A DNA stretch of 64,000 nucleotides, from positions 192,001-256,000 of the forward strand of contig CBDBFU010000015.1 in NCBI GenBank assembly GCA_965205025.1, read 5' to 3'. Shown piece after piece: positions 1 to 64,000 of this stretch. The notes below the pieces were generated by a model that searched no databases, was not told where the DNA came from, and saw nothing but the letters and a program-made list of their open reading frames with translations. This stretch comes from Candidatus Poribacteria bacterium. Its GTDB lineage: Bacteria; Poribacteria; WGA-4E; WGA-3G. How positions within the stretch are numbered: the stretch's first letter is position 1; the number at the start of each line of letters is the position of its first letter. The position numbers and the translations under genes are program-made.

Positions 1-265
1 GTTTCTTTGCTTCTGCAGCCTTTATCATCCATTCTGCATGGTGTGGATGTATTGTAGCAATATAAACAGCGTCAATTTCATCATCGGCTAAGAGATCTTC
101 ATAGGTGCCATAGTGACGTGGTATATCAAAGTTTTGAGCAAATTCTTCTGCCTTGGTTTTCGTACGACTGGCAACTGCAAGGATCTGTCCTGTATCGGTA
201 AAACGCATCCCATTACAAAAAACATGTGCAATTCCTCCAGGTCCAATAACTCCCCAATTTAACAT
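1..265 (-). CDS. Gfo/Idh/MocA-family oxidoreductase, 5' part (runs off window edge)
   Basis: Manual translation from ATG at 265: MLNWGVIGPGGIAHVFCNGMRF...YGTYEDLLADDEIDAVYIATIHPHHAEW; Rossmann GxGxxA and the DAVYIATxHxxH motif. Confidence 0.85.
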   Translation of the reverse strand, partial: MLNWGVIGPGGIAHVFCNGMRFTDTGQILAVASRTKTKAEEFAQNFDIPRHYGTYEDLLADDEIDAVYIATIHPHHAEWMIKAAEAKK

Positions 266-369
266 ATAATTCTCCATCTAATGTGTAGGTATTGATGTTC
301 CAATATATCATATAACATCTTTTTTAGCAATAAATGGGAACGATCGGGTGCGTAAATAATTTGTCACTA

Positions 370-470
370 TAGACGTCAATTTAAGCATTAGACTCGTGGT
401 AGGAGTGCATTCCTTTCATACTTAAGTTATACAATTATTAACGCATGTGATTCACGAAGAATTGATCTAC
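370..470. repeat. Degenerate MITE-like element, TAGACGTCAATTT end family
   Basis: Left end tagacgtcaattt (370-382) is identical to the left end at 27205; right end is degenerate (gaattgatcta). Confidence 0.4.
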
Positions 471-658
471 TTTAAATTATAAACCCTTATAGAATACGGG
501 TTCGTGGAATTGCTCCGTGAAGGTTTCCGTGAAAGTGTAATCATCTCAGAACAATAAACATTAACACTTTCCATTCACATTATCCATACATCTAACGAAA
601 CACGGAAATACATCCTGTATTTCCCTGATTTCAGATATATATGATGTTTTCTAAAGAA

Positions 659-1126
659 TTATACATCAAGTTCTGTGCCACACCGCGGACATTCAGCACC
701 CCATGTTGACCTTCTACCTTCTCCACAGCCATGACATTCACCGAACGGATGCTCATCTGGTTTTGCTCGTGCACCACCTTTTTTATAAGTAATTATACGC
801 CAAACCGTTTCCCCATCCTCTTCCCAACAGTGCCATACACCCTCTTTTCTTCCGTCGGAAGATGTTCCATCATGGATTTTGTAAGGACCACCCCATTTGC
901 GATTCCCATTTTCATGGTAACATATATACTCCCCTTCGTACTTATCATCGCGGAAGTAGGCTACGCTGGAAATGTTCCCATTCTTGTGGTATAGTATCCA
1001 CTTCCCATCCTTTTTACCATGGACGAAGTTCCCTTCGCTTCGCTTTAATCCGCTCGCGAAATAGGTAATCCAATATCCATGCTTTTTACCATCAACCATC
1101 TCGCCTGTATCTCGTGAACTTGCCAT
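659..1126 (-). CDS. MORN-variant (YwqK-like) repeat protein with C-terminal CxxC...CxxC zinc ribbon
   Basis: Repeats GKKHGYWITY / GKKDGKWILYHKNG / GRKEGVW; C-terminal CHGC-x11-CPRC. Confidence 0.8.
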   Translation of the reverse strand: MASSRDTGEMVDGKKHGYWITYFASGLKRSEGNFVHGKKDGKWILYHKNGNISSVAYFRDDKYEGEYICYHENGNRKWGGPYKIHDGTSSDGRKEGVWHCWEEDGETVWRIITYKKGGARAKPDEHPFGECHGCGEGRRSTWGAECPRCGTELDV

Positions 1127-1305
1127 AATTTCATCCTCTGGTGTAGTAGTATAAATGTCTACCCGTTTTATTAGGAATACCTATTACAAGTTTAATCAAG
1201 GTATTCTCCAAGATTTTTCAACGTTCTTACCAACTTTGTAAAAAAGGGTGTTGTAACGCATGCAGAAGACATATAATTGAAAGGCTGCGGACATCTTTGT
1301 ATAGT

Positions 1306-2490
1306 TTATTTTACAATATCTGGATCAAGTTCCATTGCTTTTTCAAAATCTGCCTTTGCCGCATCCTGTTGTCCAAGTGCCTTTTTTGCAAGGGAGCGAT
1401 TCAGGTAAGCCACTGCTGCGTACTCTGAATTTAGTTCGATAGCATTATCATAATCACTTATCGCACCTTTATAGTCTCCAAGTTTCTGTTTCGCATTCCC
1501 TCGGTTTATGTATGCTGCTACCTCCTGTGAGTTTATTTTGATGACTTTATCATAATCATTTATCGCACCTTTATGATCACCAAGATTATTCCTTGATAAC
1601 CCTCGACTGATGTAGTTTAGGACATTTTCTGGATTTAGTTCGATAGCTTTATCATAATCACTTATCGCATCTATATTGTCACCAAGATTACTTTTCGCTT
1701 TTCCGCGCTTAAAGTAGGCATAAATAGACTCAGGGTCCAACCGAATAGCTTCATCTAAATTGGCTATTGCCTTGTCATATTGTTCTTTATCGTAATTCAT
1801 TTCTCCTTTAACGTAGTAGGCGTAGGAACGAATTGGTTTTCGTTTATGCCACTGTTTCAAAGACTCATTTGATTCTGACTGCATAAGCAATACCTTGACT
1901 GTATTGGAGGGAATAGCATGGCTAAAAAAATTACTATCAAAGGACTGAATTCCTACGACTTGTCCCTTACTGTTAAGCACGGGACCTCCGCTACTTCCAC
2001 TGGTAATATGAACGATCATCCTGAGCCACTTATCGCTATCCCGTATGCTGTGGAGTGTTCCCTCAGCAACCTTGTACTTCCCCTTAGGAAATCCTACAGC
2101 AGAAATAGGTTCGTTACCTCTTACAACATCGCTATTCCCAAAAGGAGGTGCCTCACCTTCACCCACAACATTTAAAATAACAAGGTCATTTTTTACATCA
2201 AACGCAGCAACACCTTTGACTTTCCAAGTCGTCTTTTTATCTGCTGATTTCATGGAGACAGGTCCTGGATGTGCGATAACATGAATGTTAGTCACAACCT
2301 TGTTACGATCCACGAAAAATCCGCTCCCATTATACGTTGAAAAAAAACCGAGTTTGCTTTCTACCCTGACAATAGAATTTCTGTATTTTTGGAATTCTGC
2401 GGTATTTTCAATAATCTGTTGGGGAGCTATCGCACAAGAAAAGAGAATCTCCAACATGAGAACACCTAAAAAATAATTTAAAGTACTCAT
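1306..2490 (-). CDS. Trypsin-like serine protease with C-terminal TPR repeats, probable lipoprotein
   Basis: GSGFFV, TNIHV (His), DLVIL (Asp), GSSGGP (Ser); TPR units AISDYDKAIELNP; lipobox-like LFSC. The native start is probably at 2521 behind a +1 frameshift. Confidence 0.85.
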   Translation of the reverse strand: MSTLNYFLGVLMLEILFSCAIAPQQIIENTAEFQKYRNSIVRVESKLGFFSTYNGSGFFVDRNKVVTNIHVIAHPGPVSMKSADKKTTWKVKGVAAFDVKNDLVILNVVGEGEAPPFGNSDVVRGNEPISAVGFPKGKYKVAEGTLHSIRDSDKWLRMIVHITSGSSGGPVLNSKGQVVGIQSFDSNFFSHAIPSNTVKVLLMQSESNESLKQWHKRKPIRSYAYYVKGEMNYDKEQYDKAIANLDEAIRLDPESIYAYFKRGKAKSNLGDNIDAISDYDKAIELNPENVLNYISRGLSRNNLGDHKGAINDYDKVIKINSQEVAAYINRGNAKQKLGDYKGAISDYDNAIELNSEYAAVAYLNRSLAKKALGQQDAAKADFEKAMELDPDIVK

Positions 2491-2525
2491 TCAAAACGTA
2501 TCTACAAATTGGTTTCAACATAATT

Positions 2526-2729
2526 TCATAAATCACCTTCATGTTTTCCATTACAAAATGATTCTTCACCAGACTGATTCCCGATTTTGTGATAATATAT
2601 CCACAGACCGTTCTTGTTTCCTTTAACGTAGTTCCCCCTCACTTCGTTTTAATCCACTTGCATAATAAGTAATCCAATTTCCAGGTATTTTACTATTAAC
2701 CATTTCACTAAATCTTTATTACTTGCCAT
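2526..2729 (-). pseudogene. Frameshifted, truncated MORN-repeat gene remnant
   Basis: RBS ggagg + ATG GCA AGT, then 1-bp loss; shifted frame reads EMVNSKIPGNWITYYASGLKRSEGNYVKGNKNGLWIYYHKIGNQSGEESF...EGDL*, homologous to 9043-9513. Confidence 0.75.
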
Positions 2730-2786
2730 AATTTACCTCCCAGACAGGATAGAATTATCAGCCTTTATTCATAAATACTTTAGATA

Positions 2787-5234
2787 TTATATTCCGAACC
2801 AATATCGACATTTAATCAGTAAGATGTTCTCTCCTTTGTCTGTGAGACTGCTGCCCAAGCGATGTAACGGACGGAGATTAAGGTCTGCTTCCTGAACTGA
2901 TTCCAAGACAGCTTCACGCGATTGAGACCAGACGAAAAACAGCGTACTTCCAGGACGAAATTCCCAGCGGAGAACAGTATTACCACGCAACGAACGTCTA
3001 TGGAAGTCCCGATTCTCATTTAGCGGATATGGTTCAAACTGATAAGACTTCGGTTCTACTAATTCTTTAAAGTTCGTAAAATCACCGATAGTAATGAAAG
3101 GTTGCACATAGAATTGGAGGCTCAGCGTTGGGGTGAAACTAATGTTCGCCCGTGTTGTGAAATCAAGTGTACGGTTCTCCAGTTCCCCATAAACGTAATG
3201 TTGCTGCGTTTTCCCATTGATATGCTTTTCAACGATATCCACCCATTGTGCATCCCGCTTCTGATAGTTATATCGTGGACCAACGGTAAACTCAACGTTA
3301 GATGCGATCCGAATGCGTAAGCTGAATCGGACATCGTACCCATACGAACTTTTATCGTCAGTCCATGAGAAGATTGGATTCAGCTCTAATTGAAGCATTT
3401 TACGAGTGTCAGTTGCCAACCGGGTGGCAACCCACCAACCCGATGGATTCTTAATCAACGTCCCGCCACGTCGAACATCTTCATCACTAAAGGATTCAAA
3501 GTTACGTCCAATCCAGAATTCGTAATCCCAATAGTTTTTAAAACGGCCAATTGTCCAAATTTCCGAGAAACTATTGATATTCACCCTGTCATAATTCCAA
3601 GTGCGCCAGCCATAAAGCCCAAATCTGACACGTCGGAAGATGCTAAATGGATTCTCTTTGCGTATCGTGAAGTCGTAATTCCAATCTAATTTGTCACCAC
3701 GTTGACTAAAACCGAGGTCATTTGTCTCAAAAGCCGGGGAGAGTGCTTTAAAATCGGTATCAAATCTCAACCATCCACCGCGTTTAGCAAAGTTGAAGTG
3801 GGTAAGGTAGCCTGATTTGCGGGTATCGAGTTTTCCTGCCTGACTTCCGGCTAAAGTGCCCCTTATTAGGTATCGCTCTTTGGCAAATTTCAAATCCCAA
3901 TCAAGTCCACCCACATAAGCAGCATTGGAGTTTTGACGGTTAACTGCTGTGGTTATCAACCCAACACGCGAATTCCCTTTTAGCACGTCTTGAGTGATGC
4001 GCCCTACAAAGTGGTTCGTCAAGGGTTCAACGAGATGTTCACTACGATTGCCGTTTTTCGTGATTTGGGCATATTCGGGTGCGGTAACTGCCTCCATGAT
4101 GCCAAAAGAAGTGTTACTATCAGTTCTACCGACAATCTTGGCGGCACCAAGTATCGTGGTCGATTCAGGACGGCTCAGTTCCTCGGCACCAGTGGGAATA
4201 TCAAAATGTCCCGGGCGTCGGCCAATACGTCGGGAATAAAAGAATCGATGTCCACTGGTTTGAAAGATAGACGCTCCCTCAACAAAGAAGGGACGACGTT
4301 CTTCAAAAAACTCCTCATAAGCGGATAAGTTTAAACTGGCAGGATCTGCTTCTACCTGCCCAAAATCGGGGTTGATTGTGGCATTGAGGGTGGTTCCGGT
4401 GCTAATTCCATATTGGATATCAGTACCAACATTTCCACTCAAATCAGTTTCGCTATTGAAGATCGCTCTGCCCATTGCATAAGGAACGATTTCAACATGT
4501 TGGGATGGACGGATATCTTTTATGCCAGTTAGATCACCCAAACGGGCAACCCAGCCTGGTTCATCCTTCTTAATTAACCGCCAATGTGCATCTTCTTTTT
4601 TTCTGCTAATATACCGATTAACTTGGAGACCCCAAACATATTCATCCTTTGGAGAAAAGCGCAGTACATAAAACGGGATTTTATACTCGACAGACCAACC
4701 GTCCGCGTGAATTCGCGTCTTAGCATCCCACACACCATCCCATGTCCTGTCGGGATATTTATTATCGGATATAATACCGTCTGTCACAGACCCTGAAGGA
4801 TGCACAGTAAACCAGAAAGCACTCTGTCTGTTGTAGTGTGGATCAATGTTAATATTGACTTTATCTACGTCAACAAAAACATTATCCCGTCTAATCAATT
4901 GCTTATCTATTTTTTTCGGTTCACTGTCATAGCACATGATTCCAAAGTAGAGTGCCTCGTCATCGTAGGCGACTTGGAACGTAGTGCGTTCTGTTGCAGG
5001 TTTTCCTTCATCGGGATCACGCTGGCGAAAACCTTCGTGGAGTGGGGCAACCTTCCAGATCGCATCATCCAAAATACCATCCAATTTTGGTTGGGATCCT
5101 TTAAGGCGAATAGCAGTGGCGGAACGGTGTGGTGAGACTTCTTCGACTTCAGCTTTTAGGCCGCCTGAGAATTGAAACACAAACAAAATCAAGACAAATT
5201 CCCAGACTATGCAATTGCCTAAATCAATTTTCAT
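2787..5234 (-). CDS. CBM9-like / DUF5916 outer-membrane carbohydrate-binding protein
   Basis: Signal peptide; PKLDGILDDAIW (CBM9-like); NPDFGQVEAD, FFEERRPFFVEG, FYSRRIG and LRWEFRPGS motifs; C-terminal YWF-type beta signal. Confidence 0.8.
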   Translation of the reverse strand: MKIDLGNCIVWEFVLILFVFQFSGGLKAEVEEVSPHRSATAIRLKGSQPKLDGILDDAIWKVAPLHEGFRQRDPDEGKPATERTTFQVAYDDEALYFGIMCYDSEPKKIDKQLIRRDNVFVDVDKVNINIDPHYNRQSAFWFTVHPSGSVTDGIISDNKYPDRTWDGVWDAKTRIHADGWSVEYKIPFYVLRFSPKDEYVWGLQVNRYISRKKEDAHWRLIKKDEPGWVARLGDLTGIKDIRPSQHVEIVPYAMGRAIFNSETDLSGNVGTDIQYGISTGTTLNATINPDFGQVEADPASLNLSAYEEFFEERRPFFVEGASIFQTSGHRFFYSRRIGRRPGHFDIPTGAEELSRPESTTILGAAKIVGRTDSNTSFGIMEAVTAPEYAQITKNGNRSEHLVEPLTNHFVGRITQDVLKGNSRVGLITTAVNRQNSNAAYVGGLDWDLKFAKERYLIRGTLAGSQAGKLDTRKSGYLTHFNFAKRGGWLRFDTDFKALSPAFETNDLGFSQRGDKLDWNYDFTIRKENPFSIFRRVRFGLYGWRTWNYDRVNINSFSEIWTIGRFKNYWDYEFWIGRNFESFSDEDVRRGGTLIKNPSGWWVATRLATDTRKMLQLELNPIFSWTDDKSSYGYDVRFSLRIRIASNVEFTVGPRYNYQKRDAQWVDIVEKHINGKTQQHYVYGELENRTLDFTTRANISFTPTLSLQFYVQPFITIGDFTNFKELVEPKSYQFEPYPLNENRDFHRRSLRGNTVLRWEFRPGSTLFFVWSQSREAVLESVQEADLNLRPLHRLGSSLTDKGENILLIKCRYWFGI

Positions 5235-5349
5235 ATTGCTTCCGTTCTCCTACGCGTGTCGTTGTTTAATCTTAACGCTTCAACGGATGCATTTTGTAGT
5301 AAAACCTTCCTCCAAAAAGAAGTTGTGAATGTTTTTAGGCGTAGGTTCA

Positions 5350-5813
5350 CTAAAGCACTGCTTTACCTTTCTTGATGCTACCCCAAGTTGTTGTTAATCT
5401 GCCAGCGGGAGAGACAGCAAGTGCATCCTCCAATCCTTTTGTCATAATATCATTGATGTCGTCTACATCCCAGCGGGGTTGTTGAAAATAGCTACCTCGT
5501 CGAGAACACCCGAAAAATCCCAACCTGCTCCACCTTTCCATCGTGCTAACCAGATAGAACCGCTTTCATTGTTTTTGGTAAGATCGGGTTGTCCAACGTT
5601 GATGTCTGCGGCTTTTTCACCGTCGCCATATAATATAAGCGTCTTGCCATCATTTCCTTTTCCTGAAGAGTCCTAAACTTCTGCCCCTTTTCCTAAATCA
5701 AAGAGCCACACACCCATTACAGATTCTGCGTCAATTGCCGCAAAACTTTCATGAACCCATAATCCAGTAACAAATAGGACCGATATAATCATCAAAATAT
5801 TAAAAACTTTCAT
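5350..5813 (-). pseudogene. LamG-like jellyroll secreted protein pseudogene
   Basis: MKVFNILM...GVWLFDLGKGAEV* (in-frame TAG) DSSGKGNDGK|TLILYGDG...FSGVLDEVAIFN, then a frameshift, then ...LAVSPAGRLTTTWGSIK; the central LamG segment is missing. Confidence 0.8.
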
Positions 5814-5876
5814 TTTCAGCCTCCTATTATTTTATTATCCTGTACGACAAACTATAAGTCAAGCTCTGTACCGCAT

Positions 5877-6017
5877 CAAGTGTGTAAATATTTTGTCCCT
5901 TGTTGTTCACAGAAGAAATCCAAGTTAATCTCCAATATGCTTGTGGCAATCAAGAAATCAGGTTAAAACCCTCCCACAAGAAAAAGCAAGGTTAGTGACA
6001 AAAACTTTACACACCCG
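5877..6017. mobile_element. MITE with ~21-bp imperfect TIRs and 7-bp target-site duplication (IS256-like ends)
   Basis: Left caagtgtgtaaatattttgtc, right gacaaaaactttacacacccg; flanked by accgcat at 5870-5876 and 6018-6024. Confidence 0.7.
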
Positions 6018-6050
6018 ACCGCATCGTGTGATTCTTAGAAATACATACTA

Positions 6051-6166
6051 ATACCATTTCTATTTAAATAGTTCACATTACGATCACTCTTAGAAGTCCC
6101 CCTGATAAGGGGGATTTAGGGGGTTTCTTCAATTAGTAATGAGTAATCATCAATTAGAAATGGTAT
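6051..6166. mobile_element. MITE-like element with 12-bp perfect TIR and internal GC hairpin
   Basis: ataccatttcta ... tagaaatggtat; internal ccccctgataagggggatttagggggg-like hairpin. Confidence 0.6.
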
Positions 6167-6199
6167 AATACATAAAAAGTGTTAACCATACCACAATGA

Positions 6200-6315
6200 C
6201 AAGACTTACGTAAATTGATCAAATATCGGAAATTTAGATATCAAAAGTGGTAATTTTCGTATTTTTAACCTCCTTCCGGTTATCAGTGGACTTTAAGAGA
6301 AAAGCGTAAGTCCTG
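6200..6315. mobile_element. MITE-like element with CAGGACTTACG-type ends
   Basis: caagacttacg (6200-6210) ... cgtaagtcctg (6305-6315), 10/11 inverted match. Confidence 0.55.
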
Positions 6316-6659
6316 AATAATTATTTTTCTTGCAACTTTTTTGGATATTGGTTTAAACTATATTATAATGTTATTTCATTGACTATCGTTCTCAGAACAT
6401 GTAGTGATTATAGTAAATCCTATATTTACTACACTGCTGTAGTGTAAACTTTCAGTTTGCATAGATACGAAGACAGAAACCCATAAGTTTACGCTGCGGT
6501 ACATACGGTAGGCAAGGTTCCTAACCTCGCAGTTGCAGAGCATCCAAATGATTCTTAAAATAGTATCTGTTTCTAAATGATTCAATGTGTGACATTTCTT
6601 ATTCAAGTCTCTTGATAGGCTAGAATAGCCTTCTTATACTATAAACAAAGACATACCGT

Positions 6660-8459
6660 ATGATAAAGAAACACGCGTTTATCTTTTCTCTATTTTTAAC
6701 GTTTCATGTATTTTTTTCAACGGTCGCATCCGCACAAGAAGATGTGCAACAATGGGGTTTACCGGAAGGTGCTATCAGACGTATCGGTAAAGGTACCATC
6801 AGTGAAGTTGTCTATTCTCCAGATGGTCAGCGACTTGCTGTTGCAAGCACCGTTGGTATATGGATTTACGATGTACACACCACTCATCCCTTGAACCTAC
6901 TTACGGAACATACAAATAGTGTTAAAAGTGTGTGTTTCTCCCCGGATGGTAGCACAATCGCAAGTGGGAGTCGTGACAAAACCGTTCGTTTATGGGAGGT
7001 AAACACTGGTAAGAATATAAAAACGCTCAAAGCACATACAGATAGTGTTGAGAGTGTGAGTTTCTCTCCAGATGGTAACACAATCGCAACCGGGAGTGCA
7101 AGTCTGTTTAGGGACAGCACTGTCCGTTTATGGGACGTAAATACAGGTAGAAATATAAAAACGCTCAAAGCACATACAGATAGTGTTGAGAGTGTGAGTT
7201 TCTCTCCAGATGGTAACACAATCGCAAGTGGTGGTGGTGGTGGACGTTTTGACAACACCATTCGTTTATGGGACGTAAATACAGGTAGAAATATAAAAAC
7301 GCTCAAAGCACATACAGATAGTGTTGAGAGTGTAAGTTTCTCTCCAGATGGTAGCACAATCACAAGTGGGAGTCGTGACAAATCCGTTCGTCTATGGGAC
7401 GTAAATACAGGCGAACTTCTCAAAACACTCATAGGACATTCAGGTGGTGTTGCGAGTGTGAGTTTCTCCCCGGATGGAAGCACCCTCGCAAGTGGGAGTT
7501 TGGACAGAACCGTTCGTATATGGGACGCAAAAACAGGTAGAAACATCAATACGCTCAAAGGACATACAAGTTATGTCTTGAGTGTGAGTTTCTCACCAGA
7601 TATTAGAACCATTGCAAGTGGAAGTATAGACAGCACTGTTCGTATCTGGGAAGTTACCACAGGTAGAAAAATTAAAACACTCACAGGACATACTGATCTG
7701 CTTACCAGTGTGAGTTTCTCCCCGGATGGTAGCACAATCGCAAGTGGGAGTCGGTTTGGGGACAGAACCGTTCGTTTATGGAACGCAAAAACAGGTAGAA
7801 ACATTAATACGCTCTCTGACCATACGGATTGGGTCAGTAGCATGAGTTTCTCTCCTGATAGTAGTACCATCGCAATTGGGGTTCAGGACAGAACCGTTCG
7901 TTTATGGGGCGTAAAAACAGGCAGAATCGTAAATACGTACAAAGGACATTTGGGTTGGGTTGAGAGTGTGAACTTCTCCCCGGATGGTAGCATACTCGCA
8001 ACCGGGAGTCGGGACAGAACCGTTCGTTTATGGGACGTAAAAACAGGAAGAAATATCCACATACTCACAGGACATGCAAGTTATGTTGTGAGTGTGAGTT
8101 TCTCCCCGGATGGTAGCATACTCGCAACCGGGAGTGATTTTAATGACAACACTGCTCGTCTATGGGACGTGAAAACAGGTAGAAATATCAACACGCTCAC
8201 TGGACATAATAGTGTGAGTTTCTCACCAGATGGTACCATCCTCGCAAGTGGCGGTTCAAACACCGTTCATTTATGGGACCCAAAAACAGGTAAAAATCTA
8301 AAATCACTTAGAGGACATACATATTCGGTCAGTTGTATGAGTTTCTCCCTGGATGGTAACGTCCTTGCAAGTGGGAGTTTAGACGGCACAATTCTACTGT
8401 GGGATGTCAGCTCGTTATTGTTGGAGTTACACACACCTGCTCAACGTCAAACACGATAG
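6660..8459 (+). CDS. Secreted WD40-repeat protein (~13 repeats)
   Basis: Signal peptide ending ASA-QE; repeated GH-x-x-x-V-x-SVSFSPDG...SGSxDxTVRLWD units. Confidence 0.9.
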   Translation: MIKKHAFIFSLFLTFHVFFSTVASAQEDVQQWGLPEGAIRRIGKGTISEVVYSPDGQRLAVASTVGIWIYDVHTTHPLNLLTEHTNSVKSVCFSPDGSTIASGSRDKTVRLWEVNTGKNIKTLKAHTDSVESVSFSPDGNTIATGSASLFRDSTVRLWDVNTGRNIKTLKAHTDSVESVSFSPDGNTIASGGGGGRFDNTIRLWDVNTGRNIKTLKAHTDSVESVSFSPDGSTITSGSRDKSVRLWDVNTGELLKTLIGHSGGVASVSFSPDGSTLASGSLDRTVRIWDAKTGRNINTLKGHTSYVLSVSFSPDIRTIASGSIDSTVRIWEVTTGRKIKTLTGHTDLLTSVSFSPDGSTIASGSRFGDRTVRLWNAKTGRNINTLSDHTDWVSSMSFSPDSSTIAIGVQDRTVRLWGVKTGRIVNTYKGHLGWVESVNFSPDGSILATGSRDRTVRLWDVKTGRNIHILTGHASYVVSVSFSPDGSILATGSDFNDNTARLWDVKTGRNINTLTGHNSVSFSPDGTILASGGSNTVHLWDPKTGKNLKSLRGHTYSVSCMSFSLDGNVLASGSLDGTILLWDVSSLLLELHTPAQRQTR

Positions 8460-8562
8460 ACAACTGTACAACTACACACCTAACAAATCCTGTAGCAGAT
8501 TACTAAACCGGGTTAGTCTTCACGCTCTTTATCGTCATGGAAAACGCTGATTAGGAGTTATC

Positions 8563-9027
8563 TTAGTCAAGTTCTGAGCCACACATTGGACAGTTATCTT
8601 TCCAATTGGAACGTCTACCTTCACCGCAACCGTGACATTCACCGAACGGATGTTCATCTGGTTTCGCGCGCGCACCACCTTTTTTATAGGTGATGATACG
8701 CCAGACCGTTTCGCCATCCTCTTCCCAGCAGAGCCAGATACCTTCTTTTCTACCATCGGAAGAAGTGCCATCATGTTTTTTGTAGGGACCACCCCATTTG
8801 CGATTCCCATTTTCATGGTAGCATATATAATCGCCTTCGTACTTATCATCACGGAAGTAGGCTACGCTGGAAATGTTTCCATTCTTGTGATAGAGAATCC
8901 ATTTCCCATCCTTTTTACCATGGGCGAAGTTCCATTCGCTACGTTTTAATCCATTCGCGTAATAGGTGATCCAATACCCGTGTTTTTTACCGTTGACCAT
9001 CTCACCTGTATCTCGTGAACTTGACAT
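8563..9027 (-). CDS. MORN-variant repeat protein with C-terminal zinc ribbon
   Basis: Near-identical to 659-1126; CHGC...CPMC. Confidence 0.8.
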   Translation of the reverse strand: MSSSRDTGEMVNGKKHGYWITYYANGLKRSEWNFAHGKKDGKWILYHKNGNISSVAYFRDDKYEGDYICYHENGNRKWGGPYKKHDGTSSDGRKEGIWLCWEEDGETVWRIITYKKGGARAKPDEHPFGECHGCGEGRRSNWKDNCPMCGSELD

Positions 9028-9042
9028 AATTCACCTCTTGAC

Positions 9043-9513
9043 TTATAACTTCTCAATCTCAGCATCACACTTTGGACAACTATCCACCCAACTTAAACGA
9101 CGCCCTTCACCACAAACATCGCACGTGCCGAGAGGATACTCATCCGGTTTTGCACGACTGCCACCTTTTTTATAGGTTACGATTAACCACACAGTTTCTC
9201 CATCATCCTCGTAATTAAACCATACCCCTTCCTTTTTTCCATCGTATGATTTACCTACGTGTTGAGGGTAGACTCCTTTGGATCTCAGATTTCCATTTTC
9301 GTAATAAGTGATACAATCACCCTCATATTTTCCATTGCGGAATGAAGCCTCACCAGACTTATTCCCGTTTTTGTGATAATTTATCCACAGACCATCCTTT
9401 TTACCGTGAATGTAGCCCCCTTCACTCCGCTTTACTCCACTCGCATAATAGGTAACCCAATACCCATGTTTTTTGCCATTAACCGTTTCACCTGTGTCTC
9501 GTGAACTTGCCAT
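9043..9513 (-). CDS. MORN-variant repeat protein with C-terminal zinc ribbon (more divergent paralogue)
   Basis: Start placed at MASSRDTGE (9513) by paralogue comparison; CDVC...CPKC. Confidence 0.8.
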   Translation of the reverse strand: MASSRDTGETVNGKKHGYWVTYYASGVKRSEGGYIHGKKDGLWINYHKNGNKSGEASFRNGKYEGDCITYYENGNLRSKGVYPQHVGKSYDGKKEGVWFNYEDDGETVWLIVTYKKGGSRAKPDEYPLGTCDVCGEGRRLSWVDSCPKCDAEIEKL

Positions 9514-9625
9514 AATTTCACATCTTTTGCTGTGGAGCAGAATATCCGCCCGTTTTATTGAAATTTCTATCACAAATGTAATTCAAGGTACACGTATTGC
9601 CTAGTGGTCTGTCCTTACTCAAATT

Positions 9626-9655
9626 GTAGGTCGGGTAGAGCGAAGCGAAACCCGA
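9626..9655. repeat. GTAG-type REP-like hairpin
   Basis: gtaggtcgggtagagcgaagcgaaacccga. Confidence 0.45.
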
Positions 9656-9730
9656 AATTACTCCTGAAATGTTGTTTTATATAGGATTTCGTTACTTAAG
9701 CTACAATTTTAACATGGACTCTCCACTAGT

Positions 9731-11047
9731 TTATTTTACGATATCTGGATCAAGTTCCTTCGCTTTTTCAAAATCTGCTTTTGCCGCCTCCTGTTGTCCA
9801 AGTGCCTTTCTTGCAAGGGAGCGATTCCTGTAAGCCACTGCTGCGTACTCTGAATTTTGTTTGATAGCTTTATTATAGTCTTTGATCGCATCTTTATGAT
9901 TGCCAAGTTTGAACTTTGCATATCCTCGGTTAATGTATGCAGCTGCATGCTGCGGGTTTAGTTCGATAGCTTTATCATAATCACTTATCGCACCTTTATA
10001 GTCGCCAAGTTTTAACTTTGCATATCCTCGATTGATGTAGTTTACGACTCTTTCTGGATTTAGTTCGATAGCTTTATCATAATCACTTATCGCATCTTTA
10101 TGATCGCCAAGATGATCGCTTGATAACCCTCGATTGATGTAGTTTATGACATTTTCTGGATTTAGTTCAATGGCTTTATCATAATCACTTATCGCACCTT
10201 TATAGTCGCCAAGATTACTTTTCGCTTTTCCGCGCTTGAAGTAGGCATAAATAGACTCAGGGTCTAACCGAATAGCTTCATCTAAATTGGCTATTGCCTT
10301 GTCATAGTGTTCTTTATCGTAATTCATTTCTCCTTTAACGTAGTAGGCGTAGGAACGAATTGGTTTTCGTTTATGCCACTGTTTCAAAGACTCATTTGAT
10401 TCTGACTGCATAAGCAATACCTTGACTGTATTGGAGGGAATAGCATGGCTAAAAAGACCACTTTGACAAGCATGAATTCCAATGACTTGTCCTTTAATGT
10501 TTAGTACGGGACCTCCGCTACTTCCACTGGTAATATGAACGATCATCCTGAGCCACTTATCACTATCCCGTATGCTGTGTAGTGTACCCTCCGCAACATT
10601 GTACTTCCTCTCAGGAAATCCCACAACAGAGATAGGTTCGTTACCTCGTACAACATCACTATTCCCAAAAGGAAGTGCCTCACCTTCACCCACAACATTT
10701 AAAATAACAATGTCATTTTTTACATCAAACGCAGCAACACCTTCGACTTTCCAAGTCGTCTTTTTGTCTGCTGATTTCACGGAGACAGGTCCTGGATGTG
10801 CGATAACATGTATGTTAGTCACAACCTTGTTACGTTCCACGAAAAATCCGCTCCCTCTATACCGTTGAAAAAAACCGGGTTTGCTTTCTACCCTGACAAT
10901 AGAATTTCTGTATTTTTGGAATTCTGGGGTATTTTCAATAACCTGTTGGGAAGCCTTCGCGCAAGAAAAGAGAATCCCCAAGATGAGAACTCCAAAAAAT
11001 AATTTAAAGTACTCTTTCAAAACGTTTCTACAAGTATGTATCAACAT
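9731..11047 (-). CDS. Trypsin-like serine protease with TPR repeats, probable lipoprotein (paralogue of 1306-2490)
   Basis: Intact His/Asp/Ser motifs (TNIHV, DIVIL, GSSGGP); lipobox-like ILFSC; one more TPR unit than the first copy. Confidence 0.88.
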   Translation of the reverse strand: MLIHTCRNVLKEYFKLFFGVLILGILFSCAKASQQVIENTPEFQKYRNSIVRVESKPGFFQRYRGSGFFVERNKVVTNIHVIAHPGPVSVKSADKKTTWKVEGVAAFDVKNDIVILNVVGEGEALPFGNSDVVRGNEPISVVGFPERKYNVAEGTLHSIRDSDKWLRMIVHITSGSSGGPVLNIKGQVIGIHACQSGLFSHAIPSNTVKVLLMQSESNESLKQWHKRKPIRSYAYYVKGEMNYDKEHYDKAIANLDEAIRLDPESIYAYFKRGKAKSNLGDYKGAISDYDKAIELNPENVINYINRGLSSDHLGDHKDAISDYDKAIELNPERVVNYINRGYAKLKLGDYKGAISDYDKAIELNPQHAAAYINRGYAKFKLGNHKDAIKDYNKAIKQNSEYAAVAYRNRSLARKALGQQEAAKADFEKAKELDPDIVK

Positions 11048-11237
11048 ATTTTTATAAATCTACTTAAATACCATAATATATCTGTATCATGATACCTGAT
11101 TTTATACAAATTGTTGAGTCTATTCGTAGTGTAGCATGAAAGTTTAGTTTTCAATTTTGTTAAAATGGAGGAGGAAATTCAAAGATTGGAAAGGAAATTG
11201 CGTGAATAGTGAGTTAGCGAAACATCACTATTGTTAA

Positions 11238-11333
11238 TCATTCATCGATTTTTACGCCGCTCGCATAGTAGGTAATCCAATACCCATGTTTTTTGCCATT
11301 AACCGTTTCACCTGTATCTCGTAAACTTGCCAT
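11238..11333 (-). pseudogene. 31-codon truncated MORN-repeat gene remnant
   Basis: RBS aagga + MASLRDTGETVNGKKHGYWITYYASGVKIDE*. Confidence 0.75.
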
Positions 11334-11353
11334 AGTTCAATTTCCTTATCAGT

Positions 11354-11836
11354 TTACAGGTTTTTATTTAGGTATTCATCTAAATTCTCAATCGTCTTTT
11401 TACCGATACCCTTTACACCATTGAACTTACCTTCATCTATTGCGGTTCGGAGTGATGCAAGACTGTCAATTCCAAGTTCGTCATAGAAACGTTTTATTGT
11501 TTTAGCTCCAAGTCCTGGAACAGGAATTAGTTCTACTATTGTCTGTGGTATATCACTTGCATATTCGTCTAACTTGGAGCATGTTCCAGTTTCAACATAC
11601 TCGGTAATGATTGTTGCGACTATATCCCCAACTCCTTGTATCTCTTCTTCTAAACGACCTTGTTCAACCAAATCTGCCACGGACTCCTCCATGCGAGAAA
11701 TTGTATAGGCTAAGCGTGGATAGCGTCCAGCATGTAGTTCTGGATAGTCGGCTACAATTAGAATAGTATGAAGTTCTATGAGTTTCTGTGCGATATCTTC
11801 GTTAGTAGGACGTTCGTTGTTTTTCCTTTCATCCAT
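11354..11836 (-). CDS. Stand-alone PolX N-terminal-like (8-kDa + fingers) helix-hairpin-helix protein
   Basis: NEDIAQKL..., IQGVGDIVA, VPGLGAKTIKRFYDELGIDSLASL, VKGIGKKT align with the family X polymerase N-terminus; no palm or PHP domain. Confidence 0.75.
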   Translation of the reverse strand: MDERKNNERPTNEDIAQKLIELHTILIVADYPELHAGRYPRLAYTISRMEESVADLVEQGRLEEEIQGVGDIVATIITEYVETGTCSKLDEYASDIPQTIVELIPVPGLGAKTIKRFYDELGIDSLASLRTAIDEGKFNGVKGIGKKTIENLDEYLNKNL

Positions 11837-11944
11837 ACGATTTATTCCTTTCTAATTTACGTGAACTCCCATAAGCCATATTAGATTTGTTATGCGGAAT
11901 CTTCCTGTAGTTGTATATGGGAAGATTCAACGAACTCACGTTGT

Positions 11945-12451
11945 TTACAGATTTGCGTCAAGGTGTTCCTCAATCTTCTCTAAGGTTTTTTTACCGATTC
12001 CTTTGAACCCCTTAAGTTTACCTTCATCAATTGCACTCCTGAGTGAAGCAAGGCTATCCACCCCTATGTCTTCATATAGACGTTTGATGGTTTTTCCACC
12101 AAGTCCTGGAATAGGAACAAGTTCAGCAACAGTCTCAGGAATATCTCCAGCGTATTCTTTTATTTTCGAGCAAGTTCCAGTTTGCAGATATTCTGTAATT
12201 ATAATTGAGACTATATCTCCCACACCCCCAATTTCCTCAATCAACCGATCCTGCTCTACAAGATCAGCAACGGATTCTGAATGACGAGATATTATATGTG
12301 CCAAACGGGGATAACGCGTTATGTGACCTTCTGGATAGTCAATCATAATCAAAAATGTATACAGTTCCTGTAATTTCAGTGCGATTTCATCATTAACATG
12401 CCAACGAGTACGTCCTTTTTCATCCACATAAGATTCATTCTTATTATTCAT
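11945..12451 (-). CDS. Stand-alone PolX N-terminal-like HhH protein (paralogue)
   Basis: Same three HhH motifs (IGGVGD, IPGLGGKT, FKGIGKKT); ends at the same position as 11354-11836. Confidence 0.75.
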   Translation of the reverse strand: MNNKNESYVDEKGRTRWHVNDEIALKLQELYTFLIMIDYPEGHITRYPRLAHIISRHSESVADLVEQDRLIEEIGGVGDIVSIIITEYLQTGTCSKIKEYAGDIPETVAELVPIPGLGGKTIKRLYEDIGVDSLASLRSAIDEGKLKGFKGIGKKTLEKIEEHLDANL

Positions 12452-13469
12452 TTCTATTCCACCTTAATATCTGTATTGTTGTATCCCATAATGCGACTGC
12501 TAAATACTTACCATTTGGTGAGAAGGTTAATGCCTGAATACCGGTTGGATATGTCTCCCATATTAGTGATTCACCCCCAGGTATTTTCCAAATACGTAGA
12601 TAACCTTTTTCATCTCCTGATGCCAGATAATCCATATCTGTATACTGTTCTTTAGGTGCGAATGCCAGTGCGCGTGTCCAATACGCCTCAAATCCAGACT
12701 TGTTAAGAAGTTGTCTACCAGTTCTTACATCCCATACACGAATACCTGATTTAGAATTGTTTTGTGTATCAACTGCAAGGAGTGATTCATCTTGAGAAAA
12801 CACCAGATTCCAAACACCAAGAATTTCCCCAGTATTGAAAACACGTAAAGGTTGTCTTTCGTTTTTTGAATTCCATACTTCAACAATCGTTTTGTGCCCT
12901 TCTTCATCTTTATATGTACCTTCAGCGGTGGCGATATATTTACCATTGTTTGATAGTGTCAAACCGTTCCTTATTGGCATAGATGTCTGAAAAGATTTCT
13001 GCGTTGAAATGTTATGATTATGAAGTTGCCAATATTGAAAGGTTTTCCCACCTTCTGATAGAACTACATGAAAACCCTTAATTGAAAGGCTTCCGGTATC
13101 ATATTTTCCGTTTGTTATTAAGAATTCATTATCATAGTCAAGATTACGGAGAGTGATATCGTCATTTGATTTTTGGATTAAGAGCCAATTTACATCTGAA
13201 GAATATGCAAAAAACCGTTTAGATTCAAGATGTCCTATTTCCCGTTTTTCTTTTGTCTTTAAGTCCCATTCTACTAATTTCCCACCCATTTCTTTCGTAA
13301 TCAATTTATCACTGTTTTTATTGAACACGATATAACGTGGAACATCAGGGAGTAATCTATCAAGAGTTGGTTGCTGTTTTTCACCCAGTTGAAACTCGGT
13401 TTCTAAGGTTACGCCATGAACCGGCAAACAGAACAGAAGAAATAGGATAGATAGGATGAAATATCTCAT
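12444..13469 (-). CDS. Secreted WD40-like beta-propeller protein
   Basis: Signal peptide; IRVWDVRTG, LASGDEKGYLRIW, LTFSPNGKYLAV. Confidence 0.75.
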   Translation of the reverse strand: MRYFILSILFLLFCLPVHGVTLETEFQLGEKQQPTLDRLLPDVPRYIVFNKNSDKLITKEMGGKLVEWDLKTKEKREIGHLESKRFFAYSSDVNWLLIQKSNDDITLRNLDYDNEFLITNGKYDTGSLSIKGFHVVLSEGGKTFQYWQLHNHNISTQKSFQTSMPIRNGLTLSNNGKYIATAEGTYKDEEGHKTIVEVWNSKNERQPLRVFNTGEILGVWNLVFSQDESLLAVDTQNNSKSGIRVWDVRTGRQLLNKSGFEAYWTRALAFAPKEQYTDMDYLASGDEKGYLRIWKIPGGESLIWETYPTGIQALTFSPNGKYLAVALWDTTIQILRWNRNE

Positions 13470-13474
13470 GGGAT

Positions 13475-13510
13475 AAAAAGTAGGGCAAGTGTCAGAAGAC
13501 CTTGCCCTAC
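13475..13510 (-). terminator. Rho-independent terminator after the Rieske gene at 13528
   Basis: 10-bp stem gtagggcaag/cttgccctac with an A-run on the + strand (U-tail on -). Confidence 0.6.
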
Positions 13511-13527
13511 GATATTAGTTTATAGTG

Positions 13528-15267
13528 CTACTCGTAAAGTTCGGTTGCGGTTTCACCTTTAGCAAAACGATGTGCAGTTTGTACAGCGGAGTCGTTTCCA
13601 GAATTCCTTCGTACATCTGTTGCCCATCGTGCTAAACCAACAATCATCTGATTTCTGGCAGGATGATCTTCACAGTAATGCCATTCTCTATCCACAATGT
13701 GAATAGTACTGAGTAGTTCTTCACCATTATCATCCTTAAGGATACATTGTCCCATTTCAGCCAGTAACCGTTCAGCATTGCATCCAGAGTTAAGATATTC
13801 ACGTGTCTGACGTCCAATTTCCTGGATACGAACAGATTCAATACCATCAATAATTGCATCAAGTGCGATATCTTCATCAAGGACTTTAGTAGATGAACCC
13901 TCTTTTGCTTCAGATATCGGTTGATGGCGAATGTTTAACCAACGATTAGAATAGAATCTCCAACCACAATGTATAAGTGCCTTCGCTGCGACTTTGGTAC
14001 CACCGAATCGGAGAACTTTTCTGATGTTGGCAGCCAATTCCATCTCTTCTTGTAAATCCCACCAACCCGGACTCATGTTTACAGGTGTTCTTGCCATTCT
14101 ATCAGCAGATGTCATGACCATGGTAGTAGCAATTTTATCGATTGATACACCCGCTGTCAGTACATCCTTAATAGCATCAAAGATTGTATCTATGTCACCG
14201 CTAACGAGATCAGCAGATAGTTGATCTTCGTCGAATTCGACATCTGCATCAGGATTTTTCTCTTGTGGTAGATCATCAAAAATATGTTCAAGTTCTTCTG
14301 CTTTTTGTATAGCTTCTCTGAGACGTTCACCCGGTCTACCTCGACCTTGTCCAAGAATCTTTGCTCCGAGGTTACAGACCAACTCTTCTGTTATCTCCCA
14401 TCCCCACTTTTCAAGCACTTCTGCTAAATGGCAAAGGTTAATTAGGTTTCGAGAGTGGCTGAGGAAAAACCATTGAGAAGCACATTCTAAGAATAGTGGT
14501 ATGAATTTATCTTCATGTCCACCTAATTGTCTTGCAGTGATAAGACATTTTTCAATACCTTCCCATTCTTTATCTGCAGTAAAAACCTTAATCCAATCTT
14601 CAAGTCTATCCCAGTCTACAGGTGGCGGTAATGGTCTGCGTTGTGGACGATCATTATGCCCACCAGCGGCATTTCTTGCAGCCATCATCAAGGGGATAAG
14701 TCTATCTTCCACATCATACATGTGGGCAACCTTAATTCCGTGCATGAGCGTTGCTATACGTCCCCCTCCACTTTCGGATGTCGTAATATGTCGTACCATG
14801 TGCCGTACCATGATTTCAAGCGTCTCATCTTCTGACACACCTTTGGCTAACATAATTGCAATAGCCTTTGAAAGTGTCCATCCATCCTGTGAGAATAAAC
14901 CTTCTTTCAATAACAGGTAGTGCGCATCATCACGTTTCTTACCACCACTACCAACATCAACATAGATATCACCATTGCGAACTTCGACAGGGAATGTAGC
15001 CAAGTCATCACAACCACCTGTGAAACAACCACCACCTTCCATATCATAACTCCAACCGTGCCAATCACACGCCAATACTCCTCTTTTAACATGTCCTCTA
15101 ACTAAAGGATACCCCATGTGCGGACACTGATTATCCGTTGCATAAATAGAACCTTCATGGTTAAAGAGGGCAATACTATGTCCTTCGACTCTAACCGCCT
15201 TCGGTTTCCCATCTTCCACCTCACTGGCGGCAGCGACTTTTACGAAATTTCCATTTTCTGATAACAC
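13528..15267 (-). CDS. Rieske [2Fe-2S] domain fused to a ~470-aa helical domain of unknown function
   Basis: N-terminal NirD/ferredoxin-type Rieske motif CPH-x16-CDWH; long acidic helical C-terminal region. Confidence 0.8.
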   Translation of the reverse strand: MLSENGNFVKVAAASEVEDGKPKAVRVEGHSIALFNHEGSIYATDNQCPHMGYPLVRGHVKRGVLACDWHGWSYDMEGGGCFTGGCDDLATFPVEVRNGDIYVDVGSGGKKRDDAHYLLLKEGLFSQDGWTLSKAIAIMLAKGVSEDETLEIMVRHMVRHITTSESGGGRIATLMHGIKVAHMYDVEDRLIPLMMAARNAAGGHNDRPQRRPLPPPVDWDRLEDWIKVFTADKEWEGIEKCLITARQLGGHEDKFIPLFLECASQWFFLSHSRNLINLCHLAEVLEKWGWEITEELVCNLGAKILGQGRGRPGERLREAIQKAEELEHIFDDLPQEKNPDADVEFDEDQLSADLVSGDIDTIFDAIKDVLTAGVSIDKIATTMVMTSADRMARTPVNMSPGWWDLQEEMELAANIRKVLRFGGTKVAAKALIHCGWRFYSNRWLNIRHQPISEAKEGSSTKVLDEDIALDAIIDGIESVRIQEIGRQTREYLNSGCNAERLLAEMGQCILKDDNGEELLSTIHIVDREWHYCEDHPARNQMIVGLARWATDVRRNSGNDSAVQTAHRFAKGETATELYE

Positions 15268-15420
15268 TTTATTCTTCTCCTTTTTTGCAAGAGGTTTCTA
15301 CTCTCACAGTAAACTTATTTCGAACACACATATTTATTTGTTATGTCTTCACTCAATTCAATTACAACCTATATTACTGGAAGAAATATGCCAATACGAA
15401 CACTGGGTGGTTTATCCTAT

Positions 15421-15987
15421 CTATGTTTCTGCAGCACCAATTCCACGTAAATACCTAATCGCACCACTGTTACCACTTTTTGAAGCAATACCAAGAGGTG
15501 TTTGATTCTGATAATGGCGTCGATCATTCATATCAGCACCCGCTTCAATCAGAATCTGTAACGTTTCAGCGTATTCCTGTTCTCTCCCTTCACCACATGA
15601 AGAACCACCAAATGCCGCTGCGTGCATCGCATCTAATGAAGTTGGATCAACTCCATTAGCAATGAGTAATTGGATAGTTGAAATCTGTGCATTATTTGCC
15701 GCCCAAGATAAAACCGAGCGATACCAGTTTGCCCCAAAGGCATTTATATCTGCCCCATGCTCAAGCAACTTCAGCACCAATTGATCCTTTCCATCATTCG
15801 CAGCGTAATGCAACGCTGTACTCCCTTTAACAAAAGGTTGTCCTTGTTTATCTGGACCCTCCCAGGTCAACTTAGCAATCTCTGGATGTGCATCAACGAT
15901 GGAAATACCAAGTGATTCCTCTTCATGTTTATATTTTGTAGAAAGCAATCTATAGAACGGTGATTTTTCATCGTATAACATATTCAT
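15421..15987 (-). CDS. Ankyrin-repeat protein
   Basis: GSTALHYAA, LLEHGADINA, NQTPL motifs. Confidence 0.85.
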   Translation of the reverse strand: MNMLYDEKSPFYRLLSTKYKHEEESLGISIVDAHPEIAKLTWEGPDKQGQPFVKGSTALHYAANDGKDQLVLKLLEHGADINAFGANWYRSVLSWAANNAQISTIQLLIANGVDPTSLDAMHAAAFGGSSCGEGREQEYAETLQILIEAGADMNDRRHYQNQTPLGIASKSGNSGAIRYLRGIGAAET

Positions 15988-16046
15988 ATCCTATAGCATT
16001 TGATAAATTGTAAAAAAACTGGATTTGCCAATACAACAGGTGTTGA

Positions 16047-17339
16047 TTACTTGTCACTGGATTCTAAATTTGACAAGTAATCAGCAACCGTTTTCCGCTT
16101 TGCTTTCTTGGCATAATCAAGGGGTGTTTTCCCTTCATTATCTTGAACATCCAAATTCGCACCATTTTCAAGCAACAACTGTATCTGGTTTTTACCAACA
16201 CCTTTCTGAGCAATGAAGTGTAAAGGCGTCTGTCCCTTGTCGGTTATTACATTCGGATCCGCTCCGTTTGCTAATAAACAGGCAATACCTTCGGTTAAAC
16301 CACGTTGTGCGACCCAATGGAGTGGTGACCACATACTACGCTTATGCTTTTGAAGAACATTTATATCCCTACCCTTCGCAATAAACCCTTTTAGGAGTTT
16401 ATCGAATCGCTTAGGTCCCTGACCAACAAGTACGTACCAATCTCGAAGATTGATTTCATAACCTAAGTCAATTAGTAGATCAACAATCTTCATTTGCTTA
16501 GACTGGAGTGCCACCTCAAGAAGTGGCATAGTAGGACCAATTTGATAAACATATACATGTCCACCGGGCACACTATATTCTTGTGTTCCATTAGAACTTG
16601 ACCGAGCAGGCTTATCGGATGGAATGATGTAACCTTCAGCAGCTTTCATATTAATCCTTAGTCTTAGGAGATCAGGATTTTTTTGGAATTCTGCTTTTGC
16701 TTTATCAACATCACCCATCACACAATAGAGTACTACATCCCCCTCTGCACCATTTTCAAGTAAGTAGCGACAGACTTCAGGACGTCTTCGCATCGTCCAT
16801 TGCACAGGAGTGCCATTATGGTCACGATCCCGTAAGTTGATATCTGCCCCGTGCTCAATTAGCAATTCAGCAATTCTGGGGGTAGCAGCAAAATGAAGCG
16901 GTGTCATGCCATCGCATCCTGGAGCATTTACAACATCCGGATTTGACAGAATCAATTCTTCAAGGGTATCAACCATATTTAATCCCGCTGCAGCATGAGC
17001 ATCTATCGTTGCGCCACGGTCAATTAGATATTCAGCAAATTCCTTGTTATATGCAAGCATAGACCCAGCTGCATGTTGTAAAGCTGAAGTTCCACCTGCC
17101 CACCAACTGCTTTTTACATCTATATCAGCACCAGCAGCAAGCAATACATCCACAAGAGGTCGATTGACGATTGAAGCTGCAAATACAATCGCAGGAGCGT
17201 CAAAACTGAACCAGGGTTCATTGATATACTCATGCAGTTCCTTGTTATCAGATAACAAGGATTTTACACGATTTGCATCACCTTTATTTACAGCTTCAAT
17301 GTATTCCGTACGAGGAAACAGTTGACCGTTTAGATTCAT
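16047..17339 (-). CDS. Ankyrin-repeat protein
   Basis: DGMTPLHFA, WSPLHWVA, GQTPLHFIA, GKTPLDYA. Confidence 0.88.
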   Translation of the reverse strand: MNLNGQLFPRTEYIEAVNKGDANRVKSLLSDNKELHEYINEPWFSFDAPAIVFAASIVNRPLVDVLLAAGADIDVKSSWWAGGTSALQHAAGSMLAYNKEFAEYLIDRGATIDAHAAAGLNMVDTLEELILSNPDVVNAPGCDGMTPLHFAATPRIAELLIEHGADINLRDRDHNGTPVQWTMRRRPEVCRYLLENGAEGDVVLYCVMGDVDKAKAEFQKNPDLLRLRINMKAAEGYIIPSDKPARSSSNGTQEYSVPGGHVYVYQIGPTMPLLEVALQSKQMKIVDLLIDLGYEINLRDWYVLVGQGPKRFDKLLKGFIAKGRDINVLQKHKRSMWSPLHWVAQRGLTEGIACLLANGADPNVITDKGQTPLHFIAQKGVGKNQIQLLLENGANLDVQDNEGKTPLDYAKKAKRKTVADYLSNLESSDK

Positions 17340-17345
17340 TCGTAA

Positions 17346-19082
17346 TTACTCTTCAAAAACCTCTATGGTTGTTCTGCCTTCAGCGAAATTCATCGCGGTG
17401 GTAGCGGCAGATTTGTTATCCGTGTTAGAACGAATATCTGTAACATACCGAGCCAATCCAACCAACAGTTGTGCTTGTGCAGGATGTCCTTCTGCATTGT
17501 CCCACTCTTCAAATACTGTACGTAATGTTGGTAGCACTTCACTACCGGTGTCATCCCATAAGACAGAATGACCAATCGCTAAGAGCAGCTTCTCTGCTGA
17601 ATAACCAGCATTGAGATATCCAAGGACTTGAGATCCTACATCTTGAACATTGAGTGATTCAATTGTAGAAATAACTGTTTCAATACCCTCTTCTTGATTA
17701 GCAACATCCAACTTTTCTTGGCTTAACTCTTCACTAAGAAGTCTTGTGGGTATATTTATCCAACGATCTGCGAAGATTTGCCATGCAACATGGAAAAGAC
17801 CTTTCGCTGCCATAAGATCTCCACCCACTTCTTTAGCACTTCTTAAGGATGACGCAAGATTGAGTTCCATTGTTAAGTTCCACCACCCTGCATCCACATT
17901 CACCGGTGTGTTTGCCATTCTGTCAGCTGCCAGTAACACAAGTGTGGTAATTACTTTATCTAAGTAAACTCCATCACATATTATAGCTTGTACTTCCTCA
18001 AACGAACGCGGTAGATCGACACTTGTGAGTGCTTCAACAAAAGAATCTTCATCAAACTTATTCGTTCTCTCTAACGCAGCACCATCAATTGTCGGCATCA
18101 TTTCTTTCAGAATGTTAATGGCATCTCTACGATACCTTTCTGGATCTTCTGGACGATGTCCAACAAGGTCAGCACCGAGATAGAAGAACAGATCTGCTGT
18201 TCTATCCCATCCAAATTCATCTACTACTTCTGAAAGATAACTGACATAAAGGGGTATCTGTGGTTCGTCAATAAAATGTGGTTCAACTGCACATTCAAAA
18301 AGCAACGGACGTAATTTATTTGCATCACCTTTATGGTATGCGGTGAAGAGACATCTTTCAATCCGTCCTGCTTGTCCTTCAAACGAGAAAATACGTATCC
18401 AACGACTTAATTTTTCCCATGAAACTGGTTCAGGAAGAGGGATAACTTCAAGTCTTTGTCGTGCTTCTCCAGAAGCTGAACAGGCAGAGGTGGTTACAGC
18501 AATAAGTCTATCTTCTCCCTCATACCTACTTCCAACTCGAAGTCCGTTGATGAGTTTAGATACATCACCACCACCTTCAGAGCCGTGAGCAGAAGGAATG
18601 TGTCGTGCGACGTGTTCAAGTATCGATCCCATCACCTCTTCTTCAGGCACACCACCTTTTAATAGAAGGGCAATTGCTTTAGACATCGTCCACCGATCTT
18701 CACTTAACAAACCTTCACGGAGTAATTGTTTATGTTCTTCTGCTCTACGATAGGTCATATCTCCCGGTTCAATCCAGATTTCCTCACCACGTATTTCAAC
18801 TGGAAAAACACGGAGATCATCACATTCCACATGAAAACATCCACCACCTTCTAAGTCGAAACTGCGACGGTGCCAGTCACATGTCAAAATACCATTTCGA
18901 ATTGTACCTCGAGTTAGGGGATATCCCATGTGTGGACATTGGTTATCGGTTGCGAATATCTTCCCACCTTCATTAAAGAGGGCAATACTCCGTCCTTCTC
19001 CCATTTGAATTGCCTTCGGTTGTCCCTCTGGCACTTCACTCAACTCGGCAACTTTCACCCAACCGGGTGTACCATTTTGCAT
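17346..19082 (-). CDS. Rieske [2Fe-2S] domain fused to a long helical domain (paralogue of 13528-15267)
   Basis: ATDNQCPHMGYPL...CDWH; shared motifs LLxEGL, SKAIA, ADRMAxTP, RWxNI, HPA, GLAR, FAxGxT. Confidence 0.8.
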   Translation of the reverse strand: MQNGTPGWVKVAELSEVPEGQPKAIQMGEGRSIALFNEGGKIFATDNQCPHMGYPLTRGTIRNGILTCDWHRRSFDLEGGGCFHVECDDLRVFPVEIRGEEIWIEPGDMTYRRAEEHKQLLREGLLSEDRWTMSKAIALLLKGGVPEEEVMGSILEHVARHIPSAHGSEGGGDVSKLINGLRVGSRYEGEDRLIAVTTSACSASGEARQRLEVIPLPEPVSWEKLSRWIRIFSFEGQAGRIERCLFTAYHKGDANKLRPLLFECAVEPHFIDEPQIPLYVSYLSEVVDEFGWDRTADLFFYLGADLVGHRPEDPERYRRDAINILKEMMPTIDGAALERTNKFDEDSFVEALTSVDLPRSFEEVQAIICDGVYLDKVITTLVLLAADRMANTPVNVDAGWWNLTMELNLASSLRSAKEVGGDLMAAKGLFHVAWQIFADRWINIPTRLLSEELSQEKLDVANQEEGIETVISTIESLNVQDVGSQVLGYLNAGYSAEKLLLAIGHSVLWDDTGSEVLPTLRTVFEEWDNAEGHPAQAQLLVGLARYVTDIRSNTDNKSAATTAMNFAEGRTTIEVFEE

Positions 19083-19206
19083 AGTCTTATTCCTTTTTAT
19101 GTTATTATCCGTACTTTATAGTACACCTAAATAACGTTTATATTTGGTAAAACCAACATTTAACAACAGCAACATTAATTAAAACAAGTATTATACTATT
19201 AACAAT

Positions 19207-20442
19207 CTATACAGAAAACTGAAGTGTGTTAAACCTTCCAGCTACTTTCTCAACTTTGGGTTTTATCATCTCAGGTGAATTGCCTGAAAGTGCATGAACG
19301 ATACATTCAGCGATATCGGGGGCATCTTCAGGTGTCATTCCCCACCGCGTAACTTCTTGGACACCAAACCTTAATCCTGATGTTCCTATATCAGGTGTCA
19401 ACGGTGCAGCACCTGCGATGATATGACAATCCTCTAATTGATTTGCCAGTTCACTACCATCCCCATATTCATCGACAATTGGAATCAATGTATGCGACTC
19501 AGTATATCCGAGGTCTTCGCCTAACATTGGCACACCATGATCCGTTAATGCCTGCCCTAATGCCTTTGCGTTGGCAACTATTGCATCTGCATGTACTGAA
19601 CCGCATGCCATCCACTCTATAAACGTACCCGCCAAGGCAGGTAGACGGCTTAGATGGTGATTACTCATAAGCAATGGATATAGTGTCTTTCCAATTCGTT
19701 CTGCAATTGATTCATCATTTGTTAGGACGATTCCACCCTGTGGTCCTGCTAAGGTTTTATGCGTGCTGGAAATAATGACATCCGCACCTTCTTCAAATGG
19801 TGATTGAAATCTCTTTGCAGCGATAAATCCAATCACATGTGCAGCATCGTAGATAAGGTATGAATTTGGATTCGCTTTTTGCAATGCACGTTTCAGTTCA
19901 GCAACAGGTTGTGGAAATAGAAAAATCCCGGAACCGATGTTTAGAATTCTTGGTTTATGTTTCTCAATCAATGCAATGGTGGCTTCAAGATCAATGTTTG
20001 ATTTGGGACCATCCCACGGAATAGGAATTGATTGTAGTTCTACCTCAAGTGGTGATGACAAGAGTTTCAGGGCATAACGATGTCCGTTATGCACTTCTAA
20101 GGCAATATCTCCAGGTTCAGCTAATGCGAATGTAGTTGCAATCCCTGCAATGTTACCAGATAAAGGACGTAGATCAACATATGCAGCATCAAAAAGTTCC
20201 TTCGCTAATTCTTGTGTATACTCCTCTATTTTTGCAATATAACGATTACCCTTATAATTTCGTTGAAATAGGTCAATACCAGCATAATTCCCGTATCTGC
20301 GTGCTAATCTTTCGTCAAAGAGTTCTTCAACCAAAGGTGACGGTGTATTCTCTGATGCAATAAGGTTCAGACATGTTTCGCGGTATTGGTGGTGATCATT
20401 CAGGAGTGAATTAAGCTTATCAACTTTCTGAGTGGCATTCAT
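19207..20442 (-). CDS. Serine hydroxymethyltransferase-like PLP enzyme (divergent, archaeal-type motif)
   Basis: LNLIASEN, YDAAHV, SSTHKTLAGPQGG (PLP Lys), SGLRFGVQEVTRWG. Confidence 0.75.
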   Translation of the reverse strand: MNATQKVDKLNSLLNDHHQYRETCLNLIASENTPSPLVEELFDERLARRYGNYAGIDLFQRNYKGNRYIAKIEEYTQELAKELFDAAYVDLRPLSGNIAGIATTFALAEPGDIALEVHNGHRYALKLLSSPLEVELQSIPIPWDGPKSNIDLEATIALIEKHKPRILNIGSGIFLFPQPVAELKRALQKANPNSYLIYDAAHVIGFIAAKRFQSPFEEGADVIISSTHKTLAGPQGGIVLTNDESIAERIGKTLYPLLMSNHHLSRLPALAGTFIEWMACGSVHADAIVANAKALGQALTDHGVPMLGEDLGYTESHTLIPIVDEYGDGSELANQLEDCHIIAGAAPLTPDIGTSGLRFGVQEVTRWGMTPEDAPDIAECIVHALSGNSPEMIKPKVEKVAGRFNTLQFSV

Positions 20443-20710
20443 TCAGAAGCATCTCCTAAGAAATGAATAGAAGTGGTTCGATTAATTGACAGTATACTAT
20501 TTTGGAAAGACAGGTTTATATTAGAGGAAAGCGACTAAAAAACCCGTATATGTTAACGAAATAATTAACGCTACATATTCATATATGGTTTCTTAATTTC
20601 AGAAACATTGAGGGTTAAGGATTCAGATTTGGAGAGAAATCTTTTGTATTATCTAAGGTAGGGATTAGATTAAATGGAAATTGTTGAAATTATTCTTAAA
20701 CAAGTATGAA

Positions 20711-21928
20711 TCATTCAACAGTATATGCATCAAGTAAGGTATCATCAATATCAACACCAAAACCTGGCGCATCGTTTAGAGTGAAAAACCCGTTGTGAGG
20801 AGTTGGTCGTAAACGGTTATAAAGTTCGTTTTCAATTCCATTACGTGAAGGACCGAAAGTTTCTGCCATACATGGCATCGGTAAACATGCGGTAAGATGT
20901 AACCCCCACGGTGTACCTGCTTGATGAAGCCATGTGGGAATACCGAGATTGGCTGCTTCTTGGGCAATACGTAGACATTCTGTAAATCCTCCTGCCCAAC
21001 TCACATCCGGTTGAATCATATCTGCAGCCTTCCATCGTAGAAGTTCACGAAAACCGTATCGTGTGAATTCATGTTCACCAGAAACAATCCAGGTTGATTC
21101 AATCTCCTCTACCAATTGTGCCATACCGGCATAGTCGTCAAGTGGTATCGGTTCTTCTATCCATTTTAAGTTAATATCGCTGACTGCATCTGCAAACCGC
21201 ATGGTATAACCAACATCCCAACGGAGATAAATATCTGCCATTAGTTCTACATTATTACCGATAACATCGCGTGCAGAATGCATCATCTCAAGGTTTTCAG
21301 CAAAACCCTCTTCACCCTCTTTCAATCCATTTTTCAATGGAATTTTGCATGCAGTGAATCCATTTTCTACATAATACCCAACATCTGTTCCGGTTGCATA
21401 CGCTGGAATTTGTAATTGTGGTGCATCTGTAAATAGACTATACACGGGTGCATCCAGAATCTTACCACACAGATCCACAAGGGCAAGTTCTATACCACTT
21501 AGTGCATAGATGACCAGTCCACGGCGACCATAAATTGATGTAATGTGGTAGAGATTGTCCCATATTTCTTCAATATCAAGTGGGTCGCGTCCAAGGACAA
21601 AGTGTTGAAGATGTTTATCAATTATCATTGCACCTGCAGCCCCACCACCACCGAGTCCATACCCCTTCAATCCGTTATCTGTGGTAATTTCAACAATTAA
21701 TGCACCTGCTTGTGTTGCGAATGGACCTCGCCAATCTACATGAACTATATTTCCTTTGGAATCTGAAGGGGTTTTTAATTGATCCGGTATCTGTTCTTTT
21801 GCAAAACCGAGAGACGGCATAGCGCGTGGGTTTAGATTCACATGCCATGTGCGGATACCAATAACCGTGTGTTGGGATATGGCATTATCTTCTAATTCGG
21901 TTGAGAAGAGGGACTTATTCATTGGCAC
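20711..21928 (-). CDS. Mandelate racemase/enolase-superfamily acid-sugar dehydratase (L-rhamnonate dehydratase-like)
   Basis: IVEITTDNGLKGYG, SGIELALVDL, KIP, WIEEP, GEHEFTRYG, IQPD. Confidence 0.8.
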   Translation of the reverse strand: MPMNKSLFSTELEDNAISQHTVIGIRTWHVNLNPRAMPSLGFAKEQIPDQLKTPSDSKGNIVHVDWRGPFATQAGALIVEITTDNGLKGYGLGGGGAAGAMIIDKHLQHFVLGRDPLDIEEIWDNLYHITSIYGRRGLVIYALSGIELALVDLCGKILDAPVYSLFTDAPQLQIPAYATGTDVGYYVENGFTACKIPLKNGLKEGEEGFAENLEMMHSARDVIGNNVELMADIYLRWDVGYTMRFADAVSDINLKWIEEPIPLDDYAGMAQLVEEIESTWIVSGEHEFTRYGFRELLRWKAADMIQPDVSWAGGFTECLRIAQEAANLGIPTWLHQAGTPWGLHLTACLPMPCMAETFGPSRNGIENELYNRLRPTPHNGFFTLNDAPGFGVDIDDTLLDAYTVE

Positions 21929-21970
21929 GGTAAGAATTGTTCAATTTGTAAATGAGGAAAATTGATATGT

Positions 21971-23257
21971 TTACAAATCAAATTTAACTGTTAATTTTGC
22001 AACCATCATTAAATCTCTTGTTGCTTGTTGCGTATCACCAAGTTCATCATATGCCATGGATCTTGCCATATATCCTTTTGGGTTTTCAGGATCTAATTCT
22101 ATTACTTTATTCAAGAACTTAATTGCCTCCTCGAAGAGTTCAAGAGACATTTCTGTTAAACCTTTATTATAATATGTCATTGGGTTTTTATCATCTAATT
22201 GTAAGGCTCTTTCAAAAGCTTGATTTGCCTCTTCGTGCATTCCAATTTCACTATGAGCCACACCTATTCCATTGAGGGCATCAATGTTATCAGGTTGAGA
22301 TTGTAAGACTTTCTCAAAATCAGGTAGTGCTGCTTCCCAATCAAACACCTTGTTTTTAGCGATTCCTCGCATAAGGAATGCATCAAGATTTTCTGGATTA
22401 TCTTGAATCATTTGATCTGCTGCTTTTATCTCCGCCATAATTTCTTCATTCTCAATATCTACTACACCCCCAAACCATCCTGCGTCATCATCCCCAAACC
22501 ATTCAGCGTCGTCATCATCAACCAAATCATCAAAGTATATTATTGGTTTACTTGAAGATTTCTGAGAGTCTAAGGCAGATATTTCCTCAACAGGATCTCC
22601 AACATATTCGATACCCTCCTGTTCAAGTGACTCAACATCATCCCTTAACATTGCCATTGCATAATTTCTTCTTTCCTGTACTCTATAATCATTAGGATTT
22701 AGTCGCAATGCCTCATCGTAGTCTTTTATCGCAATTTCATATTGTTCTAACTCCATGAATGCGTTGCCACGGTGAAAATATGAATCATGATTCTTTGGAT
22801 CAAGCTTTAATACTATATCATAATCTTCTATGGCCTCCTCATATCGTTCTAAATGGAATTTAGAAACTCCCCGAACAAAGTATCCTTGAAAAAGATCCGG
22901 ATTTAGGTTTATACCGATATTGCAATCTGAGATAGCATCTTCCTCTTCATCACATAGGAAATTTGCCCAACCCCGGCTGATGTAAGCTTGGGAGTTTTTA
23001 GGATCATAGTCAATAATGACAGTATAGTCAAGTATTGCATCTTCAGGTCTTTGTAACTGTATATATAATTCTGCTCGGTTCATATAAGCATCCGTGTAAT
23101 CTGGTTTAAGCTGGATTGCTTTTTCATAATTCTCAAAAGCAGCTTTTGGATTTCCTTCATTGGCTTTTGCCATCCCTTGACTATTGTAAAACTCTGGTTT
23201 ACCTTCAGGTTTCTTTTTGACTCTTCTCTTCCGTCTGTTTGCTGGTTTTTTTGCCAT
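21971..23257 (-). CDS. TPR-repeat protein with basic N-terminus and acidic linker
   Basis: Two TPR arrays separated by a D/E-rich linker. Confidence 0.85.
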   Translation of the reverse strand: MAKKPANRRKRRVKKKPEGKPEFYNSQGMAKANEGNPKAAFENYEKAIQLKPDYTDAYMNRAELYIQLQRPEDAILDYTVIIDYDPKNSQAYISRGWANFLCDEEEDAISDCNIGINLNPDLFQGYFVRGVSKFHLERYEEAIEDYDIVLKLDPKNHDSYFHRGNAFMELEQYEIAIKDYDEALRLNPNDYRVQERRNYAMAMLRDDVESLEQEGIEYVGDPVEEISALDSQKSSSKPIIYFDDLVDDDDAEWFGDDDAGWFGGVVDIENEEIMAEIKAADQMIQDNPENLDAFLMRGIAKNKVFDWEAALPDFEKVLQSQPDNIDALNGIGVAHSEIGMHEEANQAFERALQLDDKNPMTYYNKGLTEMSLELFEEAIKFLNKVIELDPENPKGYMARSMAYDELGDTQQATRDLMMVAKLTVKFDL

Positions 23258-23376
23258 AATAAACTCTTTATCAAATTTAGAATTGTTGCATAGAATTTAT
23301 GTGTGATTTACTATCATACCATTTTATGGTATTTTTTGCTATAATGATTTGGATTGTAATGAAAGGAGAACTTTGT

Positions 23377-23736
23377 GTGAAATCAGCAGTAAAAGAATGG
23401 CTTGATAATTGTATTGAAAAACACAAATCAGGTGAACTGACATCCGATGATCTATATGGTGTAGAAAATGCCTTAAGATCGGAAAAACAGATTATACTGT
23501 ATTTGTATTCTAAATCCACCAATCCGCGTTCACCTATTGGTGCATGGGCAATTTTTGATGCAACAGTTCCAGATGAACCCGTTCTACCATCCCAGGATGC
23601 CCCTTATGATTCAGTGCTTGATGCCGTCCGGGATGGATGGCGAATTGTGCATTTTCCACGACCTGAACTTTATACCTTTACAGATGTTGAAAATGCATAC
23701 CTCAGTTATGAATTTATCTTAGAGAAGATTGTTTGA
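23377..23736 (+). CDS. Hypothetical protein, co-transcribed with the PhyH gene
   Basis: RBS aaggaga before GTG at 23377; 12-bp gap to the next gene. Confidence 0.7.
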   Translation: MKSAVKEWLDNCIEKHKSGELTSDDLYGVENALRSEKQIILYLYSKSTNPRSPIGAWAIFDATVPDEPVLPSQDAPYDSVLDAVRDGWRIVHFPRPELYTFTDVENAYLSYEFILEKIV

Positions 23737-23748
23737 GGAGGATAACTT

Positions 23749-24540
23749 GTGATAAATGTTAAACCCACATTAGATGATAACCAAGTGATGGAATTTATTC
23801 ATAACGGTTATATCACCCTTGAGAGTATTGTTGACACCGATTTCAATATGGAGTGTCAATCCGTTCATGCAGGTCACATGACAGAATTTGTTCAATCTGA
23901 TGAATTCTTAAAGAATGTCCTTCTTCATCCGGAGGTTGCTGGGGTTGCGAGATCATTATTGGGTGAGAATTTTCTTGTACCGACGAGTGCACATCACCAC
24001 CTATTTGAAAACCCACATCGTGGACAGACATGGCATTCGGATGGTCTTACGGAATATGGATATGGCATTACACATCTTCAATGTTATTATTATCCGAAAG
24101 AGGTGACAATTGAAGATGGTCCAACGATGATTTTACCCGGTTCACATTTTCGACTTGTGGATCGGGAAGCGATTGCACATTACGGAGATATTTTGGGGCA
24201 ACTTTCTCTAACCGTACCTGCTGGAACTGTAGCAATGACACGGTACGGTATTTGGCATAAAGCGGGGCCGAAACTAAACGCTGATAGACGTGGTATGATT
24301 AAATTTTCTTATTTGAGAACAGAGATGCCAAAAAGGGATTGGGTGCGTGAATCCGATGATATTCCTTCCTATCAGCACAAAGGAAGACATCCTTACGTTA
24401 CTGAAGTAGAATCCTACAGAGATCGAAGAAAAGGTGAATTGACTTGGAATTGGTTATGCGGATTAACGGAAGTAGAAGAGACTATACCGCCTGTGAAGAT
24501 GTTTCATTCTGGTATCCCATTGTCAGAAATCCATCTGTAG
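23749..24540 (+). CDS. Phytanoyl-CoA dioxygenase (PhyH) family 2OG/Fe(II) enzyme
   Basis: WHSD (HxD), GPTMILPGSH, IWH...N...RR. Confidence 0.85.
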   Translation: MINVKPTLDDNQVMEFIHNGYITLESIVDTDFNMECQSVHAGHMTEFVQSDEFLKNVLLHPEVAGVARSLLGENFLVPTSAHHHLFENPHRGQTWHSDGLTEYGYGITHLQCYYYPKEVTIEDGPTMILPGSHFRLVDREAIAHYGDILGQLSLTVPAGTVAMTRYGIWHKAGPKLNADRRGMIKFSYLRTEMPKRDWVRESDDIPSYQHKGRHPYVTEVESYRDRRKGELTWNWLCGLTEVEETIPPVKMFHSGIPLSEIHL

Positions 24541-24702
24541 ATGTCTTGATTATTTATACTATAGATAACGTGAGTTTGATAAATGTTTTTAGAAGTTCAT
24601 ATCTTTGACAATAGAATCTTTGACAATTGAAAGTCTTTTCATGTAGTTCTCTATGTTTGAGTGAAGGTTTCTTCTTCAGATTTGTATAAGCAATTGATGT
24701 TT

Positions 24703-24912
24703 GTTTCTATTCGAATTGGTACGATTAGGTATGGTTGTCAGCTTTCGGCTGTTAGTTGTCAGTAGGATTAATATTCGATATGAAGACAGATTGAACTGAA
24801 TCATTACATAAAGTATTCCAAACAATACTAGCATATAATGAAAATCAACCGAAAACTGAGTGCTGATGGCTGAAAACTGACGGCTATACCCGTTTCTATT
24901 CCAAATTGGTAC
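24703..24912. repeat. Inverted heptamer-repeat element bracketed by ~20-bp direct repeats
   Basis: gtttctattcgaattggtac / gtttctattccaaattggtac flanking (g)ttgtcag/ctttcgg/ctgttag arrays and complementary ctgatgg/ctgaaaa/ctgacgg arrays. Confidence 0.5.
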
Positions 24913-25026
24913 TATTAAAAGAGTACTCTTTGAACTTTTCAATGTGTGCGTATTTTTAATTGACAGAATCTCTTGTCCGCGTCATTTGTATATTCCGACA
25001 TTCAGACAGAGGATGATATCTTCATA

Positions 25027-26424
25027 TCAAGAATTATCATCCATATCTATCTGTTTCAGGTTTATATCTCCGTTAATGGAACGTAATTTTACAATGGGAC
25101 CCCCGTCCTTTATTTGTCCCTGTAATTCGCCTACTTTAATCGTTCCATGTACAATAGCAGCCACTGGAAACTCAGTTGCAATCTTCCCATTGCTACTCTG
25201 TGCATCAATATTGACATCAATCTCTGGAATAAACTCTGCAGTAATTCCACCCCCTGTAGCATCTAATACAGAATCGTGTTGAGGTTGTCCAGTGTATCTG
25301 GCAATGATTTCACCTATAGTGGTTTTGGCAGTTATAGGTCCTTTATTCTCAACTTCAATTGTTCCATTGGTTGATTTGAGATTGACACCACCATTACAAT
25401 TGCTTAGTACGATATTCCCTTTATCCGTTTTTCCGTCAATATTTCCAGTAACATCAACACAATGAATATCCCCTTTAGAAGTCATCACATCAACAACGCC
25501 AGAATTATCAGATACCTCTATATTCCCGTGTGTAGATCGTAGATATACGTCTCCTTTACAACGATTCAACCCAACGCTGCCCTTTGATGTATGTCCAATG
25601 ATTGTGCCAGTGATGTTTTCAAACGAGAGATCCCCTTCAAGAGAGTTAGCATTGGTATTCCCGTCTACATCCTGTATTGAAATATCACCTTGACCTGTCT
25701 TTAGATTGACTCCAAAACATTGGGGTACCGTAATATCAAAGTGTATATCAAAACGTTTTGCCATTTTCTCCCAATATCTTTTGCTGCTCTTAAACTTCGC
25801 TTCAATATGTAGATTCTGGTCTTGTTCGTCAAAATCCACTTCAAGCTCATTTAGAATTTCAAGTATCCCCTTGTCGATTTTCAATTGAGCTGAACGACGT
25901 ACGACCACATCAATAACATTGGTTTGGGAAGTGTGTATATCAATGTTACCGAGATCCGTTTGAAGTATCAAATTCCCACCATCACTGACATTGAAAGTTC
26001 TTTTTATATCCTCCAACTTTGTTTGAACAAAGAATTCCGGCATTGATTTACGAATAAGAACATCTATGGATGCATTTTTCATATCTTCACTAGAATTTGG
26101 ATCTAATCTTTTACCAAGAAAATTGGCAAATATACTCTTCAAATCGGGGGATGTATCTACCCCCTCGCTAAGATAAGCAGCGAGATGATGACATGCAATA
26201 CTTATCTCAGAGAATGTAGCTTCATCTGGTAACGGATCAAAAAGATCGGTTGGAATTGCATCCATCTCATTTAGCCGTTCCAATACGTTATTAAATTGGG
26301 TGATACACCGTCGTTCTCCTTCTTTAAAGGATTGTGTTAACGTTGAATCTTCAGCAATTTCAGCTGTTTGTTCTACGATATGAAATAATCCACGAATTTC
26401 TTGTTGTTCCTGATTCATTCTCAC
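25027..26424 (-). CDS. DUF4097-family beta-strand repeat protein with N-terminal helical domain
   Basis: Repeated xxTxxGxIxx units (LKTGQGDISI, TSKGDI, LRSINGDI). Confidence 0.75.
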   Translation of the reverse strand: MRMNQEQQEIRGLFHIVEQTAEIAEDSTLTQSFKEGERRCITQFNNVLERLNEMDAIPTDLFDPLPDEATFSEISIACHHLAAYLSEGVDTSPDLKSIFANFLGKRLDPNSSEDMKNASIDVLIRKSMPEFFVQTKLEDIKRTFNVSDGGNLILQTDLGNIDIHTSQTNVIDVVVRRSAQLKIDKGILEILNELEVDFDEQDQNLHIEAKFKSSKRYWEKMAKRFDIHFDITVPQCFGVNLKTGQGDISIQDVDGNTNANSLEGDLSFENITGTIIGHTSKGSVGLNRCKGDVYLRSTHGNIEVSDNSGVVDVMTSKGDIHCVDVTGNIDGKTDKGNIVLSNCNGGVNLKSTNGTIEVENKGPITAKTTIGEIIARYTGQPQHDSVLDATGGGITAEFIPEIDVNIDAQSSNGKIATEFPVAAIVHGTIKVGELQGQIKDGGPIVKLRSINGDINLKQIDMDDNS

Positions 26425-26534
26425 ACCTCATCTATAATTATATGCTCAGGGAGAAAATCAGTGTAACCCTCTACATACAATTTCCTTTTCATCCAAATAG
26501 TTCTTGCATTTGTAATTCTTCAAGCATACAAGAC

Positions 26535-27131
26535 CTAACCGATCTCGCCGTATCCTTGTCTTTCCAGAATATCTTTTAATAGTTCCTTTGCTTTGTGCAA
26601 TCTCCATTTAACAGTTGTTAGGGGTAGTGATAAGAATTCAGCTATTCTCTTCTGTGGCATATCTACCCAATAATAGAGTTTAACCACCTCCTGAAATTCT
26701 TCTGGTAACGACATAATACATTTTCTCACTCCCTCATGTATTGACTGTTGTAGGATAAGTCTTGCTGGATCCGAAGAATCTGGGTTAGCCTCAACTCTCA
26801 ATTCATCATCTATATCTTCATGATATTGAAAACGACTTGCCTTTTTCGTGTAACGTAATGCGCGGTGCCGTGTAATCGAATAGAGCCAAGAACCGAAGCG
26901 ATTTAGATTTTCCAGCTGGGTTAGAGATTCAAAAGCCAAAATAAAAGCATCTTGTACGATATCTTCTGCTTCTATCGGATCACGTACGATCTGCTGTGCC
27001 ACAATCAACATTGCTTTCTGATATCTAAGAACTAATTCATCAAATGCTTGGAGATTACCCGAAAGCACAGCAATTATCAGTTCTGCATCTTCAAGGTCTT
27101 TTAATTCATCTGTGCTCATACGAAACTCCAA
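26535..27131 (-). CDS. ECF-family RNA polymerase sigma-70 factor
   Basis: AEDIVQDAF, FGSWLYSI (region 2); IAEFLSLPLTTVKWRLHKAK (region 4). Confidence 0.9.
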   Translation of the reverse strand: MEFRMSTDELKDLEDAELIIAVLSGNLQAFDELVLRYQKAMLIVAQQIVRDPIEAEDIVQDAFILAFESLTQLENLNRFGSWLYSITRHRALRYTKKASRFQYHEDIDDELRVEANPDSSDPARLILQQSIHEGVRKCIMSLPEEFQEVVKLYYWVDMPQKRIAEFLSLPLTTVKWRLHKAKELLKDILERQGYGEIG

Positions 27132-27204
27132 TTCTGATTAAATAGATACATCAACGATGAAAAGGATAGATTAATTTATTTGTACTAACGCACACAAATA
27201 CCCG

Positions 27205-27525
27205 TAGACGTCAATTTCGGTATTTAACTCTTTATAGAATGGATTTCGAACCCCGATCTTCTCATCTTCTGTAGGAGAGAATTCCAATTCCCGACTCTTC
27301 TGTATAGGGATTCCGATACCCCGATCCCTCAAGATCCTATTCCCAACCCTTGATCTAAAAACATTCCGTCCCTACAGGACTCAGGATAAGTGGGGAATCG
27401 TTTTGTTATAAACATTCCGTCCCTACAGGACTCCATTTAGTGTTTGATAACTTGTTATGCTAATACAATGGTAGGTGGTTTGAAGACATATCCAATCAAG
27501 AAATAGATTCTAAAATTGACGTTAA
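27205..27525. mobile_element. MITE-like element carrying a REP doublet
   Basis: Ends tagacgtcaattt ... aaattgacgt; two copies of aacattccgtccctacaggactc (27360-27382, 27411-27433). Confidence 0.6.
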
Positions 27526-27621
27526 TGATTCCCGGGGAACTGCACTTACCGGGTTTATAAGATCAAATCATTGGAAAAATGAAGTACATATTTCTATTAT
27601 CAAACTCACGTTTATATAATG

Positions 27622-27655
27622 AAACAGGATTTACAATAATCTGTAAATCCTGTTT
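27622..27655. terminator. Perfect 14-bp hairpin, possible terminator
   Basis: aaacaggatttaca-ataatc-tgtaaatcctgttt, downstream of the 27766-33369 gene run. Confidence 0.5.
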
Positions 27656-27765
27656 ATATTTAATCATCTATATTGAATTCATTGATGATCTATTATGTCA
27701 TACAACTTAGAGATAATGTGTTATTTAATTCGGAGTGAGGACATATTATACAAAGTATACATCAA

Positions 27766-28242
27766 TTAAGAACCAGGTTTAAAGAATGTAACTAAACATC
27801 CTCCAAGGGCTGCCAACAGAATACCGAGAACAAATTGCCACCGAATAGCGCCCCACCCACCTTCTGGTGGATGTGATAGTGTGGCTACAATTGCATTTAC
27901 AATTGGTGCCCCCGCAAATACGATGGACATCACAACTGCAGGCTTCCCTTTAGCACCAAATGCGAGTAATACACCGAAAGCACCAACCGCACCAACGACT
28001 CCTGCGATAAATGACCATGTAACACCTTTTCCAGAAAATGACCACGTTGCTCCGCTCTGCCACAACATAATTAATGATCCTACTACGGCTACTAATAAAT
28101 AGGCAAGACCAACGAAAAGGAAGGCTTTGAATCCCGCACCTGTTTCTTCACCCATTGATATTTTACCTTTATGTAGAAAAACGCCATAAAGTCCCCATGA
28201 TGCAACTGTCATGATTACAAAAATTAACCATGTTCTTGTCAT
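27766..28242 (-). CDS. Small multi-pass membrane protein (EamA/DMT-like)
   Basis: About five hydrophobic segments; SWGLYG, AGVVGAVGAFG, VMSIVFAGAP. Confidence 0.65.
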   Translation of the reverse strand: MTRTWLIFVIMTVASWGLYGVFLHKGKISMGEETGAGFKAFLFVGLAYLLVAVVGSLIMLWQSGATWSFSGKGVTWSFIAGVVGAVGAFGVLLAFGAKGKPAVVMSIVFAGAPIVNAIVATLSHPPEGGWGAIRWQFVLGILLAALGGCLVTFFKPGS

Positions 28243-28328
28243 TATCTATCACCTCCATTAATTGAATGACATCAATTAGATATTTGAAATTAATATGAAA
28301 ATCCACACAAGTCATTGCCTGTAAATTT

Positions 28329-29618
28329 CTAAATATATTTTTGGAAGACATCCATTAACTGCTGTGCGATGACTCCGTCATTAAACTTTTCATGTACATT
28401 CCTTTTTCCATCAATTCCTAACTGCTTTCTTTTAACAGGATCACGGAAGAGTTGTAGAATACCTTCAGCCAGTGCATCAGAAGAATCAGGTTCGACTAAG
28501 ATTCCTCCATGTGTAGCTTTTATCATCTCAGGAAACGATCCGTGCTGAGGTTGAACAACTGGCACTCCATTTGCTAGTGCTTCTAAGATAGATAAACCTT
28601 TTGATTCACGATATACAGTTGGTACAGAGAAAATATGCAAACGGTTAAAAAACTCAATCTTTTCTGTTCTATTCACTTCCCCAAAATGCACAAATCTCTC
28701 CCGTAACCCCCAAGAATTTATCTGATTCACTAATTCTTCAAAATAGGGTTCATCTTTTTTTCCCAGATATCCAGCGACATGTAACTCAACTGTATCGGAT
28801 CCAATTTCTTTTGTGAGTGTATAGAATGCATTGACCAAATGGTGTAACCCTTTTTCTGGACAGATACGAGCTAAATATCCGATAACAAGGGGTGGAGGAG
28901 CAGTTTTCTCATTAACCATGCCGTGTCCATCCAAATTCACACCTAAAGGAACAACATCAACCATATTGGTTGGAACTTTTAAGTATTCTTCAGCCATAAA
29001 TTCTGCATAATAGTAGCAGGGTGCAACAAATCCATCTGCATCTTTGGCTCGTTCAGCGAGGATTGCCAACGCCATATCCTTGTAAGGATCAATTAAATCT
29101 CTAAGAAAGATGTCTTCCCCTTGTAGAGCACAGACTACAGGTACATCTAATGCATTCTTAATTTCCCTGGTCATACCTACAAGCATAGAATTGGTCAGAT
29201 AAACGATATCCGGTTTGTCATTTTCTTTGAGCCATTTGACTAATTTATCCAATTCTTTCTTCTGTTTTCCATTTTCTGCTTTGAGCATAGACACCGTCAA
29301 CTTACCTAAGTCTCGTGCATCCGTAGAAGCACTAAACCGTCCTAAGCTGTTTAACAGTGATGGATTGTCAAGAATCCTATCAAATATCCATGGTGTATAA
29401 CGAAAGATGGCTAATTTTTGCTGTAGATATACATTAATTCCTCCATAGAAAATACGATTCATACTCACATTCTCTTCATCTGTTCGAGTTGGAGTATATG
29501 TTGGAATTAATGAAACGTCATGTCCCTGCTTTTTAAGAACATTTGCCACAGTATTGTCATGTATACAAGTACCACAGTACATACCTGCTGCACCTGCGGT
29601 AATATAAGCAACTTTCAT
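28329..29618 (-). CDS. Glycosyltransferase family 4 with N-terminal CxxC
   Basis: GYLARICPEKG, ESKGLSILEALANGVPVV; N-terminal AGAAGMYCGTCIHDN. Confidence 0.85.
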   Translation of the reverse strand: MKVAYITAGAAGMYCGTCIHDNTVANVLKKQGHDVSLIPTYTPTRTDEENVSMNRIFYGGINVYLQQKLAIFRYTPWIFDRILDNPSLLNSLGRFSASTDARDLGKLTVSMLKAENGKQKKELDKLVKWLKENDKPDIVYLTNSMLVGMTREIKNALDVPVVCALQGEDIFLRDLIDPYKDMALAILAERAKDADGFVAPCYYYAEFMAEEYLKVPTNMVDVVPLGVNLDGHGMVNEKTAPPPLVIGYLARICPEKGLHHLVNAFYTLTKEIGSDTVELHVAGYLGKKDEPYFEELVNQINSWGLRERFVHFGEVNRTEKIEFFNRLHIFSVPTVYRESKGLSILEALANGVPVVQPQHGSFPEMIKATHGGILVEPDSSDALAEGILQLFRDPVKRKQLGIDGKRNVHEKFNDGVIAQQLMDVFQKYI

Positions 29619-29655
29619 AAACTTTTCTCACCAATGATGGAATAGCATCTATTGG

Positions 29656-31134
29656 CTATGTATCGTCAACCTTTCCCATAGTAATAAATTTGTTTACTGT
29701 CTCTAAAGATGGAGGTTTCGTTATTACAGACACGAAGACCAAAGTCAGAGAAGATACTACTATGATTAGGGCTACAGGCATGATACCAGTTCCTCCGATT
29801 GTGTATCCGGGTGTCTTCCAGAAACTAAGAAAAAAATAAAGCCATAGTAAAATTACAACTATAATTGCAGTATAAACACCCGATTTTGTACTACGTTTCC
29901 AAAATAATGCAGCGACTACAATTGGAAATAAGCCAGAAAAACCGGTAAAGGACCAGATAGCCAGTTTAAATATACTTGGTGTAGCTATAAGCGAAATAAT
30001 ATATGTAATGCTAATGATAAATATAACAAATAACCGCCCAAGCCACACCTGCTGATATTCAGACATCTGTTCCTGTCCTTTTGTTCGAAGATAAGGACGG
30101 ACGATGTCGTGGGTAAACATACTACCGAGAGATAGTGATTGTGAATCAAGAGACGACATAATTGCAGCAAAAACACCTGCCGCTAAAAAACCTGATAGTA
30201 TACCTGGAGCATACTGACGAATCATAAGAATCAATACATCGTTAGCTGCAGGTCCCTTTAATCCACCAAAGTCAATATTACCTAAAATACCCAATAGGAC
30301 ACTTGGAATCCATACTATAGCAATACAGATCGGGTATAGGATAATTGGATAACGAAATGTACCAACATTTTTCGCTGTTAAACAATGTGAAAAGATGTGT
30401 GGAAACATGCCAACTGATAACGGGATGCATGTATAGGTTAATAACTCTAAAGGTTTAATATTTCCTTCTTGCATTAATAGGTTGGAATCAATAGTTTTTA
30501 AGGCATTTGAAAACCCACCCATGCCTTTCATAATGACGATAAACGTTAATGCACCGAGTGTCATGAAAACCAGAGTTTGGAATGTGTTTACCCATGCAGT
30601 TCCGCGCATTCCACTATATGTAACATAACAAAGAACGACTGCACATATGAGTAGTCCTCCTAACCATTGCGGTATAGTGTTTTCTGTGATAGTGGATAGA
30701 GTACGTCCACCCCCTACTACTCCAATAAGTAGATAAGGTATTAAAAGCAAGACAAGAACTGTAAACAACAGTAAACCCAATCCGTTTGATTCCCATCTGT
30801 CACGGAAGAATTGTACTTGTGTTATATACCCAAATTGTTTCCCTATTTTCCATAGACGTGTGCCAATAAATAGAAAAACACAAGGCACAATAATAGCGGA
30901 AGATGATGCCATTAACGCGAATACACCGATTCCTCTATGATATGCTTCTCCTGATGCTCCCAATATTGAAAAAGCAGTCATGTTTGTACCAAACAATGAC
31001 ATCAATAACATGAACCAATTTATGTTTCGACTTGCAACAAAATAGTCTTCTCCAGTCTTTCTGAAGAACTTATGGCTTATGATCCCTAAGCTAAGTACTA
31101 AAGCAAGATATATAAATATGATAGCCAGGATCAT
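29656..31134 (-). CDS. Sodium:solute symporter (SSS) family protein
   Basis: EDYFVASR, GMRGTAWVNTFQ, AAIMSSLDSQ; ~13 TM. Confidence 0.9.
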   Translation of the reverse strand: MILAIIFIYLALVLSLGIISHKFFRKTGEDYFVASRNINWFMLLMSLFGTNMTAFSILGASGEAYHRGIGVFALMASSSAIIVPCVFLFIGTRLWKIGKQFGYITQVQFFRDRWESNGLGLLLFTVLVLLLIPYLLIGVVGGGRTLSTITENTIPQWLGGLLICAVVLCYVTYSGMRGTAWVNTFQTLVFMTLGALTFIVIMKGMGGFSNALKTIDSNLLMQEGNIKPLELLTYTCIPLSVGMFPHIFSHCLTAKNVGTFRYPIILYPICIAIVWIPSVLLGILGNIDFGGLKGPAANDVLILMIRQYAPGILSGFLAAGVFAAIMSSLDSQSLSLGSMFTHDIVRPYLRTKGQEQMSEYQQVWLGRLFVIFIISITYIISLIATPSIFKLAIWSFTGFSGLFPIVVAALFWKRSTKSGVYTAIIVVILLWLYFFLSFWKTPGYTIGGTGIMPVALIIVVSSLTLVFVSVITKPPSLETVNKFITMGKVDDT

Positions 31135-31328
31135 TTGTCACTCCAAGCATATTTAACTATAAAAAACATAAGTAAAGATGTACCGAGACAAAACAGTATA
31201 TGGTAAAGTAGACCGACAGGTAATCCTAAGACAATCTGGGGAGACTTCCAGAACCAAAAATCGTTATGAAAAAATAAGAATAGTATTATTAAGCTATATA
31301 GAATCCATTTAAATGTATTCTTCATCAT
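31131..31328 (-). CDS. Small membrane protein accompanying SSS transporters (DUF3311-like)
   Basis: RBS aggagaggag, ATG at 31328; HNDFWFW...LGLPVGLLYH; overlaps the SSS start. Confidence 0.7.
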   Translation of the reverse strand: MMKNTFKWILYSLIILFLFFHNDFWFWKSPQIVLGLPVGLLYHILFCLGTSLLMFFIVKYAWSDK

Positions 31329-33369
31329 ATCTCCTCTCCTTACTTCTATTATAATAAATGATTCCAGCACTTGCAAGTATTGCAATAGCATGAATCCAAA
31401 TTACACTCAATTCTGTCGGTATAAAAAATAGAAATATAGCTGATATCAACAGAATAGCACGTTCCCATAGCGAAAATTTGGTATATACATATCCGGATAT
31501 AGAAGCTGCGAAAATAATTGTTCCCAACAATGTTAATAAGAGATTGATTGACACAACCCATATTTCAGGATTGCCACCATCAGAATTTAACCAAAGTAAT
31601 TCTGGTCGGAGGACAAAAGCATAGGGAAGTGCAAAACCAACGATTGCAAAACGAAAAGCAGCTAAAGCTGTTTTCATAATACCTGCATCCGCAATAGCAG
31701 CAGCAGTGTAGGCAGCTAAAGCAACAGGAGGAGTCACCATTGACATCATACCAAAATAGAATATGAAAAAATGTGCAGCCAAAGGTACGACCCCTAAATC
31801 AACAAGTACAGGACCAAGTAGAATAGCCATCAAGAGGTAACACACAGATGATGGTAAGCCCATACCTAATATAATGGTTGATACCATAAGTAGTAATAAC
31901 GCTAAAATTAGATTGGTTTGAGCTAAAGGGAATATAGCTGCGGGTAATTTTGAACCGACACCCGTTAGTGTGACGACACCTAAGATAATCCCCACACACG
32001 AAGCAGCTGCTATGAGGGATACACCACTATGTGCTGCACCTTCCATACTCTTCAGAATGCCAGTAATTCCGATACGAGTCTGCCTATCAAATAAACTTAA
32101 TATCAAGACAACAAGTAGACTCCAACTAACAGCTCGAAACGGTGTTGAACCTAATAATAGAAATCCAATTAATGTCAGAAAGGCAGCAATGAAAACTATT
32201 CCCTGCATCAACGGTAGTTTTTCAGTCTGTGTTTCAGATTGTATATTTCCGTCTGTTTCATTATCTGCATGTGTCAAATCATTTGGTTGCTTTCGGATCT
32301 GTTTTGCATAGAAATGAACAATTAGTAATAGGGCAGTATAATACAGGATTGCTGGTAATAAGGCAGCCTGAATAATCTGAAGATACGTGACAGAGGGTTC
32401 GACAATTTCTAACATCATATACGCGCCTGCTCCCATAATCGGAGGAACTAAGGCACCACCAGAACTTGCTGCAGCTTCAACCCCTCCAGCTATTGGAGGT
32501 TTAAAACCTACACCCCGCATCAATGGAATTGTGAAAGTACCTGTTGTTGCAGTATTTGCAACTGCTGACCCTGAGAGTGAACCCATCAGACCACTTGCGA
32601 TGACAGCAACTTTTGCCGGACTACCTACACTATCACCAAATATCCTTCTGACAAAGCTTAGGATGTAATTTGTAGCACCTGTGCGTTCCAGAAATGCACC
32701 AAACAGAACAAATAGAAACACATAGGTAAACATCACTCGAAGTGCTATACCGAAAGTTCCAGCATGAAGGAAGGTATGACTGATAATTCGTTGCAGTGAG
32801 AATCCTCGATGCGGAAATAACCAATGTGGCATATACTGTCCAAATCCCGCATAGATGAGGAATACAGAAGAGAGAAGTGCAAGTGTAATCCCAACTGAAC
32901 GACGAGTGGCTTCAAGGATTAATAGAATACCTACGCCACCTACCACAAAGTCAATAGGGTGTTCGTTAGAAACCCTATCCCCAAGGTAAATCCCTTTCAA
33001 CCATAATGATTTGAAAAATGGTTCAGTTTGAATTACTACATACCCGAAACAAACAATTACACATCCTACGAATACATAATCAAGGATTAGAAGTAATGAT
33101 TTATCTTCCAATTTCTTATGTATCGGATATTTCAGAAATACGACGATTAGACCCAACATGGCAAACAGAGCTAAAGCAGATTGAGGTCTCAATATAGGAT
33201 AATTAACTTCGGATAATATGAACAGACTTAGGAGAACTGCTACCGGTAAAATTAAGAGTTTTTTTATCTGTTTCAAGTGTGGAACGAACCTGTGTTTCAA
33301 TGACGAGTTTCGTTGGATTAAGGTATGGATTGGGAATTTTTGAATTACTAAATCCCACTGAGGGTTCAA
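31309..33369 (-). CDS. TRAP transporter fused 4TM/12TM permease (TAXI type)
   Basis: LEATRR, GSPAKVAV, SGSAVAN, EAAASSGGALVPPIMGAGA, GMGLP, TPPVALAAY; exact start uncertain. Confidence 0.9.
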   Translation of the reverse strand: MNPQWDLVIQKFPIHTLIQRNSSLKHRFVPHLKQIKKLLILPVAVLLSLFILSEVNYPILRPQSALALFAMLGLIVVFLKYPIHKKLEDKSLLLILDYVFVGCVIVCFGYVVIQTEPFFKSLWLKGIYLGDRVSNEHPIDFVVGGVGILLILEATRRSVGITLALLSSVFLIYAGFGQYMPHWLFPHRGFSLQRIISHTFLHAGTFGIALRVMFTYVFLFVLFGAFLERTGATNYILSFVRRIFGDSVGSPAKVAVIASGLMGSLSGSAVANTATTGTFTIPLMRGVGFKPPIAGGVEAAASSGGALVPPIMGAGAYMMLEIVEPSVTYLQIIQAALLPAILYYTALLLIVHFYAKQIRKQPNDLTHADNETDGNIQSETQTEKLPLMQGIVFIAAFLTLIGFLLLGSTPFRAVSWSLLVVLILSLFDRQTRIGITGILKSMEGAAHSGVSLIAAASCVGIILGVVTLTGVGSKLPAAIFPLAQTNLILALLLLMVSTIILGMGLPSSVCYLLMAILLGPVLVDLGVVPLAAHFFIFYFGMMSMVTPPVALAAYTAAAIADAGIMKTALAAFRFAIVGFALPYAFVLRPELLWLNSDGGNPEIWVVSINLLLTLLGTIIFAASISGYVYTKFSLWERAILLISAIFLFFIPTELSVIWIHAIAILASAGIIYYNRSKERRYDEEYI

Positions 33370-33569
33370 GTAAGTTTAATAGAAACAAGGTATCATGTCA
33401 AATTAAATGGGTTATCTGAAATATAAAATAACCTGAGTTCAATGCAAGATAAATGTAGTTTTAACTCCTTAAATCCTGCCTTGAAAACAGCGTGTGAGAT
33501 GAATTTGTTAATCAAAGTATTCTGCGTGGATGTTGGGGTTCGGAACCCATTCCTACCAAGAGTTTAATG

Positions 33570-34583
33570 TTATTCAGTCAACGATCTACCTTTGAATACA
33601 GAATATAGATACCAGAAAGCGGGGATTAACAAGATCCCACCAATTATGATTATTATTAATACTGGTCTTAATACTGATTCAGGTGCTGCAGTATTTGAAA
33701 AAGTCAGATCGGGTGTAACCAGATATGGATACTGCGACAATCCCCAACCGAGTATGATGAGTGCAACCTGAATAGGAACTACAATACGTGCGAGTTGAAA
33801 ATGACGGTTCCAAATAGACCATATTCCAAGAATAGCGACAAGACCTGTGACAATATGAAATGGTATCGACCATTTCATATTGCCTAATCCTGCTCGTATA
33901 GCCGGAGCACCTTTGGTAGAAAGTAGGAAACTGATACCTGCCATGACACCTACACTGATTGTTGCGATCAGTGCACGTAAACGGAAGTCATCTTGTATAG
34001 ATGAATCTTCAGTTTCAAGTGTAAGATATACTGCAGCAAGCATAGCACAGATAGTTAGTGTAAACAAACCGATTGCAAACGGAAATGGTGCAAACCACGA
34101 AGAAATGAAGTCTGTCTGAATTTCAGCAGTTTCAGGATTGGCATGTATAGTTCCTGAAGCAATTGCTCCTAAAGTGATACCTAACATGATAGGTGTGATG
34201 ATACTCCCAATCGCAAAGAGCCGACTCCATCGAAGATGAACTCTGTCTGATTGATCGTCGTATGTTCGGAAGACAAATGCAGTCCCCCGTAATACAATTC
34301 CGATTAACATGAGCGTGAGTGGGATATGTAATGCTGTCCCAATAGTAGCAAATGCAACTGGGAACGCTACAAAAAGCAACACGACGATAACAATTAACCA
34401 CACATGGTTTGCCTCCCAAATTGGAGCGAGAGCATGATGTATGATGTCACGTTGAGTTTTCCCACGCTCTCCAATTGCAAACAGATCCCATACGCCTCCA
34501 CCGAAGTCAGCACCTCCGGTTAGCATGTATAGGATGAGTGAAATCAACATGATGATTGCAAGATATAATTCAAGACCCATCAT
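33570..34583 (-). CDS. cydB: Cytochrome bd ubiquinol oxidase subunit II
   Basis: GADFGGG, PIWEANHVWL, LRGTAFVFR. Confidence 0.9.
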   Translation of the reverse strand: MMGLELYLAIIMLISLILYMLTGGADFGGGVWDLFAIGERGKTQRDIIHHALAPIWEANHVWLIVIVVLLFVAFPVAFATIGTALHIPLTLMLIGIVLRGTAFVFRTYDDQSDRVHLRWSRLFAIGSIITPIMLGITLGAIASGTIHANPETAEIQTDFISSWFAPFPFAIGLFTLTICAMLAAVYLTLETEDSSIQDDFRLRALIATISVGVMAGISFLLSTKGAPAIRAGLGNMKWSIPFHIVTGLVAILGIWSIWNRHFQLARIVVPIQVALIILGWGLSQYPYLVTPDLTFSNTAAPESVLRPVLIIIIIGGILLIPAFWYLYSVFKGRSLTE

Positions 34584-34638
34584 AGAATCCTATTCACCAC
34601 TCAGGAAATTGATATTAGAACATTGGATACTTACTTAT

Positions 34639-35928
34639 TCACTCATGGAACATCTGTCGGCGTAAGAGTATGACAACTACGATTGATAGGAATATGTAGA
34701 GTATTGTGAAACCGATGAAAGGTATAATCAGGTTTGGCATGGATGTAACAGCATCTTTAGTTTTCATAATGTTATATATTATCCAGGGTTGTCTTCCTAC
34801 CTCAGTGACTGTCCACCCAGCTTCTATAGCGATAAAACCGAGTGGAGAGCAAATTGTGACAAATCTGAGATACCAAGTTTGTGTTGGTAGTCCTTTCTTT
34901 TTCCATGCTAACCAACCCCCAAGAATACCAGCAATAATCATGACTATTCCACATGCTACCATAATCTGAAATGCAAAATGGACAATTACGACAGGAGGAC
35001 GATTTTCTTTCGGAACATCTTTGAGACCCATTATTTCAGAATTGGGATCAAAGTTCGCAAGAAAACTTAAGGCTTTTGGAATTTCTAAAGCATATCTTGT
35101 TTCTTCAGCGTCTTCATCCGGTATACCACCTATGCGAAGTGGTGCACCCCGTTCTGTTTCCCACTGTCCTTCCATTGCAGCAAGTTTTATGGGTTGGTAT
35201 TTTGCAAGACGTTTTGCACTAATATCACCTGAAATCGGTTGAAGAATTGCTACTACCCCTCCTACACTCAAGGCGATTGCAAATGCTTTACGATGAAATT
35301 GATTGTCTGGGTCACGTCTTAGAAAATATGCATGTATCCCTGCTACTGCAAATGCGACAGCAAGGAATGCCGCCAGTGTCATATGCAATGCTTGGGAAAA
35401 TGAAGAAGGATTCAACATAGCAGCAATAGGATCAATATTAGTCACTTTACCGTCAATGATAGAGAAACCTGTAGGAGTATTCATCCATGCGTTAGCAGTA
35501 ACAACGAATATGCCTGAAAACATACCACCTAATAAAACCATTATACCAGACAACCAATGGATTTTCCGCGGCACACGTTCCCAACCATATAAGTATATAC
35601 CAAGGAAAATTGCTTCAATAAAGAATGCTAATCCTTCAAGCGAAAATGGCATCCCAATAATTGGACCAGCATAAGCCATAAAGGTTGGCCACAGTAGACC
35701 TAATTCAAAGGAAAGTACTGTCCCAGATACTGCCCCCACAGCAAACATAATTGCCGTACCTTTGGACCAGCGTTTCGCTAAGGTGAGATAGGTATTGTCA
35801 CCTGTTCTCAACCATAATCCTTCAGCAATCACCATCAGCAAAGGCATTGCAATGCCGACACAAGCAAAGATAATGTGAAATCCGAGGGACATTGCCATTT
35901 GAAAACGAGCTGCTAATAGATCTTCCAT
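34639..35928 (-). CDS. cydA: Cytochrome bd ubiquinol oxidase subunit I (short Q-loop type)
   Basis: ARFQMAMSLGFHIIF, QPIKLAAMEG, GWTVTEVGRQPW. Confidence 0.92.
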   Translation of the reverse strand: MEDLLAARFQMAMSLGFHIIFACVGIAMPLLMVIAEGLWLRTGDNTYLTLAKRWSKGTAIMFAVGAVSGTVLSFELGLLWPTFMAYAGPIIGMPFSLEGLAFFIEAIFLGIYLYGWERVPRKIHWLSGIMVLLGGMFSGIFVVTANAWMNTPTGFSIIDGKVTNIDPIAAMLNPSSFSQALHMTLAAFLAVAFAVAGIHAYFLRRDPDNQFHRKAFAIALSVGGVVAILQPISGDISAKRLAKYQPIKLAAMEGQWETERGAPLRIGGIPDEDAEETRYALEIPKALSFLANFDPNSEIMGLKDVPKENRPPVVIVHFAFQIMVACGIVMIIAGILGGWLAWKKKGLPTQTWYLRFVTICSPLGFIAIEAGWTVTEVGRQPWIIYNIMKTKDAVTSMPNLIIPFIGFTILYIFLSIVVVILLRRQMFHE

Positions 35929-35951
35929 AATATACCCATCGATTATCTAAA

Positions 35952-36015
35952 TATATTGTGAGTTCAATGTTAGAAAATGAAGTTTTAATATATCATAAGT
36001 CAAACTCACAATATA
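35952..36015. repeat. Short inverted-repeat element (AACGTGAGTT-type ends)
   Basis: tatattgtgagtt ... aactcacaatata; related ends at ~11860/11940, 24567 and 27600. Confidence 0.45.
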
Positions 36016-36065
36016 GTAGAATACTTGTATATCAATTACACCATGTACTATAAACAAACTCCAAT

Positions 36066-36091
36066 AAAAAAGGCGGGTTATGAACCCGCCT
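36066..36091 (-). terminator. Rho-independent terminator after the PhyH gene
   Basis: aggcgggtt-atg-aacccgcct stem with adjacent A-run. Confidence 0.75.
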
Positions 36092-36107
36092 GATAGTTTA
36101 GGATAGA

Positions 36108-36947
36108 TTACGCTACCCACGGTTCGAGACCGAGAAGTTTCTTACCTAAAGGAGTCAATACTGCAGTTGTACCTTCATGGTGTTCTTTCTCTTTCTGATT
36201 CTTTCCAAGTCCTGTCAACCGTTCACGCCAACCTTGGACTCTACCTTCATGAGTATCTCTACCTTCATTTGGTGCAGGTGACATTGTGATATATTGTGCC
36301 ATTCGTGGACGAACTGCTGAATTTGGACTGCTACCATGTGGTAAGGCACTATGCCATATAACAAGATCTCCTGCTTTTCCGGCTACTGGAACAGCTTTAT
36401 CTTGAAATTGTTCTCGGACGCTCTGTCCAGGGTTAGCATCTGAAGGCAGGTTGTTTAGCCAATCTTCCAATGTGAGATGAAATCCTGGAACACAGGTAAA
36501 TGCTCCTTGATTACCTGGTGTATCTGCCAAATATAAAACACCTTGCACTCTCAGTGTTACAGGCATGCTGTCTAAGGACATATCCCAATGTAAATAGGGT
36601 CCAGTAAACTTCCAATCATCTCGTTCAGGAGGGTTCATACTTGCTCTATCAAAGCTGACCAAGAGTTTTTCAGTTCCCCATATTTCTGAAAAAGCCTGAT
36701 GAACACGAGGATATTGGCGGTTATCCCATAAAGTTTGATGTTGATATATCTCGACCATGATGCTTCTTCTTGGAGGGTCTGGATACCAACTATCCGTATT
36801 ATCACGGTCCATTTCGAGGAAATCCCAAACTGCTTGTTCCGCAGCACGACAATTCTCGGGTGGTACTGCTTCTCGAACAACTACGTAACCATTTTCTTCC
36901 CAAAATTCAAGATCTTCTTTACTTAATACAGGCATACAAATCTCCAA
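36108..36947 (-). CDS. Phytanoyl-CoA dioxygenase (PhyH) family protein
   Basis: FWEENGYVVV, LHWD, VPGFH, GDLVIWHSALPHG. Confidence 0.85.
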   Translation of the reverse strand: MEICMPVLSKEDLEFWEENGYVVVREAVPPENCRAAEQAVWDFLEMDRDNTDSWYPDPPRRSIMVEIYQHQTLWDNRQYPRVHQAFSEIWGTEKLLVSFDRASMNPPERDDWKFTGPYLHWDMSLDSMPVTLRVQGVLYLADTPGNQGAFTCVPGFHLTLEDWLNNLPSDANPGQSVREQFQDKAVPVAGKAGDLVIWHSALPHGSSPNSAVRPRMAQYITMSPAPNEGRDTHEGRVQGWRERLTGLGKNQKEKEHHEGTTAVLTPLGKKLLGLEPWVA

Positions 36948-37024
36948 TTATGAAAGATAGTTTGAATCTAATTACAGACAGATTATTATGTTATCTGAGT
37001 AATCTTTACATTTAGATGTGAATG

Positions 37025-37709
37025 CTATTCTATGAAATGCTTGCGTGCATATTTAAGTCGTTCAGGGACTCCTATATCTATCCACTCAGTATCCACTTTG
37101 TAGACGTAGAGGTTTTGCAAGTTTGGAAACACATCGCGTTCAATTGAGAACACTTCTTTATCGGGAAATGCATCAATAATACTGTGATTAAACAAGAAGA
37201 TAGCACCATTTGCACACCCGGGACGATTAACCTGCTGTTTTTCACGAAACTGAGTTATACGTCCTTTGTTATCGGCAACTATTTCTCCATAGGATGAAAG
37301 GTCAGAGACAGATATACCAAGTAATAATCCGTCCATCTCTGGAAGTAGGTAAGATACCATGTTTTTTAGGGAAAAACCTTTTAATAGAATATCACCGTGT
37401 AGAACAAAAACAGGAAAATCTTCGACGAATTGGAAGGCGTTCTGAATTGCCCCACCTGTCCCAAGTGGTTTATCCTCTTTTGCGTACCGAATTTTTATAC
37501 CATCCAGATTCTCCCCAACTCGTGAATATATTACATCATGTAAATGTCCAGAAGCAAGGATGACTTCACTAACACCAGCCTTTGATAATAGATCTATCTG
37601 CCAGTTTAATACAGTTCGGTTTCCTATTGTCAGTAAGATTTTAGGTGTTTTCTTAGTAGCTTTACCCAGTCTTGTTGGAGAGTCCTCCACAAAGGATAAT
37701 CGCTTGCAT
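37025..37709 (-). CDS. Sugar-phosphate nucleotidyltransferase (GmhB/HddC- or GDP-mannose pyrophosphorylase-like); +1 frameshift near codon 11
   Basis: Start ATG at 37709 gives MQAIILCGGL; removing one base restores (S)TRLG...PK; EDKPLGTGGAI, WIDIG. Confidence 0.75.
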
Positions 37710-37730
37710 TACAGAATTCCTTGATAGAGA

Positions 37731-37861
37731 ATAGTGTGGTTTCCTTCAATTGATATATGTAGATCTGTGTAGTTAGTACAACATGCTGACTAACACGATG
37801 TTCAGTTCTGCAGTAAACTGAACAGTCAACATTTTAAAATATCAATATTAAACCACACTAT
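37731..37861. mobile_element. MITE-like element with 12-bp perfect TIR
   Basis: atagtgtggttt ... aaaccacactat with two internal hairpins. Confidence 0.5.
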
Positions 37862-37873
37862 GTGAGGTTAACT

Positions 37874-38251
37874 TCAGGGATAATTAAATTCAAATGCGCT
37901 TTTAATCTGTTCAAGACGAAGTAGTTCGAGATCTCGGGTTAACTGTATCGCAATAACATCAAAACGACAAGACGTATCTATTAGGTTATGTTTTTGTAAA
38001 TAGGCTAATGCAATTTTTGAAATTTGTCTTTGTTTCTGTTCAGTCACAGCAGATTGTGGTAACCCATACTTCAGGCTGCGACGCGTCTTGACTTCAACAA
38101 AAACTATCCGTTCTTCATGCTTAGCGATAATATCAATTTCACCACGTTGAAATCGATAATTCTCTGCAAGTATCTGATATCCTTGTGTCTTTAGATGTTG
38201 TACAGCAAGTTTCTCACCAATTTTAGCAATGTTCTGTAATGAAGGATGCAT
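37874..38251 (-). CDS. yraN: YraN (UPF0102) family endonuclease-like protein
   Basis: GEKLA...GEIDII...VFVEVKTR...CRFDV; follows rnhB. Confidence 0.9.
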   Translation of the reverse strand: MHPSLQNIAKIGEKLAVQHLKTQGYQILAENYRFQRGEIDIIAKHEERIVFVEVKTRRSLKYGLPQSAVTEQKQRQISKIALAYLQKHNLIDTSCRFDVIAIQLTRDLELLRLEQIKSAFEFNYP

Positions 38252-38292
38252 CCATCTTCCTAAATCATAGATATTACATTCGGGAGGGTCTA

Positions 38293-38883
38293 CTATTCTA
38301 CATATAATTTGAATGATTTTCTGTGAATATCTGTTGGACCGAATTTGACAATTGCACGCCGGTGCAGGACAGTAGGATATCCTTTATGTTGTGGGAAACA
38401 GTATTCTGGATAAATACTATCAAATTCAATCATGAGTCTATCACGTGTTGTTTTTGCCACAATAGAAGCAGCTGCAATAGACACACTAAGATTATCACCT
38501 TTTGGAATAGCTTCTCCAGAAATATGGGAATCTGGCATTTTTGAACCATCAACAAGTAGATAGTCTGGTTGATGAGCAAGTTGTGCTACTGCCTTATTCA
38601 TTGCTTGAAGTGTTGCCTGTAGGATATTTATCTCGTCAATTGTATGATTATCTGTTATACCTACTCCCACTGAAATTGCTTTAGATTTTATTACATCTAC
38701 CAGAACGTTTCGCTGTTTAGCTGTCAATTGTTTAGAATCTTTTAAACCCTCAAATTGACATTCAGCAGGTAATATAACTGCTGCAGCAACTACAGGTCCC
38801 GCTAACGCTCCTCTACCTGCTTCATCAATTCCGGCTATGTTCTTATAACCTTTATTTAGACATGCACGTTCGTATGCATACAT
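38293..38883 (-). CDS. rnhB: Ribonuclease HII
   Basis: GIDEAGRGALAGPVVAAAV, DSK, IAAASIVAK, HKGYPT. Confidence 0.95.
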   Translation of the reverse strand: MYAYERACLNKGYKNIAGIDEAGRGALAGPVVAAAVILPAECQFEGLKDSKQLTAKQRNVLVDVIKSKAISVGVGITDNHTIDEINILQATLQAMNKAVAQLAHQPDYLLVDGSKMPDSHISGEAIPKGDNLSVSIAAASIVAKTTRDRLMIEFDSIYPEYCFPQHKGYPTVLHRRAIVKFGPTDIHRKSFKLYVE

Positions 38884-38898
38884 TCATATTCCATGTGA

Positions 38899-39243
38899 TT
38901 ATCTTCTTTCTTCTCTGACGCGAGCAGACCTACCTGTACGATCTCGTAAATAGTATAATTTCGCACGGCGAACAGAACCATATCTGACTACACTGATACT
39001 TTCAATATTCGGTGAATGTAAAGGAAATGTCCTTTCACTTCCGGTTCCGAAAGCTACTCTTCGTACAGTAAAAGACGCTCGAGTACCACTATGGGCACGA
39101 CGAATTACCGTTCCTTCATAAGCCTGAATTCGTTCTTTTTGTCCTTCTCGTATTCGGGTATTCACCCGTACAATGTCCCCTGGACCAAAGTTTGGAATAT
39201 TATCTTTTACATATTGGTTTTCAACAGACTGAATCAAGTTCAT
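38899..39243 (-). CDS. rplS: 50S ribosomal protein L19
   Basis: ERIQAYEG, ERTFPLHSP, VRRAKLYYLR. Confidence 0.97.
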   Translation of the reverse strand: MNLIQSVENQYVKDNIPNFGPGDIVRVNTRIREGQKERIQAYEGTVIRRAHSGTRASFTVRRVAFGTGSERTFPLHSPNIESISVVRYGSVRRAKLYYLRDRTGRSARVREERR

Positions 39244-39321
39244 TGTTCTCTCCTCCTTTCAATTCTTATCATATATCAAGACTATGATAAGGTATTTGAT
39301 TCCTCTTCTAAATGAATGTTA

Positions 39322-40047
39322 TTAACAGTGCTCGTTTTCCTTAAGGATATCAAGCTCCTCATCAGTCAATTCAAGATTTTTTATTATATCTGGACGCCGC
39401 TCAGCAGTCCGTTTTACTGACTGGGAATAACGCCATTTTTTTATGTTCTCGTGATGACCACTTAATAGAACATTGGGAACTTTCATACCTTCAATTTCAA
39501 TTGGCCGTGTGTAATGGGGGTGATCAAGAAAATCCTTACTGAAAGAATCTTCGTGGGCAGATTCAAAGTCCCCTAATGCTCCAGGTAATACGCGACCGAT
39601 AGCATCAATAAGAACAAGAGCAGCTATTTCTCCACCACTCAAGACATAATCCCCAATTGATATTTCTTTAGTGACTATTTTCTCTCGTATTCGCTCATCT
39701 ATTCCTTTATAACGACCACAGATGAAAATCAAATGGGTTTTTATAGATAATCCTTCAACCACAGATTGAGTCAACGGAACACCCTGAGGCGTTAAATAGA
39801 TAATATCAGTATCCTCAGTAGGGTGCATCGCTGAAACAGCTGAAAAGATAGGTTCAGGTTTCAGTATCATTCCTGCCCCACCACCATAAGGATAATCATC
39901 AACAGTTCTGTGACGATCCGTTGCCCAATCTCTTATGTTGTATATGTTTACAACGAGTTCTCCAGACTCCAGTATACGTTTTAAAATACCGGCTTGAAGT
40001 GCAGGTGTGATTATCTCTGGAAATAGCGTAAGTACATCCATTTTCAT
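39322..40047 (-). CDS. trmD: tRNA (guanine-N1)-methyltransferase
   Basis: VDDYPYGGGAGM, SIGDYVLSGGE, VLLSGHH. Confidence 0.97.
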   Translation of the reverse strand: MKMDVLTLFPEIITPALQAGILKRILESGELVVNIYNIRDWATDRHRTVDDYPYGGGAGMILKPEPIFSAVSAMHPTEDTDIIYLTPQGVPLTQSVVEGLSIKTHLIFICGRYKGIDERIREKIVTKEISIGDYVLSGGEIAALVLIDAIGRVLPGALGDFESAHEDSFSKDFLDHPHYTRPIEIEGMKVPNVLLSGHHENIKKWRYSQSVKRTAERRPDIIKNLELTDEELDILKENEHC

Positions 40048-40059
40048 TACGCTATCCTG

Positions 40060-40317
40060 TTATTCATTATCTATAGATCTTTGTTCTTCAATTAGTTCAA
40101 GAATTACCTTCTTGTTTGCTTTTAAACCCGCGGTGTATAGAATATTTCTAATTGCCTTTAGTGTCCTTCCATATCTTCCAATAATCTTACCTAATTCAGA
40201 ATCTGGAACACTCAATTCAACAACGACAACCTTTTCCCCAATCACTTCGCGTACTTCTACATTCTCAGGATTATCTACTAAAGCCTTTACGATGTATTCA
40301 ATAAGATCTTTGAACAT
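40060..40317 (-). CDS. khpA: KH-domain RNA-binding protein
   Basis: LIEYIVKALVD, GKIIGRYGRT; position after rpsP. Confidence 0.9.
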   Translation of the reverse strand: MFKDLIEYIVKALVDNPENVEVREVIGEKVVVVELSVPDSELGKIIGRYGRTLKAIRNILYTAGLKANKKVILELIEEQRSIDNE

Positions 40318-40453
40318 AACATACTTTCTGGAATGTAAAAGTGGATTGATGTGTGAAGATTAGATGCTTGACAGATACAGTAGATTACACTCATCAGACT
40401 GATCAACATACAGGAATTCAAAAATCTTATAGATGCTATATTTGGATTATAGA

Positions 40454-40825
40454 TTATTCTTCTTCAGAAACATCAGGAGAATCCTCATTTTCAGATTCAA
40501 CTATTTCATCATTAACGGCTTCTTCTACTGGTTCTGTTTCATCTTCAGGCAATGGACGTCCAAGTTTCTCATAGGTAAATTTCTTCCAAATACCACTCTG
40601 AGATAGTAGCCTTTTAGCTGTATCGGTCGGTTGAGCACCATTTCTCAACCATTTTAGTGCTTTTTCTTCATCTATAACTACATCAGCAGGTTCGGTTAAT
40701 GGGTTATAATGACCTAACCGTTCTAAAAAAACGCCATCTCTTGATGCTCTAACATCAGCAGCAACAAGTCGATAAAATGGACGTTTCTTCCTGCCATGTC
40801 GCTGTAATCTAATTTTAACTGCCAA
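40454..40825 (-). CDS. rpsP: 30S ribosomal protein S16
   Basis: [10 protein letters not shown]...PFYR...GAQPTDT. Confidence 0.97.
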
Positions 40826-40895
40826 AAAATACCTCCAGGTATATCAATTCAATTTTCACTCCAACTTAGAGTGATAGAGTAGTCATCCTTTAAAA

Positions 40896-42286
40896 TTATT
40901 TCCGTTTTCTTCGTTTTCGTGGTTTTCTTGATTTTTTCTGAATGCGGGAACTCATACCTATCTTCTGACCCATCTGTGGTATACCCATTGATGTTTGTTG
41001 ACTCAACATGTTATTCATCATTCTTAATTGAGAAACCAATTGATTGACTTGATTTACTGTTGTGCCACTCCCTCTTGATATGCGTGCTTTACGGCTTCGA
41101 TCCAAGAGTTGTGGGTTATTTCGTTCTGCAGGAGTCATGGATTGAATCATGGCTTTTGCATATTTCAGATGGTCTTCATCAGGTTTTAAATCTTTTACAG
41201 GTAATTGATTCTTAAAAGGCACAAGATCTAACAATTGGTCAAGGGGTCCCATATTTTTTATTTGTTCAAGTTGTGTAAGAAAATCGTTAAAATTTAACCC
41301 CTTTTTCTCTGTAAGTTTGCGTTCTAATTCCTTGGCTTGATCTTCATTGAAGACAGCTTCAGCCTTTTCCATCAGAGTTTGGACATCCCCTTGTCCTATT
41401 ATCCGAGAAGCCATTCGCTCAGGGTGAAATTCTTCAAGAGCTGATGCCTCAATTTTTTCTCCAACCCCAATGTATTTGATAGGCTTTTCAGTAACCGAAC
41501 GAATGGAAAGATGCTGCACCCCCTCGAGCATCCCCATCCATTTTTGTGAGGATTACACCGTCTATATCCAAATCAGAATTAAAATTCTCAGCCACATTCA
41601 CTGCATCTTGACCTGTCATAGCATCAACAACAAGCAAGATCTCTGTTGGATTAACTGCTTCCTTGATAGATCGGAGTTCTCCCATGAGAGTATCATCAAT
41701 ATGGAGACGTCCTGCTGTATCAATGATGACAAAGTCATTTCCTTGTGACATTGCATCTTTAACAGCATCCTTGGCAATTTCGACTGGTGAAACATCGGTA
41801 CCACGTGAGAAGATAGGTGTATCAATCTGCTCCCCAAGTAATTCAAGCTGCTTGATTGCTGCCGGTCTGTATACATCGGCTGCAACCAGTATAGGATTTC
41901 GACCATCTTTACGGAACTTTAGTGCTAATTTTGCAGCTACAGTTGTCTTACCGGCACCCTGTAAACCGGATAGCATGACTATCGTAGGACCATTAGATGC
42001 TATCTGAATCTTCTCAGATTCCACACCCATTAAAGCAGTCAATTCTTCCTTGATTATCTTAGCTATTTGAAGTTCTGGGGTTAGACTCCCCATCACCTCT
42101 TGACCGAGTGCTCTTTCTTTTATACTATCAATAAAGTCACGTGTGACTTTATAGTTGACATCAGCTTCTAAGAAAGCGCGGCGCACATCACGTAGAGAAT
42201 CCGAGATATTATTCTCAGTTAATTTTCCCTTGTCCCTTTATCTTTTTAAAGGTGTTCTGTAATCGGTCACTTAAGCTCTCAAACAT
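40896..42286 (-). CDS. ffh: Signal recognition particle protein Ffh; broken by two +1 frameshifts (likely sequencing errors)
   Basis: MFESLSDRL start at 42286; [25 protein letters not shown] domain with SMT/ISRGSG; extra bases near 42222 and 41511. Confidence 0.93.
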
Positions 42287-42324
42287 GTCTTTGCGTCCTT
42301 TAGCGGTGTGAAATTAATTAAAGT

Positions 42325-42353
42325 ATTATAGCAAGAATTATAGTCTCTGTCAA
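42325..42353 (-). promoter_or_regulatory. Consensus sigma70 promoter for the ffh operon
   Basis: On the - strand TTGACA (42348-42353), 17 bp, TATAAT (42325-42330). Confidence 0.75.
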
Positions 42354-42400
42354 GTTTTTTTGGACTTGACAGAGACCGTTTTCTGTGGTAAAAACATGGT

Positions 42401-43438
42401 ATGAGTAAAGCAATATTTTAAACACTTCTTACTTTTATTTACATCCTTAATTTATCTTGGTTGTCAAGGTGGAATCTTCAATGTAAATAATGGTGGAACA
42501 GGTAACGGAATTATTGAAAAATCTGGTGAATTGACTCAGGATGAAGTCTGGGATGGACGGATATATATTACCAGTACTGTAATTGTTCCAGCAGATATAA
42601 CTCTCACAATCCGTTCAGGAACAATAGTAGGATTTGAACCCAAAGATGAACCGAGTGGGATTATAGTCCACGGTGAGCTTTATGCTGAAGGTGCCCCAGA
42701 TCGTATGATTGTTTTCGGATCATTAGGTGAACCCCCAAACAATACCAGATGAAGAAACTGAAGAGATATCAGAAACCAATATTATTGTACAGAATTCCTT
42801 AACACCTGCAACCCAGAAATCCAGAGCATCTCCTCCACAAACAGGTGACTGGAAAGGGATTACAATAGAAACACAGAGTCCAAATAGTAGACTAACCTAT
42901 TTGTCGAATACAACACGCGACTAATGCAATTCTATGTAAAACCGACACTGTACAAATAGAAAGATGTCTATTAACTGAAAACAATATAGGAGTTCTCTGT
43001 GAAAACACCAATCCAACTATTTCATCAAACGAATTTTAATAGAAATGGGAGTGGTGCTCAATTTCGTGGATCATCTGCTCCTGAGGTAGAATACAATGAG
43101 TTCGGCTGCTAATCGATATGGATTAGTATGCGAAGATGATTCCAGACCACGAATACACCATAACAATATACGTTCAAACTACGAATATGCAATCATCTGT
43201 TATTCTACATCTTCACCTGAGATTGTATCAAACAATATTACTCTTAACAACGGTTGGGCAGTATATGATGGAGGAAGGACTAAGAGACAATTACATCAGT
43301 GGAAATAAACAGGTCGGACCAAATGTCACAGAACTGGGTATAGGTACACAAAGTGATCAATTCTATAGTGTTGAGGAAGTATTCGATCCAAGATCTACTC
43401 CTGTTTCAGATGCAGGTCTTCCTCGAGACAAATTTTAG
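42401..43438 (+). CDS. Lipoprotein with right-handed parallel beta-helix repeats; multiple +1 frameshifts
   Basis: Reconstructed MSKAIFKHFLLLFTSLIYLGC (lipobox), DEVWDG...TLTIRSGT, GDWKGI, and repeated P-x-I-x-x-N-x-I-x-x-N units across the ORF fragments. Confidence 0.65.
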
Positions 43439-43442
43439 ACTA

Positions 43443-44369
43443 ATGAATACCGTTAAAGCCTACCTTGAATTAATCCGCTATCCATTATTTGCAATTCCTA
43501 TTGTTGCGACACTACCAGGGGCATTAATTGCAAGTGAGGGAAAGATATCATGGCGTGTTGTCGCAGCAGTAGTAATTGCCATGTTTGGCTACTTTGCTGG
43601 AATGATAAAGAACGATTATTTCCACAAAGAAACGGATTCTATAACCAATCCTAATCGTCCGTTACCGTCCCAAAGATTGACACCTAAACAAGCTTTAATA
43701 CCTGCCAGTATTATTTATGCGATCTGCGTAATCTGTGGGTTTCTGTTAAATATTAAAGCGGGTCTTTTGGTTATAGCATTAGTAGCAATATCACATTTGT
43801 ATAACGCCATCTTTAAGTCGCGTGGAATCTTAGGAAGTCTAACATTGCCATTGGGAATAGGTTTATTAAGTATTTTTGGGTCATTGGTAGTTAGTGGATA
43901 TGTTCCCCGTTTAGTATGGTACGTTTTCGGCGCAATTACTCTCTACGATTTAGGAACACATATTACTACTACTTTCAAGGATATAACACGTGATTCAAAA
44001 GTAGGAATTGTTACTACACCTCAACAACTTGGGATACGGACAGCCTTATTATTATCTGCTGTTTCTACTTTTTTAGCTTTTTTTATCTTACTACTCCCAT
44101 TTTGGACGGAAAATTCTATTGATATTACATCTTATATTATCTGGGGCATTTTGGGGGTTCTTGCAGCAGTGGTTACACGTATTCCACTCTATCTTCAACC
44201 TAAAGAGAAAAACGGTTATTTTGCTTTACAAGGATCAATGTTTGGTTCGATACTTTTCTTCCCATGTTTCATTGGAACAATTGTCTCCGTAGAATCAACA
44301 ATATTGATTATTGTACCCTTATTACTTATAACCATAGTGTTAATAAAAACAACTCCTCAAGAAGTGTAA
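43443..44369 (+). CDS. UbiA-family prenyltransferase
   Basis: YLELIR, NDYFHKETD...NPNRPLPS, FKDITRD; multi-TM; start refined to ATG 43443. Confidence 0.8.
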   Translation: MNTVKAYLELIRYPLFAIPIVATLPGALIASEGKISWRVVAAVVIAMFGYFAGMIKNDYFHKETDSITNPNRPLPSQRLTPKQALIPASIIYAICVICGFLLNIKAGLLVIALVAISHLYNAIFKSRGILGSLTLPLGIGLLSIFGSLVVSGYVPRLVWYVFGAITLYDLGTHITTTFKDITRDSKVGIVTTPQQLGIRTALLLSAVSTFLAFFILLLPFWTENSIDITSYIIWGILGVLAAVVTRIPLYLQPKEKNGYFALQGSMFGSILFFPCFIGTIVSVESTILIIVPLLLITIVLIKTTPQEV

Positions 44370-44418
44370 GCACAAGATAAATTTACGCATAAATTAATTT
44401 CTTAAGGACAAGTCAAAT

Positions 44419-45867
44419 ATGAAGAATATCATTCTCTTAATTACAGATACATTCCGTTATGATAACCTGGGTGAAAGGGCAACACGGTCTATTCGGACAC
44501 CTATGCTCGATAGTTTTGCTGCCAACCGTGCATCAGCCATTGAAAAATTCTATATGAATAGTTTCCCGACTATTCCTCATAGAACAGATGTAGCAACAAG
44601 TACAGTTGGATGGCCACATTATCCCTGGCAGCCAATTGATCAAAGCGGACCAAACCATGTTGCGAAATTATTGGCAGGTGAAGGCTATGCAACGCAGTTA
44701 ATCTGTGACTGTCCACATCTGTTTAATGCACGTTTTCAACAAGGATTTCAGGCAGCCTTTCAACATCGTGGACAAGAAGGTGACAAGCCACTGCTTCACC
44801 TTAATGATGACATTGAAATTGTCATGCCGGATGATAAAACCCGTCCGAATCCATCCTTCCGTGGACATACTTTAGCCAATACCCATCGTTGGACAAACCG
44901 CTACTACCAATATGAATCAGAGACATTCTCTGGAAGAACATCTCAAAGTGCGATACGATTCCTTGAAGAAAACTATCGTTCAGGACCGTTCTTTTTATGG
45001 GTTGATTTTTTTGATCCACATGAACCATGGGATCCACCGGAATATATCGTTAAGAGATATGATCCAACCTATTCAGGCCCCCCTATGATTCATCCAAATT
45101 ATGGACGATCATCAATCTATACGGATGCAGAATTGCATAATTTATGGGCACATTATGCGGGTGAATCCGAAATGGTAGATCGTCATATTGGACGGATACT
45201 TGAAAAAGTTGAGGATCTCGAATTATGGGATGATTCTATTGTAGTAGTAATGTCCGACCATGGAATGTCTATTGGGGAACATGGTAAAACAGGTAAATCA
45301 AATATAGATCCGGATGATCCACGCTTTTGGCCTACCTATCCTGAGATAAATCATGAGATGTTTCTAATCGGTGGTGGTGATATTCCACAGGGACAAAGTC
45401 TTGAACTTATCGCCCAACCTGTTGACATTCTTCCAACACTTTGTGATTTGGCAGGCGTCCGTCTTGAGCCACCTAAACCTTTTGAGGGAAGGTCTTTCGC
45501 GGAATCACTTCTGAGCGGTGATACACACCATAGAGAGTATGCAATCACTGCGACTCACATTAGTTCACAAAATAACATTGTCCCCCGTCGTGCAGTAACA
45601 CCTTTCCTTGTCACAGAACGTTGGGGATATGCTCCGGTCGGTTCACTTGGTCTCCCAGAGTTATTTGATCTCAGTGAAGATCCCCTTGCATCCAATAATC
45701 TGGCAGAGGATAATGGGGCATTGTTAACTGAATTACATCAACTATTTATGGCATATCTATTAGAACATAATGCTCCAGAGAAATGCATCTCATTGTGGCA
45801 AGATTCACTGACAGGAGATGGTGAAGGTAAATGGACAATAGACTATTCGGACAAAGCTGACGAGTAA
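44419..45867 (+). CDS. Sulfatase-fold hydrolase with Thr at the nucleophile position
   Basis: NIILLITDT, FPTIPHR, FFDPHEPWDPP, SDHG. Confidence 0.8.
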   Translation: MKNIILLITDTFRYDNLGERATRSIRTPMLDSFAANRASAIEKFYMNSFPTIPHRTDVATSTVGWPHYPWQPIDQSGPNHVAKLLAGEGYATQLICDCPHLFNARFQQGFQAAFQHRGQEGDKPLLHLNDDIEIVMPDDKTRPNPSFRGHTLANTHRWTNRYYQYESETFSGRTSQSAIRFLEENYRSGPFFLWVDFFDPHEPWDPPEYIVKRYDPTYSGPPMIHPNYGRSSIYTDAELHNLWAHYAGESEMVDRHIGRILEKVEDLELWDDSIVVVMSDHGMSIGEHGKTGKSNIDPDDPRFWPTYPEINHEMFLIGGGDIPQGQSLELIAQPVDILPTLCDLAGVRLEPPKPFEGRSFAESLLSGDTHHREYAITATHISSQNNIVPRRAVTPFLVTERWGYAPVGSLGLPELFDLSEDPLASNNLAEDNGALLTELHQLFMAYLLEHNAPEKCISLWQDSLTGDGEGKWTIDYSDKADE

Positions 45868-45928
45868 TCTATATGAGTTCACTGACTGTGATGTGAGCTT
45901 AGCTTGATTTATAACTGGTGAATAAGGT

Positions 45929-47239
45929 ATGACATCTAAAAGTTCAATAAGCGGTAAGCTGAGAAAAATCATTGGACATGATTCTCTTATTACAGAGGAA
46001 GATATTTCATTATATTCCTACGATGGTATTACACCTGATATGGGTGTTATTCCCTCCTCAATACAAGAATTGCAGAGTATTTTATGTTATGCCTCAGAAC
46101 ACAACCTATCTGTAATACCATCGGGTTCTGGTACGAAACTGGGAATCGGGAACTTGGCTAAAAAGACTGATTTAGTTCTTTCAACAAATCGACTTAACAA
46201 GGTATTAGAATATGAACCTGCAGACTTAACTGTTACAGTAGAGGCTGGTATCCGTTTAACAGACCTTCAGATAGTTTTAGCAGAACATAGGCAATTTCTC
46301 CCAATAGACCCACCATACGGAAGTAGATGTACAATAGGAGGTATAATATCCTCCAACTCGAGCGGTTCATTACGTTATCAATATGGTACAGTTAGGAATT
46401 TGGTTTTAGGTATGAAAGTGATGAATCCAAAAGGCATAGTTGTAAAAAGTGGCGGGAAAGTTGTTAAGAATGTTGCTGGGTACGATATCAATAAACTCTA
46501 TATTGGAGCCTTTGGAACTCTTGGTATAATTACGGAAGTTACTCTCAAATTAGCCCCTTTGCCACCAAAAACAGCAATTTTGGTTTCTCAATTTGAGCAC
46601 ATAGGTGATGCTGTAACTTCTGGTCTAAAGATTGCCAGTTCACAGATACTACCGAATTATGTTAACCTTAGATCTAAATTCTCATATCAAGATATATCAG
46701 ATAATAACCCAACATTACTCATTGGATTCGGAGGAGATCCTGAAGCTGTATCTTGGCAGCTGGAATCCACAAAGTCTCTGATGGAACAATATGGGTCATT
46801 AGGGGTGTATATAATTGATGGAGAAAACCAAACTGACATACAACAGTTGATTCAAGAATTTCCAGCAGTTAATCCAAATTCTGATACTGTATTGGTGAAG
46901 TTGAATCTAAAACGGACGGATCTGGCAGTATTTGCTGAGAAAGCACTGGATATAACAGATGATGTTATGGCAATTGTTGGTAATGGAGTGTTATACCTTA
47001 GAATCAACAATCTATCTGGTATGGATGTAAAATCACTATCTCACACACTTGATCAACTACGAGAGAATGCAGTGAAGGCACAGGGTAATCTAATTATTGA
47101 AGCTGCTCCACCAGAATTAAAACAACAGATTGATGTTTGGGGTTCAATTGATAGGACTTTAATATTGATGAAACAGATCAAGGAAAGATTTGATGAGGGT
47201 AATATATTGAATCCAGGACGTTATGTTTCGGCAATATAG
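45929..47239 (+). CDS. FAD-binding oxidoreductase (glycolate oxidase GlcE-like)
   Basis: GSGTK, YEPADLTVTVEAG, GGKVVKNVAGYD, GTLGIITE, LNPGR. Confidence 0.85.
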   Translation: MTSKSSISGKLRKIIGHDSLITEEDISLYSYDGITPDMGVIPSSIQELQSILCYASEHNLSVIPSGSGTKLGIGNLAKKTDLVLSTNRLNKVLEYEPADLTVTVEAGIRLTDLQIVLAEHRQFLPIDPPYGSRCTIGGIISSNSSGSLRYQYGTVRNLVLGMKVMNPKGIVVKSGGKVVKNVAGYDINKLYIGAFGTLGIITEVTLKLAPLPPKTAILVSQFEHIGDAVTSGLKIASSQILPNYVNLRSKFSYQDISDNNPTLLIGFGGDPEAVSWQLESTKSLMEQYGSLGVYIIDGENQTDIQQLIQEFPAVNPNSDTVLVKLNLKRTDLAVFAEKALDITDDVMAIVGNGVLYLRINNLSGMDVKSLSHTLDQLRENAVKAQGNLIIEAAPPELKQQIDVWGSIDRTLILMKQIKERFDEGNILNPGRYVSAI

Positions 47240-47350
47240 ACAGAAAAACTTCTGTTTATTCCCTGTTAGCTATAGTTCTCTAATTTTCACAACCACCCGA
47301 TTGTATTCTATACATTCATCTGGGTACAACTTATATGGAGAAGGGAACAT

Positions 47351-48982
47351 ATGAAAGATATAAAAGGGAGGATTCTGTGGATTGATGGCACATTGAGAGC
47401 GTTAACTTCGAACACATTGTTAAAATCTGAATTAAAACCCTATATTCGATTCTTAGAGTATAATAATTATGATCTTTCTTTTGCAGAAAATCCTGAGGAG
47501 GGAATTGACTTACTTAGAGAATGGAATTTCCACGGTTTATTACTGAGTAATGATAATCCATCCGAAAGTCGAGATTTACTATATCAAATACGTAAATTAG
47601 ATGGGCATATTCCTATAATTATACTTACAGAATCTGCCAATCAAGAATTAATGGAGTATGTAAACCTTTTCAATGTAAGTGATGTTCTAATTATGCCGAC
47701 GAACCCAAGACAGTTGGTTACATCTCTTACCTTATTACTCGAAAGGCAGATAATTCTTAATAAGTATATTCCACAAGCATATGTGGAGGAATTTAACCAA
47801 AACTATTCAGATAGGAAGCAGCAACTAAAATCATCGTTAAATAACATCTCTGAGACAACACAAACATCTGAATGGCAGACATGGATAGACACCTACACTA
47901 ATCTGCTTGAATGGGATATTAGATTTGATGATTTAACACAGACAGATGAACTTCAGGAAATACATGCTATAGAAAAGCGAGAAGCTAATTTAGCATTTAC
48001 AAATTACATAAAGGAATCTTATAGTACATGGTTGGAAGGTGAAGAATCTCCAACACTTTCAGTAGATCTACTTGATAAATTCGTAATACCTGAAATCCAA
48101 ATTGGAAAGTCCATTTTATTTGTAATTATAGATTGTCTACGACTGGACCATTGGCTGAAAATTGAACCATTACTCTATAATGACTTCCAAGTAACAAGAC
48201 ATTATTATCTCTCTATTTTACCTACTACGACTGGATATGCACGGAATGCGATTTTTAGTGGTCTTTTTCCCAGAGATTTATCTGAACGTTACCCTGAATT
48301 GTATGCTGAACCAGACGAGGGACATACAAGCATCAATCGATATGAAAAAGATTTGATGCTTTTACAACTTGAACGGTATGGAATTGCTCTTAAACCAACC
48401 CCTCATTACTTTAAGATTTTTGATGAACGCGGGGAGATACAATATCTACAATGGTTTTCTGAGACGAAGCGGATAAGTTTTGCAGCAGTTGTTGTTGATT
48501 TTATTGACATGTTAACCCATATGTATTCAGATGAATCTATTCTTCAACAACTTATTCCAAATGAAACAGCCTTTCGAGGAGTTGCTCAAACGTGGTTTAA
48601 GAACTCAAGATTATATAATATCATACAACTTGCCGCAGACCGGGGTATTACCGTTATTCTCACTACTGACCATGGGTCGGTACAATGCAATAATGCTGCC
48701 AAGGTCTCAAGTCAACACGAACTTACCAGTGGACTACGATTAAAAGAAGGTAGGAATATAACGTATAACCCAGAGACAAGTTTTATCATAAATGATCCTG
48801 AAATATATCGTTTACCTTCAGATGACAATAACAAGAACTATATCCTTGCCATTGAAGATTATTATTTCGTATACGATAGGCAATTGACCAACCACAGCGA
48901 TTTATTTCAAGGCAGCTTCCAACATGGTGGAATCTCATTTGAAGAAATGATACTTCCATGTATTGTTCTCGATCCACGATGA
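47351..48982 (+). CDS. PorX-like receiver + PglZ/alkaline phosphatase domain protein
   Basis: ILWID, IIDCLRLDHW, LPTTTGYARNAIFSG, TTDHG, SFQHGGISFEEM. Confidence 0.8.
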   Translation: MKDIKGRILWIDGTLRALTSNTLLKSELKPYIRFLEYNNYDLSFAENPEEGIDLLREWNFHGLLLSNDNPSESRDLLYQIRKLDGHIPIIILTESANQELMEYVNLFNVSDVLIMPTNPRQLVTSLTLLLERQIILNKYIPQAYVEEFNQNYSDRKQQLKSSLNNISETTQTSEWQTWIDTYTNLLEWDIRFDDLTQTDELQEIHAIEKREANLAFTNYIKESYSTWLEGEESPTLSVDLLDKFVIPEIQIGKSILFVIIDCLRLDHWLKIEPLLYNDFQVTRHYYLSILPTTTGYARNAIFSGLFPRDLSERYPELYAEPDEGHTSINRYEKDLMLLQLERYGIALKPTPHYFKIFDERGEIQYLQWFSETKRISFAAVVVDFIDMLTHMYSDESILQQLIPNETAFRGVAQTWFKNSRLYNIIQLAADRGITVILTTDHGSVQCNNAAKVSSQHELTSGLRLKEGRNITYNPETSFIINDPEIYRLPSDDNNKNYILAIEDYYFVYDRQLTNHSDLFQGSFQHGGISFEEMILPCIVLDPR

Positions 48983-49065
48983 ATTGTTGTTATCCTTGTG
49001 ATTTGTCATGCCACGAAATATGGCATGACTGCATTACAATTATCTTCTCTTAGGAGAACTGACTG

Positions 49066-50943
49066 ATGCTAAATAAAACCGAAATTAAGAAAGCATATTT
49101 CACCATCCTTATATTTGTTATTACAGTAATTCTACCATTGAGTTCACTCACCCAGTTTCCAGACTTTGGTCTATCTGATAATGGAGTTGTTGATAAGATA
49201 ATTGCAGAAGGATTTATCTCATTGGACAAAGTCCAACCGGGAAGTCAATTTCAAATAGCAATTGTAGTAGATATTACCAATGGGTGGCATATCAACGCAA
49301 ATCCTACTCGAGAAGGACTTTTTCCTACCGAAATATCACTACCAGAAATACCAAATTTGACATTTGGTGAGATTGCATATCCAAAAGGAGATACACTTGA
49401 TATAGCCTCTATTGGTACAGCATCTGTCTATCACGACACAATCAAAATAGGAATTCCAGCAGCTTTATCCAATAGTGCACCAATTGCACCGATGACTTTA
49501 AACCTTGAGTTACGTTATCAAGCTTGCAGTGATGAACAATGTCTATTACCTGAAACACAAAACATCTCTATTCCAATAGATATTGTCAGTACAGAAAAGA
49601 TTATACAACGAGTGAATCAGGATATTTTTACTGGCATTGATTTTGGAACAGTTTCAGGGACCAATCCCACCAACAATGAGAATAAAGGTGGAATCGCTGG
49701 AGCATTATCAGGTGGTAAGTTGTGGTTAGCATTTCTGCTTGTTTTTGCCGGTGGAATTGTTACAAGTCTCACACCTTGTGTGTATCCCTTAATTCCAATT
49801 ACAGTATCAGTTTTTGGAGCTAACGAATCAACAGGTATCTTCAAATCATTTTTACTCTCTCTGGTATATGTTTTTGGTATAGTACTCACTTATTCGATAT
49901 TAGGAGTGGCTGTAGCATCAACTGGAGCAGTATTTGGTCAGATAATGGCAAACCCTTGGGTAATTGGATTCATTAGTGTAATTCTTTTCTCTTTAGGATT
50001 ATCAATGTTTGGTGTATTTGAAATTAGACTTCCAAGTTCAGTACAAAACAAACTCAATACTGTAGGTGGCACAGGATTTATCGGTGCATTTGCAATGGGA
50101 ACTGTTGCTGGTGTGATCGCAGCACCTTGTACAGGTCCAGCCCTGGCAGCAGTATTAGCCTATATTGCAACTACTCAAAGTGTCTTAATCGGTTTTTGGC
50201 TTATGTTTACCTATGCTCTTGGAATGGGTTTACTTTTTATCTGTATCGGTACATTTTCTGGATTAATTTCGTCATTACCTCGTTCTGGTGGATGGATGTA
50301 TGTATTAGAAAATATATTTGGTATTGCGATAATCACAATGGCTCTCTTTTTCCTGAAGGATGTAGAGGTGTTTTCTGGATTAAAAAGTTTTCTTCAGAAT
50401 TCATACCCGTTTTTTGCTTTTGCCGGTGCGCTTGTGTTGATTGGACTATGGTTAGGTAAATTGAAAGAACGTTATAGTGGTATTTCTTCAAAGTTGCGGG
50501 TCCAAAAAACTTTTGGTTTAGCACTCGCTATTTTGGGTGCATATATGATCCTTGGTGGAATTCAGCAACCTGCAGCTGGACCACATTTGGATTGGGAATA
50601 TGATGAACCGACTGCATTGGCAAACGCAAAACAGAATGACAAATTGGTTATGCTTGACTTCTACGCGACTTGGTGTGGTGCATGTAATGAATTAGATCAT
50701 AAAACATTTTCAAATCAAGAAGTTGTTGATAGATTGAAGAACTATATCACAGTAAAACTGGACTTTAGTGCTGAATCAGACAAGGTTTTAACAGAGAAGT
50801 ATAAAATCCGTGGTTTACCAGTTGTCTTATTTCTGAATTCTTCAGGAATAGTATTAGAACGGGTTGAAAAATTCGTAAATGCGGAGAATATGCTTAAAAT
50901 AATCGATGAAGTTGAAAAGAAAACAGATACATCAACACAATAA
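49066..50943 (+). CDS. dsbD: Thiol:disulfide interchange protein DsbD
   Basis: N-domain QACSDEQC, TM TPCVYP / APCTGP, thioredoxin WCGAC. Confidence 0.9.
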   Translation: MLNKTEIKKAYFTILIFVITVILPLSSLTQFPDFGLSDNGVVDKIIAEGFISLDKVQPGSQFQIAIVVDITNGWHINANPTREGLFPTEISLPEIPNLTFGEIAYPKGDTLDIASIGTASVYHDTIKIGIPAALSNSAPIAPMTLNLELRYQACSDEQCLLPETQNISIPIDIVSTEKIIQRVNQDIFTGIDFGTVSGTNPTNNENKGGIAGALSGGKLWLAFLLVFAGGIVTSLTPCVYPLIPITVSVFGANESTGIFKSFLLSLVYVFGIVLTYSILGVAVASTGAVFGQIMANPWVIGFISVILFSLGLSMFGVFEIRLPSSVQNKLNTVGGTGFIGAFAMGTVAGVIAAPCTGPALAAVLAYIATTQSVLIGFWLMFTYALGMGLLFICIGTFSGLISSLPRSGGWMYVLENIFGIAIITMALFFLKDVEVFSGLKSFLQNSYPFFAFAGALVLIGLWLGKLKERYSGISSKLRVQKTFGLALAILGAYMILGGIQQPAAGPHLDWEYDEPTALANAKQNDKLVMLDFYATWCGACNELDHKTFSNQEVVDRLKNYITVKLDFSAESDKVLTEKYKIRGLPVVLFLNSSGIVLERVEKFVNAENMLKIIDEVEKKTDTSTQ

Positions 50944-50957
50944 AATAGGAGAACCTT

Positions 50958-52028
50958 ATGGAAAATAGATTACTCTTTTCATCTCGATATTGGTTAGTGT
51001 ATACAGAGATCTTCGCAATAATAGTTTTCATAGCAATCGCCACAATCCTTATACAGAAAAGTAGCAGTGAACAGGAGGCACACCCTCTATCCGAAGTAGA
51101 AGTACTAATTACGGAAGCAGATACACTATTTGAGAAGCAGGATTTTGGGGATGCCATTTTACTGTATTGGCAAGCATTAATTGCAATGAATAAATCAAAA
51201 TCTGATACTAATGCAGATACACGTTTACATGCTAACCTACGTATAGCTGAGATTTACTCACAAAGTAGTTGGGTTAAAGATGCGTGGTCTCGTCTGAAGA
51301 ATGCCTCAATCATAAATCCTGAAGATGAGCAAGTATTACTCCTAAGTGGTAAGCTACATAGAGATTTAGGTGATCAAGAAGAAGCCGTTAATCATTTTAT
51401 ATCCGTTATTGATAAGAACAATGGTAATGCTGAAGCCCACTACCTTCTGGGTGTGCTTTATCAAGGTAGAAAACAATACTCTGATGCATCAGAACATTAC
51501 TTAGAAGCAATAAACAATGATACGGAACTAAAGAATATATCATCTGAAAAGGCACCAATTGGAATACTATCAAGATTACAGTTATCCCGAACCTACAATA
51601 AGATGCTCCAAGGATATCGATTCGTAGATCGTGAACTCACAAATGCAGATTATGATGAAATGTCTCGACTTGAATCACAATCTATAATACTCTTGAAGGA
51701 AGCTAACCAGTTATATCCAGGAATGCAGGAAGTTGTAAACGATCTAATTGGTTTACTGTATTATCGAGCAAGTGCGCTTAAACGTGAAGCAGCCACTCGA
51801 CCCTATGCTGATGCTTTAGATGTATATGAAGAAATTGTAGAACTTGACCCTATGGAAGTACAAGCTTGGCAGGAGATGGCAGAAATATATGAGAGTTATC
51901 TTCGTGATAAAGAAAAAGCACTTGAGATGTATCAGAAGGTTCACAAACTTGAACCCCATCCAACCTTCTTAGCAATAATCAAATCTTTAGAAGAAGATAT
52001 AGCAGCCGAAAAAGAACAAAGTAAGTAA
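50958..52028 (+). CDS. Membrane-anchored TPR protein
   Basis: N-terminal TM helix; AEAHYLLGVLY and VQAWQEMAEIY TPR units. Confidence 0.75.
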   Translation: MENRLLFSSRYWLVYTEIFAIIVFIAIATILIQKSSSEQEAHPLSEVEVLITEADTLFEKQDFGDAILLYWQALIAMNKSKSDTNADTRLHANLRIAEIYSQSSWVKDAWSRLKNASIINPEDEQVLLLSGKLHRDLGDQEEAVNHFISVIDKNNGNAEAHYLLGVLYQGRKQYSDASEHYLEAINNDTELKNISSEKAPIGILSRLQLSRTYNKMLQGYRFVDRELTNADYDEMSRLESQSIILLKEANQLYPGMQEVVNDLIGLLYYRASALKREAATRPYADALDVYEEIVELDPMEVQAWQEMAEIYESYLRDKEKALEMYQKVHKLEPHPTFLAIIKSLEEDIAAEKEQSK

Positions 52029-52163
52029 ATCCATCTACCTAACTCTCTAAATTCCCACCCCATAGAGTCTACACAAACTGAAGTATATAAATAAGTCTGT
52101 CAGGTGTGCCTTATATATAGAAATAATGTTATTGATAAGTGTGAAGGGAAGGTTTTACTAAGA

Positions 52164-52235
52164 AGCCGATGAGAGGATTTGAACCTCCGACCTACTGATT
52201 ACGAATCAGTTGCTCTTCCACTGAGCTACACCGGC
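52164..52235 (-). tRNA. tRNA-Thr(CGT)
   Basis: GCCGGTGTAGCTCAGTGG...ACTGA-TT-CGT-AA-TCAGT...GGTTCAAATCC...CATCGGCT; no encoded CCA. Confidence 0.92.
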
Positions 52236-52258
52236 TTGTAAATGCTTAAATAGCAAAA

Positions 52259-52331
52259 TGCCGAGAGGCAGAATCGAACTGCCGACACATAGATTTTCAG
52301 TCTACTGCTCTACCGACTGAGCTATCTCGGC
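52259..52331 (-). tRNA. tRNA-Phe(GAA)
   Basis: GCCGAGATAGCTCAGTCGGTAGAGC-GTAGA-CT-GAA-AA-TCTAT...GTTCGATTC...CTCGGCA. Confidence 0.93.
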
Positions 52332-52343
52332 ATCAGGTAGATT

Positions 52344-52372
52344 ATAATACCATTAAATGTAATTTCTGTCAA
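52344..52372 (-). promoter_or_regulatory. Sigma70 promoter for the tRNA pair
   Basis: On the - strand TTGACA (52367-52372), 17 bp, TG-n-TATTAT just upstream of tRNA-Phe. Confidence 0.6.
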
Positions 52373-52386
52373 TTCTTTTTAGATTG

Positions 52387-53367
52387 TTATTCCTTCCAAA
52401 TACCAATCTCTTTATAGAAACGTATCGCCCCAGGATGAAAGGGTGTACCCGTATCTTTTATGACATTCTTAGGGTTAATTGCATTACCTGCTTTGTGTGC
52501 TTTTACAACTTCAGCACGATTGTTATATAGTGTTTTTGTAAATTCATATACGGTGTTTTCATCAACCGACTCAGCAGTAATTAGATGCATGGATCCCACA
52601 TTCATAGTTTCAAATGGTTCGGTTAACACCTTCTCATAAGCAGTAGCAGGAATAGTGATCGACGAAAAGAAAGGATACTTTTTAACAAGAGCTTCCTTGG
52701 CCATTTTGTCAAAAGGAATAAACATAATATCTTGTGATGCGGAAGCTTGCTTCACGGCAGGTGTTGGCACTGCTCCACCAATAAAAGCAGCTGTAGCTGC
52801 CCCGTCTGCTAATAAATTCACGGCAGCGCTATAAGTATCATTGAGAGGAGTGAAATCATCATAGGTAACACCATGTTCCTCTAATACTGGTCTCAAGAAA
52901 TATTCAAATCCAGCACCGGCTGGACCAACAACGACTCGTTTTCCTTTTAGATCCGGGATTGAATTAATCTCTGAAGATTTCTTTGCTACAAACAGAGCCA
53001 CATTTGGAGCGAGTGTCATGACTGAACGGATTGGATGTTTCGTTCCCCATGCACCTTCACCACGTACAGCAAAATATGAGATTGCAGCATTTGCAAGTGC
53101 AAATTCTATTCTTCTATCATCCTCTACCAAAAGACGGATGTTCTCTTGAGTTCCTTTTGTTCCTTGGGCGGTAACTTCCCAGTTCATTTCTGTTGAATTA
53201 CGATTTACAACATCTGCAATCGCCCCACCAACAGCATTAAACGCTCCCCCTATAGGGGCAGTACCAATACTGATAAACTTCATCTTAGATGTATTATCAC
53301 ATCCAATATATATCAACAATGCAAGAATAACAGGTATTATGATTGTATATTTCCTGATAGTTTTCAT
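52387..53367 (-). CDS. TAXI-family TRAP solute receptor (lipoprotein)
   Basis: Lipobox IGC; IGTAPIGG, TKGTQENI, DLKGKRVVVG, PFHPGAIRFYKE. Confidence 0.9.
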   Translation of the reverse strand: MKTIRKYTIIIPVILALLIYIGCDNTSKMKFISIGTAPIGGAFNAVGGAIADVVNRNSTEMNWEVTAQGTKGTQENIRLLVEDDRRIEFALANAAISYFAVRGEGAWGTKHPIRSVMTLAPNVALFVAKKSSEINSIPDLKGKRVVVGPAGAGFEYFLRPVLEEHGVTYDDFTPLNDTYSAAVNLLADGAATAAFIGGAVPTPAVKQASASQDIMFIPFDKMAKEALVKKYPFFSSITIPATAYEKVLTEPFETMNVGSMHLITAESVDENTVYEFTKTLYNNRAEVVKAHKAGNAINPKNVIKDTGTPFHPGAIRFYKEIGIWKE

Positions 53368-53448
53368 GTTTTCTCCATTATTTTCATATCTTATTTTAAT
53401 AGAAATATTTGATAGATTTCTATTTATACATTTCTATTTACACCCATC

Positions 53449-54738
53449 TTATTTATCAAAGCTTAATGGAACTTCTGGTGGGAAATAACACATCTTGGAC
53501 ATATCTGGAAAGATATGAGTTACATCTCTTCTATAAACATCCCCACTTAGTATGTCAACGATTCCTCCAAGATGCTCTGGGTATTCTGACAGAAAACGAG
53601 CAAAGCTGAATTCCTTTGTATAGAAGGCGTATACTAATTTCCTAAATGCTTCCATACCATTTACAAAAGTCTGTCCGAAACTCCCCAACTGATTTCCAGA
53701 AAAATCATTCTCTCTAAATGCCTCAACAATTACATCTGCAGCCATTTCACCGGATTTAAGTGCTAAGAATAAACCTGTCGAATATACTGGATCCAAGAAA
53801 CCAAATGCATCTCCGATAAGCAACCAATTCTGTCCTGAAATTCGACTCGCTCTATACGAGAAGTCTTTGGTTGTTTGAACAGGAAACAGTTGTTTAGCAC
53901 CGTCCAATCGTTCCTTTAATGGTTGGCACTTCACCAATTCTTCCTCGAAGATCTTTTGTGTGTCCAGTTTTCCATCTGAATCTCTTCGGTTTTGTAGAAG
54001 ATAATCTAATTCTCCTACAACCCCTACACTTGTCCGGTTGTATGGTAGTGGAATAGACCAAAACCATGAATCCTTTTCCTCTGTATGCAGTATAAGGGTT
54101 GCCCCTTCGTCAATTCCTGGATCTCGGTATCCACCTTCAAAATGTGTGAAAAGAGATGCTTTTTTCAGGTTAGGATCCACAGTATTTAGATTTAATTGTC
54201 TACCAATAAGAGATCGCTGTCCTGTAGAATCAACAATTACTGTGCCATGAATCGTCTGTTGTTGTGTTTCCTGAATGTTACCATTGACTGTCGTCTGTGT
54301 ATTAACACCAATTGCTTTATCTCCATCAAAAAGCACTTTTCTTACACTTACACCCCTTCGTACCTGAACACCTTTTTCAACGGCGTTATTTAATAACATC
54401 TGGTCGAATTCACTCCGCAAGACCTGCCATGTCACGGAACTCTCATGTGGATTTGTTTCAAAGAAGTAAAATGGATTCGTAGCTTTACCAGTCCGTGTGA
54501 AAAACTGAACACTATATTTCTGGGGAAAATGGCTCGCTCTTAGTTTCTCAAGCATTCCAAGACGTTTGAATGTCCAGTATGTTGAAGGAATCAGGGATTC
54601 ACCAATTTTAAACGATGGTTCAGATTCACGTTCCAAGAGCAGCACACGATATCCTTGTTGTGCTATAAGGGTTGCGGCAGTACTACCTGCGGGACCTCCA
54701 CCGATAATTATTGTATCATATGTTGAGTGCTGATTCAT
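53449..54738 (-). CDS. Flavin-dependent halogenase-like FAD oxidoreductase
   Basis: IIGGGPAG, FKIGES, FPQK (putative catalytic Lys), WFWSIP (WxWxIP), GDAFGFLDPVYSTG. Confidence 0.78.
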   Translation of the reverse strand: MNQHSTYDTIIIGGGPAGSTAATLIAQQGYRVLLLERESEPSFKIGESLIPSTYWTFKRLGMLEKLRASHFPQKYSVQFFTRTGKATNPFYFFETNPHESSVTWQVLRSEFDQMLLNNAVEKGVQVRRGVSVRKVLFDGDKAIGVNTQTTVNGNIQETQQQTIHGTVIVDSTGQRSLIGRQLNLNTVDPNLKKASLFTHFEGGYRDPGIDEGATLILHTEEKDSWFWSIPLPYNRTSVGVVGELDYLLQNRRDSDGKLDTQKIFEEELVKCQPLKERLDGAKQLFPVQTTKDFSYRASRISGQNWLLIGDAFGFLDPVYSTGLFLALKSGEMAADVIVEAFRENDFSGNQLGSFGQTFVNGMEAFRKLVYAFYTKEFSFARFLSEYPEHLGGIVDILSGDVYRRDVTHIFPDMSKMCYFPPEVPLSFDK

Positions 54739-54772
54739 GGTAATTGTTGTAGTTACTATTAAATGTTATATT

Positions 54773-56017
54773 TTATATTCGTTCATCAGTAAATCGTCTT
54801 GATTTCAATTCATATCGTGGTAAAGTACCATTTGGTACTGTTTTAACAATTGTTCTTAATCCTAATTCATCTCGGATGGCTGCAGTGACCTTGGATATTG
54901 TTTCATCTGAGTTTGGATTAATCGTCTCAATTTGGATTTCAAGCTCATCAAATGTATCTCCAGAATAAGCACGAACAGCAAACTCACGAACATCTTGTAC
55001 CTTTAAGATGATATTTTCAATTGTTGCTGGATATACATTTAATCCTCGTATAATTATTGCGTTATCTAACCTTCCCACAACACCACCATCAAGGATACGA
55101 TGTTCACTTCCACAAGAACACTGTACTGATTTTAGTCTGACAAAATCTCCTGTCCTGTACCGTATTACTGGCATCCCAACCCGTCCTAAATTAGTAATGA
55201 CTAACTCTCCCTCATCTGCATGCTTGCCAGAATCTGGATCTATTACCTCACAAATAAATTCGTCCTCATTGAGATGCACTCCGTTTTGTGTTCTACACAT
55301 TACACCCCAGGCACCAACTTCGGTTGCACCAACATGGTCGTAAGCCTTTGCTCCCCATCCGTCTTCAATTCGTTGTTTTGTAGATTGTAGACTTGCCCCC
55401 GGTTCACCTGCATGGATCGTAACCCTTACCTTAGATTTAGTACTTAAATCCACACCTTCTTGTTTTGCCACTTCTGCCAGTCGTAAAGCATAGGTAGGTG
55501 TACATATGACCACTGTCACATCATTCGTAAGGATAGCACGTATACGTTGATCAGATGTCATCCCTCCATTTGCTATGGTGAATGTTCCAAGTTGTTGAGC
55601 GCCATGATATGCGCTCCAAAAACCAATAAAGGGTCCAAATGAGAAAGCAATCATTAACCTGTCAGAGGAGGTCACCCCTGCAGCATTATAAATATCACGC
55701 CAACATTTACCCCACCAATCCCAAGATTCTCTTGTATCTAACCAACGGATTGGTGAACCTGTTGTACCAGAGGTCTGATGTATGCAGGTATACTGTTCTT
55801 GTGGATAGGTTAAATTCGTACCGTATGGTGGATGGGAAACCTGATCTGTACTAAGTTCATCCTTCGTCGTAAATGGAAGATTCTGATAATCTGAAAGCGT
55901 TTGAATTTCATCAGGATTGGAAAAGCCAGAATCACCTAACTTCTTTTTATAGAAGTCATTTGACTTACAAACCGGTATTAACATTTCTCTCAACCGGTTT
56001 AATTGTATATCTATCAT
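54773..56017 (-). CDS. Phenylacetate-CoA ligase (PaaK)-like adenylate-forming enzyme
   Basis: LPFTTKDEL, TSGTTG, AGEPG, GATE, RYRTGD, GRLD. Confidence 0.85.
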   Translation of the reverse strand: MIDIQLNRLREMLIPVCKSNDFYKKKLGDSGFSNPDEIQTLSDYQNLPFTTKDELSTDQVSHPPYGTNLTYPQEQYTCIHQTSGTTGSPIRWLDTRESWDWWGKCWRDIYNAAGVTSSDRLMIAFSFGPFIGFWSAYHGAQQLGTFTIANGGMTSDQRIRAILTNDVTVVICTPTYALRLAEVAKQEGVDLSTKSKVRVTIHAGEPGASLQSTKQRIEDGWGAKAYDHVGATEVGAWGVMCRTQNGVHLNEDEFICEVIDPDSGKHADEGELVITNLGRVGMPVIRYRTGDFVRLKSVQCSCGSEHRILDGGVVGRLDNAIIIRGLNVYPATIENIILKVQDVREFAVRAYSGDTFDELEIQIETINPNSDETISKVTAAIRDELGLRTIVKTVPNGTLPRYELKSRRFTDERI

Positions 56018-56059
56018 ATATCTATCAGATCCTTGCTTAGGATTCCAACCTGGTAAACA

Positions 56060-57400
56060 TTATGTATACCGTGTATTCTGGTATTCTGGAGCATAGAACG
56101 CTGGAAGAAGACCATCAACCTGGAGTAAACCCCGTTGGGTTAGTTGGATTTCATCTTGATCTGATTGAATTCGTAACATACCTTCGTTCTGTAGTTTCTC
56201 AAATTCCTCACTATAGAGTGTCAAGATATCCTCATCGAACTTAGATTTGAAATAGGATGGATTAATCTTACCAAGTTTAAGTTGTAAAATCATTTCTCGT
56301 GTGAGTTTTTCATCCTCTGTAGGTTTAAAAGCGCGATAGATGGGTAGTTCACCTTCTTCAAGAGTATTGAGATAGTCCCCCCAAGATGGTGCATTTTGAA
56401 AATGAATTCCGCTCAGATGTGAAAAAGATGCTACCCCCGTACCGATCATATCACTTCCTTGCCATACTGCATCACGATATACAAACTTACAAGGTTTGTC
56501 TTTTTTCAAAACCGTATAGGCACTTGATTGTTCATATCCGGCTTGAGCGAATTGCTCAAAAGCATATTGGTGCCATTCCCTTTTTAGTTTCCAATCAGCA
56601 ACAGGTAATGCATCTCCCCCGAGGATATCTTTTGAATAAACAGTATTAAAAGGCAGCTCAAGTTGATAAACAGTAATACTATCAGGATCAAGTTCTATAG
56701 TCTTTTGAACAGTATCCCGCCAACTTTCCCACGTTTCACCAATCATACCAGATATAAGGTCAATGTTAACCTGATCAAAGTCTAATTCCTTTATCCATGG
56801 ATCAATTCTGTACACCTCTTTTGAGAGATGTGCACGACCGTTTTCTTCGAGGATGTCGTCATTCAAGTTCTCAACACCGAGACTTAAACGGGTAACACCT
56901 ATGCCTTTTATAGCTTCTAATTTTTTTTGTGTCAACGTACCCGGTTCACATTCGAATGCAACTTCTTCGGCATCATCCCAAGGAAACACTTTCTTGACTC
57001 TTTCAACGAGTGTGTTTAGATGTTTTACACTGATGTATGATGGAGTACCACCACCGAAGTATACAAATCTCAATGGACGGTTGACTAATGCAGGTTGTCT
57101 GCCATATAGTTCGATTTCTTCAGCAAGAGCATTGAGATATGTATCTATTTCAGAGCTGTTTTTATCCGTATAAACTCGAAAATAACAGAATTTACAACGT
57201 TTACGGCAGAAAGGAATGTGTAGATATAGACCTAACGTTGCATCGTCCGATGGTTCTTCGTTTAATGCATTATATACATCCGGAACTGCTGATTCATTCC
57301 ATACAGAATAGGGAGGATAATTAGAAACAAAAACGCTCCCTACGGATGTCTTTTCAGAATCTATTCCTGCTGTCGCTGGTTCCGGCTTTGTTTGGTTCAT
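56060..57400 (-). CDS. HemN-like (class C) radical SAM enzyme
   Basis: LYLHIPFCRKRCKFC, YFGGGTPS, RLSLGV, NIDLISG; divergent N-terminus FVSNYPPYS. Confidence 0.85.
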   Translation of the reverse strand: MNQTKPEPATAGIDSEKTSVGSVFVSNYPPYSVWNESAVPDVYNALNEEPSDDATLGLYLHIPFCRKRCKFCYFRVYTDKNSSEIDTYLNALAEEIELYGRQPALVNRPLRFVYFGGGTPSYISVKHLNTLVERVKKVFPWDDAEEVAFECEPGTLTQKKLEAIKGIGVTRLSLGVENLNDDILEENGRAHLSKEVYRIDPWIKELDFDQVNIDLISGMIGETWESWRDTVQKTIELDPDSITVYQLELPFNTVYSKDILGGDALPVADWKLKREWHQYAFEQFAQAGYEQSSAYTVLKKDKPCKFVYRDAVWQGSDMIGTGVASFSHLSGIHFQNAPSWGDYLNTLEEGELPIYRAFKPTEDEKLTREMILQLKLGKINPSYFKSKFDEDILTLYSEEFEKLQNEGMLRIQSDQDEIQLTQRGLLQVDGLLPAFYAPEYQNTRYT

Positions 57401-57475
57401 TTCTATATTCCTTATAGTAAAATCAATTATACATACTATATATATGTATAGACTTAAATTATAAATCTATTTTAA

Positions 57476-58684
57476 TTATTTCTTTCCAAAACAGAAAAGT
57501 ATTCCATCCTCATTCCCAATGTAAATTCTACCATCAGACACACTCGGTGATGCGATAATAGATGAACCGGTTTCATATTCCCAAACAGACTCTCCTGAAG
57601 ATAAATCTAATGCAATAAATAATCCGCGAGTTGTACCGACAAATACGCGTTTTCCTACAACAATAGGAGAAGATTCAATACGCGATTTTGCTGTATAGGT
57701 CCAGATAGGATCACCCGTATTATGTGATAGTGCATGTACCATCTTATCACGTCCACCGATAATAACTTCATCTCCTGTGAGGGCAGCAGAAGCGATAAAA
57801 GGATATTTAAGATCTGGGTGTTGATATCGCCAGGTAATATCTCCTGCATCCAAAGACACACTTAGGATTTCACTGCCATAAGTACCACAGAAGACATGAT
57901 TATCTAATATTGCTGGACTTGCCCCCACATAAGTTCCAAGATTTACCATGTGTACTTGTGTTCCATCCGTGACATTAATTACACGAAGATAACCATCACA
58001 TCCTGTTGCAATTGCATAATTTTCTATAGTGGATGCATCATCAGTTTTATGGAGCCAAACACTGGGTGTTGCATGAACATATCCTTCAGTTTCAAATTTC
58101 CATATTAGATTACCATTATTGATGTCTAAACAGTATAAAAACCCATCATACGAACCGAATAACACCCGGTTATCTATGAAATTTGCTGAAGATACAATCT
58201 CACCCTCGGTGGTATACATCCATTTCTTTTCATGCGTGTTAATATCCACTGCATGAAATATACCTGTGTCATCTCCAAAGTAAATGACACCATCAGAAAT
58301 TGATGGGGATGACTTTATTGGTGCCTTGGCATTATAGTTCCATTTACTCTCTCCTGTCTGAGCATTTAGTGCATATAAATACCCATCTAATGCCCCAACA
58401 TATACAGTACCTTCATAGATAGTTGCAGTAGACTCTATCATGTCATCTACTTTAAATGTCCATAATAAATCAAGCTTATCGGGGAGTTGTGCCTTAACCA
58501 CTCCTGTAAGCTGCTGATTACCTCTGAAACTAACCCAATTACCAAAAGAAATCTGTATGTTTATAAAAAATAAGACCAAAATATAAGATAAGATCACTAT
58601 GATATATCGTATGATTTCTTTTAAATTGGTGAGTTTGATAGGTAAAAACTCAAAATACTTTTTCATATAATCTCTCAAAATCAT
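57476..58684 (-). CDS. PQQ-type (BamB-like) beta-propeller protein, probably exported
   Basis: Hydrophobic N-terminus, WVSFRGN, repeated SSP...VYxG..DG..YAL...G...W units; true start probably downstream. Confidence 0.8.
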   Translation of the reverse strand: MILRDYMKKYFEFLPIKLTNLKEIIRYIIVILSYILVLFFINIQISFGNWVSFRGNQQLTGVVKAQLPDKLDLLWTFKVDDMIESTATIYEGTVYVGALDGYLYALNAQTGESKWNYNAKAPIKSSPSISDGVIYFGDDTGIFHAVDINTHEKKWMYTTEGEIVSSANFIDNRVLFGSYDGFLYCLDINNGNLIWKFETEGYVHATPSVWLHKTDDASTIENYAIATGCDGYLRVINVTDGTQVHMVNLGTYVGASPAILDNHVFCGTYGSEILSVSLDAGDITWRYQHPDLKYPFIASAALTGDEVIIGGRDKMVHALSHNTGDPIWTYTAKSRIESSPIVVGKRVFVGTTRGLFIALDLSSGESVWEYETGSSIIASPSVSDGRIYIGNEDGILFCFGKK

Positions 58685-59771
58685 CTATTCCCACAGGCCG
58701 TGGGTTAAACTGCGCTGTCCATTGAACCGATGCCTCCTTTGCTAAGTTAGCAAGGTCTGTTGACCTGATGGGATATTGGACAGAACACTCTTGTAGTGTG
58801 TTCGGTAAATCACTACATTCAATTAAAGACTCAATTCTATCAGCTAAATTCCCTTTAGAATAAAGTTCTTGATAGAAACCTCCAACGATTTGTTCATTAT
58901 ATCGTATAACATGCGGTAGCATTAGACTGACCGCGATACCATGTGTAATTCCATATCTTGCTGTTAATGGATTTGCACATGCATGTGCGGCACCAAGCAT
59001 AGAATTCTCTATTGCCAATCCAGCAAGATATGCACCAAATAACATCTTTCCACGCGCGTCAAGATGTTCTTCATCAATAGCTATTTGGAAATTAGATTCT
59101 AACATTTTCCACGCCTGTATTGAAAACATCTGGGAAAGCGGGTTACGTCTTGTTGAAACAAAACTTTCAACTGCGTGTGCTATGGCATCTATACCTGTGA
59201 TCGCTGCAACCAATTTAGGTAAGGTATCAGTCACAGTTGGATCTAAAATGACAGTGTCAAATTTTGCTTTTTTGTCTCCACAAGCCATTTTAATATGTGT
59301 ATCATCTTGTGCAATCAATGCATAAGATTGCGCCTCACTTCCAGTACCAATTGTTGTCGGTATACCTATTGAGGGAAGCATAGGTCTTGTAGCTTTGTTA
59401 GTTCCCCAATAGTCCTCCATTTCACCTCCATTTGTTAGAATGAAATTCGTTCCTTTTGCACAATCCATTGCACTTCCACCCCCGAGTCCAATAATTAGAT
59501 CAATTGGGTTGTTTTTTTGTGCAAATTGGACTGCCTTATAAACATGTTTTGTTGTTGGGTTCGGATCAACATCCGTGAAAACGGAACAGTGTATATTCTC
59601 GTTATTTAGTGCCGAATATGCTCTCTTCAGAATACCCGCTTCCTTGATCCCAGTATCAGTAATGATGAGCACACGACTACCACCCAATGTTATAGTGGCT
59701 TTTGCGAGTTTCTCAATACTGTTATCTCCAAATAAAACACGTTGTGCTAAATTAGAATCGAAGGATACCAT
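58650..59771 (-). CDS. Iron-containing alcohol dehydrogenase
   Basis: GLGGGSAMDCAK, IPTTIGTGSE, DAIAHAVES, AHACANP, ITHG. Confidence 0.9.
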   Translation of the reverse strand: MVSFDSNLAQRVLFGDNSIEKLAKATITLGGSRVLIITDTGIKEAGILKRAYSALNNENIHCSVFTDVDPNPTTKHVYKAVQFAQKNNPIDLIIGLGGGSAMDCAKGTNFILTNGGEMEDYWGTNKATRPMLPSIGIPTTIGTGSEAQSYALIAQDDTHIKMACGDKKAKFDTVILDPTVTDTLPKLVAAITGIDAIAHAVESFVSTRRNPLSQMFSIQAWKMLESNFQIAIDEEHLDARGKMLFGAYLAGLAIENSMLGAAHACANPLTARYGITHGIAVSLMLPHVIRYNEQIVGGFYQELYSKGNLADRIESLIECSDLPNTLQECSVQYPIRSTDLANLAKEASVQWTAQFNPRPVGIDDFERLYEKVF

Positions 59772-59810
59772 GTAAACTCTTTGAATAATTCCAAGATTTC
59801 AGTATTTTGT

Positions 59811-61307
59811 TCAGTTTGTTGTAGGATATTCAGTAAGATGTGCCTGTGGTGTCCCATGCAGATAATCTCCATCACATGCATTGAATAACCAACCACTCAA
59901 CCGTTCTACAAGATCAGGATAGTCTGATGACAGATCATGTTCCTCCCGATAATCTTCCTTGAGATTATATAACTGGAAGTTTTTGTTCTTGTTAATATAT
60001 CGACATTTCCATCCATCAGATGTTACCAAGGCAGGACCGAGTCGAGAAGCATAGACAACCCATTCCCTACTTTGTTGGTCTGTCCGTTCATACAGCGTCG
60101 GTAAGAATGAGACACCATCCTTTCCATTTGGTGAATTCACATTAATTAGGTCAGCAAGGGTTGGCATGACATCGTAGTTTGTTATCATCTGATTAGATTC
60201 TGTATCTTCTGGAACGTATCCCGGATATCGTACAATGTATGGAATACGTGTCCCACCTTCCCAACTTGAGAATTTCAGACCACCCATACCATCATTTCCG
60301 TTGAACACATCACCACCTGTCTCTGAGTAGAATTTAGTTGTAATTTCATCGAATTGTTCGTTATCCAAGTTCTTATTTCGTCCAGTAGTTCGTCCTTCCT
60401 GTTTAGCATATACTTCATGTCCATTATCTGAACAGAAGATAATCATAGTGCGTTCATCAATCCCAAGTCGTTCAAGTTCATCCAAGATAATACCTACGGT
60501 TTCATCCAGTTTCAATATCATAGATGCGTATTCTTTTTCATAGGTTGTCAATTCTGATGATTGTTTAACTGCAGGATGTATTTCAGGTATTGCAATTGGT
60601 CCGTGTGGTAGTTGGGAAGGATGATAGAGAAAGAAGGGTTTATCCTTGTTTTTTCGCAGGAATTGAATAATCTTTTCGTTGAAAATATCCTGAGAGTATA
60701 CTGCTTTGCCTTCTTGATTTCTTCGTTGTTCTAAATTTTCTTCGGATTCTATATTTTGGTGTTTTCCACAGTCTGGATGTGTGTTTCCTTTAATCTCTGT
60801 AATATCCCCATTATCAAACAAGAAGGGAGGATAAAATCCGTGACACCGTTGATGGTCATAGTATCCGTAGTGATACTGCCACCCATGTCTTCGTATACGA
60901 TCTCCTGTAGTTGCAAACCCCCATTCCAGTTTTCCAATCTGTCCTGTCGTATATCCTGCTTCCTCAGGTATTTGTGCTAAGAAGACATCATCAGAAGTGG
61001 CTTGAAGTCCAGTTGTATGGATGAGTTCGGTAATCTCACTATATTCCATTTCACCTGAACTGATATTATTATATATTCCACCTTTTGTATATGTCCATGT
61101 ACCTTGATGGCAATCGTGTAGGCCTGTTAGCATACTTGCCCGGGATGGAGCACAAAAAGCACATCCGTATGCATGGTTAAATCGCATACCTTCATTGGCA
61201 AGACGGTCAATACTTGGTGTCTCAAAGTGCCGTTGTCCATAGCAACTTAGCATACCACGACCAAGATCGTCTGCATAAATGAAAATGATATTTGGATTAT
61301 TGGTCAT
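59811..61307 (-). CDS. Arylsulfatase (Cys-type)
   Basis: PNIIFIYADDLG, CAPSRASMLTG (CxPxR), SDNG, WEGGTRIP. Confidence 0.9.
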   Translation of the reverse strand: MTNNPNIIFIYADDLGRGMLSCYGQRHFETPSIDRLANEGMRFNHAYGCAFCAPSRASMLTGLHDCHQGTWTYTKGGIYNNISSGEMEYSEITELIHTTGLQATSDDVFLAQIPEEAGYTTGQIGKLEWGFATTGDRIRRHGWQYHYGYYDHQRCHGFYPPFLFDNGDITEIKGNTHPDCGKHQNIESEENLEQRRNQEGKAVYSQDIFNEKIIQFLRKNKDKPFFLYHPSQLPHGPIAIPEIHPAVKQSSELTTYEKEYASMILKLDETVGIILDELERLGIDERTMIIFCSDNGHEVYAKQEGRTTGRNKNLDNEQFDEITTKFYSETGGDVFNGNDGMGGLKFSSWEGGTRIPYIVRYPGYVPEDTESNQMITNYDVMPTLADLINVNSPNGKDGVSFLPTLYERTDQQSREWVVYASRLGPALVTSDGWKCRYINKNKNFQLYNLKEDYREEHDLSSDYPDLVERLSGWLFNACDGDYLHGTPQAHLTEYPTTN

Positions 61308-61391
61308 AACAAAGAAACCTTATGAATAAGAATTGTCCAAACTATAGTTATTTATGAAAAGCGCGATTAAATTGTTGTTTAATTAAAATCC

Positions 61392-62846
61392 CTATAATTT
61401 ATAGATACATTTAGGTGATTTGTCTTGTTGAAAAGCACGTTGTCGATATAAATGTTCAAACAAATTCCCTTCGTGAGGACTATCCCATGAAATCTGATTT
61501 GTTGGAATTGGACCTATATTCAATCTGTCAATTAATGGTGTCTCTAACAGTTCTTGTGTTAGTTTTGAATCATCAGTAATTACTGTTGCTACCAACGTTT
61601 CAGCAATTGAATCCACAAGTTGTGATGGTGAAACTTCAGTTACACTAACAAATGGGAATGGAAATTCAATATTTGCTAATGGATGTTCAGAATCTTCACA
61701 CCATATAACAGTTGGTCTGAGGAAAGTACATCCATCTAATTCAACAACCCGATCACCGGAAGTTAACTCTATCGCGCCGGGTTGTTTTAGATGTCGGTCA
61801 ATAAGTGATGAAATACCGTGTGCAGCTTTTGGGTTTGCCCATGCAGCAATACCCGCTTCAGGATGATCGAGTGGTTTCGGTTGCATTTGAGATAGCCGTT
61901 CTGTAATGGCTTCAGCGGTATTTCTACCCTGTGCTGTTACCCATACACCAGATGCATTAATGCAGGATCTGCCACCGTTTTTAGATACCGATTCAACAAT
62001 GAGATCAAGATAGTCTTCCATTTCTGACTTTATATCTTGATGAATGACAATTTTACTTCTTCCAGGTCCATGTATTTCGACACGAGGATCATTTACCCAA
62101 GGTGCAACAGTAGACCCACCGCCAAATAACATTGCCCTACCACATCTAACAAGGATTTCATTTGCCCCAGAATAATCTGTTGGATAAAAGCTAAATGCTT
62201 CCATAGGTGCACCAGCTTCTATAAAGGCTTGTGCAATACGATACGGTGTCCATGGTTCTTCACGGCCAGGTTTCAATACAAGTGGAACTTTCAACACAAA
62301 AGCAGGAATCCAGAGTGAATGGACACCTGGTGAATTGCTGGGTAAAATTGCTCCAAGGGAGTTTGTCTCACACACATAACTAAGGATTCGTCCATTTTGT
62401 TCTCCCCAACCATCATCAAGTATTTCCTGATTTAATCCGCGAGTTAATCCATCAAATACTTCATCTATGTTTTCTAAGACACCGCGAATTTTCTCCATAT
62501 TCTGTTGACAAAGTGCCTCTGGCATACCCGTTGTTCCCGATACCTGTTTGATATAACCATCAGGGGATTGAGTATTATCATCAAGTGGTAAATTGGAGGA
62601 TGTGAAATGACGTGCAGCGTCTTTGCAGATAGACACCAATTCCTTCACAGAATATTGTTTTAGGGTTTGCTGATGAATGGGTATATCGATTAAATCCTTC
62701 GCGATTAGACCGCGATTCGCTTGACTAACATCAACTAACGGTTCGCCAGTTTTGATATGAGAAACCGTTACCATATTTAGACTTCTGTATGTCCGTCCTG
62801 CGCGTAATATTGGGATATGTTGCATCGATTTGGACTCCAGGTTCAA
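61392..62846 (-). CDS. Aldehyde dehydrogenase-fold protein, GriD/EhpG-like
   Basis: LPSNSPGVH, LKPGREEPWTP, HGPGRSK, GGRSCIN (catalytic Cys), EFPFP. Confidence 0.7.
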   Translation of the reverse strand: MNLESKSMQHIPILRAGRTYRSLNMVTVSHIKTGEPLVDVSQANRGLIAKDLIDIPIHQQTLKQYSVKELVSICKDAARHFTSSNLPLDDNTQSPDGYIKQVSGTTGMPEALCQQNMEKIRGVLENIDEVFDGLTRGLNQEILDDGWGEQNGRILSYVCETNSLGAILPSNSPGVHSLWIPAFVLKVPLVLKPGREEPWTPYRIAQAFIEAGAPMEAFSFYPTDYSGANEILVRCGRAMLFGGGSTVAPWVNDPRVEIHGPGRSKIVIHQDIKSEMEDYLDLIVESVSKNGGRSCINASGVWVTAQGRNTAEAITERLSQMQPKPLDHPEAGIAAWANPKAAHGISSLIDRHLKQPGAIELTSGDRVVELDGCTFLRPTVIWCEDSEHPLANIEFPFPFVSVTEVSPSQLVDSIAETLVATVITDDSKLTQELLETPLIDRLNIGPIPTNQISWDSPHEGNLFEHLYRQRAFQQDKSPKCIYKL

Positions 62847-62855
62847 AAAGAGTAT

Positions 62856-63560
62856 TTATGATTGACTTATCTGTGCAACCCATCCAGAGGATGCATCACA
62901 ATAGAGGAAATCTTCACCGTAAATAGATAGTCCGTGTGGTTCAGGATATTCTTCTGCCACCTCAATCTTATTAAGGATTTTCCCATCATTCAGATCAAGT
63001 TTGACGATTACCCGTTCAGAAGTATGGACAACCCAGAGTCCATCTTCTACGCGAACTGTTCCATGTGCTCTACCGTAAGGTAATGGTAAGGTGTGTTGAA
63101 TTGACCAGTCAGAAATTTTCACCTTATGGATTTCTTGGTTTTTTAGTGTTTGTACCCAGAGGTGTCCTTCATCGAAATTGTCATATTCGACTCCGTGTGT
63201 GCCACCCCCTTCTGGTACAGGAAAACGCTCCAATGTTTCACCCGTATTTGGATCTACTTGGAAAATCTCACCGTCCCCTGGTTTTGCATCAGTTTCTCGG
63301 ATTTCTCGCCACCGATCTCCTGAACCGTTGGCAGCTAACCAGAGTGTCCCATCACCATAAGCCATGCCGCTTGTATTTGAGGATTCGCTTGGAATATCTC
63401 TTATATGTTTTGGGACATGGTATTCGTGATCACATGTGATTTCTACTAACATGACTCTATCTGTGATTTGGTCGACTAACCATAAACCTTCAGTAGTGAC
63501 CTGTAACCCATTTGGTACAGCATAAGGTGAGCGAAAAACTTTCTCTATTTTTATTTCCAT
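62856..63560 (-). CDS. Beta-propeller protein of unknown function (glutamine cyclotransferase/YncE-like)
   Basis: RBS aagga, ATG at 63560; PNGL, SGMAYG..LW, HGVEY, PHGL repeats. Confidence 0.6.
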   Translation of the reverse strand: MEIKIEKVFRSPYAVPNGLQVTTEGLWLVDQITDRVMLVEITCDHEYHVPKHIRDIPSESSNTSGMAYGDGTLWLAANGSGDRWREIRETDAKPGDGEIFQVDPNTGETLERFPVPEGGGTHGVEYDNFDEGHLWVQTLKNQEIHKVKISDWSIQHTLPLPYGRAHGTVRVEDGLWVVHTSERVIVKLDLNDGKILNKIEVAEEYPEPHGLSIYGEDFLYCDASSGWVAQISQS

Positions 63561-63779
63561 GTTAAAATAATTCCTTTTCGTATAACTTCGGTATTCCTTC
63601 AAGGATAACGTCTCATCTAATAATGAGTAAATGAGAAATGGGTATGCCCGTATTATACTCCTTCCGACGCGAATCACCACCGAATCGTGTGTGGCATTTA
63701 TCAGGCTTGAGTTCTGTCTGAATCAGGGATTAGACAGATTACACATAGATTAAGGGCATATTTTAACAACTATCCATAG

Positions 63780-63851
63780 ACATTCCGTCCCTACGGGACT
63801 CGGTTAGTTAGATAATCCATTTTCTATAGACATTTCGTCCCTATGGGACTC
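63780..63851. repeat. REP doublet, same family as 27360-27433
   Basis: acattccgtccctacgggactc and acatttcgtccctatgggactc, 50-bp period. Confidence 0.65.
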
Positions 63852-63972
63852 AAACCAAAGAGTGATATTCAAAATTGATGTCCCTCCAAGCAATACCATT
63901 CTTTTCGATATGTGCAGTATATGTCTCATCATATACTGTATCTTCTATTTCAATAGTATGAATATTGTCCAT
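63850..63972 (-). pseudogene. Possible HicB-like antitoxin N-terminus truncated by a MITE end
   Basis: RBS aggag; MDNIHTIEIEDTVYDETYTAHIEKNGIAWR runs into gacatcaattttg (MITE end) and then stops. Confidence 0.4.
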
Positions 63973-64000
63973 AGTAATCTCCTGGGAACATGGATTTTAG

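Follow-up and report, generated by a model that had tools for sequence, protein, structure and literature searches.

The window, a 64,000-nucleotide stretch of a Candidatus Poribacteria contig, carries eight open reading frames between positions 52387 and 62846, all on the minus strand and separated by spacers of 81, 34, 42, 75, −35 (an overlap), 39 and 84 nt (Table 1). An earlier note, made from the sequence alone, had described these as co-oriented genes of named families without a PKS/NRPS core. The reading frame list and profile matches show that all eight are real, the motifs it named (FPQK, WxWxIP, GxGxxG, KPGREEPWTP, HGPGRSK and SCIN) are all found in the translations, and no PKS or NRPS domains were detected among the 38 other window reading frames scanned or in the 15 kb upstream. 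The genes it reported are, however, only the middle of a larger unit, which extends past 62846 with a ninth co-oriented gene, encoding a small propeller, and then four more conserved genes upstream, outside the window. The genome carries the system in three places: this main locus, a second piece in the window at 27766–33369 (TRAP permease, SSF symporter, GT4 glycosyltransferase and a 158-aa membrane protein) and a third piece on contig C20, which holds a 4HBT thioesterase and an ABC/FtsX exporter.

Table 1 Features of the main locus and of the displaced piece in the window (L009 positions lie outside the window)
Feature	Position	Strand	Evidence
TAXI-family TRAP solute-binding lipoprotein	52387..53367	-	TIGR02122 246 bits (cut-off 84); lipobox IGC
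Flavin-dependent halogenase-like enzyme	53449..54738	-	GGGPAG, K74 in FPQK, WFWSIP; Trp_halogenase/FAD_binding_3; PDB 8zop 202 bits
PaaK-like aryl-acid ligase (ANL)	54773..56017	-	AMP-binding_C_2 57.6 bits; PDB 4r1l 201 bits
HemN-like (class C) radical SAM paralogue	56060..57400	-	CRKRCKFC; Radical_SAM (PF04055) 74.7 bits, HemN_C (PF06969) 25.2 bits (cut-off 24)
Membrane-anchored PQQ_2/ACSF4-type beta-propeller	57476..58684	-	PF13570 228 bits (cut-off 133); N-terminal membrane anchor
Iron-type alcohol dehydrogenase (Fe-ADH)	58650..59771	-	Fe-ADH 154 bits + ADH_Fe_C 110 bits
Cytoplasmic Cys-type sulfatase, accessory insert	59811..61307	-	Sulfatase 155 bits; CAPSR motif; no signal peptide
Predicted EhpG/GriD-type reductase subunit (ALDH fold)	61392..62846	-	Aldedh 58.7 bits; EhpG 122 bits; likely true start 62825
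Small cytoplasmic beta-propeller (SMP-30/lactonase or glutaminyl-cyclase look-alike)	62856..63680	-	Sub-threshold Pfam matches only
Intergenic repeat, between small propeller gene and EhpF-like gene	63765..63879	.	65 blastn matches across genome
Predicted EhpF/GriC-type adenylating subunit, last bases in window	63997..64000	-	Continues outside window, L009:997-2070
Three exported proteins beyond EhpF-like gene	L009:2263-6059		Signal peptides + one lipobox
Fused TRAP permease	31309..33369	-	TIGR02123 531 bits (cut-off 321)
Sodium:solute symporter (SSF)	29656..31134	-	SSF 137 bits
GT4 glycosyltransferase	28329..29618	-	Glycos_transf_1 104 bits
158-aa polytopic membrane protein, after GT4	27766..28242	-	70% identity, E 1e-79, to gene following GT4 in Latescibacterota operon

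Conservation across Poribacteria and other phyla

Of 151 genomes sampled throughout Poribacteria, 140 were found to carry the halogenase-like gene, mostly as a single copy. The full gene order is repeated in three families of the phylum (f1, f2 and f3) and, more loosely, in a fourth. Among 60 poribacterial loci, the PaaK-like ligase lies beside the halogenase in 49, the TAXI gene adjoins it in 46 and the radical SAM gene is present in 46. A scan of GTDB species yielded 80 loci from other genomes, of which 41 have the radical SAM gene, 25 the Fe-ADH, 22 a GT4 gene near the halogenase and 22 an SSF symporter after it. Colinear stretches were seen in Planctomycetota, Latescibacterota, Acidobacteriota and Omnitrophota, with shorter runs in Gemmatimonadota; the operon turns up in records assigned to at least six phyla, and some of their titles carry source labels (groundwater, SPRUCE and Tara Red Sea) that point beyond sponges. 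All five genomes with broken synteny retain single EhpF-like and radical SAM orthologues, and both orthologues are also absent from eight of eight genomes from halogenase-free lineages. Related genomes are kin, so these counts overstate independence; the grouping exceeds chance because the order recurs in other poribacterial families and in other phyla.

The enzyme families, their conserved order and their co-inheritance are direct observations, and the co-occurrence in other genomes that the earlier note had proposed to check is borne out. Its guess of a sponge-associated lineage was right for the organism, as the DNA comes from sponge-associated Poribacteria. The distribution contradicts its view that the cluster is specific to a marine or sponge lineage: the operon is shared widely and kept by vertical descent.

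Membership of the operon is uneven. The sulfatase, which had been counted as a cluster member, was seen in just 9 of the 60 poribacterial loci, all from the genus of the window, and a creatininase fills its slot in another genome (G025); it is an accessory insert. The anchored propeller gene is colinear in other phyla, and the small propeller gene in poribacterial loci only; Atlas look-alikes of the latter score 0.99, which we treat as a lead only. The only fused permease of the window sits 19 kb from the TAXI gene. A fused TRAP permease directly follows TAXI in G025, in two other genomes (G027 and G031) and in planctomycete loci, and the displaced permease is likely to be the partner of the TAXI protein. 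The 158-aa membrane protein had no match in family profile scans.

Predicted functions of the enzymes

The FAD enzyme, the sole PF04820 gene of the genome, is most likely a flavin-dependent halogenase-like protein of the phenol/pyrrole clade of that family, a grouping judged by scores rather than by a tree. Its ten best PDB matches are all solved flavin-dependent halogenases (126–202 bits), whereas geranylgeranyl reductases, an identity that had also been raised, reach at most 46 bits. The fourteen best PDB sequences (58–202 bits) comprise thirteen named halogenases and the flavoprotein 3nix, and Mpy16, PltA, CndH, Bmp2 and CmlS are among the best matches together with 8zop. At the profile level, CmlS scores 176 bits and the geranylgeranyl reductase model 130 bits. 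The N-terminal FAD-binding motif, GGGPAG, lies at residues 13–18. K74 aligns with the lysine of 8zop and 5buk; this lysine and the strict WxWxIP motif are both kept in 141 of 141 orthologues, and the lysine is replaced by Arg or Ala in 2 distant representatives of a 14-row alignment. The earlier note saw no flavin reductase in the window, and a search for PF01613 found none in the whole, 95%-complete genome.

The ALDH-fold protein is predicted to be an EhpG/GriD-type reductase subunit, a likeness that the earlier note had suggested. It matches Pantoea EhpG with 26% identity (122 bits, E = 2 × 10−34), and the best solved ALDH scores 43 bits; C295, HGPGxSK and KPGxxEPWTP are invariant across 16 sequences, across phyla. 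The earlier note paired it with the PaaK-like ligase. We instead assign as its adenylating partner, on sequence similarity, the EhpF homologue outside the range then reported, because that protein matches PDB EhpF (3l2k/3hgu) over its full length (153 bits, E = 9 × 10−44) and the ALDH is nearest to EhpG. The homologue is 31% identical to plasmid EhpF, and its identity across phyla is 67–97%. The EhpF-like gene and the ALDH keep a colinear order in 12 of the 60 poribacterial loci and in 3 from other phyla, and the EhpF-like gene is retained elsewhere in the genome where unlinked. In GriC/GriD and EhpF/EhpG, aryl carboxylates are reduced via acyl-AMP (PMC10179220). The Fe-ADH falls under all NCBIfam equivalog cut-offs.

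The PaaK-like ligase scores far under the cut-offs of both curated PaaK models (216.7 bits for TIGR02155, cut-off 646; 234.5 for NF041878, cut-off 700) and is assigned at the subfamily level only. The radical SAM protein shares the CxxxCxxC motif and the HemN_C domain with the class C enzymes HemN, HemW, ChuW/HutW and NocN-type methyltransferases. It falls below every curated cut-off (hemN, 200.8 versus 325; HemW, 169.6 versus 205.4; HutW, 180 versus 400), and matches PDB HemN (1olt) at 127 bits and NocN at 99 bits. A true HemW is encoded at a separate locus (C2:185303-186385, 328 bits). In line with the earlier note's class C reading, we reject HemN, HemW and ChuW (HutW) orthology and classify the protein as a class C paralogue that exists alongside the true HemW.

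A clue to the substrate

In 24 of the 80 related loci, mostly planctomycete, the gene immediately upstream of the halogenase encodes a 180-aa protein. Its predicted fold (pLDDT 93) resembles DUF98/Rv2949c-type proteins and Escherichia coli chorismate lyase; the chorismate-lyase fold is also that of UTRA ligand-binding domains. This protein and the PaaK-like ligase are nearly exclusive: 17 loci have only the ligase, 23 only the lyase-like protein, 1 both and 39 neither. The lyase-fold protein replaces the ligase in planctomycete loci, which suggests that cells with these loci synthesize the substrate themselves. In the Planctomycetales strain 10988, BaaA/BaaB were proposed, without genetic verification, to make 3,5-dibromo-4-hydroxybenzoate in the context of 3,5-dibromo-p-anisic acid (10.1101/723874). 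The arrangement of lyase-fold protein and halogenase matches that proposal and points to 4-hydroxybenzoate. No BaaA-like (chorismate-lyase-like) gene was found in the present genome with the query used.

Proposed pathway

Our preferred reading, in which we place middling confidence, is that the region forms the middle part of a conserved small-molecule tailoring system, which in this genome is split over three places and whose substrate is a phenolic aromatic acid, most likely 4-hydroxybenzoate or a closely related compound. The gene set would most likely halogenate such an acid, modify it and reduce it to the aldehyde and alcohol. What follows is our inference as to substrate, reaction order and product. 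The acid would enter through the TAXI protein and TRAP permease, perhaps also through the SSF symporter, or else be formed from chorismate by an Rv2949c-like lyase encoded at an unlinked site; in the window's genus, the inserted cytoplasmic arylsulfatase may desulfate an imported aryl sulfate to its phenol. The PaaK-like ligase would activate the acid, probably as a CoA thioester that the 4HBT thioesterase of contig C20 would release. The halogenase would add chlorine or bromine ortho to the phenol, after which the ring would gain a one-carbon unit through the class C radical SAM enzyme. Next, the pair of EhpF-like and EhpG-like proteins would reduce the carboxylate via an acyl-adenylate to the aldehyde, which the Fe-ADH would turn into a benzyl alcohol. 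Finally, the GT4 enzyme would glycosylate the product and the ABC/FtsX pump would carry it to the envelope, bringing it into contact with the exported propellers.

Several points count against this scheme. Halogenases of this clade often require a substrate tethered to a carrier, and a carrier protein is absent; arylacetates are the usual substrates of PaaK-family ligases. The missing PF01613 flavin reductase, the lack of a BaaA-like gene in this genome, the occurrence of the chorismate-lyase fold in UTRA domains and the two distant representatives without the lysine weigh the same way. Secondary-metabolite genes seldom show such near-universal vertical inheritance across phyla. Simple production and export would leave unexplained the many exported propellers, the importers and the TonB receptor of other phyla.

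Alternative explanations

The conserved importers (TAXI/TRAP, SSF and the TonB receptor of other phyla) would fit with uptake for detoxification or salvage, in which an aromatic acid from the host or environment, possibly sulfated or halogenated, is taken in and converted for use or disposal and no product is built for export. The inserted sulfatase favours this reading, as do PaaK-like ligases and 4HBT thioesterases, which are typical of aromatic catabolism. We consider it unlikely: halogenation, glycosylation and the reduction of a carboxylate, which consumes ATP and NAD(P)H, are anabolic steps, the window scan revealed no genes for ring cleavage or beta-oxidation, and the planctomycete exchange of ligase for lyase-fold protein suggests internal synthesis of the substrate.

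It is quite unlikely that the system instead matures the propellers, with the FAD enzyme, a distant relative of QhpG and LodB (126 and 108 bits), and the radical SAM protein making or installing a cofactor or modified residue on PQQ-like propellers in organisms without PQQ synthesis. The enzymes always have three to four propellers linked to them, either exported or anchored, and in two loci propeller and lipoprotein genes appear as one long reading frame. CmlS and the best solved halogenases nevertheless outscore QhpG and LodB on the FAD enzyme, the halogenase-specific lysine and WxWxIP are invariant, no precursor peptide was seen, and the EhpF/EhpG-like pair, Fe-ADH, ligase and thioesterase point to small-molecule chemistry.

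The earlier note's own version, a lineage-specific halometabolite cluster of a sponge symbiont with the PaaK-like ligase and ALDH as acid reductase, is very unlikely. The organism is a poribacterium and clusters with halogenase and AMP-binding genes are enriched in sponge metagenomes (10.64898/2026.08.03.742642), but this version is contradicted both by the distribution, in Poribacteria and in other phyla, and by the EhpF homologue as the ALDH's true partner. A chance neighbourhood of unrelated genes is barely credible: breaks in the operon are frequent among Poribacteria and promoter and terminator scans were uninformative, but its order is colinear across phyla and its genes are retained and lost together.

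Comparison with known systems

The pathway had been called undescribed, which holds only in part, as the pairing of a halogenase with an AMP-binding gene appears in a 2026 preprint. Its Halo_AMP pseudoclass consists of sponge-symbiont clusters with Trp_halogenase and AMP-binding genes in one neighbourhood; these clusters frequently contain PQQ-like domains and have radical SAM enzymes that group with nothing characterized, BagE/YtkN-like (PaaK-type) ligases and Bmp2-like halogenases, and 8% of the gene-cluster families are from Poribacteria (10.64898/2026.08.03.742642). In our window, the PF04820 and AMP-binding genes adjoin at 53449–56017. The main text of the preprint has no occurrence of aldehyde, sulfatase, HemN or TAXI, names no product and presents the clusters as natural-product clusters enriched in sponges rather than as a single operon shared among phyla.

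With EhpF/EhpG of the Pantoea agglomerans D-alanylgriseoluteic acid cluster and GriC/GriD of Streptomyces griseus grixazone, the poribacterial pair has in common a short ANL adenylating protein and a Cys-retaining ALDH-fold reductase. Unlike them, it has no phenazine or 3,4-AHBA genes nearby, is split by a propeller gene and the repeat, is far more conserved (67–72% identity across phyla) and shares its surroundings with a halogenase, a radical SAM enzyme and exported propellers.

The likeness to BaaA/BaaB is one of arrangement and fold: a stand-alone halogenase-like flavoprotein right after a chorismate-lyase-like protein in relatives' loci, in place of which this genome has the PaaK-like ligase. 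The paper on BaaA/BaaB mentions no radical SAM ('radical' has 0 occurrences), reductase or propeller genes (10.1101/723874). The Bmp5/Bmp6 bromophenol route of marine Pseudoalteromonas, compared here by its description (10.1101/723874), also leads from a chorismate lyase through 4-hydroxybenzoate to a flavin-dependent brominase. Bmp5 additionally decarboxylates, whereas here the carboxylate would stay for reduction.

Extent and content of the operon

The eight open reading frames on the minus strand lie head to tail, with spacers that range from a 35-nt overlap to 84 nt. Pfam and NCBIfam place them in the same families as the earlier note, and all of the motifs quoted there are found in the translations. 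The products are an ALDH-fold protein (58.7 bits only), a Cys-type sulfatase, an Fe-ADH, a PQQ_2/ACSF4-type beta-propeller with a membrane anchor at the N-terminus, a radical SAM enzyme with a HemN_C domain, a PaaK-like ligase, a Trp_halogenase/FAD_binding_3 protein and a TAXI binding lipoprotein. The eight genes are real, but the unit is larger than first described: a small propeller is encoded by a ninth co-oriented gene and, just beyond the window end, four more upstream genes encode a 357-amino-acid EhpF-like protein and three exported proteins (two PQQ_2 propellers with signal peptides and one lipoprotein). Close homologues of the ALDH are labelled Candidatus Poribacteria by their sources. 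The genome that holds the window (C15:192001-256000) is 5.66 Mb in length and 95% complete. A promoter and terminator scan predicted fewer sites than in shuffled sequence.

Positions of the operon, its displaced pieces and neighbouring features (L009 continues beyond the window end; L084, L165 and L172 are other loci)
Feature	Position	Strand
Eight-gene operon	window 52387-62846	-
FAD enzyme (halogenase-like)	window 53449-54738	-
ALDH	window 61392-62846	-
Small propeller (ninth gene)	window 62856-63680	-
Intergenic repeat	window 63765-63879	
EhpF-like gene	L009:997-2070	
Laminin_G_3 paralogues	L009:6327-9559	-
Propeller-lipoprotein single frames	L084:16979-19204; L165:2165-4540	
TRAP permease, SSF symporter, GT4, membrane protein	window 27766-33369	
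Double-FtsX permease	C20 (L172) 7147-10790	
Eukaryote-like repeat proteins	window 1306-2490; 6660-8459; 9731-11047; 15421-17339	
Rieske-domain paralogues	window 13528-15267; 17346-19082	-
Split Ffh	window 40896-42186	-
Second sulfatase gene	window 44419-45867	
PorX-type regulator	window 47351-48982	+

The repeat between the ninth gene and the EhpF-like gene is about 80–115 nt long, has a palindromic core and is tandem in places; with 65 blastn matches across the contigs of the genome (75–88% identity, and one 25-nt match at 100%), it resembles a REP or MITE element. Directly upstream of the conserved block are three exported Laminin_G_3 paralogues in tandem. At two other loci, the exported propeller and the lipoprotein appear to share a single frame of 741–791 amino acids (start as predicted) which, if real, suggests that the two proteins work together.

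Further pieces are displaced within this genome. A fused TRAP permease (531 bits), an SSF symporter, a GT4 and a 158-amino-acid membrane protein are encoded elsewhere in the window; the membrane protein is 70% identical to the product of the gene after GT4 in a Latescibacterota operon, and in another poribacterium these genes come directly after TAXI. Contig C20 encodes a thioesterase (61% identity), an ABC ATPase (60% identity) and an FtsX permease, the last a giant double-FtsX protein split into at least three reading frames in the assembly. The SSF symporter was rejected as a halide importer: the solved structures to which it is related transport sugars or choline, and none of its nine matches is the iodide symporter.

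The window holds other features of note. Ffh (the SRP protein) is split into two overlapping reading frames, one with the SRP54 N and GTPase domains and the other with the M domain; the break in this essential gene is due to a frameshift or an error of assembly. DsbD and a TPR protein adjoin a PorX-type T9SS response regulator with a PglZ domain (447 bits; cut-off, 300). Eukaryote-like repeat proteins comprise a 599-amino-acid WD40 protein, two ankyrin proteins and two trypsin–TPR fusions, and the ankyrin genes are flanked by two paralogues of about 578 amino acids, each of which begins with a Rieske domain and has no assignment for the long part that follows. Genome-wide, there are 22 FGE-sulfatase family matches, seven of them clustered on contig C12.

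Conservation within and beyond Poribacteria

The operon is co-inherited in a conserved order. Of 41 relatives, 39 have the halogenase-like gene, as do 140 of the 151 genomes in a phylum-wide sample; the 6 genomes of families f6–f9 lack it. Among 60 poribacterial loci of about 20 kb anchored on this gene, the PaaK-like ligase is adjacent in 49, the radical SAM enzyme and TAXI occur in 46 each, the ALDH in 15 and the EhpF-like gene in 12, counts in which absences may partly reflect genes beyond the sequence taken. The order that recurs in families f1, f2 and f3 is TAXI, halogenase, PaaK, radical SAM, propeller, Fe-ADH, (sulfatase), ALDH, small propeller, EhpF-like, propeller, lipoprotein, propeller. 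The sulfatase, previously counted as a cluster member, is an accessory insert, because it is found in only 9 of the 60 loci, all of the window's genus, and a creatininase occupies its slot in one genome. Genomes with a broken order keep single EhpF-like and radical SAM orthologues elsewhere (five of five). No halogenase match was obtained in 11 genomes; eight of them (families f4/g4, f5/g17 and f6–f9) also lack both of these genes, and the remaining three are fragmented assemblies that retain at least the EhpF-like gene.

A homologue search of 1.84 billion representatives returned 751 relatives with E values no higher than 1e-30. Among named clusters from outside Poribacteria, the closest are from Holophagales/Acidobacteriota (51% identity) and Planctomycetaceae (42%). 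Scanning one genome per GTDB species with a five-row alignment as the query gave 561 loci that encode a relative, and the best 80 of these are labelled as from Planctomycetota (about 50), Acidobacteriota (12), Latescibacterota (8), Poribacteria (3), Gemmatimonadota (2), Omnitrophota, Armatimonadetes and ‘Deltaproteobacteria’ (1 each) and unnamed sources (3). Several of the genes grouped in the earlier note do co-occur in these genomes, with their order maintained. Counts for the best 80 loci, followed by those for the 45 flanked on each side by 8 kb or more, are 41 and 29 for the radical SAM enzyme, 29 and 25 for the propeller, 25 and 21 for Fe-ADH, 22 and 17 for GT4, 22 and 13 for SSF, 18 and 13 for the PaaK-like ligase, and 12 and 10 for the ALDH. 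Additional conserved members are a TonB receptor, a 4HBT thioesterase, an ABC ATPase and the giant double-FtsX permease. The idea of a pathway special to a sponge or marine lineage fares poorly: some record titles name groundwater, SPRUCE, Tara Red Sea and ALOHA, labels that, as deposited, suggest habitats other than sponges. Planctomycete genera that have the gene set and cultured members include Gimesia and Fuerstiella.

Enzymes of the operon

As proposed earlier from its motifs, the FAD enzyme is probably a flavin-dependent halogenase and not a geranylgeranyl reductase. Its 14 best solved relatives are 13 named halogenases, including 8zop (202 bits), Mpy16, PltA, CndH, ChlB4, Bmp2, CmlS, RadH, a tetracycline halogenase and PltM, and one unnamed flavoprotein, 3nix; no geranylgeranyl reductase scores above 46 bits. 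In alignments, K74 and WFWSIP fall on the Lys and WxWxIP of halogenases, which are carried by all 141 collected orthologues, and the Lys is missing in 2 of 14 more distant representatives. The enzyme is the sole PF04820 protein of the genome. No flavin reductase is visible in the window, and no PF01613 gene was found in the whole 95%-complete genome. Literature on 8ZOP offered nothing useful. A sponge halogenase clade was reportedly assigned to Poribacteria by Bayer et al. in 2013.

The likeness of the ALDH to EhpG/GriD, suggested in the earlier note, holds. It matches the EhpG of Pantoea agglomerans at 122 bits (E 2e-34), compared with at most 43 bits for the best solved ALDH, and shares with it GPGRSK, the P..EP.T stretch and the catalytic Cys, none of which varies among 16 sequences drawn from several phyla. 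Its adenylating partner is not the PaaK-like ligase, as had been supposed, but the EhpF-like protein, which matches EhpF structures over its full length (153 bits, E 9e-44) and is 31% identical to the plasmid-encoded EhpF adjacent to that EhpG. Published work has GriC/GriD adenylate 3,4-AHBA before its reduction to the aldehyde (PMC10179220). A LuxC/LuxE reading of the ALDH and ligase fails, as neither family gives a match and EhpG/EhpF fit instead.

The radical SAM enzyme falls under the HemN, HemW, HutW and STM4012 cut-offs and a true HemW is encoded on contig C2, in keeping with the view that it is neither HemN nor HemW. It could still serve as the HemN of the cell, since no gene in the whole genome passes that cut-off, but its operon context across phyla argues against this. 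The PaaK-like ligase is a family member and not a PaaK equivalog. Links to the flexirubin and bagremycin pathways were rejected, as the scores for FlxY (171 bits) and BagE (119 bits) are far under cut-off.

Proposed pathway and comparison with known systems

The analysis shows which family each enzyme belongs to, that gene order is conserved and that the genes are co-inherited; from this we infer the substrate, the order of the steps and the product. A phenolic acid would be halogenated by the FAD enzyme, the radical SAM enzyme would add a one-carbon step, the two-protein pair would reduce the acid to an aldehyde and Fe-ADH would reduce this to an alcohol; the displaced pieces would encode uptake, glycosylation and export functions. 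A bolder and rather doubtful proposal is that a halogenated, ring-modified hydroxybenzyl alcohol (or glycoside) is a core envelope or periplasmic molecule, for example one that serves the co-inherited PQQ-like propellers as ligand or organic cofactor, and not an antibiotic-like extra, vertically kept in almost all Poribacteria as well as in Planctomycetota, Latescibacterota, Acidobacteriota and Gemmatimonadota. If so, enzymatic halogenation would be ordinary physiology in several major, little-studied phyla and, with a product that is not a defence compound, halogenase genes in metagenomes would be read differently. The system bears on the source of brominated aromatics in sponges and on the role of halogenases in phyla without cultured members: nearly all of the poribacterial genomes searched have a single-copy halogenase gene, which is tied to defined partners and a plausible substrate, 4-hydroxybenzoate. 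Because some of the planctomycete genera that carry the gene set have cultured members, its function is accessible to genetics and mass spectrometry with no need to culture a sponge symbiont.

The substrate clue comes from a conserved protein of about 180 amino acids that is encoded directly upstream of the halogenase in 24 of the best 80 of the 561 loci, mostly in Planctomycetota. A Pfam scan of six sequences gave no real family (one sub-threshold DUF4388 match), so the protein is named by fold search: its model (pLDDT 93.2) best matches a DUF98 protein (TM 0.75) and also matches UTRA domains and Escherichia coli chorismate lyase (TM 0.54–0.61). Across the 80 loci, 17 have only PaaK, 23 only the lyase-like gene, 1 has both and 39 neither; as they rarely co-occur, the two look like alternative substrate supplies. 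Searches of the window's genome found no BaaA-like or PF04345 gene, and one unlinked Rv2949c-like gene (52.9 bits).

In the literature on such gene combinations, one preprint from 2026 is relevant (10.64898/2026.08.03.742642); it reports clusters from sponge symbionts in which halogenase and AMP-binding genes are accompanied by PQQ-like and radical SAM genes, and its main text names neither a product nor the reductase pair. A planctomycete that makes 3,5-dibromo-p-anisic acid carries the pair BaaA and BaaB, for which a route from chorismate through 4-hydroxybenzoate to the dibromo acid was proposed without genetic proof in a 2019 preprint (10.1101/723874), the only literature found on BaaB. 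The lyase-like and halogenase pair at 24 of the 80 loci matches BaaA/BaaB in arrangement and fold. Like EhpF/EhpG and GriC/GriD, the system described here combines an EhpF-type adenylating protein with an ALDH-fold reductase.
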